This document shows positions 1 to 64,000 of a DNA stretch of 64,000 nt, one piece after another. This DNA comes from Macrostomum lignano (lineage: Eukaryota): positions 434,001 through 498,000 of the forward strand of contig NIVC01000414.1 of assembly GCA_002269645.1 (NCBI GenBank). Reading direction: 5' to 3'. The notes beneath the pieces are model-generated. The model did not search any database, had not been told where the DNA came from, and was given only the letters and a program-made list of their open reading frames with translations. The position numbers and the translations under genes are program-made. Positions within the stretch are counted from its first letter, which is position 1, and each line of letters starts with the position of its first letter.

Positions 1-181
1 GTGAGTTCCTGCCACTGCAATTGAGGCACCCAAGCTGCACATTCAAACATATGAGAGAGTTCCTGCCACTGCAATTGAGGCACCCAAGCTGCACATTCAA
101 ACATGTGAGTGAGTTCCTGCAACTGCAATTGAGGCACCCAAGCTGCACATTCAAACATGTGAGTTCCTGCAGCTGCAATTG
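1..181. repeat. 50-54-bp tandem repeat (GTGAGTTCCTGCAACTGCAATTGAGGCACCCAAGCTGCACATTCAAACAT)
   Basis: About 3.5 copies visible; same repeat at 12745-12922. Confidence 0.9.
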
Positions 182-232
182 AGCCTATAGATTTTAATAT
201 GGTTTCGGTTTTCTCACTTGAACTTTACTTAC

Positions 233-271
233 TCTTTCGTCAGGAAATGGTGATTTCCCTCGCTGTGCCAT
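233..271 (-). CDS. First coding exon of a paralogous ankyrin-repeat gene that continues off the left edge
   Basis: ATG..MAQRGKSPFPDER followed by a GTAAGT phase-0 donor; homologous to exon 12971-13009 (MAWRGKPPFPDEK, GTAAGT). Confidence 0.65.
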
Positions 272-1321
272 GACTGGAAGCTCAGTCGCAGGTGTCTCAG
301 CTCAGCCCAGAGTCCGGCAGGGCAGCGGCCGCCTCTGAAACAGATTTTATTGGCAGATTTGATGGAACGGCAGAACTGCTGCAATATCAGTGCGAGGCTA
401 CTTGAATTAGTAGTGCATTGAGCAGCCCTGAATCTGATTGAGCTCTGATTGCGAGTCAAATGAGACAGGTACTTAGTTGACGGAATTTATGGAATTTTGA
501 AGAAATGTTGCAGAATTTTAGATGACTGCGGGTTTGTAAGGACTTCTCATTTTTGTGGACATGCCTTCTCAGGCTGTCCTCATGTCGTTCTTATGTGTGA
601 AATGTTGAACGCTATTGTCAAATAAGTGAATCAACATTTGTAACCATGGCAATAAATGTAAATTGGTACAGTGTCAGGTATATTTGTATTTAGAAAAGCC
701 ACGACTGTTACAGCACAGAACAGGGCGTACAAAAGAAGCAGCACAATGGCATGCAAAAGCAGCACAGAGACTGGCAAATGCGCGCAGACCAGCATGGAAC
801 ATGAGCTCATTGAAAGTGAAGTTGAAAGTGAAAAGTTTCGCATTAGTGAGGAAAAGTAGCAACGAACTTTTACAAGTTGGAACGCCCCTCGCATTGCTTC
901 TAAAGTGCCCACTGTGCACATTTTGCCCACATTTTGCGACTCCAATGCACACTGTGCACCTTTAATGCACCCAACTCCCCTGTGACACCTGTGCCCCTAC
1001 CGCCTATTTCGTGCCTTAAATTCATTTTTTGACCCTGCGGAGGCACTCAGGTGAACACGCGGTGCGCAAGTGGAACAGAATAGGCATAAGAGAGGCGAAA
1101 GTGGAGCAGAAGGTGCAAAACTCTTCCCCTTTTATGCCTACTTTAGAAATTCTAAATCCAAAGGGAAGCAGACTTTGAGCAAATGCATGCAGCAGGAGAC
1201 AGTCGGAGCAGTGCGAGTTGCGGGTTCGCTCTGGAGCCGAGCAGAACCACGTGAGTTTGAACTGGCACTTATAAAGTACATGATGTGGATTGCAGCCATT
1301 ATGACTAATAGGGGGCACTGA

Positions 1322-1590
1322 CGGCTGAGTGTTGGGTGTCTGAGAGTGGATGTCTGAGTGCTGAGTGACTGAGGCCTGGGTGCGTGAGTGCTGGGTGTCA
1401 TAGGGTGGATGTCAGAGGGCTTGATGTCTGAGTGCTGGGTGTCTGAGGGTGGATGTCTGAGTGCTGGGCGTCTGAGTGCTGGGTGTCTGAGTGCTGTATG
1501 TCTGAGTGCTGAGTGTCTGAGTGCTGGGTGTCTATGAGGCAGTGAGGTGCCTGAGGCAGTGATTCAATGAGGTGCCTGAGACGGTGAGCC
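1322..1590. repeat. GTCTGAGTGCTGG-type minisatellite followed by a short GAGGCAGTGAGGTGCCT array
   Basis: Direct inspection. Confidence 0.85.
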
Positions 1591-1611
1591 GAAGTCACAG
1601 GTAGCAGGAGG

Positions 1612-2235
1612 TCACCGCTCCATCCTCTTTCGGTGCCTGAGCACAGTCTCAGACACGGTGATGGAGTGCAGACGCCCCGAGTCCCAACACTGCAGCTTCC
1701 TGGCGGTGTCCCTGCCGATGCCAAACAACAGCATCTCGGTGTCGTCCAGCATGTTGACAATTGAGCAGTGCTCATTGAGCGGCGAGTGCAGAGCTCGGTC
1801 CATGATGGCGCAGACTCTTCCCCTGAGCAGCTTGCACAGGGTGTGGGCGATGTCAGGCCTTGATGCCCCCGGCAGCAGCAGCAGGTGCATGCCCTGCAGG
1901 TACAGCTGAGGTGACAGCTGGCGCAGGTTCACCACGGTGGGGTCAGCGCTGAAGATGTTCTTCTGCGCCTCCGTCAGGCAGCGCGGGGGCTCCACGCGGA
2001 GCGAGCAGGCCTGCCGAAGGCGCACAAACACGTGCGACACCATGAATAAGGGCAGCTCGATCTTCACTCCGGCCGGCAGGTCTTCGTCCGAGTGACCGCC
2101 GCCCACCTCCAGCCCGGCCAGGCGGGGCAGCGCGTCACCGGTGACGCACTTGAGCCGCTCGCCTGTAGCCAGAATGTCCTCCAGGCTGTAGTAGCAGCCA
2201 AAGTGGTGAAGGTCGCGGAACTGGACTGGGTCCTC
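1612..2235 (-). CDS. GINS3: DNA replication complex GINS subunit Psf3, copy A (single coding exon, no ATG in the exon)
   Basis: Frame open from the acceptor ccccag|GAG at 2235: EDPVQFRDLHHFGCYYSLEDILATGERL..KIELPLFM..FSADPTVVNL..LDDTEMLLF..LQCWDSG..RHRKR, matching recalled Psf3 motifs (SLDDIL, KLELPLW, FSADPNVVDL, FQCWEKG). Confidence 0.9.
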   Translation of the reverse strand, partial: EDPVQFRDLHHFGCYYSLEDILATGERLKCVTGDALPRLAGLEVGGGHSDEDLPAGVKIELPLFMVSHVFVRLRQACSLRVEPPRCLTEAQKNIFSADPTVVNLRQLSPQLYLQGMHLLLLPGASRPDIAHTLCKLLRGRVCAIMDRALHSPLNEHCSIVNMLDDTEMLLFGIGRDTARKLQCWDSGRLHSITVSETVLRHRKRMER

Positions 2236-2294
2236 CTGGGGTGGGGGTGTGGGGGTGTGGGGGTTTGGCGTGATGGCATCTGACTGGATCCATG

Positions 2295-2919
2295 TGTGAT
2301 GTATGCACTTTTATGTTTATGGTTATGTTTATGGTTTACGGACTTAGCGGGAGCTAAAGTACCCAGAAAGCTGCGGGCTGCTTAATATTCATTTTACTAT
2401 TTTTTTCGTTAGGCTTCGAGCCTACGTGTTTGCTTTTACAATAGACTAGCTCGAACAAAATACGACATAAAAACAAAAACAGTGGCGACGATGCCGGTTA
2501 TCGAACCATTCAACTGCAGCAACCCTCGGAACTGGGAGGAGTACGAGGAGCGGTTGGAGCGTTTTCTTGTGGTCAAGAAAGTCACTGATAAAAAGGCCAA
2601 CCTGCTGACCCTGATCGGAGAAGAGGCTGAATGAATTATGAGGAAAGACAATTGTTATGGCTATGGGATAATTGCTATGGGATACTGGTACCCGCAAAAC
2701 CGAGTAGCGGGCCGAACTACAGAATCAGCTGGAAGGACTAGCAGTTGAGCCGGTGGTTAAAGCAAAGGCTTCTACAATTAGCAGGACTCCACAGCAGGAA
2801 CAACCTGTGTCTCGATACAGGTTGAGACAGGATTTTGATAAAGCCTCCCATACGTTTCATTACAGGAAAGGAAGGAGTGTAATGTATGCACTTCTATGTT
2901 TATGGTTTAAACACGGACT
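2295..2919 (+). mobile_element. Miniature internally deleted Gypsy (Mag-like) LTR element, TRIM-like
   Basis: 5' LTR TGT..ACA at 2295-2481, PBS TGGCGACG at 2483, gag start MPVIEPFNCSNPRNWEEYEERLERFL at 2491-2634, PPT AGGAAAGGAAGGAG at 2864-2877, and a truncated 3' LTR start at 2878-2919. Confidence 0.78.
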
Positions 2920-3160
2920 GGATCTGTGATGCTGTCTGACTAGATCTGTGATGGTGTCTGACTAGATCTGTGATGGTGTCTGACTAGATCTGTGATGCTG
3001 TCTGACTAGATCTGTGATGCTGTCTGACTAGATCTGTGATGGTGTCTGACTAGATCTGTGATGGTTTGACTAGATCTGAGATGCTGTCTGACTAGATCTG
3101 TGATGGTTTGACTAGATCTGAGATGCTGTCTGACTAGATCTGTGATGGTGTCTGACTAGA
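2920..3160. repeat. 22-bp minisatellite GACTAGATCTGTGATGGTGTCT
   Basis: About 11 copies; only about 2-3 copies at the paralogous site near 22170. Confidence 0.9.
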
Positions 3161-3721
3161 TTACAGGCTGCCTGTCCATCTGTTAGCTAATATTACAAAT
3201 GAAATTATGCAAATCACGAGTCGATGGCGTTGTTCGCTAGCGTTATAACAGGAACTCATGTATTTGGTTATTAATAAAATCTAAAATAACTAAAGAGGAT
3301 CAATAATCTACTAGACAATTAAAATTAAAACTTAAAGCATATTCATTCCACAATGTAAATAAAAATACGGTTCACTACAATAAACCTGTGACAGAGTTAC
3401 ACTAATGAGACAATACTTATTACATAAGCATGGCGTGCAGCACTAAAATGGCATTTCTGATTGTCTTTGATAATTCAAATCCACCTCAGAGTCATCAAGC
3501 AGTTTATCTCCATCACGGATGCAGGGTCCCAAGCAAATTTGTTCTGACAGGTGAATAACAGCAGAACTGCATGACTGCTAAAAGCTGAACAGCATCGATA
3601 AGCAGATGGAATCCATCAGCCTGAGACACTGAGGCTGAGCTCTGATTGAATAAAATAACACCTGGGTTGAAGGCTTCAGCAGCGACTGAGACAACAGTGG
3701 GAAACAGAAATACATGGATTG

Positions 3722-4372
3722 GGATTTTAGCTGAGTGATTGGGACTTTTAGCTGAGTGAGTGGATTTTTAGCTGAGTGAGTGGATTTTTAGCTGAGTGAG
3801 TGGCATTTTAGCTGAGTGAGTGGATTTTTAGCTGAGTGAGTGGTATTTTTAGCTGCGTGAGTGGCATTTTTAGCTGAGTGAGTGGCAGTTTAGCTGAGCG
3901 AGTGGCATTTTAGCTGAGTAAGTGGCATTTTAGCTGAGTGAGTGGATTTTTAGCTGAGTGAGTGGCATTTTTAGCTGAGTGAGTGGCATTTTAGCTGAGT
4001 GAGTGGTATTTTTAGCTGAGTGAGTGGCATTTTTAGCTGAGTGAGTGGCATTTTAGCTGAGTGAGTGGATTTTTAGCTGAGTGAGTGGTATTTTTAGCTG
4101 AGTGAGTGGATTTTTAGCTGAGTGAGTGGTATTTTTAGCTGAGTGAGTGGATTTTTAGCTGAGTGAGTGGATTTTTAGCTGAGTGAGTGACATTTTCAGC
4201 CTAGCCGAGTGAGATTTTTAGCTGAGTGAGTGACATTTTCAGCCTAGCCGAGTGAGATTTTTAGCTGAGTGAGTGACATTTTCAGCCTAGCCGAGTGTGA
4301 TTTTTAGCTGAGTGAGTGGATTTTTAGCTGAGTGAGTGGCATTTTTAGCTGAGTGAGTGGGAGTTTTAGTTG
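3722..4372. repeat. 20-21-bp minisatellite TTTTTAGCTGAGTGAGTGGA
   Basis: Direct inspection; paralogous array at 22747-23945. Confidence 0.92.
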
Positions 4373-4922
4373 ACTAAGTGGCCAGACCAGTAAAACAAAA
4401 AATAAAAACCAGAACAAAGCAGGCAGCAGCACCAGATCAGGCAGTTTGCATCTGTGTAGATTGGTCGGTTTAAACTCAACTGACAGACATAACTGAAATC
4501 ACTGACCTCATCAATAATGAATTTACTCTGGTGCAGTAAAACAAATTTAAATTGACAGCAGTTTCAACTAACAGACAGCAATAAATAAAAGTACATTTAA
4601 TACCCATCGAAATGAAGACCAACAAAAGCAACATTGGAATAAATTTATTTTGTTTCATTTAAAGCAAAGCTACTCACAGTAGTCAGATGCATTTTATATA
4701 CTGAACTGGGCAGTCACAACAGTCAGTGCATTAATAACAGCAGGGACACTGGAAGGTCACACAGGTATTGTGAGTACTGTGAGTAGCAGTTGCGAGGTGA
4801 TTTTGACAGCCGGAGACAAGCAGTAAACAAAACACAGCAGTGACCAGATGCTCATTCAGTATTGAGTAATTCTAATATAAATTCATATCAATAATTCCAG
4901 TGCGGCTCAGTCAGGGCAGCCG

Positions 4923-5095
4923 CTATTTCAGCTTCACCAGATCGGCAAACGCCAAGTCTGCTCTGCTCTGCAGGGCGGGAGACACCGGCTGGCGGGATTG
5001 CGGGGCTCCCGCTGCCTGCCGCTGCTGCTGCTGGGTGCCCGACCAGTTCACCCTGCCGGGGCTGCCGGGGCTGCGCACCTGCTGAGGGGCGGCTG
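4923..5095 (-). pseudogene. Orphan duplicate of the CLINT1 last coding exon
   Basis: AAPQQVRSPGSPGRVNWSGTQ..DLAFADLVKLK* matches 24495-24673 with a 6-bp deletion; the upstream CLINT1 exons are absent from this copy. Confidence 0.8.
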
Positions 5096-5156
5096 CTGAG
5101 AATGGGAGAGGTTGGGGAATAGGGTGAGAATCAGGCAGTTTCCGCAACAGAGAGAA

Positions 5157-6082
5157 AGCAGACACAGCACAAGAGCCAGTCTGAAAGCAGACACAGCACA
5201 AGAGCCAGTCTGAAAGCAGACACAGCACAAGAGCCAGTCTGAAAGCAGACACAGCACAAGAGCCAGTCTGAAAGCAGACACAGCACAAGAGCCAGTCTGA
5301 AAGCAGACACAGCACAAGAGCCAGTCTGAAAGCAGACACAGCACAAGAGCCAGTCTGAAAGCAGACACAGCACAAGAGCCAGTCTGAAAGCAGACACAGC
5401 ACAAGAGCCAGTCTGAAAGCAGACACAGCACAAGAGCCAGTCTGAAAGCAGACACAGCACAAGAGCCAGTCTGAAAGCAGACACAGCACAAGAGCCAGTC
5501 TGAAAGCAGACACAGCACCAGAGCCAGTCTGAAAGCAGACACAGCACCAGAGCCAGTCTGAAAGCAGACACAGCACAAGAGCCAGTCTGAAAGCAGACAC
5601 AGCACAAGAGCCAGTCTGAAAGCAGACACAGCACAAGAGCCAGTCTGAAAGCAGACACAGCACAAGAGCCAGTCTGAAAGCAGACACAGCACAAGAGCCA
5701 GTCTGAAAGCAGACACAGCACAAGAGCCAGTCTGAAAGCAGACACAGCACAAGAGCCAGTCTGAAAGCAGACACAGCACAAGAGCCAGTCTGAAAGCAGA
5801 CACAGCACAAGAGCCAGTCTGAAAGCAGACACAGCACAAGAGCCAGTCTGAAAGCAGACACAACACAAGAGCCAGTCTGAAAGCAGACACAGCACAAGAG
5901 CCAGTCTGAAAGCAGACACAGCACAAGAGCCAGTCTGAAAGCAGACACAGCACAAGAGCCAGTCTGAAAGCAGACACAGCACAAGAGCCAGTCTGAAAGC
6001 AGACACAACACAAGAGCCAGTCTGAAAGCAGACACAGCACCAGAGCCAGTCTGAAAGCAGACACAGCAAAACAGCCAGTCTG
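5157..6082. repeat. 29-bp minisatellite GTCTGAAAGCAGACACAGCACAAGAGCCA
   Basis: About 31 near-perfect copies; contains the duplication breakpoint. Confidence 0.95.
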
Positions 6083-6404
6083 TTCCAGCAAACGAAGGCA
6101 CCCAGGCCTCAAAGGCGTAAAGAGCTGCGCTTTCAATCAGAACTGTGCAAAAGAGAAAGAGTTGTCGGTGCTTCACTGCTCCAGGGCCAACTGATTTTCT
6201 TAGAAGCCTTGTGGGATATCTGCAGTTTTTATTGATTTCTACAATGCGTGGGCATCTACGGCCCTCTTCGTGTTTAGCCAAAACCCCAAGCATTTCCAGT
6301 AATGGACTGATTCTACCAGTTGCCCCGTAGGAGCAGTCTCTCGTCTCCGTTGGGTCTGCCTCTTAAAGAGCAACTTTGGTTTCTGAATTCCCAGCTTGTG
6401 ATTC

Positions 6405-6505
6405 TGTCTCTCTGCAGCTGGCTCTACTCTCTCTGCAGCTGGCTCTACTCTCTGTGCAGCTGGCTCTACTCTCTCTGCAGCTGGCTCTACCCTCTCTGCA
6501 GCTGC
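6405..6505. repeat. 21-bp tandem repeat CTCTCTGCAGCTGGCTCTACT
   Basis: About 4.5 copies. Confidence 0.85.
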
Positions 6506-7274
6506 TTTTTCAGAATCTCACTCTCTTCCACTTCCAAATACAGTTTAACTTTTTATCAGCTGTTAAGTTAAAAACACAGCAGTGCTGAGAGTCGGACAGT
6601 TCCGGTATGCTAGAGAGTCACACATGAGTATATTTGATAAATTCGTCACAAAAGCTCAAAAAATGAGCTGATGGGAAATAGCAAATAGTTTGATTACAGA
6701 TTGGAATTTGAGCAGCTTCACTGCTTGAGGGTGAGCAGAGAGTAAAAGATTGGTGCGAAAGAGAAAGCAGAGAAAAGGAAACAGCTTAACAGTTGGCGCT
6801 TGAAATGAGAGAAGTTCATGGGTGCATCTGGCACTCAGTCACGGGGGAATTGAAGCTCAGTGATCCATCTATGCCTGCGGCAAATTTATACAATAGTTGT
6901 GGAATAAATTGTTTGAAAATCTGGCGAAATCGAAACAATAAAGAGAAAAAGTTGAGTAGGCTTTCTTAAAAGTTAAATCAACAAATTTTAATGGTTCAAC
7001 GCATTTTCAGATTTACTCCAGATCCGTCAGGAATCCGTCTGCTAGAAAGTATCCCCCATGCCCGCATATCCATGTTCTGAAAAAGTATTTGTCATTTGAT
7101 TCGAACAATCAAAGCGCCACTTGAAGTATAAAGTAAGGGAAAGTTCAAAAGCCAAGTATTGCACGCTAGACTGCTAAAGACAGAAGTTTTCGATCAATTT
7201 CAATTTACGCGTACCATGCGTATAAAAAATCTTCACGGACAGTTTTTTCAAGCATGTCGGCTTAGACCTGCGAC

Positions 7275-10200
7275 TCAGAAAATTCCCGTCAGGAACTCGT
7301 GCTTCAGCAGCTGCTGTGCTGACTTTCGCTCGCTGTTTTATTGTAAAAATCTGTAATATTAACAAAAAATCACAAAAAATTTTGATGTTAAAATTCAACT
7401 CAACTGTCAGAGCAAACTGCTTGCTGATGTCTCACAGCTCGCAGGCAGCTGAACATTAATATTCAACTGGAAATCTGCAGTCAAATTGCACTGCAAATCT
7501 GTGTGTTCTATAGCTGTGTGCTGTAGCTGTGTGTGCTGTAGCTGTGTGCTGTAGCTGTGTGTGCTGTAGCTGTGTGCTGTAGTTGTGTGTGCTGTAGCTG
7601 TGTGCTGTAGCTGTGTGTGCTGTAGCTGTGTGCTGTAGTTGTGTGTGCTGTAGCTGTGTGCTGTAGCTGTGTGCTGTAGCTGTGTGTGCTGTAGCTGTGT
7701 GCTGTAGCTGTGTGTGCTGTAGCTGTGTGCTGTAGCTGTGTGTGCTGTAGCTGTGTGCTGTAGCTGTGTGTGCTGTAGCTGTGTGCTGTAGCTGTGTGTG
7801 CTGTAGCTGTGTGCTGTAGCTGTGTGTGCTGTAGCTGTGTGTGCTGTAGCTGTGTGTGCTGTAGCTGTGTGTGCTGTAGCTGTGTGCTGTATCTGTGTGT
7901 GCTGTAGTTGTGTGTGCTGTAGCTGTGTGTGCTGTAGCTGTGTGTGCTGTAGCTGTGTGTGCTGTAGCTGTGTGTGCTGTATCTGTGTGTGCTGTAGCTG
8001 TGTGCTGTAGCTGTGTGCTGTAGCTGTGTGTGCTGTAGCTGTGTGCTGTAGCTGTGTGCTGTAGCTGTGTGCTGTAGCTGTGTGTGCTGTAGCTGTATGC
8101 TGTAGCTGTGTGTGCTGTAGCTGTGTGTGCTGTAGCTGTGTGCTGTAGCTGTATGCTGTAGCTGTCTGCTGTAGTCTTTTTAACAGTACAGTAATTATTT
8201 TGTGTGCTGAAGGAACTCACGGCAGTGCCAGAGGCTCGTAGAAGTAAATCTTGCCGTCGTACCTAAATAGGCAGTGGGGAGTCTTAAGTCAGAGGGAATT
8301 CAGTTGAGAGCCACGTAGAATACAAAAAGCTTCAAAAAATTTACCCAAATTTACTCAAACAAGTGTATTGTCTCACAGCTCGCATTAAAATTCAACTGGC
8401 AATCTGCAGTCAAATTGCACTGCAAACTCCCTCAATGCAGCTCAGTCAGTCCCTGCTGCCCATTTAAACTACAAAAATGTAAAAATGCCCACTCAGAGCA
8501 ACTGCAGTCAGCTGCTCAATATTCAATCATAAATTACAGCATAAAGTTTATTAATGATGAATCAAAGTCAGAGAGACATTGTCAGTCGCCATGGAAACTC
8601 ACCCACGCAGCAGCTCAGCCAGTTCGCTCTTTTCCCACTTTGTGGCCAAACGCAGCGCAGTCTTGCTGAATTTGTCCTTCAGGCTCCAAACCGCCCCTGA
8701 GTCCAGCAGAACCCGACCGACTGCGGCGGCGGCGGCGGGGGGCGCACAGATGGCTGCCAGCATGAGGGGCGTGGATTCACAGTCATTCCTGGCATTGGCG
8801 GAGGCTCCGGCAGCCAGCAGAGCGGAGGCTGCGGCAGAATTGCCAGTCTTGGCTGCATGGTGCAGGCAACTGTCAGCCCATCTATCAGCACAGGTGGGGT
8901 CACCCAGCTGCACCAGCTGCTCCCACAGAGCCTCATCATCGCACGAGCTGTTCCGAGCTGCCAACATCAACGCGCTGCGACCAAATCCGTCAGGCAGGTC
9001 GCAGTTCCAGCGGGTCGCCGCTTGCCGCAGCCCCGCCGAGTCGCCCGCCTCGGCCAGCCGCTGCAGTTCCTGTCGATCCGCCTCCTCCTGCAAAGGCAAG
9101 CGGGAAATTTGAGCACAGCTGCTCAGCTGCAGCCGCATCGGCAGCGCAGATGCCGCTCACCTGATCTGTCAGGCCGGAGATCTTGCCATCTGCATCCACA
9201 ACCAGCCGCATCTCCCTGCAACAGCAAAAATGAGCAGCGAATTTGCAATTTTCTCAAATCCGACAACTACGATCGCGAAAACAATTTTTTAGTTGTACAA
9301 TAGAATTTTCATGATAAATTTAGAATTTAGTAAACAGAAATTCTTAATTCTCTGAGCTGCTCGCAGATGGAGTTTCCAAGAGGACTGCAGCAGCTCTGCA
9401 ACAATCAGCATTGGCGAGAGCGCATCCGACTTCTCACACGCAGCTCATTTTCCATTTCTGCAGCATGAGTTTCCTTCCATCTCACAATGTCTCACAAAGC
9501 ACTCATGTACAGCCTCCCAGTTCTCCATCTGCAGCTCAACCCACACACTCTCACTGCACACCGAGGCCCTACAGCTTCCATTCTCGACTGAGATCAACCG
9601 GCACCCCATTGGCTGGTAGGCAGTCAGCCAATCACAGCTCTCGCCCATCAAGCAGTCAGACAGAGACAAGCTCAGCTGACTGGCTCTGATTGGCTGGCCT
9701 GAGACTGCAGCTCTGGCCACCAAAGCCAGCCGAATGCTGCAAAACTTGATGGACACAGCAGCGAACTGCTCACTCACCGCTCGATGTAGCTGGCCAGCTC
9801 TGAGTGGCCGCTGAGCCTCGCCAGGTCCGACGCCGTCCGACCCTCGCGATCCTGCAGTCCGAGCAGCCGCGATCTCTTCGAGTTTCCGTGCTCAGAGCAC
9901 TCATTGAACCTTATCTGCCTGAGCAGGTGCAGCAGGTGCTTGGCGCATTTCCAGCTTCCAGTCCACGCCGCCTCCATCAGCGGAGTGGCGCCGTTGTCGT
10001 TCAGCAGCCACTTCGCATCGAACGACAGCAGCGTCAGCAGCCGCAGGTGGTCCCGCCGGGCTGCCAGGTGCGCAGCCGTGTCGCCGTTCGCGTCAGCCGC
10101 CTTGGGGTCCGCGCCCAGCTCAAATAAGTACAAGATGCACTTTTCAGTGTGCACGGGAGTCTCAGGAGCGTCGGCCACCTGCATGAGGACGGTCCGAAGA

Positions 10201-13009
10201 GCTGCATCAGCACTGGTGACCAGCTGGCGCGTTGCCAGCCGCCGCACCCGGCCAAAGTCACCTCGGATGACGTCGTGGACAAGAGTCTGGAGACTAACCG
10301 ATTCGTTTAGAAAGTAGCTGTAGCTGTTTGTGCTGTAGCTGTGTGCTGTATCTGTGTGCTGTAGCTGTGTGCTGTAGCTGTGTGTGCTGTAGCTGTGTGC
10401 TGTAGCTGTGTGTGCTGTAGCTGTGTGCTGTATCTGTGTGCTGTATCTGTGTGTGCTGTAGCTGTGTGCTGTAGCTGTGTGTGCTGTAGCTGTTTGCTGT
10501 ATCTGTGTGCTGTAGCTGTGTGTGCTGTAGCTGTGTGTGCTGTAGCTGTGTGCTGTATCTGTGTGCTGTAGCTGTGTGTGCTGTAGCTGTGTGTGCTGTT
10601 GCTGTGTGCTGTAGCTGTGTGCTGTAGCTGTGTTTAAATTACTTATGAAATAAAATTTTGAAATACTTTCTATTTTATTGTAAAAATCTGTAATATTAAC
10701 AGAAAATAACAAAGAAAGTTCAGATGTTAAAGTTAAACTTAACTGTCACAGCAAAATGCTTGCTGGTGTCTCACAGCTCGCAGGCAGCTGAACATTAATA
10801 TTCAACTGGCAATCTGCAGTCAAACTGCACTGCAAACTCCCTCAATGCAGCTCAGTCAGTCCCTGCTGCCTATTTAAACTACAAAAATGTAAAAATGCCC
10901 ACTCAGAGCAACTGCAGTCAGCTGCTCAATATTAAATCATAAATTACAGCATAAAGTTTATTAATGATGAATCAAAGTCAGAGAGACATTGTCAGTCGCC
11001 ATGGAAACTCACCCACGCAGCAGCTCAGCCAGTTCGCTCTTTTCCTTCTGTGTGGCGAAATCCAGCGCAGTCCTGCCGATTATGTTCTTCAGGCTCCAAT
11101 CCGCCCCTGAGTCCAGCAGAACCCGACCGACTGCGGCGGCGGTGGCGGGGGGCGCAAAGGCTGCATGCATGAGGGGCGTGAATTCAGACAGACCCCTGGC
11201 ATTGGCGGAGGCTCCGGCAGCCAGCAGAGCGGAGGCTGCGGCAGAATTGCCAGCTCGGGCTGCCCAGTGCAGGCAACTGTGAGCATTTACATCCGCACAG
11301 GTGGGGTCACCCAGCTGCACCAGCTGCACCCACAGAGCCTCTTCACCGCACGAGCTGTTCCAAGCTGCCCACATCAACGCGGTGCGACCAAATCTGTTAG
11401 GCAGGTCGCAGCTGCCGCGGGTCGCCGCTCGCCGCAGCCCCGCCGAGTCGCCCGCCTCGGCCAGCCGCTGCAGCTCCTGTCGATCCGTCTCCTCCTGCAA
11501 AGGCGAGCGGTAAATTTGAGCACAGCTGCTCAGCTGCAGCCGCATCGGCACCGCAGATGCCGCTCACCTGGGCTGTCAGGCCGGAGATCTCGCCATCTGC
11601 ACCCACAACCAGCCGCATCTCCCTGCAACAGCAAAAATGAGCAGCGAATTTGCAATTTTCTCAAATCCGACAACTACGATCGCGAAAACAATTTTTTTGT
11701 TGTACAATAGAATTTTCATGATAGATTTAGAATTTAGTAAACAGAAATTCTTAATTCTCTGAGCTGCTCGCAGATGGAGTTTCCAAAAGGACTGCAGCAG
11801 CTCTGCAACAATCAGCATTGGCAAGAGCGCATCCGACTTCTCACACGCAGCTCATTTTCCATTTCTGCAGCATAAGTGTCCTTCCATCTCACAATGTCTC
11901 ACAAAGCACTCACACACAGCCTCCCAGTTCTCCATCTGCAGCTCAACCCACACACTCTCACTGCACACCGAGTCCCTACAGCTTCCATTTTCGACTGAGA
12001 TCAACTGGCACCCCATTGGCTGGGAGGCAGCCAGCCAATCACAGCTCTCGCACATCAAGCAGTCAGACAGAGACAAGCTCAGCTGACTGGCTCTGATTGG
12101 CTGGCCTGAGACTGCAGCTCTGGCCACCCCAGCCGAATGCTGCAAAACTTGATGGACACAGCAGCGAACTGCTCACTCACCGCTCGATGTAGCTGGCCAG
12201 CTCTGAGTGGCCGCTGAGCCTCGCCAGGTCCGACGCTGTCCGACCCTCGAGATCTTTCTTTTTGAGCAGCCGCGACCTCTTCGAGTTTCCTTGCCCAAAG
12301 CACCTATTGAGCCCGTACTGCCAGAGCAGGTGCAGCAGGTGCTTGGCGCATTTCCAGCTTCCAGTCCGCGCCGCCTCCATCAGCGGAGTGGCGCCGTTGT
12401 CGTTCCGCAGCCACTTCGCATCGAACGACAGCAGCGTCAGCAGCCGCAGGTGGTCCCGCCGGGCTGCCAGGTGCGCAGCCGTGTCGCCGTTCGCGTCAGC
12501 CGCCTTGGGGTTCGCGCCCAGCTCAAATAAGTACAAGATGCACTTTTCAGTGTGCACGGGAGTCTCAGGAGCGTCGGCCGCCAGCATGAGGACGGTCCGA
12601 CGAGCTGCATCAGCACTGGTGACCAGCTGGCGCGTTGCCAGCCGTTGCACCTGGCCGAAGTCACCTCGGATGACGTCGTGGGCGAGAGTCTGGAGATCGG
12701 CTGGTGAGTCTCCGACGCTTGCCCGGTTGGTGGGGTACGGCTGAGTGAGTTTCTGCAACTGCAATTGAGGCACCCAAGCTGCACATTCAAACATGTGAGT
12801 GAGTTCCTGCAACTGCAATTGAGGCACCCAAGCTGCACATTCAAACATGTGAGTGAGTTCCTGTAACTGCAATTGAGGCACCCAAGCTGCACATTCAAAC
12901 ATGTGAGTTCCTGCAACTGCAATCAAGCCAACAGATATTATTATGCTTTCAGTTCTTTACTCGAACTTACTTTCTCGTCAGGAAATGGTGGTTTGCCTCG
13001 CCAAGCCAT
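7275..13009 (-). CDS. Multi-exon ankyrin-repeat protein (about 746 aa, roughly 16 ANK repeats) with a tandemly duplicated three-exon cassette
   Basis: Model: 12971-13009, 12181-12689, 11568-11622, 11013-11494, 9778-10293, 9161-9215, 8603-9087, 8221-8262, 7275-7332. All introns are GT-AG with compatible phases (0,2,0,2,2,0,2,2) and the total of 2241 nt is divisible by 3. ANK motifs include GDTAAHLAA, GATPLMEAA, GRTALMWAA and STPLMLAA. Confidence 0.72.
7500..8172. repeat. 13/15-bp minisatellite GCTGTGTG(TG)CTGTA
   Basis: Direct inspection; intronic in the ankyrin gene. Confidence 0.92.
8603..9087 (-). CDS. Ankyrin exon A1 (4 ANK repeats)
   Basis: Acceptor cctttgcag|GAG and donor GG|GTGAGT; DGFGRSALMLAA, DSCLHHAAKTG, ESTPLMLAA, SKTALRLA. 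Confidence 0.85.
9778..10293 (-). CDS. Ankyrin exon B1
   Basis: DANGDTAAHLAARRDH, NDNGATPLMEAAWTG, DREGRTASDLA; donor CG|GTGAGT. Confidence 0.85.
10316..10633. repeat. 13/15-bp minisatellite GCTGTGTG(TG)CTGTA, second array
   Basis: Same unit as 7500-8172. Confidence 0.92.
11013..11494 (-). CDS. Ankyrin exon A2 (4 ANK repeats)
   Basis: Paralog of A1 with the same splice sites; NRFGRTALMWAA, HSCLHWAARAG, EFTPLMHAA, GRTALDFA. Confidence 0.85.
12181..12689 (-). CDS. Ankyrin exon B2
   Basis: Paralog of B1; phase-0 acceptor ctccag|ACT matches the exon-1 donor. Confidence 0.85.
12745..12922. repeat. 50-54-bp tandem repeat in ankyrin intron 1
   Basis: Same as 1-181. Confidence 0.9.
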
Positions 13010-13575
13010 GACTGCAAGCTCAGTCCGTCAGTCGCAGGTGTCTCAGCTCAGCCCGAGAGTCCGGCAGGGCAGCGGCCGCCTCTGCAGCAGATTTTATTGG
13101 CCCTGGAGCAGCTGCAGCGAATTCCTTCTCACCGTGCCTGCTCAGATTGCGGCTGCTTTTGCTGGCTTTGCTTGCTGGACTCCAATTGGCTCTGAGAGAA
13201 CAGCAGAACTGCATCAATACCAGTGCGTGGCTACTTGAATTAGTAGTGCATTGAGCAGCCGCGATTCCAATTAGGGAGTCAAATTAAACAAGTACTTAGT
13301 GGACGGTATTGATACATTGGAGAAATTTTGCATAATTTTAGAGGTTATAAACTGCAGGTGGCTATTGGAAGCATTTCGGTTGGTAATGCATTCGGTTTGA
13401 AGCATTTCAAATTCTTGTGTGAAAGCTCGAACGCTGCTATTAAAGAAAGAAGTGAATGAACACATATGCAACCATGGCGATAAATGTAAATTGGTGCATT
13501 GTCGGGTATATTTATGTTTATAAAAGCCACTGACTGTTACAGAAAAGAACAGCAACCGCACAGGGCGTAAAAAAG

Positions 13576-13731
13576 GAGCAGCACAATGGCATGCAAAAGC
13601 AGCACAATGGCATGCAAAAGCAGCACAATGGCATGCAAAAGCAGCACAATGGCATGCAAAAGCAGCACAATGGCATGCAAAAGCAGCACAATGGCATGCA
13701 AAAGCAGCACAATGGTATGCAAAAGCAGCAC
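13576..13731. repeat. 21-bp tandem repeat GCAGCACAATGGCATGCAAAA
   Basis: About 7 copies, versus about 1.5 copies at the paralogous site near 740. Confidence 0.9.
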
Positions 13732-14001
13732 CGACCGGCAAATGCGCGCAGACCAGCATGCAACAGGACTTCATTGAGCCAAGCAGACTTTGAGCAAATG
13801 CAGGCAGCAGGAGAGTCAGAGCAGTGCGAGTTGGGAGTTCGCTCTGAAGCCGAGCAGAACCACGTGACTTTAGATTTGCAATTATAAAGTACATGATGCA
13901 TATTGCAGCAATAGTGATTGGATGCAAAGGGGTAAAAAATTTTGACTAATGGGAGCCACTGATGGCTGAGTGCTTGGGTAAGGCAATCAGTTACCTCACT
14001 G

Positions 14002-14763
14002 CCTCACTGCCTCATTAAGGTGCCTGAGGCAATGAGGTGCCTGAGGCAGTGAGGCAGTGAGATGACTGGGGCAGTGAGGTGCCTGAGGCACTGGGGCAGT
14101 GAGGTGCCTGGGGCAGTGAGGTGCCTGAGGCACTGGGGCAGTGAGGTGCCTGGGGCAGTGAGGTGCCTGAGGCACTGGGGCAGTGAGGTGCCTGGGGCAG
14201 TGAGGTGCCTGAGGCACTGGGGCAGTGAGGTGACTGGGGCAGTGAGGTGCCTGAGGCACTGGGGCAGTGAGGTGCCTGGGGCAGTGAGGTGCCTGAGGCA
14301 GTGAGGTGCCTGAGGCCGTGAGGCAGTGAGGTGCCTGGGGCAGTGAGATGACTGGGGCAGTGAGGTGACTGGGGCAGTGAGGTGACTGGGGCAGTGAGGT
14401 GCCTGAGGCAGTGAGGTGAGTGGGGCAGTGAGGTGCCTGAGGCAGTGAGGTGACTGAGGCAGTGAGGTGCCTGAGGCCGTGAGGCAGTGAGGTGCCTGAG
14501 GCAGTGAGGCAGTGAGGTGCCTGAGGCAGTGAGATGCCTGAGGCAGTGAGGTGCCTGAGGCAGTGAGGTGCCTGAGGCAGTGAGGCAGTGAGGTGCCTGA
14601 GGCAGTGAGATGCCTGAGGCAGTGAGGTGCCTGAGGCAGTGAGGTGCCTGAGGCAGTGAGATGCCTGAGGCAGTGAGGTGTCTGAGGCAGTGAGGTGCCT
14701 GAGGCAGTGAGGCAGTGAGGTGTCTGAGGCAGTGAGGTGCCTGAGGCAGTGAGGTTCCTGAGG
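14002..14763. repeat. GAGGCAGTGAGGTGCCT (17-bp, with 8-bp subunits) satellite, left of the LINE
   Basis: Direct inspection. Confidence 0.92.
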
Positions 14764-20348
<5,585 letters not shown>

Positions 20349-20985
20349 GAGGTTCCTGAGGCAGTGAGGCAGTGAGGTGTCTGAGGCAGTGAGGTGCCTG
20401 AGGCAGTGAGGTGCCTGAGGCAGTGAGGTGTCTGAGGCAGTGAGGTGCCTAAGGCAGTGAGGCGTCTGAGGCAGTGAGGTGCCTGAGGCAGTGAGGTGGC
20501 TGAGGCAGTGAGGTGGCTGAGGCAGTGAGGTGCCTGAGGCAGTGAGTTGCCTGAGGCAGTGAGGTGCCTGAGGCAGTGAGGTGCCTGAGGCAGTGAGGTG
20601 TCTGAGGCAGTGAGGTGCCTAAGTTAGTGAGGTGGCTGAGGCAGTGAGGTGGCTGAGGCAGTGAGGCAGTGAGGTGTCTGAGGCAGTGAGGTGCCCGAGG
20701 CAGTGAGGCAGTGAGTTGCCTGAGGCAGTGAGGTGCCTGAGGCAGTGAGGTGGCTGAGGCAGTGAGGTGGCTGAGGCAGTGAGGCAGTGAGGTGTCTGAG
20801 GCAGTGAGGTGCCTGAGGCAGTGAGGTGACTGAGGCAGTGAGGCAGTGAGGTGCCTGAGGCAGTGAGGTGACTGAGGCAGTGAGGCAGTGAGGTGCCTGA
20901 GGCAGTGAGGTGCCTGAGGCAGTGAGGCAGTGAGGTGCCTGAGGCAGTGAGGTGCCTGAGGCAGTGAGGTGTCTGAGGCAGTGAG
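20349..20985. repeat. GAGGCAGTGAGGTGCCT satellite, right of the LINE
   Basis: Continuation of the array at 14002-14763. Confidence 0.92.
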
Positions 20986-21008
20986 CCGAAGTCACTGGCA
21001 GCAGAAGG

Positions 21009-21632
21009 TCACCGCTCCATCCTCTTTCGGTGCCTGAGCACAGTCTTAGACACGGTGATGGAGTGCAGACGCCCTGAGTCCCAACACTGCAGCTTCCTGG
21101 CGGTGTCCCTGCCGATGCCAAACAACAGCATCTCGGTGTCGTCCAGCATGTTGACAATTGAGCAGTGCTCATTGAGCGGCGAGTGCAGAGCTCGGTCCAT
21201 GATGGCGCAGACTCTTCCCCTGAGCAGCTTGCACAGGGTGTGGGCGATGTCAGGCCTTGATGCCCCCGGCAGCAGCAGCAGGTGCATGCCTTGCAGGTAG
21301 AGCTGAGGCGACAGCTGGCGCAGGTTCACCACGGTGGGGTCAGCGCTGAAGATGTTCTTCTGCGCCTCCGTCAGGCAGTGCGGGGGCTCCACGCGGAGCG
21401 AGCAGGCCTGCCGAAGGCGCACAAACACGTGAGACACCATGAATAAGGGCAGCTCGATCTTCACTCCGGCCGGCAGGTCTTCGTCCGAGTGACCGCCGCC
21501 CACCTCCAGCCCGGCCAGGCGGGGCAGCGCGTCACCGGTGACGCACTTGAGCCGCTCGCCTGTGGCCAGAATGTCCTCCAGGCTGTAGTAGCAGCCAAAG
21601 TGGTGAAGGTCGCGGAACTGGACTGGGTCCTC
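21009..21632 (-). CDS. GINS3: GINS subunit Psf3, copy B (no ATG in the exon)
   Basis: 624-nt open exon from ccccag|GAG; differs from copy A at R/H and E/K in the translated ORFs. Confidence 0.9.
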   Translation of the reverse strand, partial: EDPVQFRDLHHFGCYYSLEDILATGERLKCVTGDALPRLAGLEVGGGHSDEDLPAGVKIELPLFMVSHVFVRLRQACSLRVEPPHCLTEAQKNIFSADPTVVNLRQLSPQLYLQGMHLLLLPGASRPDIAHTLCKLLRGRVCAIMDRALHSPLNEHCSIVNMLDDTEMLLFGIGRDTARKLQCWDSGRLHSITVSKTVLRHRKRMER

Positions 21633-21704
21633 CTGGGGTGGGGGTGTTGGGTTTGGAGTGATGGTGTCTGACTAGATCTGTGATGGTATTTGACTGGATG
21701 TGTG

Positions 21705-22168
21705 TGTGATGTATGCACTTTTATGTTTATGGTCTAAACACGGACTTAGCGGGAGCTAAAGTACCCAGAAAGCTGCGGGCTGCTTAATATTCATTTTACT
21801 ATTTTTGTTCGTTAGGCTTCGAGCCTACGTGTTTGTTTTTACAATAGACTAGCTCCGACAAAATACGACATAAAAACAAAAACAGTGGCGACGATGCCGG
21901 TTATCGAACCATTCAACTGCAGCAACCCTCGGAACTGGGAGGAGTACGAGGAGCGGTTGGAGCGTTTTCTTGTGGTCAAGAAAGTCACTGATAAAAAGGC
22001 CAACCTGCTGACCCTGATCGGAGAAGAGGCTGAATGAATTATGAGGAAAGACAATTCCTATGGCTATGGGATAATTGCTATGGGATACTGGTACCCGCAA
22101 AACCGAGTAGCGGGCCGAACTACAGAATCAGCTGGAAGGACTAGCAGTTGAGCCGGTGGTTAAAGCAA
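21705..22168 (+). mobile_element. Paralogous copy of the mini Gypsy element, with 3' part further deleted
   Basis: LTR 21705-21884, PBS at 21886, gag ATG at 21894; PPT and 3' LTR are absent. Confidence 0.75.
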
Positions 22169-22746
22169 AAGTGTCTGACTAGATCTGTGATGGTGTCTGA
22201 CTAGATCTGTGATGGTGTCTGACTAGATTAGAGACTGCCTGTCCATCTATTAGCTAATACTACAAATGAAATTATGCAAATCCCAAGAGTAGATAGCGTT
22301 GTTCGCTAGCGTTATAACAGATGCCATCCGACTCCAGGAACTCATGTATTTGGTTATAAATAAAATCTAAAATAACTAAAGAGGATCAATAATCTACTAG
22401 ACAAATAAAATTAAAATTTAAAGTATATTCATTCCACAATATAAATAAAAATACGGTTTATTACAACACACCTGTAACAGAGTTACACTAATGAGACAAT
22501 ACTTATCCACCTCAGAGTCATCAAGCAGTTCATCTCCATCACAGATGCAGGGTCCCAAGCAAAGTTGTTCTGACAGGTGAATAAAAGCAGAACTGCATGA
22601 CTGCTAAAAGCTGAACAGCATTGATAAGCAGATGGAATCCATCAGCCTGAGACACTGAGGCTGAGCTCTGATTGAATAAAATAACACCTGGGTTGAAGGC
22701 TTCAGCAGCGACTGAGACGACAGTGGGAAACAGAAATACATAGATG

Positions 22747-23945
22747 GGGATTTTAGCTGAGTGATTGGGACTTTTAGCTGAGTGAGTGGAATTTTTAGCT
22801 GAGTGAGTGGATTTTTAGCTGAGTGAGTGACATTTTAGATGAGTGAATTGGCAGTTTAGCTGAGTGAGTGGGATTTTTTGCTGAGTGAGTGGCATTTTTA
22901 GCTGAGTGAGTGGCAGTTTAGCTGAGTGCGTGGGATTTTTAGCTGAGTGAGTGGCATTTTTAGCTGAGTGAGTGGATTTTTAGCCTACCCGAGTGAGTGA
23001 GATTTTTAGCTGAGTGAGTGGATTTAGCTGAGTGAGTGGCATTTTTAGCCTACCCGAGTGAGTGAGATTTTTTTAGCTGAGTTTGTGGATTTTTAGCTGA
23101 GTGAGTGGGATTTTTAGCTGAGTGAGTGGATTTTTAGCTGAGTGAGTGACATTTTAGATGAGTGATTGGCAGTTTAGCTGAGTGAGTGGGATTTTTTGCT
23201 GAGTGAGTGGCATTTTTAGCTGAGTGAGTGGCAGTTTAGCTGAGTGCGTGGGATTTTTAGCTGAGTGAGTGGCATTTTTAGCTGAGTGAGTGGATTTTTA
23301 GCCTACCCGAGTGAGTGAGATTTTTTTAGCTGAGTTTGTGGATTTTTAGCTGAGTGAGTGGGATTTTTAGCTGAGTGAGTGGCAGTTTAGCTGAGTGAGT
23401 AGCATTTTTAGCCTAGCCGAGTGAGTGGCATTTTTAGCCTAGCCTAGTGAGTGAGATTTTTAGCTGGGAGAGTGGATTCAGCTGAGTGAGTGGCATTTTT
23501 AGCCTAGCTGAGTGAGTGGCATTTTTAGCCTAGCTGAGTGAGTGGCATTTTAGCTGAGTTTGTGGATTTTTAGCTGAGTGAGTGGCATTTTTAGCTGAGT
23601 GAGTGGCATTTTTAGCTGAGTGAGTGGCATTTTTAGCTGAGTGAGTGGATTTTTAGCTGAGTGGGTGGATTTTTAGCTGAGTGAGTGGCATTTTTAGCTG
23701 AGTGAGTGGATTTTTAGCTAAGTGAGTGACATTTTCAGCCTAGCCGAGTGAGATATTTAGCTGAGTGAGTGGCATTTTTAGCTGAGTGAGTGGATTTTTA
23801 GCTGAGTGGGTGGATTTTTAGCTGAGTGAGTGGCATTTTTAGCTGAGTTTGTGGATTTTTAGCTGAGTGAGTGGATTTTTAGCTGAGTGAGTGGCATTTT
23901 TAGCTGAGTTTGTGGATTTTTAGCTGAGTGAGTGGGAGTTTTAGC
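22747..23945. repeat. 20-21-bp minisatellite TTTTTAGCTGAGTGAGTGG
   Basis: Paralog of 3722-4372, about twice as long. Confidence 0.92.
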
Positions 23946-24494
23946 TGACTAAGTGGCCAGACCAGTAAAACAAAAAATAAAAACCAGAACAAAGCAGGCA
24001 GCACCAGATCAGGCAGTTTGCATCTGTGCAGATTGGTCGGTTTAAACTCAACTGACAGACATAACTGAAATCACTGACCTCATCAATAATGAATTTACTC
24101 TGGTGCAGTAAAACAAATTTAAATTGACAGCAGTTTCAACTAACAGACAGCAATAAATAAAAGTACATTTAATACCCATCGAAATGAAGACCAACAAAAG
24201 CAGCATTGGAATAAATTTATTTGGTTTCATTTAAAGCAAAGCTACTCACAGTAGTCAGATGCACTTTATATACTGAACTGGGCAGCCACAACAGTCAGCG
24301 CATTAATAACAGCAGGGACACTGGAAGGTCACACAGGTATTGTGAGTACTGTGAGTAGCAGTTGCGAGGTGATTTTGACAGCCGGAGACAAGCAGTAAAC
24401 AAAACACAGCAGTGACCAGATGCTCATTCAGTATTGAGTAATTCTAATGTAAATTCATATCAATAATTCCAGTGCGGCTCAGTCAGGGCAGCCG

Positions 24495-27195
24495 CTATTT
24501 CAGCTTCACCAGATCGGCAAACGCCAAGTCTGCTCTGCTCTGCAGGGCGGGAGACACCGGCTGGCGGGATTGCGGGGCTCCCGCTGCCTGCCGCTGCTGC
24601 TGCTGGGTGCCCGACCAGTTCACCCTGCCGGGGCTGCCGGGGCCGGAGCTGAGCACCTGCTGAGGGGCGGCTGCTGAGTATGGGGAGTTTATGGAGTGGG
24701 GTGAGAGTCAGGCTGTTCCAGAAGAGAGTCAGACAGCACAAGAGCCAGTCTGAAAGCAGACACCGCACAAGAGCCAGTCTGAAAGCAGACACAGCACAAG
24801 AGCCAGTCTGAAAGCAGACACAACACAAGAGCCAGTCTGAAAGCAGACACAGCACAAGAGCCAGTCTGAAAGCAGACACAGCACAAGAGCCAGTCTGAAA
24901 GCAGACACAGCACAAGAGCCAGTCTGAAAGCAGACACAGCACAAGAGCCAGTCTGAAAGCAGACACAGCACAAGAGCCAGTCTGAAAGCAGACACAGCGC
25001 AAGAGCCAGTCTGAAAGCAGACACAGCACAAGAGCCAGTCTGAAAGCAGACACAGCACAAGAGCCAGTCTGAAAGCAGACACAGCACAAGAGCCAGTCTG
25101 AAAGCAGACACAGCACAAGAGCCAGTCTGAAAGCAGACACAGCACCAGAGCCAGTCTGAAAGCAGACACAGCACAAGAGCCAGTCTGAAAGCAGACACAG
25201 CACAAGAGCCAGTCTGAAAGCAGACACAGCACAAGAGCCAGTCTGAAAGCAGACACAGCACAAGAGCCAGTCTGAAAGCAGACACAGCACAAGAGCCAGT
25301 CTGAAAGCAGACACAGCACCAGAGCCAGTCTGAAAGCAGACACAGCACAAGAGCCAGTCTGAAAGCAGACACAGCACAAGAGCCAGTCTGAAAGCAGACA
25401 CAGCACAAGAGCCAGTCTGAAAGCAGACACAGCACAAGAGCCAGTCTGAAAGCAGACACAGCACAAGAGCCAGTCTGAAAGCAGACACAGCACAAGAGCC
25501 AGTCTGAAAGCAGACACAGCACCAGAGCCAGTCTGAAAGCAGACACAACACAAGAGCCAGTCTGAAAGCAGACACAGCACAAGAGCCATTCTGAAAGCAG
25601 ACACAGCACAAGAGCCAGTCTGAAAGCAGACACAGCACAAGAGCCAGTCTGAAAGCAGACACAGCACAAGAGCCAGTCTGAAAGCAGACACAGCACCAGA
25701 GCCAGTCTGAAAGCAGACACAGCACCAGAGCCAGTCTGAAAGCAGACACAGCACCAGAGCCAGTCTGAAAGCAGACACAGCACCAGAGCCAGTCTGAAAG
25801 CAGACACAGCACAAGAGCCAGTCTGAAAGCAGACACAGCACAAGAGCCAGTCTGAAAGCAGACACAGCACAAGAGCCAGTCTGAAAGCAGACACAGCACA
25901 AGAGCCAGTCTGAAAGCAGACACAGCACAAGAGCCAGTCTGAAAGCAGACACAGCACAAGAGCCAGTCTGAAAGCAGACACAGCACAAGAGCCAGTCTGA
26001 AAGCAGACACAGCACAAGAGCCAGTCTGAAAGCAGACACAGCACAAGAGCCAGTCTGAAAGCAGACACAGCACAAGAGCCAGTCTGAAAGCAGACACAGC
26101 ACAAGAGCGGCTCACCAACAGGCCGCATCGGAGGAGGCTGCAGAGGTTCCGCCTTCATCGGAGTCATTCCCAGCCAGCCAGCCTGACCGTGAGAGCCGCT
26201 AAAGTCCAGATCTGTGAGCAAGTCCAAGTCTCTGCCAGCGGCTGCTGAAGCCACCGGGGCCGATAGAGGCTGCGTCCTGACGGCAGCAAATAAATCAGCG
26301 TCTCCCGGCATGAGACCGGCTCTGGAATTGGGGGTTGGCATTCAGTCACAGCATTCACACTCACAGCAGTCACACTCACAGCAGTCACACTCACAGAATT
26401 CACACTCACAGCATTCACACTCACAGCAGTCACACTCACAGCACCCATCACCCACCCATCGCTCACCCATCACAGCCGGCAGCAGCTGCAGTGCCGCTCG
26501 AGGCCGACTGCCCGAGCTCCAGCAGGTCGTCAGCACCAGCAGCAGGTGCAGCAGCCCAGAGCAGGTGCTGCTGATGCCGCTGTCCGCCCCCATCCAACTC
26601 GGTGACTGCAGCTGCCGACTGAAAGTCAGCGAACTCATCCTCATCATCCTGAGCTGAGTCAGCGGCGGCGGCGGCGGCCGTCTCACCGCCCGTCAGGTCG
26701 ATGACCCGCCGACCGGCTGCTGAAGGCTTGGGCGGCTGCTGCGCCCTCCGCTCGCTCCAACCGTTGTTGCTATGGAAACCGTCTGTGAATTCCTCGTCTC
26801 TTGCGTAAGTTGACACCGTGTTCCACTCCTCCTCTCTGCGGTGTGGGATTGAGCGGCTGGGTTTGAAATGCTGACTGGCATCTTCTGTGAGACAGAATTT
26901 ATTGATTATTATTCAATCTGACTGCAGTTAAAATCATCACTCTGAACCATAAAGATTTTAAAATCATGTTGCAGAGGCCACTGATTATCAAATGCGCAGG
27001 TGAAAGTAAATAAAATTTATAAGTGAGAATTTGCTCATAATGGTTGGTTAATTAATTGCGTCCTGCTTAGCATTATGGGGCCAAGGCCTGAATACAGCAC
27101 TCATGTTAGAAGCCTAATTGCTGAACCATAAATTATTTCACTCGATTTAAATATTGTGGCGCATTAGATATCCGATACAGTGGCTGGCTAAGTTG

Positions 27196-27251
<56 letters not shown>

Positions 27252-30200
27252 GCACAGCTGTATTGAAATGAGCCTCAGATAAACAAACACTGCAGCACAC
27301 AGCAACGGCGGGTAAAAGAAATTTTTACTTATTTTACTTTACCAGCCGTGTTATGTTGGTTACTAAATCTAACAAATTTGAGCTTAGAATAAAAAAGTGA
27401 GATTTTTTTGCTGTCTGCATAGCCTGAGCAGTGTTTGAACAGTGTTTGAGCACAGTGAGCACTGCAGCGTCTGAGCACAGTGAGCACTGCAGTGTTTGAG
27501 CACAGTGAGCACTGCAGTGTTTGAGCACAGTGAGCACTGCAGTGTTTGAGCACAGTGAGCACTGCAGAGTTTGAGCACAGTGAGCACTGCAGCGTCTGAG
27601 CACAGTGAGCACTGCAGTGTTTGAGCACAGTGAGCACTGCAGTGTTTGAGCACAGTGAGCACTGCAGTGTTTGAGCACAGTGAGCACTGCAGAGTTTGAG
27701 CACAGTGAGCACTGCAGAGTTTGAGCACAGTGAGCACTGCAGTGTTTGAGCACAGTGAGCACTGCAGAGTTTGAGCACAGTGAGCACTGCAGTGTTTGAG
27801 CACAGTGAGCACTGCAGTGTTTGAGCACAGTGAGCACTGCAGTGTTTAGCACAGTGAGCACTGCAGTGTTTAGCACAGTGAGCACTGCAGAGTTTGAGCA
27901 CAGTGAGCACTGCAGCATTACCCAAGCTGTCCATATTGCACAGACAGAGCCACTTTGTCCAAGGCGGTCACAGCGGATGCTAGTCGCTCTGGCAGTTTGT
28001 GAACTTTCCTGCAAAAGCAGCAATAATCAGATTAAAGCAGGTATTCTTGCAGAGTCACCGCAGATTAAAGCATTTCATTGCACAGAGGAAGGCACTTGAA
28101 ACCGCAGAATAAATATAAAGCAAAAATATTCGGTACAAAACAATTACAGCACAACAGTTAATAAAGGAATGCTATAGGTACAATATTGACTTAGTGCATG
28201 AAAAACAGGATTCGAGTCCAGGACTTCAAGCACAGGAATTCGGCAAGCCCAAATCTCATTAACCTGGCTGCAGTTCCAGCAGCAGGTGTGAAAATTGCAC
28301 TCAGAACGCCGACACTCACTGGTGGTCACTGTCATCCAGATGCGGCTTCTTTGAAGTCCAAAGGTCCCTGACGCGGTCCATGACTTCGTCCTTGACAGTC
28401 CGGTACTTGCCCGCCTGCCAGTCATCAATGTCTCCCAGCGTGTTTGGCGCCGAAGGGTTGGCGCCGGCGTCGCCGCGCTGCCCAGCTGGCGCCGACTCGC
28501 CGCGCCAGTGAAAGTCGTCTTCGCTCAGCTTGTCGGGGTCGCGGAAGCCGCCGGCGCCGCTGAGGCCGCCGCACTTGACGCGGCTCTTCCTGGCCAGCTG
28601 CCGCTCCTCGCGCAGGCGGCCGTCGTCCTGAATGATCTCGAGCAGCTCGCGGGCCCGCTGCCGGACTGGGGGTGCCACGGTTTATTGGGGCTCAGTGACG
28701 GTTTTTTGGGGCTCAGTGACGGTTTATTGGGTCTTAGTGACGGTTTATTGGGTCTCAGTGACGGTTTATTGGGGCTTAGTGACGCTTTATTGGGTCTTAG
28801 TGACGGTTTATTGGGTCTCAGTGACGGTTTATTGGGGCTTAGTGACGCTTTATTGGGTCTTAGTGACGGTTTATTGGGGCTTAGTGACGGTTTATTGGGG
28901 CTCAGTGACGGTTTATTGGGGCTTAGTGACGGTTTATTGGGGCTCAGTGACGGTTTTTCGGGGCTCAGTGACGGTTTATTGGAGCTCAGTGACGGTTTAT
29001 TGGGGCTCAGTGACGGTTTATTGGAGCTCAGTGACTGTTTATTGGGGCTCGGCTCAGTGACGGTTTATTGGGTCTTAGTGACGGTTTATTGGGTCTCAGT
29101 GACGGTTTATTGGGGCTTAGTGACGCTTTATTGGGTCTTAGTGACGGTTTATTGGGTCTCAGTGACGGTTTATTGGGGCTTAGTGACGCTTTATTGGGTC
29201 TTAGTGACGGTTTATTGGGGCTTAGTGACGGTTTATTGGGGCTCAGTGACGGTTTATTGGGTCTCAGTGACGCTTTATTGGGGCTTAGTGACGGTTTATT
29301 GGGGCTCAGTGACGGTTTTTCGGGGCTCAGTGACGGTTTATTGGAGCTCAGTGACTGTTTATTGGGGCTCGGCTCAGTGACGGTTTATTGGGGCTCAGTG
29401 ACCGTTGGTTGAGGCAATCGAGTATTGGTATCCATGAAAGTCTGAATATCAATTAGTGAGCATGGAGCAGTGAGCATGGAGCAGTGAGCATGGAGCAGTG
29501 AGCATGGAGCAGTGAGCATGGAGCAGTAAGCATGGAGCAGTGAGCAGTGAGCAGTGAGCGATGAGCAATGAGCAATGAGAATTGAGCAGTGAGCAGTGAG
29601 CAGTGAGTAATGTGCAGTGAGAAATGAGTTATGAGCAGTGAGTTATGAGCAATGAGCAGTGAGCAGTCTCACCATTAATGCCCTCGTCTTTGCCCCGCTC
29701 GTCAATGAACTGAAAGGACTCCAGAGAGCGCAGGTCGTATCCGTGCTCCCTGGCGTTGGTCACCACCCGCTCTGAGCCGTGCCTGATCAGGTAGTTCAGC
29801 AGCAGCAGCGACTGCAAAAACGGGTTGCTTTGATTGATCACTCAAAAAATCGATGAGGATATCTGGCTGCTCAGTGACTGATCAGTTCAACTGAGGTGTG
29901 ACACAGAGCTCCATGAATGATTCAGTTGGCACAGTTGCAACAGCTCTGCTTGCTGCGCTACCAGCATTTTCCTGAAGTTCCCAAACTCCACAATGAACTA
30001 CCAAAAAGCAAAAATAAGAGAGAGCACAGAACTCCCAGATCCCCAAGCCTCATCCTCAGCTCACCTTGTACGCCCTGCGCCAGTTCTTGCCTGTGCTGGT
30101 CAGCATCCGCTTCCACATCATGCTCATAACCTCGGGAAACTGCTCGTGACTGAATGTGCACTGGGCCAGCTCCTGCATCAGCTCGCCGTGCGGTCCCCAA

Positions 30201-33200
30201 GCGTCATCGTTTGTTGCTTCGCGAACTTTGGCTTCCACTTCTGTGTAGTTCATCACCACGTTAGTCCTGGCGTGGTAGAGCATTTTAAGAGCGATAAATC
30301 AATACATGTGATATTTCCATCTGGATGAGAAAGTTAACGTAGGAGAGATGGTACGAAGGGCACTGCAAAAGTTTTTAGCTATGACTACATAAAAGCTCAG
30401 ATATGTCTCATATTTCACACGTTTAAAATAGCACATAGAGTTCCCACTACACATTCAGCATCTGCTCCATTTGCGTTATGGAACTGAATCGCGAGCATCC
30501 GGTTTAGACTGCCACCTGTGCCATCAAAGGCTGTCAGCAGCTTTCTCAGACTCTGCCCCGTCCTTTGCAACTGTCACCGGCTGGTTCCGCGAATTTCGGC
30601 GCGGCCGGGATTCGCTCGAAGATGAGGCTCGGGCAGGCAGGCCTCCAACTGCAACAACACCGAAAAAAATCTCTGCTGTGCGCAGCATGATTGAAGCAGA
30701 TCGGCGAGTGACCTATCAGGAGATGGAGGCGACCCTGGGCATTCATTCGCATGCCATCCAGCAGATCCTGCACCATCACATCGGCGTGCGCAAGCTGACG
30801 AGTCGCTGGGTGCCTTACCTGCTCACAGCTGAGCAGAAGCAGGCCAGGTCAGATTGGTGCCAGCAGATGCTCCAGAAGTTCGAAAATGGCCAAGCCAAGG
30901 CGATTTCCGACATCATCAAGTGCGACGAGACTTGGGTCTACTGCTACGAGCCAGAGCGAAAGTGTCAGTCGCGTGTGTGGGCATTCGCCGAGGAGGCACC
31001 TCCGACCAAAGTTGTGCGAGGCAGGAGCACTGGCAAGCTGATGCTGGCTGCGTTCTTCAGGAGGCGGCCATGTGGCAACTGTGAGGCTGCAGCAGAAGCG
31101 CACAGTCACAGCTGCCTGGTACACAGGCATTTGCCTGCCCGAGGTGTTTGCCAGCATCAGAAAATCGCGTCCCAAGACACGAGTACAGGGCCAGATGCTC
31201 CACCAGGACAATGCCAGCGCGCACACTGCGCATGCAACGCAGGATTTTCTGAGGTCCAGCGAAGTTTCTCTGATGAGCCCACCCGCCCTATTCACCTGAC
31301 CTCGCCCCGTGCGACTTTTTCTTGCTCCCGAAAGTCAAAGATCGCATGCGCGGCAAGCGATTTACTTCGCCTGAAGACGCTGCTGATGCCTTCGATGACA
31401 TGTCTGATGCTGAGTGGCGCCACTGCTTTTTTGCTTGGTTTGAGCGCATGAAACTTGGTGTGCAAGCTGGCGGCAAGTACTTTGAGAAGCTGTGAAAGTT
31501 TTATGATAGCTTGTTCTGGCCACTGGCCAGGCATGGCTAAAAGCTTTTGCAGTGCCCCTCGTACTGGCTGGCTGTCACTGAGACTGGGATATGACAGATC
31601 CTCAGTTGCTATTTGTGGTATATGATTACATACATGCGCAACCTCCAAAATTCGGTCGGCCGTGCGACTTAGTTTTAACAAAAATGCGACGTAGTTTTGG
31701 CCAAAAATGCGACTTACATGTAAAAAAAACACTAAAGCAAAATTAACGCAACTTTGGGTAAACGGCAAGAGTAACTATGACTGTCTTATTAAGCCGAAAT
31801 GCCTCGTCAGCTACTTAGTACTACTACTTAGGTGTTTTTCGGGTGGGCATTTTTGCGACTTCCTTGGTTGGCCGCCAAATCGGTTGGATGGATCGGCCGA
31901 CTCGGCCGACTGTTGCGCATGTATGTATGATTATATGCGTGTCTCTCTGCAAGACAAATTTTCGGCCAGACTTATTCCATGTTAAGGTTGAAGAGACACT
32001 TTTTTAAGTACCAAGCCGCGAGCTGCATTCCTGGAGTTTTTTGCTGAGAATGGATGCTACATTTACGACGAAGATATCACTGCCGTACACACTTCAAGAA
32101 TCAGTGAATTGGATATGGCAAGATCAGAGAGATGGTCAGTGTACAAAGAACGGTTAGAGCAATATTTCATAGCTAAAGCCATCACTGATGAAAACATAAA
32201 GAAGGCTGAGCTCATCACAGTGGTGGTGAACTTGTGAAGATGGCTACTGTCTGCAGCGAGATCTGCTGTCTCCAGCCCTTCTTAAAAGTAAGTCTTATGA
32301 AAAGCTAATAACGGCGCTAAGAAACTATTTTGCATTGACGCCAAAGAAAATTGTGGAGTGCTACAATTTCCACAATCGAAATCAACAAGAGGGCGAAGTA
32401 ATCTTAAAATACATAGCGAAATTAAGGAAGCTAGCTGCAGCATGCATGTTTCGAGGCTTTCTGGATGAAGCTATCATGAGAGAAGTTGGTTTGCAGATTG
32501 CGCAGCAAGCGTCTTCTGCAAAAAGATGACATCGTGCTCAAGCCATAAAAATATCAACCACCATAGAAACTGCAGAAAAAGGTGCTACACTCATCAACAC
32601 TAACAAATTAACAACACTAAGTCAGGCTAAGCTCAAAAGACCCACTTTTGACAGATGCTACCGATGTTTAGCGATGGGTCATTGGGCAAGAAGCTGCCCA
32701 CATTGATCTTATGTCTGCAAGGAGTGCAACAGACCTAGACACCTAGAAAAGGCATGCAGAACCTAGCAGTCGACAGAAGCTCACAAAGCCAGACAGAATG
32801 GTCAGAGGAGAAATTACCAACCAAAATTGGGCCAAGGCACAAGAAGAATAAAAATACATGAGCACAAATCAAAGCCAAGGTAGCAATAAGGAGTCTCCCA
32901 ACTTCTCAAACATTAGTAACATTGCCATTGGTGGGAACTGCCAGCTCAGTGAAAATAGAACTAAAAAGAAATGATTCAACCCTTTCTTGGAGACTCTGCA
33001 AATTAACAACAATAAGGTGACGTTTGAGGTAGACACAGGCCTCGAATGCACAATTATTAATAAACAATTAAGTAGATCGAAGTGAAACCAACTGGCATGA
33101 CCTTGATCCTCACTTTGTACTTTAGTGAAAAGATTCCCCTGCTTGGAGAAGCAACCATGCAAGTAGTGGACAATGAAGAGATTGTCAATCATTGACAATG

Positions 33201-35177
33201 TCATGATTGTCAATGACAATCATGGCATTGAGCTTGATGTTGTAATTGTTGATGGCAGAAGACAGAGTTTATTTGCTAAATTCAAAAGGCAATAGACTAG
33301 ATACTTTAGGTCTGGACACTATCTGCTTTATTAATAACATTGTTTTAAAAGTATTAATAGTCAAAGATCATAATAAACTGTTCAGGGACATGTTAAAAAG
33401 ATTGCAAGATTATGGCATTTGACCCAATCAATCAAAGTGCCAGTTTATGATGCCAAGTATCAAATTTCTAGGTCACATCAATGCCATAGGAGTTCCCCAG
33501 TCTCCTAAGATAACCAAAGCTATCATTGATGCTCTTATACCAAGGAGCACTACTATTAGTATATTCACTAGTTGGTCTAAAAAACTACTATTAGAATTTT
33601 TTTCAAAATCTATAAGATCTACTAGAACCACTAAATATGTTGCTTTAAAAAGGTATTAACTTTCAATGGCCTATTAAATGCTAAGAGGCATTCCAAGCAT
33701 GCAAAGCTATGCTGAGCTCTGATGAGATTCTAATATACAATGACCCCATCAAGCTACTCATAGTACAGACTAACATCATGCTATAGAGTAGGTGCTTTTT
33801 TGTCACATACACTTAGACTTGAAAGAGAAGCCTATATGTTATGTATCTTGAAGTTTGTCTAAAGCATAGTGGAAATACTTTTAGATTAGGGATGGTTTAA
33901 CCATTGTGTTTGCAATAAAGAAATTATCATTTAAAGAGCTTTAGAAGGAAAAAAACTTTGTGTCTACTTAGCAAAATGAATAAAATTCACTATGGTCAAT
34001 GCTAATCTTTATAGTTGACTAAGTGTATAATTGACTTTAATAACTATGAAATTAATAATTACAATATCAAATAGTTTATTACTTAAATAAAATAGTCCCC
34101 TATTTAATTAAACCAGAGAATTATAAAACAAAAATATACCAAAAGTAAAAATTGAAATTAAGATACTTACATTTTAACATTTATAAAATACTATTAATAA
34201 AAACTAGTAAATTTTTATTGAACTATTTCAATTATTTTTTGTTTTACTTTAACTTCTTAGAAAAAATCAATGCATTTTTAAAATTTAGTTTTCCATTTTT
34301 GTAAGGCCAGGAGCTATTCATTTTGATAAAATTTAACTATTATAACTATGTACATGGAGACTATGCCAAATATAAACTTAATCATTTTAAGTTAACTGTG
34401 TATATTGATTGGGACTTGGAACTTTGGTCCCATCTGCTGTCTTAGTGATCTTTATACACCAAGTTGTATACCAAAAGGGTATGCTAGGCCCCTTTATACA
34501 TCAAGTTGTATACCAATAGTATACTCTAGGTCTCTGTAGTCTGTATACTAAAAATGCTGGTATACATGTAGGCCTATACTATCTAGAGTCTGGCATATAT
34601 ACATTTAGCCCCAAAATAACCTGTCAGTCTATCACCTAAATGGATTTCACCAAAGTGACTATCACCAAACTAAAGTAGAAGTGTAGATAAAAAATAGAAA
34701 GTAGAACTATTACCAAGGTAACCAATTCATTTCTGCAACTTGTCTTTGGCCAAAAATAGAATCCAGTTCAGTTCCATTCTACAATCCACCTTACACTTTT
34801 AGGCCTAGTAGTTATATATACAATTTCACTATTTAAATGATTGTATATGCCTAATGAAAGCAAATATTTTTAATAAATAAAAATATAGCTAGGGATCCAT
34901 TCTTGCTTTTGCTTGCATTGTGTGCCTATATACTGGTTTGTTCAATGTGAATTTTCAAGTGAAACCATAGGCTCCTCAGTGCATAAAAAATACAAACTAG
35001 GCCTATGGCATCTTTTAATAAACACATTGCCTTTTTCACTCCTTGCATCACTTCCAGAAATGGTAAAATTAAAAAATCAGGGTTAGCAAGACTAAAGACA
35101 CAAAAGCCATAACCTTATAGCCTTACTTACATTTTTTCTGCTAAGTCCTTTCCTTTGTACAATACATCTCGAAGCAT
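24495..35177 (-). CDS. CLINT1: Clathrin interactor 1 / epsinR (ENTH domain), about 495 aa
   Basis: Exons 35131-35177, 30065-30266, 29673-29811, 28320-28665, 26467-26835, 26116-26321, 24495-24673; GT-AG, phases consistent, 1488 nt. ENTH: KDLAEKMTNVVMNYTEVEAKVREATNDDAWGP..KNWRRAYKSLLLLNYLIRHGSERVV..DERGKDEGINVR..LREER. The tail carries DEFADF and DLL motifs. Confidence 0.9.
24730..26108. repeat. 29-bp minisatellite filling the last CLINT1 intron
   Basis: About 47 copies; same unit as 5157-6082. Confidence 0.95.
26342..26445. repeat. 20-bp repeat CAGTCACACTCACAGCA-type in a CLINT1 intron
   Basis: About 5 copies. Confidence 0.8.
27196..27252. repeat. (GACA)n microsatellite
   Basis: Direct inspection. 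Confidence 0.95.
27425..27915. repeat. 25-bp minisatellite GAGCACAGTGAGCACTGCAGTGTTT
   Basis: About 19 copies, intronic. Confidence 0.93.
28675..29402. repeat. 21-bp minisatellite CAGTGACGGTTTATTGGGGCT
   Basis: About 34 copies, intronic. Confidence 0.93.
29455..29665. repeat. 7/14-bp repeat GAGCAGT / GAGCATGGAGCAGT
   Basis: Direct inspection. Confidence 0.85.
30354..31561 (+). mobile_element. Mariner (DD34D) transposon with a defective transposase, in CLINT1 intron 1
   Basis: TA flanks; 30-bp TIRs CGA(A/G)GGGCACTGCAAAAG(T/C)TTTTAGC(T/C)ATG; start MELNREH at 30478 followed by a deletion/frameshift; motifs WVPYLLT, CDETWVY, HQDNASAH and SPDLAPCDF (frameshifted). Confidence 0.92.
32090..33930 (+). 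mobile_element. Heavily decayed Gypsy (Mag-like) gag-pol remnant
   Basis: WSVYKERLEQYFIAK, IVECYNFHNRNQQEGE, CCHC knuckle CYRCLAMGHWARSC, protease FEVDTG, RT FLGH; many stops and frameshifts. Confidence 0.8.
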
Positions 35178-35747
35178 TTTTGAAAAGTTAATCAGCAACC
35201 ACTTTCTTGAATCTTGTACTTGTAGTTCAAGCAAAAACAAATATTGAGGCTATCAACGAGTCAACGACCTAGTTGATGGATAGACCTAGTGATAGGAGTG
35301 AACAGCGAAAAATTACTTTACAGTCACAGATCACTCTTAATATGAAATACAAAGAACTTATCAGTATAAAAAATACCTCCTTTTAAAAGTGAAACTCACT
35401 ACATCAACATGCCGATTTCGACTGGTTCTATCGAGTTTTTACTACTAAAAATTATCACATTACTTTCGTAGAAACTATTGGTAAATCAAAGTTTGATAAC
35501 TCTTTCTGGTAGGTATGTCAAACTCTGTAAATTTCTTAGTAAGGTATATGTTTGTTTGTTTTTAACTTTATTTATGTTACTGTTTTAGACGTATAAAATT
35601 GTATTCAGTAGCAACACAGCTACGATTTGATTTTCAGGCAGCTGGTAGAAAATTTATATCTGTAAAATATATTACATTGATGTTATTAAACTTACCCGAA
35701 ATTGGAAGCTGAAAATTTGAACAACAGCCTTTTTCAACAGCTATATA
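35178..35747. promoter_or_regulatory. Probable bidirectional promoter / 5' UTR region between head-to-head CLINT1 and LRRC72
   Basis: Divergent ATGs at 35177 (-) and 35748 (+); candidate UTR donors at 35399 (-) and about 35513/35546 (+). Confidence 0.45.
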
Positions 35748-36005
35748 ATGGAACACATATTAGAAGCGAATCCAGCTTTGCACCAGGTAAGCCCAGCCTA
35801 GCAACTCGAGTTGAGAGAGTATACGAGCGTAACTTAAAAAAATAATAGCAATAAAAAAATTAAGTTGCCGTCCGAATAATGACCTAGCTTTTATTTTATC
35901 ATCTCATCACTTGAATTTATCCGTCAAATTAGCGAAAATTGGTTCCAATTTGGATCAATGTACAGTATAGCAATGTTCATAATATTTTTTGTGGAATGAC
36001 AGGAC

Positions 36006-36050
<45 letters not shown>

Positions 36051-36344
36051 GCGTATGCGCCCCAAATGTACTCTAGCTTAGAACACCAACAGCTGTTCAC
36101 TCGCACCTCCTCCAGATAGTTGGACATTGAGAGTGGGTTTGTGTAACTTAATGTGCAGAGCTTCAAGAATGTTAAGTTTATGCTCATTTTTGCTGTTGTC
36201 TATGACCTTGAAATGAGAGGTTATGTCTGGCTCATCACAACAACCATGGCATTGCAGCAAATGTTCATGAATCGGAGAGTTTCGTTGCCTATGTTCCTTG
36301 GCTCTCGTGAGTAGGTGTCGCTTGGTTTTACCAATGTAGGTAAT

Positions 36345-36386
<42 letters not shown>

Positions 36387-39300
36387 CTCTGTCCTGTCAT
36401 TCCACAAAAAATATTATGAACATTGCTATACTGTACATTGATCCTTTAGTCCTTTTATATCTTTTCAATACCTGGTTCCAATTTGTGTCCTTTTTTATGT
36501 TTTGACAGTTTAATTGTAGCAACTCATATTTCTACTTTAATAGCTCGCTATTCCATTTTGTTCTTAAAACTTAAATTTATTGCACAATATTGGTAGACCT
36601 ATATATTCGAATACGGAATTTTTTTCTTTTAGAAACTTCAAAATCAAATGAAGAGTCAGCATGTAATGCGCTTGTTTGAGGTCGAAGAACTTTATCTAGG
36701 AAAACTGTGAGTCTTTCTTATAGGCTTTACTTATGATAGTTTCTCAGTCAGTATCCATATTGATGCAGGTACTGATTTTATAAAACGAAATTTTAGCTAC
36801 ATATATTTCGTACTTCAGATCATTGGGAACGATTCCATCACTTCATTGCTTCCCTAATCTTCAAGCAGTGTGGCTTAATGGCAACAGGGTGAGTACATTT
36901 CTGGTGTCTTGTTTAAAATTATTACAGCTAGTTTTAGACCCGTGTGATGAAAATCACTGCCTGAACATTTCAGCTGTTAAAAGTGGACTGTTTGAAAGAC
37001 AACCTTCGGCTAGGGGACTTGTACCTGCACAACAACAAGCTGATCAGCATCAGTGGCTCATTGGGACAGCTTACAGGACTCAAAACTCTCTTGCTGCACA
37101 ACAATCAGCTGAGCAAAGTTGAGGAAGTCGTGCAGGAGCTGAAGAATATGCAGGGATTGCAGACTTTGAGTAAGTACCAGTATAGCTGCTAAGAAAAGTT
37201 TCCAGTAGTTCTTAACTTGTTATAGTTTAAATTTGAAGCATTACAATATTCTGAATTTCCAACCATAAATCCTGTAAAATATTCCAGTGTTTAGAAAAAA
37301 TCAGTAAGTACAATTCAAGTTCACCTTTCAAGTTATATAATAAGTGTTCATTTCTATTGAACTCGTATAAAATTCACACTCATGTTACTCTATATGCCCT
37401 TCGTTTATTCCATGCAACTCGATCACCTGCACAACATATTAAACATTTTTACAGCACGAATTCAGCATCACAGTTACCAATAATATGAGCATCAGGGAGT
37501 TGAGAATATGAGCATCAGGGAGTTGAGAATATGAGCATCAGGGAGTTGAGAATATGAGCATCAGGGAGTTGAGAATATGAGCATCAGGGAGTTGAGAATA
37601 TGAGCATCAGGGAGTTGAGAATATGAGCATCAGGGAGTTGAGAATATGAGCATCAGGGAGTTGAGAATATGAGCATCAGGGAGTTGAGAATATGAGCATC
37701 AGGGAGTTGAGAATATGAGCATCAGGGAGTTGAGAATATAAGCATCAGGGAGTTGAGAATATGAGCATCAGGGAGTTGAGAATATGAGCATCAGGGAGTT
37801 GAGAATATGAGCATCAGGGAGTTGAGAATATAAGCATCAGGGAGTTGAGAATATAAGCGTCAGAGAGTTGAGAATATAAGCGTCAGGGAGTTGAGAATAT
37901 AAGCATCAGGGAGTTGAGAATATAAGCGTCAGGGAGTTGAGAATATAAGCATCAGGGAGTTGAGAATATAAGCGTCAGGGAGTTGAGAATATAAGCGTCA
38001 GAGAGTTGAGAATATAAGCGTCAGGGAGTTGAGAATATAAGCGTCAGGGAGTTGAGAATATAAGCATCAGGGAGTTGAGAATATGAGCATCAGGGAGTTG
38101 AGAATATGAGCATCAGGGAGTTGAGAATATGAGCATCAGGGAGTTGAGAATATAAGCATCAGGGAGTTGAGAATATAAGCGTCAGAGAGTTGAGAATATA
38201 AGCGTCAGGGAGTTGAGAATATAAGCATCAGGGAGTTGAGAATATAAGCATCAGGGAGTTGAGAATATAAGCGTCAGGGAGTTGAGAATATAAGCGTCAG
38301 AGAGTTGAGAATATAAGCGTCAGGGAGTTGAGAATATAAGCGTCAGGGAGTTGAGAATATAAGCATCAGGGAGTTGAGAATATAAGCGTCAGGGAGTTGA
38401 GAATATAAGCGTCAGGGAGTTGAGAATATAAGCGTCAGGGAGTTGAGAATATAAGCATCAGAGAGTTGAGAACATAAGCATCAGAGAGTTGAGAACATAA
38501 GCATCAGGGAGTTGAGAATATAAGCGTCAGGGATCGTTAAGAATATGATCTTAGTAATATTTAGCATGCTTTTTCAACTGTTGTGAATCTTTTCATGCTA
38601 CCACCAGACTCATATGATATTAAATTGACAGTGCTGATATGCATGTATATTCTCGCCCTAAAATACTAATGAGTATCGCTTACCACTTGACTCACTCTCA
38701 CACATTTCAATACCGTGCAGCTCTGTTCGACAATCCGGTAGCCCAGGAGAAGCACTATCGCGATTACGTCATCTTCCACCTGCCGTCGGTCAAGGTGCTG
38801 GACAGGCACGGTGAGTGGCCTTGAGAATGAGAACTCTTGATTTAAATGTGAGCATGCCTTTTTAACGACTATAGATTAAGATAATCCGAGGCCACTGAAA
38901 ACGAAACGTAAAACGTATCTACGAGGAGATATTGTTATACTCGTATATACTTGTAACTCATGTGGAATCAACGTATACTACTTACGAATAATTTTAGTGA
39001 TATCTTGGCAGAAAATGGCGTATAATTGGACTCGTATTTTGAAGAAACTTTCAAACCGAGTAAATTTTCAATTGTACCGTATGCTTGAGCAAAGTATTGT
39101 AGCTTCGATATAGTTCTACAAATCAAGATTTCGTCGACGCAATGATACGGAGGTTTTTAAGCTTTTGTTTTACAAAATTTTTGTTTTTTGTTGTTTTTGT
39201 TTTACAACAAAAATGTACCCTCACAGCATGTAGTCTTAAAGTTTGAAAGAACTTCCTAACAGGAGTCAGATCAGCTTAGCGATAATCATGTTTCGATTCC

Positions 39301-41292
39301 GTGGGCGGCCACACTTCATTTGGGGCTTGTGTGCTCAAAAATTGGCCAGATGATTGTCGCACGATTCACAGCCATCCATGAGGGTCGATCTCCAAGGCAC
39401 AGAAAGTGTACATGCCTGACGATTAGAAAGTCAGGGCCGCCTGTGTACACCCTGTGTGAGCGTGTTTAGGAGTCAGCAGAATAACCAGAAGTACCACGGG
39501 ACGCGCTATTATCGTGGGCCTACCCTACAACGCTACCGCAACCTAAATCATTACATTATTATCACAAACGCTCGCAGAGATCACATTCAACGAGCGCATG
39601 AGAGCGCAGCGCCTGTTCGACACCGACAATCAGCTGGTGCGGGACCGGCTGGCCTTCGGCAGCCGCGTGGAGACCAGAGGATGTCCAGCCGATACCAGCG
39701 CCGGGGCGGCTAAAGCGATCAAACAGGATGGTGGTGGAAAAGCGGAAATCGACAGATCAATGATGTGAGTTGGCTGCTCTGAGCTCTCAGGCAATTTAAG
39801 TAAAACCTTAAATCTAAATTTTTAGCGTCACTCGTTCGCTTAAGTGCAGGAAAGGCCACTGTAATCTATTACAAAGTACATTCTTTGAAATTAAGTTATG
39901 AGCTATTATGTCTATGCATCTACAGCCCCTGGTGCTGGCGCCACTGGTGCTGGCGCCCCTGGTGCTGGCGCCCCTGGTGCTGGCGCCCCTGGCGCTAAAG
40001 CCCCTGGTGCTGGCGCCACTGGTGCTGGCGCCACTGGTGCTGGCGCCACTGGTGCTGGCGCCACTGGTGCTGGCGCCACTGGTGCTGGCGCCACTGGTGC
40101 TGGCGCCACTGGTGCTGGCGCCACTGGTGCTAAAGTCCCTGGTACTAAAGCCTCTGGTGCTAAAGCCCCTGGTGCTAAAGCCCCTGGTACTAAAGCCTCT
40201 GGTGCTAAAGCCCCTGGTGCTAAAGCCCCTGATGCTAAAGCCCCTGGTGCTAAAGCCTCTGATGCTAAAGCCCCTGGTGCTAAATTCCCTGGTGCTAAAG
40301 CCTCTGATGCTAAAGCCCCTGGTGCTAAAGTCCCTGGTGCTAAAGCCTCTGATGCTAAAGCCCCTGGTGCTAAAGTCCCTGGTGCTAAAGCCTCTGATGC
40401 TAAAGCCCCTGGTGCTAAAGTCCCTGGTGCTAAAGCCCCTGGTGCTAAAGCCCCTGATGCTAAAGCCCCTGGTGCTAAAGCCCCTGGTACTAAAGCCTCT
40501 GGTGCTAAAGTCCCTGGTGCTAAAGCCCCTGGTACTAAAGCCTCTGGTGCTAAAGCCCCTGGTGCTAAAGCCCCTGATGCTAAAGCCCCTGGTGCTAAAG
40601 CCTCTGATGCTAAAGCCCGTGGTGCTAAAGTCCCTGGTGCTAAAGCCCCTGGTGCTAAAGTCCCTTGTGCTAAAGCCTCTGATGCTAAAGCCCCTGGTGC
40701 TAAAGTCCCTGGTGCTAAAGTCCCTGGTGCTAAAGCCCCTGATGCTAAAGCCCCTGGTGCTAAAGCCCCTGGTACTAAAGCCTCTGGTGCTAAAGCCCCT
40801 GGTGCTAAAGCCCCTGATGCTAAAGCCCCTGGTGCTAAAGCCTCTGATGCTAAAGCCCCTGGTGCTAAAGTCCCTGGTGCTAAAGTCCCTGGTGCTAAAG
40901 CCCCGGATGCTAAAGCCCCTGGTGCTAAAGCCTCTGATGCTAAAGCCCCTGGTGCTAAAGTCCCTGGTGCTAAAGTCCCTGGTGCTAAAGCCCCTGATGC
41001 TAAAGCCCCTGGTGCTAAAGCCACTGAAAAGTTCTACTGAATCCTGAAATTTTTTGCCCCTTGACACGGCAGCAACACAGAGAACCACACTGTTTCCTCG
41101 CGCAGCCCTCAGCAGACCTTCGACTCAATCGAGGCCGCCTACGAGCAGCGGCGTCAGCGCAAGACGCCCATGGAGTTCACCTACTTTGATTGGTCTCGAG
41201 TGCCGCGCTACCAGCAGCGCAGGACCCAATCGGACAGCAAGGACATTATGGTGAACCAGCTGCAGAGGGTGACCGTGCGTTACCAGGTCTGA
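35748..41292 (+). CDS. LRRC72: Leucine-rich repeat protein, LRRC72-like (about 291 aa)
   Basis: Exons 35748-35786, 36633-36706, 36819-36888, 36974-37169, 38721-38810, 39578-39764, 41073-41292; GT-AG, phases consistent, 876 nt. LRRs LQAVWLNGN, LYLHNNKL, LLLHNNQL; LRRcap LFDNPVAQEKHYRDYVIFHLPSVKVLDRHEIT; C-terminal AFG and FDWSRVP segments as in recalled LRRC72. Confidence 0.82.
35952..36444 (-). mobile_element. Penelope-like element fragment (GIY-YIG endonuclease C-terminus) bracketed by about 95-bp inverted repeats
   Basis: YIGKTKRHLLTRAKEH..FKVID..KLNILEALHIKLHKPTLNVQ at 36078-36345; arms 35952-36045 and 36346-36444 are reverse complements and include (GA)n. Confidence 0.8.
37482..38545. 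repeat. 23-bp minisatellite GAGAATAT(G/A)AGCATCAGGGAGTT
   Basis: About 45 copies in LRRC72 intron 4. Confidence 0.94.
39925..41022. repeat. 15-bp minisatellite GGTGCTAAAGCCCCT / GGTGCTGGCGCCACT
   Basis: About 73 copies inside LRRC72 intron 6. Confidence 0.94.
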
Positions 41293-41637
41293 GAGGCAAT
41301 GACAAGTAAAGAAATACAAAACCAAATATTTTTTTCTCTGTAGTTCCTTCTTCACTACTTTAGAATAACTGAAAGCAAAGTGGTTACCATTGAATTTTTT
41401 AAATTTAATTCTGCCTCACACAGAACAGCTCAATAATGTATAGGGACACTGTGTCTACCACTACGGTACGAAAATTTTCTATGAAATTTTGCGTTTTTTA
41501 ATAATTGAATCTCAAATAAACAAGTTTTATATCAATTTTTTGCCCATTGTGGTTTTTTATTACGCTGCTCAATGTATATTTTAAGAATAATTTCTCAAAA
41601 ACATTTTGTATACTCTTTGTAAATATTAATAATAACA

Positions 41638-41908
41638 GATGTGCAACCGACAGCTCAGCCGCAGCTATTGCGCGGCGCATCTGAAGGCTGCGTACGGCTG
41701 TTCAGTCCAAGGACTGGGGGGTCGCCACACACACCCTCAATTACCCCAGCTAATGCTGACAACCCATTTTACAGCTGGTGTGAACTGGAGTAAAGCAGAA
41801 TCAAGTGTATTGTTGCTCAAGGACACTAACTGTTCTGATTCGGTCAAGAATCGAACCCCCGACCTTTCAGTCGTGGGTCCGACGCTCCAACCACTAGGCT
41901 ACAACCCC
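41638..41908 (-). mobile_element. tRNA-derived SINE
   Basis: Minus strand: A box TAGCCTAGTGG, B box GGTTCGATTC, then GTGTCCTTGAGCAA..CAGCTGTAAAATGGG central domain; second copy at 48263-48449. Confidence 0.8.
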
Positions 41909-42740
41909 TTTTTTGTAAATGTTATTCGGTACATTCCAATAGCCACAGGGAGCTTAAATGAATGAACTTTCACAAGGCGTCATAAGCGTGGCGTACTTTA
42001 CGAGCGAATCTGCAAATTGAAGTTTCCATTCCATTTGTACAATTTCTTTGCAAAGTCTTTCGCTAAAATGAAAGAACCGCAGCCGCCACAAATGGGCCAT
42101 TAAAGTGAATATAAAAAACTTTATCCATCCTTTTCTTCCCTTGGCCTGTCTCGATTCAGAAGGTCGCGTCGAGACTCCTCCCTCCCCTCTCTCGGACTGC
42201 AGCTCGGTCAGTTTCGGGCAGCGGATGAACCCCGTTGCACGCCGCAAAAGGTCCTGCGTTCCTGGGAAGTCTTCCCCCCAGTCAGTTCACCCACTCATTC
42301 CCCAGCCCCCAGCAGCCCCCTGTGTTCGCTATTCACCAGCCCGCCCAGACTAAGTGCGGAGCTTCAGCGCCGGCCCAATCGATCAATGCGCACCCCCACA
42401 GTTTAAAAAGGTCTCGCCAGCCCGTCTCTTTCAGCCAAGCAGCTTCCTTATTCGTTGTAACATGGAAGTTGCGCTATGGAAATGACTGAACCTTCCTTCC
42501 CCTTGTTTCCTCTGTCGGGCAGGTTAAGGCGTCTTGCACCCTTGCGGTTGTGTAGGAGAGGGTCGGCCTAGTCACGTACACTGGACCAACCGCGCATCAA
42601 ATTGATCTTGGCTGCGTACTGGAAGCGCCAACCATCGCTAGTATTTATCCATGCAGGGTGCGGCACCCAGCAGCTTCTCTTTCATCGCCCCGGCACTCAG
42701 CTAGTCAGAAACCCGAACGCAGTAACCCTAAGCAAGAAGA

Positions 42741-44018
42741 ATGTCTCGTCAGGTGCGCATGACTCGTCCGGATTCCGGAACGCCGTGGGGCTTCCGGCTG
42801 CAGGGCGGACGCGATTTCAACTCCGCTCTCACCATCCAGAAGGTGAGCAAAGGCGGCATGGCCGAGCGGCACGGCGTCTGCGTCGGCGACAGGGTGGTGA
42901 GCATCGGCGGGGACCCGACACACAATTGGACACACCAGCAGGCCCAGCAGGCGGTCATCCGATGCGGCAACGAGCTCGACCTTGGCTTGGCGAGCGGCGG
43001 CGGCGGATTCAACCACGCCTACTTCCAGCCTCAGCCGCAACAGCACCAGTTCCAACCGGCCGCGGCTCCTTACAGCCCGCCAGCCCGCCAGACTGCCGGC
43101 AACTCTAGCGGCGCCACACGGCTGCCCGCCGCGAACGCGTCGCCTTCTTCTCCATCGTCGCACTATTATCCACCCGCTCCGCAGCATCACTTCGCTAAGC
43201 CTAACGCTGTACAGCATTACTCTTCGTCGCCACAGCAGTTCTCGCCACAGCAGTTCTCGCCACAGCAGTTCTCGCCACAGCAGTTCTCACCGCCGCAGCA
43301 GTTCTCGCCGCGGAACTTTTCTCCGCCTGCTCAACCGCCGCCGCCGCCACCTCCGGCCCCGGCTCCGCGTTCAGCTGCTCCTCTGATGTCGTCTGTCGGT
43401 GGTGGAGGCGGCAGTGCCGGACTCTCCGGTCGCAGTCGCCGTGGCGAGGCCCAGCGCCAAACTCAGCAAGCGGCCGGTGGCGTCCCGGTCTGCTCGGTCT
43501 GCGGCTCGGTGATCCGCGGCCCGTTCCTCGTGGCGCTGGACAAGTGCTTCTGCCCCGACCACTTCAACTGCAGCGTCTGCGGCCGCAACCTTGAACCGTG
43601 CGGCTTCGTTGAGGAGGCCAACCAGCTGTACTGCGAGGACGACTACGTCCGACTACTGGCGCCCCGTTGCGGCAGCTGCCAGCAGACGATCGTCAGCGAG
43701 AGCGTGCACGCCATGGACCAATACTTCCACCGGCAGTGCTTCGTGTGCGCTCACTGCCGACAGAGCATCGCCGGGCGGAAGTTCCGAGTTGAGGACAACC
43801 GGCCCTACTGCGAGAAGGACTGGGGCGACCTGTTTTTCACCAAGTGCGCCAAGTGTCACGAGGCGATCGCGCCGATCGATCGCTTCGTCGAGGTGCTGGG
43901 CGGCACTTATCACGCCGAGTGCTTCTGCTGCGCCGTGTGCGGCACCTGCTTGGAGGGCAAGCCGTTCGCTCCGAAGGATGGCAAGGCCTACTGCAAGCTG
44001 CACGCCAGGCGTTTCTGA
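42741..44018 (+). CDS. PDZ and LIM domain protein of the Enigma/Zasp family (PDLIM5/PDLIM7/LDB3-like), intronless, 425 aa
   Basis: N-terminal PDZ (PWGFRLQGGRDF..VGDRVVSIG), Pro/Ser/Gln-rich linker with SPQQF repeats, three C-terminal LIM domains with intact Cys/His spacing. Confidence 0.92.
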   Translation: MSRQVRMTRPDSGTPWGFRLQGGRDFNSALTIQKVSKGGMAERHGVCVGDRVVSIGGDPTHNWTHQQAQQAVIRCGNELDLGLASGGGGFNHAYFQPQPQQHQFQPAAAPYSPPARQTAGNSSGATRLPAANASPSSPSSHYYPPAPQHHFAKPNAVQHYSSSPQQFSPQQFSPQQFSPQQFSPPQQFSPRNFSPPAQPPPPPPPAPAPRSAAPLMSSVGGGGGSAGLSGRSRRGEAQRQTQQAAGGVPVCSVCGSVIRGPFLVALDKCFCPDHFNCSVCGRNLEPCGFVEEANQLYCEDDYVRLLAPRCGSCQQTIVSESVHAMDQYFHRQCFVCAHCRQSIAGRKFRVEDNRPYCEKDWGDLFFTKCAKCHEAIAPIDRFVEVLGGTYHAECFCCAVCGTCLEGKPFAPKDGKAYCKLHARRF

Positions 44019-44506
44019 AGTCAATGTTAAGATTTTGTTGTTTTTCGCATGGACAGCTAAAGCAGAAGGACGCTACACTGCATATTCTTAGAAATGGGCT
44101 GGAATGTGCTATCCTGTCGTATCGTTAGTGCATTTATGAGAGTAGAATGCTCTCGAAAAATCTTATCTTTATAGACCGAACTTGTCTATGTCGAAACCTC
44201 TTTTTAGTCCTACGCGTTCTCCAGCGAATTCTGAATGCACTAGTGATACGAAGAATACGCGTTCCTTAGCGTAATCCATCTGATTTCCAGGAAATTGGAG
44301 TCGCGCGTCCTTTTACTTCAGCTGTGCATGCCTTCTGAATTTTTAAAACTCGAGCCAAACCGGATTATTGTAGGATCCTGTTGCTGAGTTCTCAGAAACC
44401 ATGTTGTCTCTATTTTGATACAGCTTTCTACAGCTTGACTAGTGATGCTACCTGAAAATTCTGATGGATAATATTTTAAGAAAGCGCCTGACAAGCTCAA
44501 AAAGTA

Positions 44507-45231
44507 CCGTGGCGCACAATGGATTAAGACCACAAAGTAAAATTATTTTAATTTTGGCATACTTGTCTTTAAGCTAAATTCAAGTATTAAATTGGCAGTA
44601 AAACTTGTAGGAATACAAGTGTTACTTTATTTACCATTGAATTAAGACCATCTTTAAATACTTTCGAAATAAGTAAAGCAAATGCCACTGATATCCAAAA
44701 ACTACTTTAGTACTTTGTAGCAAAGCCTTTTGATTAAATCACAGCATTGCACCGCCTAGGAATGCTATCCACCAGCTTCTGGCCCACTTCTGCCGGGATG
44801 GCAGCCCACAAGTCCTCAATGATACGGTACAGCTGATCAAGGGAAGCTGGCTGCTGCATCTGGATGTCCCGCTCGACCCATGTTCCACAGATTCTCAATC
44901 GGATTGAGGTCTGGTGACTGCGCTGGCCAGTCCATGGTGCGTATTGTTCTCTGTAAGCCATGCCTTCACAACCTTGGATGTGTGCTTCGGATTGCTGTCC
45001 TGCTGAAGCAGGTTTTATTACTCTGTGGCTTGTCAAATTCGAAAATGAGACAAGTGACTCCAATCAAACACACTCAATTGCAAGTAGTCACCCAACACAT
45101 CATTTATTTAACTGATTGATACCATGGTTGTCTATACCTGATTAGATTAAAATGCTCCAGCAATCTGTGTAGGTTATGAAATTGAAAGTTCAAATTTGTG
45201 TTCGGTGGTCTTAATTCATTGTGCGCCACTG
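44507..45231 (-). mobile_element. Internally deleted Tc1-like (DD34E) transposon
   Basis: 27-bp TIRs C(C/A)GTGGCGCACAATG(G/A)ATTAAGACCAC with TA on the left flank; C-terminal transposase fragment QQDSNPKHTSK..WPAQSPDLNPIENLW..LVDSIPRRCNAVI at about 44734-45010. Confidence 0.87.
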
Positions 45232-48200
45232 GATGTGAGCTTCGATTTTGGTTTAGTAACCGTCAGCCCTCAAGGCAAGTGACAGATTAAGCTAAGCGGC
45301 CGCAGTTAACGGATTAACTTAAAAGTCAGCATAAAAAACAGTTGGTACGACTTCTTCTTTCTTTCATTCTCTCCTGCTGTGTCATTTGTTGGTCGACTTG
45401 TTCTCACTTTGACCTCCGCATACTCGTTCTTCTGACGGGGCACAGAGTTCACTTGGTTTTAGTTATTACTAAATAGTATTAGAAATATTATAATTCTTGC
45501 CTGATCTGTCTGACAGTCACGGTGTATCATACTATAGCAGTTTTTTAGCTGCCTACGTATCCCTTATAATTTATTTTGCAATGCCTTTGATCATTTATAG
45601 CGCTTTTGTAATTTCAGATAATTCGATCGCTTTATCGGAGAATTTTATTCAAACCATTTTTTACCCCATGGACAGCTGAAGTATGATTCGGTATTTGTAG
45701 TATCGCTGGTGCATCCAGTATGCTTTCGAGAGGTCGGATATATTTAAGACTGAATCTGTCTATGGTAAAACTCCATTCAGCCCCGTCCGTGCGTTCTCCC
45801 ATTGAGCACACTAAATGCACCAGCGACACGACAAATATACGTGACTCACCGGCCTCCGGTTTATTTGTAAGTTTATCCTTACCCAGAAATATTCTGATTT
45901 CATAGCCTTTAGCCAATTTTTAAGCAACGGTTCATTTATTGCTTGCAAAACGCAATGTACATGAGCCTACCGCTGTGTGGTAATTTTTAAACCTGCTTTT
46001 CTAGGAAATTTAATTTAATTCACGTACTTGAATATTCAACTACAAACCTTTCTGTGCTTTTTTATATATAATAAAAGAACTTTTAACATTTTTTTCACCA
46101 CGTTTCATACTGGACATTTGAAGTTGCGTATGCATGTGTCCAATTAGCGATGCGAACAGCTTACTACTCATTTGCAGTAGTCAGTGATGATGAAAGTTTG
46201 CATCCGTATTGTACTGAATATAACATTATTCACTTTACCGAAAGTTAAATACACAGGAAAAATAATTACACAGTTAATTACACAATTAAATTAAACCTGC
46301 TTAACTGAAGATTATGTGTCCGAGGTGATGTATCAGCATCTTAATGTAGTGCGTGCGTGTTTTTGCAATGATTTTTTATTACGAATATTCAAATGTATAT
46401 GCTCATATCTTACTAATACAACTCTATCGGTTATACATCTACGTGAAAATTCATAGACTTACATGTAATCTGCACAGGGTCAATGAAGTCATTTGTAGTC
46501 TTGAAGTCACTCTAGGATGCGACTTGACTTCTAGAGTGACTCTTATTTGCGGCTTAAGTCTTAGAGTCACTCTATAGGGTGAGTCCTGAGTCTTTGAGTG
46601 ACTCTAGTGTCACACTTGGGTCTTGGAGTGACTCTGGGGGGAGACTCGAGTCTTGGAGTGACTCTGGGGGGAGACTCGAGACTGAGGTGAGACAGCATTC
46701 TCGCCTCATTCACTCTGTAGTCACAGTCGATAAACACAAGTGCACGCACTGCTGCAAGTGCAACAGCATCAATTATAGCCTGTGAACTTTTTTACTCTCA
46801 ATAAAGAGAGAGAGAGAGAGAGACTGCCCTGCCCAGGAAGTTTTGGGAATTTCTTCCCATATCAGTGTCGCTATCCATAGTGTTTGCACTAAGCAAAAAG
46901 CCGCCAATGCTGCTGAGGCATTGTTTCCGAGCAGCTCATTCTCCCACGCCATCCCCGTTCCCATCTGCTCCCAATGCCGTATCTTCCTTTTGGCCCCTCT
47001 GGCTCCGCCTGTTTCTCACTCGGAGCCTTCGCCTGTGAATTGCAAAAGCGTCGTCAATACCCGGTTGCCACTGGCAACTCGGGCATTGGGGCCTGGCTGT
47101 CTTGTAAATGCGAGAAGCGCGCGCCTCTGGAAGTCTGCAGCTGAGCGGGAAGGGGAGCAGAAGACTGTTCAGAGGGAGAGAGTGGGAGAAGCTACAGCAA
47201 TAAATGCCTTTGTGAGGCCAAGCTTCATTTGTGGACTGCGAATTTCGCTTTCAATTCAACCAAATCCACTCCGGAGCGCTGTTGCAAAGCAAAAATCGAT
47301 GGCTCAGCAATACTGAGATGGTGGGTTGGGATGCCCTCCACCTGTCTGCTTCCGCTACTCGCTTGTGACTCTCACTGCAGGCTGGTCCTCATCGGAACTT
47401 CTGTGTGTCAAATTTGCCCCGTACTAGTCTCATTGCAATTCTACTCTGTTGTGGCAGAATTCTTTTTAAAAACTAGCTTGATAGGAGGGTTGTTTTCTGT
47501 CTTTTGAAATTGATTGACAATTTATTACGTATTTAATTTGCACATTGCATTATGCTAGTTTATCAGGAAGTGGTGCTCACTAATTTAGCCCATAGAGCTA
47601 CAGAATGAGTTGCATAAATATACGAGTATCATGGATTGTTCATCTGTGAAATGCCTGTGGCCCCGACCCACCGCAGTCTCGGGATAGTCCCCCCATTCAA
47701 TTAATTTGGCTGAGTGAGTCTACCGCGTTTCAACTTTATTGGTTAATTAGATTAATCGGAATGATACCATCGGTTCACTAGCATAGTGCTCATAATCTTA
47801 CTTCTGTTTTTAAGCTACTGTTGCTCTTTGCATCGTTACGCGATATTACATTTGCTGTAATTCGGTGCTGTAATCCATGATATATTATACTTTTGTGCAC
47901 CATTTTTTGCCCACTGTTCTGTCTAGGGTAAAAATCCATGAAAAATGCGTTCTTCAAAGATCCAGTCTGATCAAACGATTGTTTTAAACAAGGAAAATCT
48001 AAAAAGTTTCTGCGGAAATGCTAATCATGGATGCGCAGTTTAAGAAAGGGCAGCGAAATTACAATATAATCGCTTTGAGAAGCATCTGAGTAGATTTACC
48101 TCTTGCATCCATTGTGCTGATGGCAGCACACCAGCCCAATCCGCGTCTTGCGTACGCTCGTATTGTTATATTGGACTCACTATATCTGTAAAAATCTGCC

Positions 48201-48262
48201 CAAAGTCCTTAATTGGTATAGCAAAAGTAATAATAATCGATTACACAAGCCCCAACTGGGCC

Positions 48263-48449
48263 AGATATGCAACCGACAGCTAAATTACCCCAGCTAATGC
48301 TGGGATTCATTTTACAGCTGGGTGAACTGAAGCAATGCAGAGTTAATTGTTTTGCTCAAGGACACAAATTGTTCCGAGTGGGTCGAGAAACGAACCCCCG
48401 ACCTTTCAGTCGTGAGTCCGACGCTCTGACCACTAGGCTACAACCCACC
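48263..48449 (-). mobile_element. tRNA-derived SINE, second copy with an internal deletion
   Basis: Aligns to 41638-41908. Confidence 0.78.
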
Positions 48450-49576
48450 ACTAATGGGTACATCTTACTAAACCATATTTGGTACCATTAAAAGGTCATT
48501 TAACATTATCTAGTGCCCCAAAAAGAAGCGTTAGGCTAATAGCTGACGTAACAGCCATCTAATCAAACTTGACTCAGAGGTTGGAGGTAGGTAAACGCGT
48601 CGAGATCAGAAAGTTCGGGCCGCTTACACCCTGAGAGAGCGTTTGTATAATTGCATGCCTTCATGCATGTATTTATGGGCGCCCCTCAGAAGTCAGCGGA
48701 AATGGTCAGAATCGCCTCGGGGCTGTTCGTAGGATGCTGCTTACAAACCTCCTGCAAATTATTACATTTTCAATTGCTAATTATTTTTTTACGCTAGTAG
48801 TAAATAGGATAGTTCCAAAATTAGCGAGCTCACTTGACAAGCTTTGTTGCAACACAATACTCCATAATTTCGATAATAGAGAAAGAATTGTTACTGCAGT
48901 TCAACGATTGCTTTCATTGATGGTGGAAGCGCGCATCAGGCATAGCCATGGTTCCAGATTTGTTTGGTTAGAAAAAAAGAAAGCCTCCCTAATCGATAGG
49001 CTGGGCTTTGGAATCTCTGAGGGGGTGGACAAAAAAGTCTCATCTCGTTGTTCAGCAAAGAGCGAATGGGAGAGAAATCTCCAGTGGAAGCTGCATCCCA
49101 ATTTGTGGTGGCAGCTCCTCCCCAACTCGCCCGTCTTCAGATTGGCGAGCCAGACAGGGAGTTTCTGCTCCTCAATTCTTTCTCTCTGGCTTCTTTTGCT
49201 GCTCGGAGCGGATTTATTGCTCTCTGCCAACCTGTGGGATCCCAGGATTTTCACTATTAGCTGAAACATACCTTGAACTTCGAAGCATTGATAGCTTCTT
49301 TCTTTGCGAACTCTCTTTTTCACAGATTGTTCATTTGCGTTCGGTAAACGGTATGTAAATAGTCTATTTTTTAAAGCTACTCTGAATCGTATAAAATTAG
49401 TTTAATCATTCACAAGCTGGAATAATTTACAAGCTCAAAGTCTCACATCGTAGGAATCGTGCTAATGTTTTTTTACACGATTTTTTCACGCTAGGTTTCA
49501 ACTTTGAAAAGCCTGTCCCTCGACGCTGTCAACTTGTTTTACTGTCGATATCCTCTTTAAGGTTCAGCGGACAAAA

Positions 49577-52518
<2,942 letters not shown>

Positions 52519-53302
52519 GTTTGAGCTGTGGAGTTTTATTCTGTAAGACAGAAACACATGGTTATTATTTACTTACTATTCGAGCGAAAGACAAACGCTA
52601 TTACTGACAGGTAAAGAGGATCGAAGCTTCTACTTGAACAAACTTTAGTTTCACAGTGAATATTCATTTTTGGAAAAAATCTATTTTATTAAATTTAAAT
52701 CTGAAGAATGATTTCCTTTTTGGCTGACTATATTTAGGCTTCAGAGCTGTCAAGTGTCATGCCTTTTCTGTACAAGTGGCATCAAACTTTGGATCGAACT
52801 ACGAGTATACTACGCTAACGATTGATACAGTTTTTATTGATCTGTTCACTGTGATGCTACCTGAGAGGTCTCTTGAGCCTTGCTAAGTCTTGTCTTGATA
52901 TTTAAATCTTGTTTTTCCCAATAGCTACTCGTCAATCTGCACTGGCCTGATATTGCTTCATCGTTCGTAGAAAATCCGGTTTATCCGGCCTGCTCTACCC
53001 AATAAAGACACGAGTTTTTTTAATGACAACAAGCAATCATTTTAATTTTAAAAAATTAATGAAAAAAAACAATTGAACCGAGTATTTGGTGATTTAGGCT
53101 TGCCTTCTCTGCCCATTGGCATCTCTCTGTCGAGTCAACCTATGCGCGCCTTTCTTTCATCATTGATTCTCCGATGCCCGTTTTTACTGTAACGAAAGTA
53201 AATAGACTGTCCTATTTCAGCGCTGCCTACAATTTTTCGAAACCATTAGCGGATAAAAATTGCTTTTGTTAACTTTCTTTGTTCAAGACTAGTAGTAGCA
53301 GC

Positions 53303-53425
<123 letters not shown>

Positions 53426-54076
53426 CCTATTTTCACAGATTTTTTCGTAAGCGATGACTCCATGAAGTCAGAGGCATGACCGACTATGGATACGCTAGCT
53501 ACCTCACTACGAGCGGCAGGCAATATCTCTTCCCCTCTTCATTCCATTCGGAAGGGTAGATCTGCTTGTTGATTATTCATTAACAGGGTTCACACCCCCT
53601 CTACCTAAAAGATAACTCCTACAAACTGTTGCAACAACAGAATTGCCCGGGCCCGGAGATACTGACCAACTGACGGCGACGGACCTCCCCAAAGCCCAAC
53701 AGCAACCCCAATTTCCATCCCTGCTTACCTGTTGCCATGCCGCATGAAATAATATTCCATATTGAGCTCTTGGAGGGGGACAATGGGACACAGCAGAGGG
53801 GGGATGCGAGAGGCAGAGCGAGGGCGCAGCCAGCCGGGACAAATGAGTTTATGATTATCCTCCTCATCACTTCGCAGGTATCCGGTCAGTTTTCATTCAA
53901 CCCACACTTTACTTGACCAATGGGGCTCTGTCTATTCAGCCGGAGCTAATTTGCAAAGACGGACATCGGAAGCCGCCCCTTCACGGGACTTGTATTTTTG
54001 TGATCCGATAAGCTCTGGCCTCCTGGTGACCAACCTTCTGTCTAGTAGCAGAAATCATTGAGCATTTCCAGCTGAC

Positions 54077-56053
<1,977 letters not shown>

Positions 56054-56475
56054 GACGATAGCTCTGAGACAATGCGCGTGGCATCCGGTGGCGTTAGACT
56101 CTGAAACCAATGAGAATTCTATTAAAACAAATAAGCCTAAGTTTTAAATTAAGCTGGTACGAATGCCCGAAGTGGAGTTCAAGCCACTGGATGTAGACTT
56201 AATCATAGCAGAATTTGACCTTAAATGAACTATCGAAACTGCCATTGCACCACCTTGAAAATGTACTATAACAAACTTTATTATACCACAGTGTTTCTTT
56301 TCTGCACAATTTTAATAGGAAAACAGAAAATACGCTTGTACGAGGTAAGTGGTTGCTTACATATATGAAGGCTATTATGCTATTTTGTTTAAATACATCC
56401 CACTTGCCTGTACCCCTTGTCTGTACCGCTAGTGTTTTGCTAGCGGAGAATCTCAATAAGCATTCTCCTCTGCTA

Positions 56476-56670
56476 TTGACAGCACTCGCCATATTCTCCC
56501 CACTGCCATAGACAGCACTTTCCATATTCCCCACTACCATAGACAGCACTCTCCATATTCCCCGCTGCCATAGACAGCACTCTCCATATTCTCCCCACTG
56601 CCATAGACAGCACTCTCCACATTCTCCCACTGCCATAGACAGCACTCTCCATATTCTCCCCGCTCCCATA
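56476..56670. repeat. 31-33-bp repeat GACAGCACTCTCCATATTCTCCCCACTGCCATA
   Basis: About 6 copies. Confidence 0.85.
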
Positions 56671-57726
56671 GACAGCACCCTCCTTATTCTCCGCTCCCAG
56701 CTTGCTTCGGATACATTTAATTTTTCCCTTTAATCTTGGAGAATATCTCTGACACCATCTGCTCAGCTTCTCAACTCGGAGATTCTGCATACCGGTAGAA
56801 ATTCTCCTCGTTCCAGGGGAAAAACACATACATTTCCATGAAGTAATGAAATTGTCCCAAATTCTACCCGTACAAGAACGACTTGAGCATACGCTTAGCA
56901 ACGTGTTAAAGTTTCTACCCCGATACCAGTTCATCAGGACTGAGAGTGGCAGCTTTAATCCAACTCTAGCTATGACTCTCCGGTTCTCTTCTAACCAGCC
57001 CAAGCCAGGGCCTTGTGACGCTAATTGCATCACACACAGTTGACAAGAGAACTGCAGACGTGGTACTGACAGAAATTGACCGCTGGTTCCGGGATGGAAA
57101 CTTTACCACCTTGCTGAGTGTATAATAGTGCCGCATAAACTGTCCTAAAATGATTGTCTTTTTCCAACTTTGCAAATTACAATTTTTTGTGTTGAACTAC
57201 GTAGAAAGAAATTTTGCTTATATGGAAAATCATCGAATATAAGACAGAAAATCTATATTTTTTCCAACAAAGACAGCCTGTGTCTTTAATTACTATTTTG
57301 TCTGTAGTTAACCTAACCTAAAGTGTCAACTATATTTTTGTATCCAAAAATACACCAGGCGTAAAATCTGCTTCGAAGATTCGAACTTTACTATTAACAC
57401 TATAACCGTCTTTCGAGTTGAGCTGACACTTCAATTCGATGATTATAAACGGGAAATATCGACTCAGATAGATGCTGAATACTCGATGGAAATATTTACT
57501 ATCGGTCTCTATTGGTACGTCTGTGCGAAAAAAATAATCCAATGCATCCACTTCCCCGTCTGAATGGCGGCAGTTCGCTGCGAGTGAAAATCAGATCATT
57601 GAACTGAGCGAAACAATAGCAAAAAATTGCTTTTAAAACGCCATTCTCGCTGACGTAGCGCTGCATTCCTGATTTTCTGGTGCGATTTTTCTCCAAGCTA
57701 AGCGACTCGCGCGAAATTACCTCCCT

Positions 57727-59839
57727 ATGTCAGCCAACGGCGGCTACGACTTCGAGTTCAGCCAGTTCTGCTCAGGCAGCGCAAGCGGCAGCGGCAGCGG
57801 CACGGAGCGGCCGTCATCGAAGCAGCGCAACGCCGGGCTCGTCAGCGGAGCTTCGGCCGGCGGCAAGCAGTCTCCAAATCTGTCCGACATTCGAGCCGAG
57901 ACCAAGCGTCGTCAGGCATCAAGTTCGTCCAACAGGCGCAGCTGCATTCACCGAATCTTCACGGTGATCCTGTCTCACCTTGGAATTTTCTTTCTCATTG
58001 TTCTCTACCTGACCATGGGCGGCTTTCTGTTCAACTATCTTGAGGTGGTGAACGAAATCTCGGCCTGCGAGACTAAGTCGGACAAGTACGAATCCAAACG
58101 CAACGAAGCGGTGGACAGAGTCTACAACATCGCCCAGGGTGCCAACGCGTCCCTATCCAAGAGTGCTATACTTACTGAGCTGCAAACCTTCGCCGAGGAC
58201 GTGTACACCCTCGGAGTCGACCCCGGCGTTAACTGTAGCACCATCGGGGAGGCTGAAAACATGCCGAACTGGGCTTTGCCGAATAGCATCTATTTCTGCG
58301 CTACGATAATCACCACTATCGGTGAGTCGTTCTGCTCACCATGGTTTATGAAAAACAGTCTGCACAGAACCTTGAACAGAGCTTTGCTTTAAACTTAGAA
58401 GTCGAACCTTTGCCGTAGTTATTTTGGGTTCGAAGTCACTGTACGGCTGATCTCGATTCTTGATTTTGTTTCCGATTGTCCCCCGTGAGCAGTCCCAGCT
58501 TCGACCCCTGAAAACCAACTAATAACACAAACTATGCATTGAAGCTTCATTTATAGTATTATTCGATACGAAACTCCAGGCTACGGTCACATTGCGCCAG
58601 TTACCAAGTGGGGCCAAGTGATCTGCATGATTTACGCCGTGCTCGGCATTCCGCTCATGCTGCTGTTCCTCACCAAAATCGGCGGCCCAACTGCCACGCT
58701 GTTTCGCAGCTTCTACCTCAACATCTTCTGCTGCAAGTGCTTCATTACTAAAAGCACTTTTGGCAGGAGTTTAGCGGAAGCTGAGCTGCAGAGGCGCAAG
58801 GACGCAGAGATGGCTCGGACGGTTTCCGATAGCTCTGAGAAGCAGCCGCCTCCTAAGGTTAGTTTTAAGGGGCAGAGCAGTTCAGCGGTAAACGTGTCCG
58901 ATCCTGGGTTCGATTATGAGTTGTCATGAAATTCACACTCATGAGGCTCAAACCTAGAGAGAGTACTTGCGTGACGATTAGAAAGTCAGGGCCGCTTTAC
59001 ATCCTGTGTGAGCGTGTGCATGAGTGCGTGCCTGCGTACAGTATTAGCGCGCGTGTATGTGCTCAGAATTTAGGGGGGCGACGTCATCAAAGGCGTTTCG
59101 CCAGGGTGCTCACACTCTACAAGCGTTTCGTCAGTATACTATCTTTTCATCACTCCTATAAAAACTGAGTTAAATCAATACATAAATAAGCTTCATTTTT
59201 CTCAACAGGTCAGCTCGGTCGTTGTAGTTGACGACGATGACGATGATGATGGTTTCTATGACGACGGCGTGGTGAACATTCCCATCACGATCACTTTGTT
59301 GCTGTTGATTCTCTACATCCTACTCGGCGCTGCCGTTTTCCGCATCTGGGAAACTGAGTGGAGCATCGTTGAAGGCACTTACTTCTCTTTTATCACTCTG
59401 AGCACCATCGGCTTTGGGGACTACGTGCCCGGAAGGAATGGACCGTTTGACAATGTCAGTACATTAGATTCTGATTTCTGTACATATTTATTCGATGCGA
59501 GAACGTAGCAAAACCTGACTTTGATTTCAGATCAGCGTGGTGATCGAACTACTAATTGGAGCCGTGTACTGCGTTTTTGGCCTGGCCATGCTGTCAATGT
59601 GCATGAATCTCATTCAGGACGAGCTCACGGCTAAGCTGATGTGGCTCAGCCTGAAGCTGGGCATCAGCCAGCCGGAAGATTTCTATAGCGACGATTCGGA
59701 CAGCAGCAATTCGGACAGCGGCAGCGACGAGGACGCGGCTGGACGGCACGGCGGTGGAAACCGAACTCGATCGAATCGGACGAGGCGGTCTTCTGTCTCG
59801 CTGACACCCGGTGGAAGGAAGATTATCGTCAACGATTGA
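57727..59839 (+). CDS. K2P potassium channel 3, about 475 aa
   Basis: Exons 57727-58321, 58580-58857, 59209-59454, 59531-59839; TTIGYG and STIGFG filters. Confidence 0.92.
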
Positions 59840-62483
59840 TGCCAGAATTCGCCGCATTGATGCGTGACCGAAACACACACAGGAAACTGTCAGTACATGA
59901 ATTGGAGCTTTAATATTGTGGAAACTTGCTTGAAGCCACACCACTGTCGCATCTAAACGCATTAAATTGTGAAACAAAATCGGGCGTTCAAATGATTTTT
60001 TTGAGTTTTTAAGTGGTCCTTCGATGAGCAAGGCAAAAATATATTGTTGAGCATTGTCTGCAACGCTATGCTCAATTCACCCGAGCTACAGGAAGCAGTT
60101 GTTGCTGCGCTGCCCAAACAATTTTTGGCTTTCAAAATGATAATTATGGATTTGTGAGAGGCTTTCTGTAATCAGCTGCACATTTAATCTTAATTTCTGA
60201 TCCATAAGCAGCCGCATCATTTGTAGCATCTTGAAAAAGCAGAACTACTTGTAAATAGGAAAGATTCTGTCCCGAAAAGTACATATCAGATCCTAGCCCA
60301 GTGTTGAATAGCAGTAGCAGAAAGTCTGTCTTTTTCCCTTTCTGGGATCTGCATAATGCACTGGGAGGATAGGGATGGGGAGTTATCTGCTGCAGCCCCA
60401 GCTTCAACCCGCCTACCTGACTGCCTGCCTGCCTCCCCCATCCTCCCCACAGCGACGCTAAAAATATTGCTAAAAACTCAATTAGACGATACGAACAACT
60501 GATGTGCAGAAGGTGGATTGAAGAGGCGGAGATGGGGATGCCTTCTAAACTGCTCCTCCAGCTATTCCAGCGCTCGTCGGGCCCCCAGAGTGATGCTTTG
60601 TTTGTTGCCATGCCAACCTGTTGCAGCTGCAGGCGAGGCCGACGCTGCGCGATGGGGACGGGGGCTGAGGGAGAGACAATGGAATGCCAATGCCAGACAG
60701 ATAGCTATAGCAGGCAGGCTCGCTCCCACTCAGAGTGAAGTAGCGGCTTGGGAATAAGCAACTCGTAACTAATACACAACAACACAGCCCCTCAATACGA
60801 TTTGGCCTCCCAAAGCTCTCTCAGTCTATCCAACTATGCTTTGGCAGGTACTGCACTGGACAAGGTCGTCATGGATGGCTGCCACTCTGCAGCCAGCCGG
60901 TGAATAGGCTGTGTAGTGCCGCGATAAGTCGACAAACAAGAATTTATAGCATTTATCTTAGCGCTCAGAGCTTCAAGAGAAAATCAACTCAAGAATTGAA
61001 CACTACGAGATGTGGTTTCGACCTGGCTGGGATTTAGGCGTCTGACAATAAGTGGTCACAATAACCCTGTGTTTGATACCGTGTGCAGTCACATTAAGTA
61101 AAGTCTCGTATTGCCGAAAAAATTTGAGCTCAGACACCCGGTGCGAGTGTGTGCCTGCATACTTATCTGTGTGCTCCTGGGTCAGCGGAATGGAGGTGAA
61201 ACATTGATTTGCTGCCCTACTGCAAGCTAACAAACTAATATGCCACATCATAAAAAAATCATGATTTGCGATTTTTGTGCATACTACTCCAATTCCCCTA
61301 GACTGCTACTGTCAGTAGAAAATGAACAAATTTAGCACTTTTTTACTGTGAGAAGCAGTATTTCGAAGCAGCAAGTAAGGGTTTGCCTTGTAAATCAAGA
61401 GAACTTCACTTCAGGGCTGTCTCGTGAGACTGTATGGGAGAAAGATGCAAGCAACGGTAAGGCGGAAAAAGAGGCTTGTGGTAGCAGAAGACAAAATGAA
61501 CAAAAAATGTAACAGAGCAAGCAGGCCTATTCCAAAAGAAGCAATTCATAACCACCATGCAACACGTATTCTCATTTTCTTTGCTCAACAACTGATATGA
61601 GCCCAGCTTTTGCCACCTCTTGGACGTTTAGCATCCATCGGCCTATCAGAAAGGGATAGTGGCACCAACCAAGAACCAGAAGAGTCCACTAAGTCAAACT
61701 GTGCTTCCAGGTGCCAGAAGCCATCAGTGAAGATGTGAAATTTTTCTACTGCAAATTTCTACTCAAACAGTCCCAGTGTCGCATATAAGCGTAGAGTCGT
61801 ATCTTCTATTTAGAGAGCCATTCAATGCCATTAAACTCTAAATGCCACGTATTCTAGAAATCTAAAATTCAAATTTCTATCAGCTCATTTTAACTAAAAT
61901 TCACGCTTTGGTGTTTTCCCAGCTAAAAGCCGGAATAATGCAAACACGGCTCGAATTGACAGGAATTTGACACAGGCTAAACCAATATAGAACTTCTTCC
62001 ATGCAAAAGATTCCCGATACCCAGTGAAAAATGCATTTGCTGTGGGAAGCAGAGCACTAAAAGCGATTCGAATTGAGCGACATTGAAGACGAGAGTGAGA
62101 GACAGCTCTCGGCCAATGAGTCACTGTTGGAGGCCTCTTTCACAAAAGTTAGAAAATACTCACAAGGATTTATTTTTGTAAATTTGCTGGTACTTCGTAT
62201 TTCTACACTTTCTGGCTGGGCATCAAAAAGATTTAATTTAGGACAGATCTTTATTTTCTACGTGGTGGACATTTGAAAATACAGCAGATTAAAAATCGGA
62301 TCGAACATTTTCACCATGCACACTTTGCATATTAATTATAGATTTGAGTTGTGCGAAAGTGGAGCAGCTCTAATCGCTGGCGTCTGGAATGCAAAATTCT
62401 GAGAGTGTCTTGAATAAATATTTGGGTCAAGAACTTTTAACAAGAAACTACTTCACGAGCTAATTCACTAAATCATGACTTAG

Positions 62484-63177
62484 TATCGCTTTTGACGCTC
62501 TAGATAAGACTTTAGACATTCAAAATAAGACTGCATAGGATCGCAAGCAAGGCCAGGCTAGCCACGGCCAGAGCATGCCCAGTCTTGGCTGCAGGAATGG
62601 CTTGGCCATAGACTAAAAAATGGAATATCAAAATGAGAATAAGACGCTCAATATGAGACTGAGTGTGAAAGCCTTCAGATATCGCTCTAACCCTCTGACC
62701 CTCAGCCAGCTCTCCTTCTTCACCCCTTGGGTTGCATCTGACCCCTTGGATTTCACTGTGATGGCACCATCGATTCCTGCAGCAGACCGTCAGCGTCTGA
62801 TCGACGCAGTAAACAATGGATCAACCATCCAAGCTGCCGCTCAAATTCTCAAGATCAAGAGAGCGTCCGCCTTTAGGATCGCTGCGGACTAAATGGACTA
62901 AACATTTCGATATGCTATTCTGCTTCTTGTTTATTGCCTAATTTCTCCTTAGCTGTTTGTATGGTGACTGCCAAAAAGCAAATAAATTACGTTCACTCCC
63001 GGTCTCATATTGAGCGTCTTATTCACATTTTGATATTCCATTTTTTAGTCTATGGCCAAGCCATTCCTGCAGCCAAGACTGGGCTTGCTCTGGCCGTGGC
63101 TAGCCTGGCCTTGCTTGCGATCCTATGCAGTCTTATTTTGAATGCCTAAAGTCTTATCTAGAGCGTCAAAAGCGATA
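62484..63177 (+). mobile_element. Non-autonomous DNA transposon with 176-bp TIRs, TA ends and a 43-aa HTH micro-ORF (IS630-Tc1-mariner-like)
   Basis: 62484-62659 is the near-perfect reverse complement of 63002-63177; ORF 62761-62892 reads MAPSIPAADRQRLIDAVNNGSTIQAAAQILKIKRASAFRIAAD. Confidence 0.8.
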
Positions 63178-63376
63178 TTTGTTAAAGTGTTTGAATTGAA
63201 GTTCTGCTTGTTTCTTTTGAACAAGACTTTGTTCAAAATAGGAGGTAAAATGGTGTATACAATCTACCATTGTTTAGCAATTTGACGATCATTATTCACA
63301 TTTTTAATGCAGAACAATCCATTACTACAAACAATGCATTGTCTGTAGGATCGTTAAACAGAAAAACAATGCAAAG

Positions 63377-63475
63377 AATCAGCGGTCCCAGTGCGTGACA
63401 ACGATTGTCTGGCGAGCGCTCCGGCGATTCCGGCGCTCGCCAGACAATCGTTGTCACGCACTGGGACCGCTGATT
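63377..63475. other. Perfect 43-bp-stem hairpin with a 13-nt loop
   Basis: AATCAGCGGTCCCAGTGCGTGACAACGATTGTCTGGCGAGCGC at 63377-63419 and its exact reverse complement at 63433-63475. Confidence 0.9.
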
Positions 63476-64000
63476 ATTTATCCATTGTTAGTATCGGCTT
63501 GTGTGTGCGTCGGTATGCTGTCTTTTGCCAAACCCATAGAGTTGTAATGAGCAAAGGCAGCGTTAAAGAATAAATAAAAAAGAACGAAAGAAGGCAAAGT
63601 AAGCCCGCGAGAGCATGCAGCTTGATTGTCAAGTGAAAGTGATTCAATAATCGACTCCGAGCTAACATGCATGCTTTCAACTTGCAAGCCTATTTCTATT
63701 ACACTAATTTAATAAGTAGCAATTTACTGGGACAATACTATAGCTAATACGTACAATAGTCACTGTTTTAACACTTGGAAAACCATTGATTTGTATCTGG
63801 AGACATGGCTCAGTTCCTTCAGGCGTGTCAACAGGCAGTAGCTGTTCAATGAATGCATTATCTCAGAGGCAGCCAACTAAACCATCTCTTCATCGACACA
63901 TTGCGCTAATTGTATCGACTTTGGAAGCCATTCTATTCAGACCAGCAAACTCACCTTTCTGCTTCTGCATGTAAGTGACAATATAGTAACTGATGCTTTG

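Follow-up and report, generated by a model that had tools for sequence, protein, structure and literature searches.

The window analysed here, 64,000 nt of contig NIVC01000414.1 of Macrostomum lignano (GCA_002269645.1, positions 434,001 to 498,000), contains two tandem copies of an ankyrin module with nearly identical introns and clearly different exons, which raises the question of how duplicated copies can diverge mainly in the coding sequence, and at which residues. The duplication (8383-10293 and 10793-12696) shows 94.1% identity over 1913 nt, and each unit of ~1.9 kb is composed of exon B, the 55-nt exon S and exon A, with the genes on the minus strand and GT-AG at every exon junction of both units (Table 1). 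The sequence-only reading of this DNA had reported 3 mismatches in 212 nt between the intron segments 8391-8602 and 10801-11012, about 36 changes in 162 aa of exon A, and about 21 changes in exon B. Our counts are exactly 3 mismatches in 212 nt, 36 differing residues among 161 aligned ones and 21 residues, respectively, and the reported stretch of 58 identical nt in exon A is a run of 59 nt, the longest there, encoding GNSAAASALLAAGASANAR. Along the unit, the two copies (W1 and W2) mismatch at 51 of 482 nt in exon A (10.6%), 32 of 516 in exon B and 22 of 851 in the three introns (2.6%), the introns being less divergent than exon A (Fisher test, p = 2e-9) and than exon B (p = 1.4e-3). For exon A, the Nei-Gojobori method gives dN 0.142, dS 0.052 and omega 2.7.

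The exon A and exon B frames are all open in the window, with a one-codon indel as the sole exon indel, and the spliced frame is open across all 751 codons. The product would be ankyrin-only, as a single two-module protein of 751 residues or as a pair of shorter proteins. The start of exon B1 is a weak ttag acceptor, in frame with the A2 donor, and only 12696..12181 of exon B2 belongs to the duplication, the exon itself starting at 12758. The putative first exon has a frame continuous with exon B2 and is homologous to the exon ending in FTDEK or IPYDK of the database relatives P0002 and P0004. Between them, each copy of the 54-nt repeat has a ttgcagttgcag acceptor-like motif; this stretch is read as coding (WVPQLQLQ) in partial database models. 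A regular-expression search of the window for the C-terminal exon and kinase motifs gave no match, and it missed the terminal exon because the motif in the window is YFYE and not YFDE; the exon was found by homology to other loci. After the A2 intron no terminal exon was found. Intron parts "a" and "b", terminal exon and minisatellite follow one another in a different order after A1 than after A2, and both orders are unlike the canonical loci. A minisatellite 3' of the terminal exon is also seen in locus L003.

Table 1. Features of the duplicated ankyrin locus, in window coordinates and in the direction of transcription.
Feature	Position	Strand	Remarks
Putative first coding exon, upstream copy	12971..13009	-	ATG at 13009; MAWRGKPPFPDEK; then GT donor
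54-nt repeat, 3.4 copies	12742..12923	-	Intron preceding exon B2; found by TRF
Exon B2	12181..12758	-	5' end complete; N-terminal, mostly conserved ankyrin sub-domain
Exon S2, 55 nt	11568..11622	-	Beta-hairpin linker joining the two ankyrin sub-domains
Exon A2, 482 nt	11013..11494	-	Hypervariable groove on four ankyrin repeats
Intron after A2	10654..11012	-	10793-11012 has 98% identity to 8383-8602
Minisatellite, 13/15-nt GCTGTAGCTGTGTGT-type units	10317..10633	.	At the duplication junction; abuts truncated exon B1
Exon B1	9778..10293	-	First ~20 codons of the family version missing
Exon S1, 55 nt	9161..9215	-	
Exon A1, 485 nt	8603..9087	-	Hypervariable groove on four ankyrin repeats
Intron after A1	8263..8602	-	8383-8602 is the near-identical segment
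Terminal coding exon	8217..8262	-	(G)YDGKIYFYEPLALP then stop; homologous to the relatives' exon ending in GYDGKNYFDEPQAMP and stop
Minisatellite, GCTGTAGCTGTGTGT-type units as at 10317..10633	7499..8174	.	3' of the terminal exon
Kinase-exon 3'-end remnant	7286..7330	-	46 nt matching L001 at 93% nt identity

The differences in exon A have a clear structural distribution. The proposed clustering at the beta-hairpin and inner helix holds: 24 DARPin-type positions contain 17 of the 36 changes, against 5.4 expected (hypergeometric p = 3e-8). These positions were fixed beforehand as repeat positions 2, 3, 5, 13, 14 and 33, reportedly the ones used in the DARPins of Binz et al. in 2003; when positions 1 and 10 are included, 24 of 36 changes are found within 32 positions (p = 3e-13). 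We mapped them onto an AlphaFold2 model of the module (pLDDT 94, pTM 0.92), where positions 2, 3 and 5 are in the loop preceding the inner helix and positions 10, 13 and 14 on the helix itself. The module is predicted to fold as two stacked ankyrin sub-domains, with paired helices at the expected ankyrin spacing and beta-hairpin loops between stacked repeats. The best fold matches of the model are DARPins, tankyrase ARCs and ankyrin-1, DARPins being the best PDB matches both by sequence and by fold, and the Pfam hits exceed the curated cut-offs (Ank_2 E = 5e-28, Ank_4 4e-20, Ank 2e-16).

This pattern is not restricted to the window. The residues of the concave face (positions 1, 2, 3, 5, 10, 13 and 14 of the exon A repeats, plus a loop of exon B) are hypervariable family-wide, and entropy across 53 proteins has its maxima at identical positions in each repeat of exon A. 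Scaffold residues and introns are near-identical across copies. From this arrangement we infer that the groove binds ligands.

The suggestion of a rapidly diversifying family is borne out by ~54 paralogs, all those in the database coming from Macrostomum lignano. The window module has 75-88% protein identity with P0001-P0018, and six loci of GCA_002269645.1 are 84-96% identical to it in DNA and share its exon-intron layout; a relative with 56% identity lies on a short contig of run SRR23592405. The exact A1 and A2 reading frames were absent from public assemblies in an exact-sequence look-up, and nothing describing this ankyrin family turned up in the literature searches. The copies occur in tandem arrays amid transposons and minisatellites. 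Exon A is open in all nine genomic copies and all its indels are whole codons, in keeping with copies that are being maintained. In 21 of 21 pairs among the seven copies with comparable introns, dN of exon A is higher than both dS and the intron divergence; the pairs with L3 and L6 were left out of this comparison because intron 3 is non-homologous there and gives spurious distances of 0.33-0.49.

The positive selection proposed from the sequence was recovered by site models. For the nine genomic copies (of more than 50), using codon models that we programmed ourselves, on an approximate star-like tree and with naive posteriors, M2a against M1a gave an LRT of 217 in exon A and placed 11% of the sites in a class with omega ~14.5; this LRT has to be read considering that recombination raises such ratios and is present in these exons. 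The 13 sites with P>0.95 are all at repeat positions 1, 2, 3, 10, 13 or 14. Exon B gave an LRT of 78, with the selected sites in the loop and hairpin, scaffold codons alone gave 9.1, and null simulations (n=8) did not exceed 2.1. When groove and scaffold share one synonymous rate in a partition model, groove omega is 7.7; when the groove is given its own synonymous rate, which is 3.5x that of the scaffold (p = 3e-4), its omega is 2.5 (p = 8e-4). Scaffold omega is ~1. Four-fold third positions differ at 31% in groove codons versus 6% in scaffold codons. The partition likelihood model and this direct count of four-fold sites replaced a Nei-Gojobori estimate by site class (groove pS 0.33), dropped as partly a pathway artefact of multi-hit codons. 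The decrease of the groove omega from ~14 to 2.5 with its own synonymous rate means that part of the signal is mutational or conversion input and not selection. Still, two outcomes that would have spoken against the sequence-only reading, omega of 1 or less at groove sites and an even spread of changes, were not obtained: omega is 2.5 even with the separate rate, and the changes are concentrated at groove positions.

Patchwise gene conversion, offered in the same reading, also finds support. PHI is significant in exon A (p = 0.0025-0.007) and over the whole unit (p = 0.0005), and the nearest neighbour switches along the unit in mosaic fashion. The 33 nt of the exon B loop of W1 are identical to L3 (33/33) versus 22/33 to W2, and in repeats 2 and 4 the helix patches agree with L1b, L1a or L4 at 19-22 of 21-24 nt. 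It was not possible to delimit the donor tracts, since the scaffold between the patches is invariant. Across pairs, intron divergence is correlated with scaffold dN (r = 0.77) and not with groove pN (r = 0.04); between W1 and W2, groove identity is 26%, equal to the family median, while their scaffolds are 91% identical, which places the pair in the top 4%. The third contrary outcome considered, old variants in a recently homogenised background, is thus obtained in part, with the scaffold as well as the introns homogenised: the synonymous sites of groove codons are 3.5-5x more diverged than those of the scaffold, and the groove is uncoupled from the introns. Since the groove codons are high in synonymous divergence and groove divergence does not track the introns, it is probable that some of the groove variation predates the duplication or came in from other paralogs, and is not the product of point mutation after the duplication. 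An exon A tree pairing W1 with L1b and W2 with L1a, which might make the tandem pair older than a locus duplication, was not relied on because its internal branches measure ~0.02 and L001 shares no collinear flanks with the window.

In related loci the ankyrin module is followed by other domains. Downstream of exon A, at a distance of ~0.8-1.5 kb, L001 (in two places), L002, L005 and L006 carry kinase or caspase exons. The kinase is nearest to STE-group MAP3K5/PAK, keeps the HRD, DFG and APE motifs, and has omega of 0.4-0.9. In P0010, P0028 and P0040 the module precedes a caspase domain, with QACRG in P0040; the 120 best matches of a caspase-domain search were M. lignano caspases and caspase-3/8/22-like proteins, with no parasitic-flatworm ANK-caspase among them. 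In the window, tblastn found no kinase or caspase exons at E<1e-3, and the sole match of a relaxed search was the 46-nt kinase remnant. Judging from the sequence, the window copies have lost the kinase. NACHT and NB-ARC domains are absent from the window module and from the Pfam lists of 54 relatives. The combination of a variable ankyrin domain with a kinase or caspase would fit a sensor-plus-effector design. An immune or allorecognition role would be a plausible candidate for the family.

We suggest that diversifying selection together with sequence exchange between paralogs, acting on duplicated ankyrin modules, is the best explanation as a whole, with a probability of roughly 0.65. New copies would arise by tandem and segmental duplication, with junctions at minisatellites. 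Frequent exchange among paralogs, by gene conversion or unequal recombination, would even out introns and scaffold, and the same exchange would carry short variant "cassettes" from copy to copy. Diversifying selection would prefer copies with differing grooves, whose differences could then persist and accumulate. The family would represent a germline-encoded repertoire of intracellular binding specificities, and in the related loci the MAP3K-like kinase or caspase joined to the module would be the effector.

Other explanations account for some of these observations. In intron 3 and over the 3' half of intron 1, W1 and W2 are each other's nearest copies (97-99% identity), which together with omega above 1 and a few states private to one copy (among them F330/I330 and H300) agrees with a recent tandem duplication followed by point substitutions alone, under strong positive selection on the groove and with nothing exchanged between paralogs. 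We consider this improbable, since it needs 39 substitutions in ~90 nt (24 of 31 groove codons changed) where the intron rate predicts ~2. Ten exon A codons carry 2-3 nt differences between the copies, and the excess at four-fold sites, the significant PHI, the identical patches at other loci and a groove divergence at the family median, independent of intron divergence, all argue against it. The raised synonymous change in the groove and the many multi-hit codons could also result from mutation targeted to groove codons, such as clustered multi-nucleotide or templated hypermutation, without selection for diversity. This is the least likely of the alternatives: groove omega stays significantly above 1 with a separate synonymous rate, the affected codons are set by structure (a single face of the helix at i, i+3 and i+4, and the hairpin) with no DNA motif seen, and animal germlines are not known to have a targeted mechanism of such kind.

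It would also be possible to consider the window copies as decaying, kinase-less partial duplicates whose differences come from relaxed constraint, given the kinase cut to a remnant, the 5' truncation of B1, the missing terminal exon of copy 2, the scaffold omega of ~1 and the W1-unique changes at residues conserved elsewhere (R110W, D323V). As the source of the differences, decay is very unlikely. Neutral dN would approach dS and the intron divergence (0.024), not 0.14, and the changes would be spread evenly and not sit at set positions; besides, the open frames with a one-codon indel only would not be expected, and the copies retaining the kinase show the identical pattern. Under selection with exchange there is still room for part of this idea: some relaxed constraint may affect the window copies, as indicated by the scaffold omega and the W1-unique changes, and they could be decaying derivatives, considering the lost kinase and the copy without terminal exon. 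A different objection concerns function, as the variable modules might be substrate adaptors for endogenous signalling or part of a selfish toxin-antidote or drive system. Genetic conflict within genomes also yields intracellular hypervariable families, these data do not tie the family to pathogens, and its genomic surroundings fit a fast-turnover region. On the other hand, coupling a variable binding domain with a MAP3K-like kinase or caspase is what one would expect of a sensor for stress or death signalling, although this is a matter of resemblance only, and we see a non-defence function as not very likely. Within the preferred reading of selection plus exchange, a more specific version is a repertoire of natural DARPins, with dozens of cassette-diversified ankyrin sensors wired to a MAP3K-like kinase or caspase and the kinase-less copies serving as decoys or regulators; as a whole it is rather unlikely, and we mention it tentatively.

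Several known systems share parts of this design. Plant NLR/R-gene clusters form tandem arrays with paralog exchange and omega >1 at the solvent-exposed binding surface of the LRRs, and venom genes show accelerated evolution with introns better conserved than exons. The family has in common with them the tandem arrays, paralog exchange, omega >1 at the binding surface and introns conserved above exons, whereas the fold (LRR, toxin scaffolds), domain architecture and organisms all differ. The animal proteins TNNI3K, ILK, RIPK4/ANKK1 and DAPK combine ankyrin repeats and a protein kinase in one polypeptide, like the kinase-bearing relatives, but they are single-copy, conserved genes. The kinases of TNNI3K, ILK and RIPK4 are TKL, unlike the one of this family. 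Fungal NOD-like receptors have hypervariable ANK, TPR and WD40 repeat domains (Dyrka et al. 2014, PMC4986451), with repeats and paralogs exchanging sequence in concerted evolution and the repeat domain coupled to varied effectors, as here. They differ in that near-identical internal repeats vary there with copy-number polymorphism, while here paralogous genes vary with four fixed, non-identical repeats; moreover, the present family lacks NACHT/NB-ARC, has C-terminal effectors and belongs to an animal. ANK-caspases of platyhelminths and a M. lignano caspase with a kinase-like pro-domain have been reported (PMC11463336), the ANK-caspases being typical of parasitic flatworms, with no expansion or hypervariability reported there. 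Like them, P0010, P0028 and P0040 combine an ankyrin module with a caspase domain, other paralogs having a kinase, and the window genes differ in being without caspase. The ANK-N5C library randomises positions 2, 3, 5, 10, 13 and 33 (beta-turn 1 and helix 1), giving a continuous binding surface (PMC4308713). The positions randomised in DARPin and ANK-N5C libraries overlap the natural variable positions 1, 2, 3, 5, 10, 13 and 14, but those libraries are synthetic consensus scaffolds and the likeness is in the positions that accept and exploit diversity, not in ancestry.

This locus is an unusually clean natural case in which evolution varies the ankyrin positions that protein engineers randomise. 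It also indicates that exchange between paralogs and selection together can remove every sign of recent ancestry from ~30 codons within 1.9 kb of sequence that is otherwise 97-99% identical. Little is known of immunity and self-recognition in flatworms, and the platyhelminths have reportedly lost key components of the machinery for extrinsic cell death (PMC11463336). In this context the family may be regarded as a testable candidate recognition system, in a species that is a tractable model with transgenesis and RNAi. If the repertoire of natural DARPins were true, it would represent an animal receptor class for innate immunity or self/non-self recognition that works without a NOD, LRR or Ig domain.

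The window is eukaryotic DNA whose ankyrin genes are on the minus strand, and the self-comparison of the window revealed a tandem duplication between 8383-10293 and 10793-12696, with 94.1% identity over 1913 nt. Each unit has three exons, B, S and A, all with canonical GT-AG borders. They join into an in-frame module of 352 codons, matched by Pfam as ankyrin repeats (Ank_2, E = 5e-28). Copy 1 contains exons B1, S1 and A1, and the upstream copy 2 contains B2, S2 and A2.

Exons of the ankyrin unit and long minisatellite arrays in the window
Feature	Position	Length	Strand	Remark
Exon B		516 nt within the duplicated part	minus	
Exon S		55 nt	minus	
Exon A		485 or 482 nt by copy	minus	
Minisatellite array	3717-4382			
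Minisatellite array	5154-6082			
Minisatellite array	22748-23957			
Minisatellite array	24733-26108			
Minisatellite array	27440-27915			
Minisatellite array	28677-29663			
Minisatellite array	37482-38548			
Minisatellite array	39920-41027			Also present in related locus L001
Minisatellite array	51883-52141			

The sequence-only reading had described duplicated exons that diverge in the binding groove next to nearly identical introns, and the counts agree: 3 mismatches were found in 212 nt of intron, against 36 changed residues of 161 for exon A and 21 for exon B, and a run of 59 identical nt in exon A encodes GNSAAASALLAAGASANAR. Mismatches between the copies amount to 51/482 in exon A, 32/516 in exon B, 4/55 in exon S and 22/851 over the three introns, the excess of exon A over the introns being significant (p = 2e-9). 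By the Nei-Gojobori method, A1 and A2 have dN of 0.142 and dS of 0.052 (omega 2.7), and B1 and B2 have omega of 1.4. The ankyrin register was anchored on the conserved G4 and T6, and the position set (2, 3, 5, 13, 14, 33), reportedly that of the DARPins of Binz et al. 2003, was chosen ahead of counting. The proposed clustering at DARPin-type positions is evident, with 17 of the 36 exon A changes in 24 positions (5.4 expected, p = 3e-8), rising to 24 of 36 when positions 1 and 10 are added (p = 3e-13). Position 10 is included in an independent set, that of the ANK-N5C library, which randomises 2, 3, 5, 10, 13 and 33 (PMC4308713).

About 54 relatives were found by protein search, all from Macrostomum lignano, with a top identity of 86%; all further hits are generic ankyrin matches over short stretches (up to 45% identity). 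The same exon-intron unit occurs at six loci of the M. lignano assembly GCA_002269645.1 (84-96% DNA identity), none identical to the window. Exon A is open in all nine genomic copies, where indels are whole codons. Flanking introns can be compared for seven copies; each of the 21 pairs that these form has an exon A dN above dS and also above intron divergence, by 1.7- to 5.8-fold in the latter case. Across 53 proteins, the entropy maxima are at positions 2, 3, 5, 10, 13 and 14 of all four exon A repeats, as well as in the exon B loop IRFNECSEH and in exon S. Codon models were fitted with our own Goldman-Yang type likelihood program. For exon A of the nine genomic copies, omega is 1.59 under M0, and M2a is strongly preferred to M1a (LRT 217, p = 7e-48), omega being 14.5 for 11% of sites. 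All 13 exon A sites with posterior above 0.95 belong to the groove (11 DARPin-type, 2 at positions 1 or 10). Exon B reaches an LRT of 78, with 4.5% of sites selected, located in the loop and the next hairpin. In simulations of eight data sets under M1a the LRT was at most 2.1, and it was 9.1 for scaffold codons alone, those outside the groove. Against these controls the evolutionary signal holds up and is strong.

Using the family alignment, AlphaFold2 gave a confident model (pLDDT 94, pTM 0.92) of two ankyrin sub-domains, connected through the exon S hairpin and a long helix; the closest PDB matches are DARPin fusions, tankyrase ARCs and ankyrins. Consistent with the hairpin and inner-helix location initially assigned to the changes, positions 2, 3 and 5 map to the loop preceding each inner helix, and 10, 13 and 14 to one helix face.

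Positive selection or patchwise conversion had been offered as the cause, and both find support, while selection on point mutations explains only part of the pattern. A partition model giving the 30 groove codons their own synonymous rate and omega returned a groove omega of 2.5 (p = 8e-4 vs 1) against 0.99 for the scaffold, but also a groove synonymous rate 3.5 times that of the scaffold (p = 3e-4). At four-fold third positions, 31% of groove comparisons show a difference and 6% of scaffold ones, and A1 and A2 have 10 codons with two or three nucleotide differences. The groove identity of copies 1 and 2 (26%) is exactly the family median, whereas their scaffold identity (91%) ranks among the highest 4% for pairs of the family; among genomic copies, scaffold dN is correlated with intron divergence (r = 0.77), but groove divergence is not (r = 0.04). 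The PHI test for recombination is significant (p = 0.0025-0.007 for exon A, 0.0005 for the whole unit), and the closest relative of either copy varies along the unit. The 33-nt exon B loop of copy 1 is identical to that of module copy L3 (33/33, vs 22/33 with copy 2); the repeat 2 helix patch pairs copy 1 with L1b (20/21) and copy 2 with L1a (19/21), the repeat 4 helix patch pairs copy 2 with L4 (22/24), and the KKKDLEG patch of copy 2 is found again in the related protein P0012. The simplest account is that paralogs exchange sequence, by which introns and scaffold stay similar and older groove variants are shuffled among copies, with selection favouring differing grooves.

Copy 2 opens with a start exon, whose ATG is at 13009, and its exon B2 is complete. 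In the window no terminal exon follows A2; its 3' intron leads into a minisatellite (10317-10633) adjoining exon B1, which is truncated at its 5' end and has a weak acceptor (ttag), in frame with the A2 donor. Eight exons from 13009 to 8217 make an open frame of 751 codons, closing in the family terminal exon with (G)YDGKIYFYEPLALP and a stop. On one reading, this would be a single 751-codon gene spanning both copies. Alternatively, copy 2 may stop after LLRG, at a TGA within its own donor site, which would leave copy 1 dependent on trans-splicing or an internal start. Exon B is truncated at differing points beside simple repeats in other copies (L4, L6a), which suggests repeat-associated partial duplications. 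Other partial duplications are seen at related loci (L003 12150-12900; L004 ~9968; L006 5373-5548 and 9685-9860), L006 has two copies with identical exon A sequence, and the last ankyrin repeats of protein P0006 are internally repeated. By reading, no obvious signal peptide was found at the N-terminus, and some relatives have an MGxxxS start, which suggests an intracellular, possibly membrane-anchored location.

Around the locus, a large segmental duplication (1-6082 vs 12745-26108, 88-95% identity) has its second copy broken by a non-LTR retrotransposon (15338-20334, plus strand) with endonuclease, reverse transcriptase and RNase H frames, probably degraded since these are split across several ORFs, and enclosed by minisatellite array halves (14018-14763 and 20349-20985, 82-87% alike). 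Since positions 1-354 match the stretch directly 5' of exon B2, the window is probably bordered on its left by another ankyrin gene, in a tandem array with units of at least 12.7 kb. Long minisatellite arrays are unusually dense (table), with units of ~8-29 nt, some 98-100% identical between copies. On the plus strand there are also an uninterrupted 425-codon frame (42741-44018), perhaps an intronless PDZ-LIM gene or a retrocopy, which lies in a GC-rich island and codes for one PDZ and three LIM domains; three tandem paralogous frames whose pore motif is of the two-pore potassium channel type (Ion_trans_2; 49577-50185, 54077-54775 and 57727-58392; 76-86% DNA similarity); and a frame with Tc1/mariner-type transposase helix-turn-helix domains (30471-31451). 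A 186-nt inverted repeat (62484-62669 and 62992-63177) has 96.8% identity and a spacing of ~320 nt.

Kinase exons follow exon A at a distance of ~0.8-1.3 kb, in the same orientation, in L001 (twice), L002 and L006, and in L005 exon A is followed by caspase exons; a kinase or caspase domain is annotated in 15 of the ~54 relatives. The kinase, nearest to MAP3K5 and PAK, retains the HRD, DFG and APE catalytic motifs, and its omega is 0.4-0.9, in contrast to exon A of the same genes. In the window only a 46-nt remnant is left (7286-7330). The annotated C-terminal tail of P0004 is a kinase exon read out of frame. P0040 has a caspase domain similar to caspase-3/8/22, with the QACRG motif. Ankyrin pro-domains have been described for caspases of platyhelminths, as has a kinase-like pro-domain for one M. 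lignano caspase, although not their expansion or hypervariability as a family (PMC11463336).

Among known systems, the family comes closest in evolutionary behaviour to fungal NOD-like receptors and their ankyrin domain, in which the positively selected sites belong to the inner helices and the hairpins, and evolution of the repeats is concerted (PMC4986451), although the window family has no NOD domain. Similar general dynamics are known from R-gene clusters of plants and from venom genes whose introns are conserved. From the architecture we infer a possible recognition function and, more tentatively, an immune or allorecognition role.

What the first reader, a model, noticed from the sequence alone, without database searches (positions are those of the whole stretch)
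21009..24673. GINS3 has no identifiable start codon of its own: candidate spliced-leader-donated AUG in a CLINT1-GINS3 operon
Seen: in both copies the Psf3 frame begins at a phase-0 acceptor (ccccag|GAG GAC CCA at 2235 and 21632), with no in-frame ATG before the upstream stop and no ATG mini-exon conserved in both copies. The exon already covers essentially the whole protein. It lies on the same strand about 2.9 kb (mostly satellite) after the CLINT1 stop. Established: flatworm spliced leaders end in AUG, that AUG can initiate translation, and flatworms have trans-spliced operons. Inference: SL-AUG + GAG gives MEDPVQF.., so an essential replication gene would depend on trans-splicing for its initiator Met.
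Basis: inference. Interest (0 to 1): 0.75.

Follow-up and report, generated by a model that had tools for sequence, protein, structure and literature searches.

The report
Start-codon-less GINS3 copies in Macrostomum
Two tandem copies of the replication gene GINS3 in the flatworm Macrostomum lignano lack a start codon of their own and most likely borrow the AUG at the end of the trans-spliced leader, a mechanism already known in flatworms; a third copy elsewhere in the genome does have an in-frame ATG.

Summary
Both minus-strand GINS3/PSF3 exons (21632-21009 and 2235-1612) open directly after ...CACCCCCACCCCAG|GAGGAC. Neither has an in-frame ATG, GTG or TTG before codon 57. The first ATG in any frame is codon 65, inside the conserved PSF3 N-domain.

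The window is Macrostomum lignano: two of its genes match M. lignano proteins at 100% identity. The published 35-nt spliced leader (SL) of this species ends in ATG. Splicing at this acceptor would put that AUG in frame, giving M-EDPVQF.

The two copies differ by 6 synonymous and 2 non-synonymous changes (dN/dS 0.11), so both appear to be under selection. I found no credible upstream ATG exon.

No RNA data could be reached, so trans-splicing is inferred, not shown.

Two corrections:
- Copy A carries only the last CLINT1 exon, so it cannot sit in a CLINT1-GINS3 operon.
- A third GINS3 copy (GenBank NIVC01001872.1) has the same acceptor but an in-frame genomic ATG 12 codons upstream, in an indel-variable satellite-derived tract. 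The species is therefore not wholly dependent on the SL AUG.

The mechanism has been known since 2006. This is a new member of a known kind, of modest interest.

The parts
21009..21632 (-). GINS3/PSF3 copy B: single coding exon of 207 codons plus TGA, with no initiator codon of its own
   Evidence: Pfam PSF3_N. Aligns to human GINS3 residues 19-209 at 7e-28. Translation.
21633..21674 (-). Copy B: C/A-rich tract ending in AG (21634-21633), the putative 3' (trans-)splice acceptor in phase 0. Includes the in-frame TAG at 21674-21672.
   Evidence: The C-rich style matches cis acceptors of the neighbouring CLINT1, e.g. ggcacccccag|T.
1612..2235 (-). GINS3/PSF3 copy A: same exon, 8 nt differences from copy B (6 synonymous, 2 non-synonymous), no indels
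2236..2279 (-). Copy A acceptor tract (41 nt) with an upstream ATG (2279-2277) that is out of frame here. The same ATG is in frame in the third copy, L001.
21750..22169 (+). Remnant of an LTR-retroelement 5' end, antisense to GINS3, with a gag-like N-terminal ORF at 21885-22037. It lies 120-540 nt upstream of the acceptor and is also present in copy A (2346-2766).
   Evidence: A longer degenerate element occupies the same place in L001.
22747..23956 (.). 21-bp minisatellite filling about 42% of the CLINT1-GINS3 gap (copy A: 3720-4381)
24495..24674 (-). Last coding exon of CLINT1 (epsin-4), ending ...ADLAFADLVKLK* with TAG at 24497-24495. AATAAA at 24221-24216 and ATTAAA at 24173-24168 follow.
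   Evidence: 100% match to M. lignano A0A1I8GJP2 residues 434-492. Stop and poly(A) signals.
24495..35177 (-). Whole CLINT1 coding region in 7 coding exons. The first coding exon is 35177-~35131 with donor AAT|GTAAGT.
   Evidence: tblastn of P0273. ENTH domain matches PDB 1xgw Epsin 4 at 2e-67.
4923..5105 (-). Copy A: duplicated last CLINT1 exon only. No other CLINT1 exon lies upstream of copy A.
1535..6082 (.). Duplicated segment A. Its partner is 20923-25651, offset about 19.4 kb, 93-95% identical. One boundary lies inside the 29-bp satellite of the last CLINT1 intron.
   Evidence: Self-BLAST.

Best explanation
GINS3 in this M. lignano region is a single-exon gene whose reading frame opens directly at a 3' splice acceptor. 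The pre-mRNA upstream of the AG is an outron. It holds a satellite unit, a C-rich tract, a retroelement remnant and a minisatellite.

The 35-nt spliced leader is trans-spliced onto ...CCCCAG|GAG. Its 3'-terminal AUG is the only AUG in the leader. It becomes the first AUG of the mRNA and is in frame, so translation yields M-EDPVQFRDL... (208 aa).

Because the leader supplies the start, the genomic sequence upstream is free to drift. Three near-identical copies show this:
- one has an in-frame ATG (L001);
- one has the same ATG out of frame (copy A);
- one has no ATG at all (copy B).

Shown: the gene identity, the missing ATG, the phase-0 acceptor, the species, the constraint on the copies, and the variable upstream tract. 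Inferred: that trans-splicing happens at this AG and that the SL AUG is the initiator.

Co-transcription with CLINT1 is possible for copy B (my estimate about 0.35) and impossible in that form for copy A.
For: - Species: the window is M. lignano. Its PDZ-LIM ORF is 100% identical to A0A1I8GWV0, and its CLINT1 exons are 100% identical to A0A1I8GJP2 and A0A1I8GLF6.
- Leader: the M. lignano SL ends ...TTGCATG. About 30% of genes and 85% of neoblast-specific genes are trans-spliced (PMC8629364). Sister subunit GINS4 (Mlig009982.g4) is flagged TRANSSPLICED.
- Expression: GINS3 appears among replication genes that fall in TIM29 RNAi worms, so it is expressed with the proliferation set.
- Precedent: the SL AUG serves as initiator in S. 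mansoni, where more than 40 cDNAs need it (Cheng 2006, cited in PMC9851317).
- No genomic start: there is no ATG, GTG or TTG before codon 57, yet the PSF3_N domain (residues 16-67) is intact. Translation must therefore begin upstream of residue 16.
- N-terminal length: full-length orthologues have 2-20 residues before the conserved block; this exon has 14.
- Coding signal: GC3 is 0.81 in the first 16 codons, 0.84 in the rest, and 0.54 just upstream of the AG.
- Conservation pattern: the CDS has 0 indels and 8 substitutions, 6 synonymous and 2 non-synonymous (dN/dS 0.11, binomial P=0.004). The 110 nt upstream has 8 gap events and 71% identity.
- Acceptor: CCACCCCAG|GAG is identical in all three copies, while the tract before it is 32, 41 or 33 nt long.
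- No alternative exon: no conserved ATG mini-exon with a GTRAG donor exists in any copy.
- Annotation gap: no M. lignano GINS3 protein is in the collections, although other M. lignano proteins are. The L001 copy is unannotated in GenBank. This fits a CDS that looks 5'-partial once the SL is trimmed.
Against: - No RNA evidence was obtainable; the junction is an inference.
- The acceptor CCCCAG does not match the enriched trans-splice motif [T/C]TNCAG at position -5 (PMC8629364; only 44% of sites carry that motif).
- The L001 copy has an in-frame genomic ATG 36 nt upstream. A conventional start is therefore possible for at least one copy.
- CLINT1 next door has a tiny first coding exon 4.9 kb upstream that I first missed. 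Small distant ATG exons do occur in this region.
- No canonical poly(A) signal follows the GINS3 stop in any copy, so the transcript structure is not understood.
Confidence: 0.58

Rival explanations
1. The conventional start is the genomic ATG preserved in frame in the L001 copy (M-PSRQTPTPPPQ-EDPVQF). On this view the two window copies are recent duplicates that lost it: copy A through an 8-nt expansion, copy B through two substitutions plus a 1-nt deletion. They would be untranslated or decaying, and no SL AUG is needed.
For: L001 has an in-frame ATG at 25165-25167 with an open frame down to GAG. Copy A keeps the same ATG out of frame. M. lignano is a hidden polyploid with many redundant gene copies (PMC10468722, PMC8629364), so losing one copy could be tolerated.
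Against: - The start-less branches together show 6 synonymous and 2 non-synonymous changes (P=0.004 against neutrality), with no frameshift or stop in 624 nt.
- The ATG sits in a 22-bp satellite unit followed by a length-variable C-rich tract, which behaves like non-coding sequence.
- An upstream ATG falls in frame by chance about one time in three.
- A complete 219-aa ORF should have been easy to annotate, yet no such protein is in GenBank or UniProt.
- The ATG context is weak: C at -3 and C at +4.
Confidence: 0.17
2. A small upstream coding exon carrying the ATG is cis-spliced to this acceptor or a nearby one, as happens in the neighbouring CLINT1.
For: The first coding exon of CLINT1 is 47 nt long and lies 4.9 kb upstream. 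Eight weak phase-0 candidates are shared by all three copies, for example ATGAATATTAAGCAGCCCGCAGCTTTCTGG|GTACTT at 21794-21765. A conserved ...TTGATGAG|GTCAGT could join the AG at 21582 to give M-S-LEDIL.
Against: - None of the shared candidates has the GT[G/A]AG donor found at 65% of M. lignano introns (PMC8629364).
- Most candidates lie inside the CLINT1 3'UTR and poly(A) region or inside a retroelement remnant.
- The M-S-LEDIL option would make 16 high-GC3 codons intronic.
- Cis-splicing from the penultimate CLINT1 exon (phase 1) is out of frame.
Confidence: 0.1
3. Translation starts at a non-AUG codon (in-frame CUG at codon 18 in a good Kozak context, or an upstream AUC), or at the internal Met65.
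For: AGC CTG G has A at -3 and G at +4. ATC codons lie in frame upstream in both copies. Met65 is the first genomic AUG.
Against: Near-cognate starts are inefficient for a stoichiometric CMG subunit. A Met65 start would delete almost all of the PSF3_N domain, which is still recognisably conserved. Neither option is needed if the mRNA is trans-spliced.
Confidence: 0.05

Closest known systems
[quoted passage not shown]
   Same: A flatworm SL ending in AUG. The acceptor is in phase with the ORF. The recipient gene lacks a genomic AUG before its conserved domain.
   Different: A different flatworm order (Macrostomorpha) and a different gene. There the initiation was demonstrated experimentally; here it is only inferred from genomic sequence. 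Here three near-identical copies differ in whether a genomic ATG is also available.
slORFs: ORFs created by SL addition in nematodes, Oikopleura and trypanosomes (slORFfinder, PMC9851317)
   Same: The start codon is contributed by the leader, not by the gene.
   Different: Those mostly use near-cognate NUG codons in the leader and are often alternative or overlapping ORFs. Here a true AUG would open the main, conserved ORF.
M. lignano trans-spliced neoblast genes and operons (Ustyantsev & Berezikov 2021, PMC8629364; e.g. GINS4 = Mlig009982.g4, TRANSSPLICED)
   Same: The same species. GINS3 is a conserved replication gene of the class that is 85% trans-spliced. It lies on the same strand as its neighbour, with a repeat-filled gap.
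   Different: Trans-splicing of GINS3 itself was not verified. The repeat-adjusted distance (about 0.8-1.2 kb) straddles the 1 kb operon cutoff, far from the 100-bp mode. Copy A lacks the upstream gene.

Membership tests
GINS complex subunit 3 (PSF3) | PSF3 N-terminal domain plus full-length homology to solved GINS3 structures | tested here: met
   Pfam PF22466 at 29.3 bits against a cutoff of 27. PDB 2eho_D and 8 further entries, E=7e-28, covering residues 19-209. 231 homologues in the 1.8-billion-protein library.
SL-AUG-initiated flatworm mRNA | The organism's spliced leader ends in AUG | tested here: met
   Species identified as M. lignano. Its SL sequence ends ...TTGCATG (PMC8629364). The G3 2023 genome paper also treats that ATG as a start codon (PMC10468722).
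SL-AUG-initiated flatworm mRNA | The SL AUG falls in frame with the main ORF, with no intervening stop | tested here: met
   Phase-0 acceptor CAG|GAG in three copies. The adjacent AGs at 21629 and 21617 are also in phase 0.
SL-AUG-initiated flatworm mRNA | No genomic AUG is available upstream of the conserved domain | tested here: inconclusive
   Met for window copies A and B. Not met for the third copy, L001, which has an in-frame ATG 12 codons upstream.
SL-AUG-initiated flatworm mRNA | The mRNA is actually trans-spliced at that acceptor | not testable with these tools
   No M. lignano transcript or read data is reachable. Exact look-ups and junction scans were empty.
SL-AUG-initiated flatworm mRNA | Translation starts at the SL AUG in vivo | not testable with these tools
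   Needs N-terminal proteomics, ribosome profiling or a reporter.
M. lignano operon (criteria of PMC8629364) | Adjacent genes on the same strand, with no intervening opposite-strand gene | tested here: met
   CLINT1 (35177->24495) and GINS3-B (21632->21009) are both on the minus strand. Only a dead retroelement fragment lies between them. This does not hold for copy A, which has only the last CLINT1 exon upstream.
M. lignano operon (criteria of PMC8629364) | Repeat-adjusted intergenic distance under 1 kb | tested here: inconclusive
   About 2.5 kb from the CLINT1 poly(A) signal to the acceptor. Subtracting the 1,210-nt satellite, the 22-bp units and the roughly 420-nt retroelement remnant leaves about 0.8 kb, or about 1.2 kb if the remnant is not masked.
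M. lignano operon (criteria of PMC8629364) | The downstream gene is SL trans-spliced, or a polycistronic precursor is detected | not testable with these tools
   No RNA data.

The most novel reading that the evidence does not exclude
The three M. lignano GINS3 copies may capture start-codon turnover in progress. Because the spliced leader always delivers an in-frame AUG at this acceptor, the genomic ATG has become dispensable. It is seen in all three states: in frame (L001), frameshifted (copy A) and absent (copy B). Meanwhile the coding exon stays under purifying selection. The same buffering would let a promoter-less duplicate such as copy A, which sits behind a partial ankyrin-kinase gene, stay functional when read from any upstream transcript.
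Probability: 0.3. Interest if true: 0.5.

Novelty: new member of a known kind. Interest (0 to 1): 0.3.

Why it matters
If confirmed, an essential CMG-helicase subunit in a stem-cell model flatworm would, in some gene copies, be translatable only after SL trans-splicing. That would be a concrete case for annotation pipelines that trim the leader and then discard 'start-less' ORFs; GINS3 is indeed missing from the public M. lignano protein sets. It would also show how a leader-borne AUG relaxes selection on genomic start codons. It does not reveal a new mechanism.

Tried and rejected
- Transcript evidence:
  - The protein search of 5.8 billion sequences found nothing at E<=1e-10.
  - The full HMMER scan of 1.8 billion representatives gave a best hit of 35% identity and no M. 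lignano GINS3.
  - Exact look-ups of M+EDPV..., the GTG-start form and the Met65 form were absent.
  - Metagenome scans for the SL-GINS3 junction and for the exon returned 0 hits.
- Supplements: tables of five M. lignano papers were searched for GINS3, CLINT1 and Mlig011426. Only GO lists naming GINS3 and a TRANSSPLICED flag for GINS4 turned up.
- SL gene: no SL RNA gene is in the window, and Rfam found nothing.
- Retrocopy of an SL-bearing mRNA: rejected, because no SL remnant precedes GAG and a genuine AG acceptor is there instead.
- CLINT1-GINS3 fusion by cis-splicing: the penultimate CLINT1 donor is phase 1, so the join is out of frame. The exon-1 donor (phase 2) would also be out of frame and would split the ENTH domain; there is no support for it.
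- My own first call of a CLINT1 start at 30283 was wrong. Annotated M. lignano proteins show a first coding exon at 35177-35131.


Full report
**What is there**

The finding lies on the minus strand. Translating 21632->21009 gives a 207-codon open frame ending in TGA. It matches Pfam PSF3_N above the curated cutoff. It also aligns to human GINS3 in solved CMG/GINS structures over residues 19-209 of 216, at E=7e-28. A second copy sits at 2235->1612. Both belong to a segmental duplication with an offset of about 19.4 kb and 93-95% identity.

Both copies are preceded by ...ACACCCCCACCCCAG|GAGGACCCA. Going upstream in frame, copy B reaches a TAG after 13 codons. Copy A reaches a stop after 25 codons. 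Neither stretch contains a Met. There is no ATG, GTG or TTG in the first 56 codons, and the first ATG in any frame is codon 65. That codon lies inside the region that still scores as the PSF3 N-domain (residues 16-67). Translation must therefore begin upstream of residue 16.

In about 200-aa orthologues, the residue aligned to query position 13-15 sits at position 2-20. The exon's 14 leading residues are therefore a normal N-terminus lacking only its Met.

**Organism**

The single-exon PDZ-LIM ORF at 42741-44015 matches Macrostomum lignano UniProt entries: 100% identity over the part covered by A0A1I8GWV0, and 83% over 99% of the query for A0A1I8HUK8. The CLINT1 exons are 100% identical to A0A1I8GLF6 and A0A1I8GJP2. 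The window is M. lignano.

The published SL of this species is CGGTCTCTTACTGCGAAGACTCAATTTATTGCATG. Its only ATG is the last three bases. About 30% of genes and 85% of neoblast-specific genes are trans-spliced, and about 15% of genes are assigned to operons (PMC8629364). The M. cliftonense and M. hystrix genome paper explicitly treats the terminal ATG as a translation start (PMC10468722). Use of the flatworm SL AUG as initiator was shown for S. mansoni, where more than 40 cDNAs require it (Cheng et al. 2006, as summarised in PMC9851317; see also PMC12582326).

**Gene neighbourhood**

CLINT1 (epsin-4; its ENTH domain matches PDB 1xgw at 2e-67) runs from 35177 to 24495 on the minus strand in seven coding exons. 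Its last exon (24674-24495) is a 100% match to the C-terminus of the annotated M. lignano protein. AATAAA and ATTAAA signals lie 274 and 322 nt after the stop.

The 2,862-nt gap before GINS3-B contains the following, in order:
- unique sequence;
- a 1,210-nt 21-bp minisatellite;
- an AT-rich stretch;
- 22-bp repeat units;
- a retroelement remnant of about 420 nt, antisense to GINS3, with a gag-like N-terminal ORF;
- one more 22-bp unit;
- the C-rich tract.

The upstream boundary of the duplication lies inside the 29-bp satellite of the last CLINT1 intron. Copy A therefore carries only the last CLINT1 exon. Farther upstream on its strand is the duplicated 5' part of an ankyrin-kinase gene. A CLINT1-GINS3 operon can thus be considered only for copy B. 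There the repeat-adjusted distance is about 0.8-1.2 kb, which straddles the 1 kb cutoff of PMC8629364 and is far from its 100-bp mode.

**Are the start-less copies alive?**

The two CDSs differ at 8 sites and have no indels. Six changes are synonymous and two are not: pS 0.039, pN 0.0043, ratio 0.11. The probability of two or fewer non-synonymous changes out of 8 under neutrality is 0.004.

Non-repetitive flanks are 98% identical. The 110 nt just upstream of the acceptor are only 71% identical, with eight gap events. GC3 is 0.81 in the first 16 codons, 0.84 in the rest, and 0.54 upstream of the AG. Coding constraint therefore begins at, or within a few bases of, the AG.

GINS3 is listed among M. 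lignano DNA-replication genes that fall on TIM29 knock-down. GINS4 is flagged TRANSSPLICED in the Mlig_RNA_3_7 annotation.

**Search for a cis start exon**

It is absent from copy B, which reads GTG there. Relaxing the donor criteria gives 43 candidates in copy B, of which 17 are identical in copy A. None has a GT[G/A]AG donor. Eight weak candidates are shared by all three copies. They lie in the CLINT1 3'UTR and poly(A) region, at a satellite edge, or in the retroelement remnant.

A conserved ...ATGAG|GTCAGT could join an internal AG at 21582 to give M-S-LEDIL. That would turn 16 high-GC3 codons into intron.

I do not dismiss this rival. CLINT1 itself has a 47-nt first coding exon 4.9 kb upstream, which I first overlooked. 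That exon, however, has a canonical GTAAGT donor.

**A third copy changes the picture**

One M. lignano CLINT1 protein (BOX15_Mlig011426g1) led to GenBank scaffold NIVC01001872.1, fetched as locus L001. CLINT1 ends there at the same stop. A third GINS3 copy lies 5.18 kb downstream at L001:25201-25824. It differs from copy A by one amino acid and from copy B by three.

No gene is annotated at that position in GenBank. No M. lignano GINS3 protein exists in the searched collections either.

The acceptor CCACCCCAG|GAGGAC is the same. But an ATG 36 nt upstream (25165-25167) is in frame, reading M-PSRQTPTPPPQ-EDPVQF. Copy A has the same ATG, but its C-rich tract is 41 nt rather than 33, so the ATG is out of frame. 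Copy B has ACA in place of the ATG and a 32-nt tract.

The ATG belongs to a variant unit of the 22-bp satellite, and the tract behaves like a length-variable non-coding repeat. Assigning substitutions to branches gives:
- copy A: 2 synonymous, 0 non-synonymous;
- copy B: 4 synonymous, 2 non-synonymous;
- L001: 1 synonymous, plus one conservative non-synonymous codon change (R126K).

The extra length of the L001 gap is a degenerate LTR retroelement, antisense to GINS3. The window copies keep only the end of it.

**Interpretation**

The most economical reading is that all copies are trans-spliced at the conserved AG, and that the SL AUG opens the frame. The upstream ATG in L001 would then be incidental: an upstream ATG falls in frame about one time in three, and trans-splicing would remove it anyway. 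I put this at about 0.58.

The main rival, at about 0.17, is that the L001-type ATG is the real start and the window copies are recently disabled duplicates. The synonymous bias on exactly those branches argues against it.

A cis ATG exon gets about 0.10. Non-AUG or Met65 initiation gets about 0.05.

None of these can be settled without RNA or protein data, and I could not reach any.

**Novelty**

The mechanism has been established in flatworms since 2006, and the M. lignano community is aware of it. This would be one more gene using it, so the novelty is 'new member of a known kind' and the interest is about 0.3.

The modestly new angle is the three-state variation of the genomic ATG among near-identical copies. 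It would illustrate how a leader-borne AUG relaxes selection on genomic start codons. It might also explain why the gene is absent from public protein sets.

Noticed in passing
L001:25165-25824 (GenBank NIVC01001872.1): A third GINS3 copy with an in-frame genomic ATG 12 codons upstream of the shared acceptor. It is not annotated as a gene in the GenBank record.
   Followed up: yes
window 20009-21008, 612-1611; L001:25825-26824: No AATAAA or ATTAAA lies within about 640 nt after the GINS3 stop in any copy. A 15-17-bp satellite starts 24-80 nt after the stop. In L001 the next same-strand gene (ankyrin repeats plus protein kinase) starts 3.3 kb downstream, mostly across satellites, so a three-gene transcription unit is conceivable.
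   Followed up: partly
window 24733-26108 and 5154-6082: A 29-bp minisatellite (47 and 32 copies) inside the last CLINT1 intron is open in all three minus-strand frames, giving spurious 450-560-aa ORFs. It is also the breakpoint of the segmental duplication.
   Followed up: yes
window 15200-20331 (+): A non-LTR retrotransposon with endonuclease, reverse transcriptase and RNase H domains lies just downstream of GINS3 copy B, in antisense orientation. No equivalent lies downstream of GINS3 in L001.
   Followed up: partly
window 30262-35177 (-): The in-frame ATG at 30283 looks like a CLINT1 start but is not one. Annotated M. lignano proteins start in a 47-nt coding exon at 35177-35131. Its 4.9-kb intron holds a Tc1/mariner-like transposase remnant (30432-31448, +).
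   Followed up: yes
window 8383-10293 and 10793-12696 (-): A 2.4-kb tandem duplication carries ankyrin-repeat ORFs (8602-9156, 11012-11563). They correspond to the 5' part of the ankyrin-kinase gene that follows GINS3 in L001. GINS3 copy A therefore sits behind a partial copy of that gene.
   Followed up: partly
window 42741-44018 (+): A single-exon PDZ plus three-LIM (Zasp/Enigma-type) gene with its own ATG. It served to identify the species.
   Followed up: yes
window 49508-50182, 54062-54772, 57673-58389 (+): Three tandem ORFs with weak two-pore-domain potassium channel (Ion_trans_2) matches, probably first exons of paralogous K2P genes.
   Followed up: no
L001:21992-24759 (-): A degenerate LTR retroelement (gag, protease, RT and integrase ORF pieces, broken frames) lies antisense between CLINT1 and GINS3. 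The window copies retain only about 420 nt of its end.
   Followed up: partly
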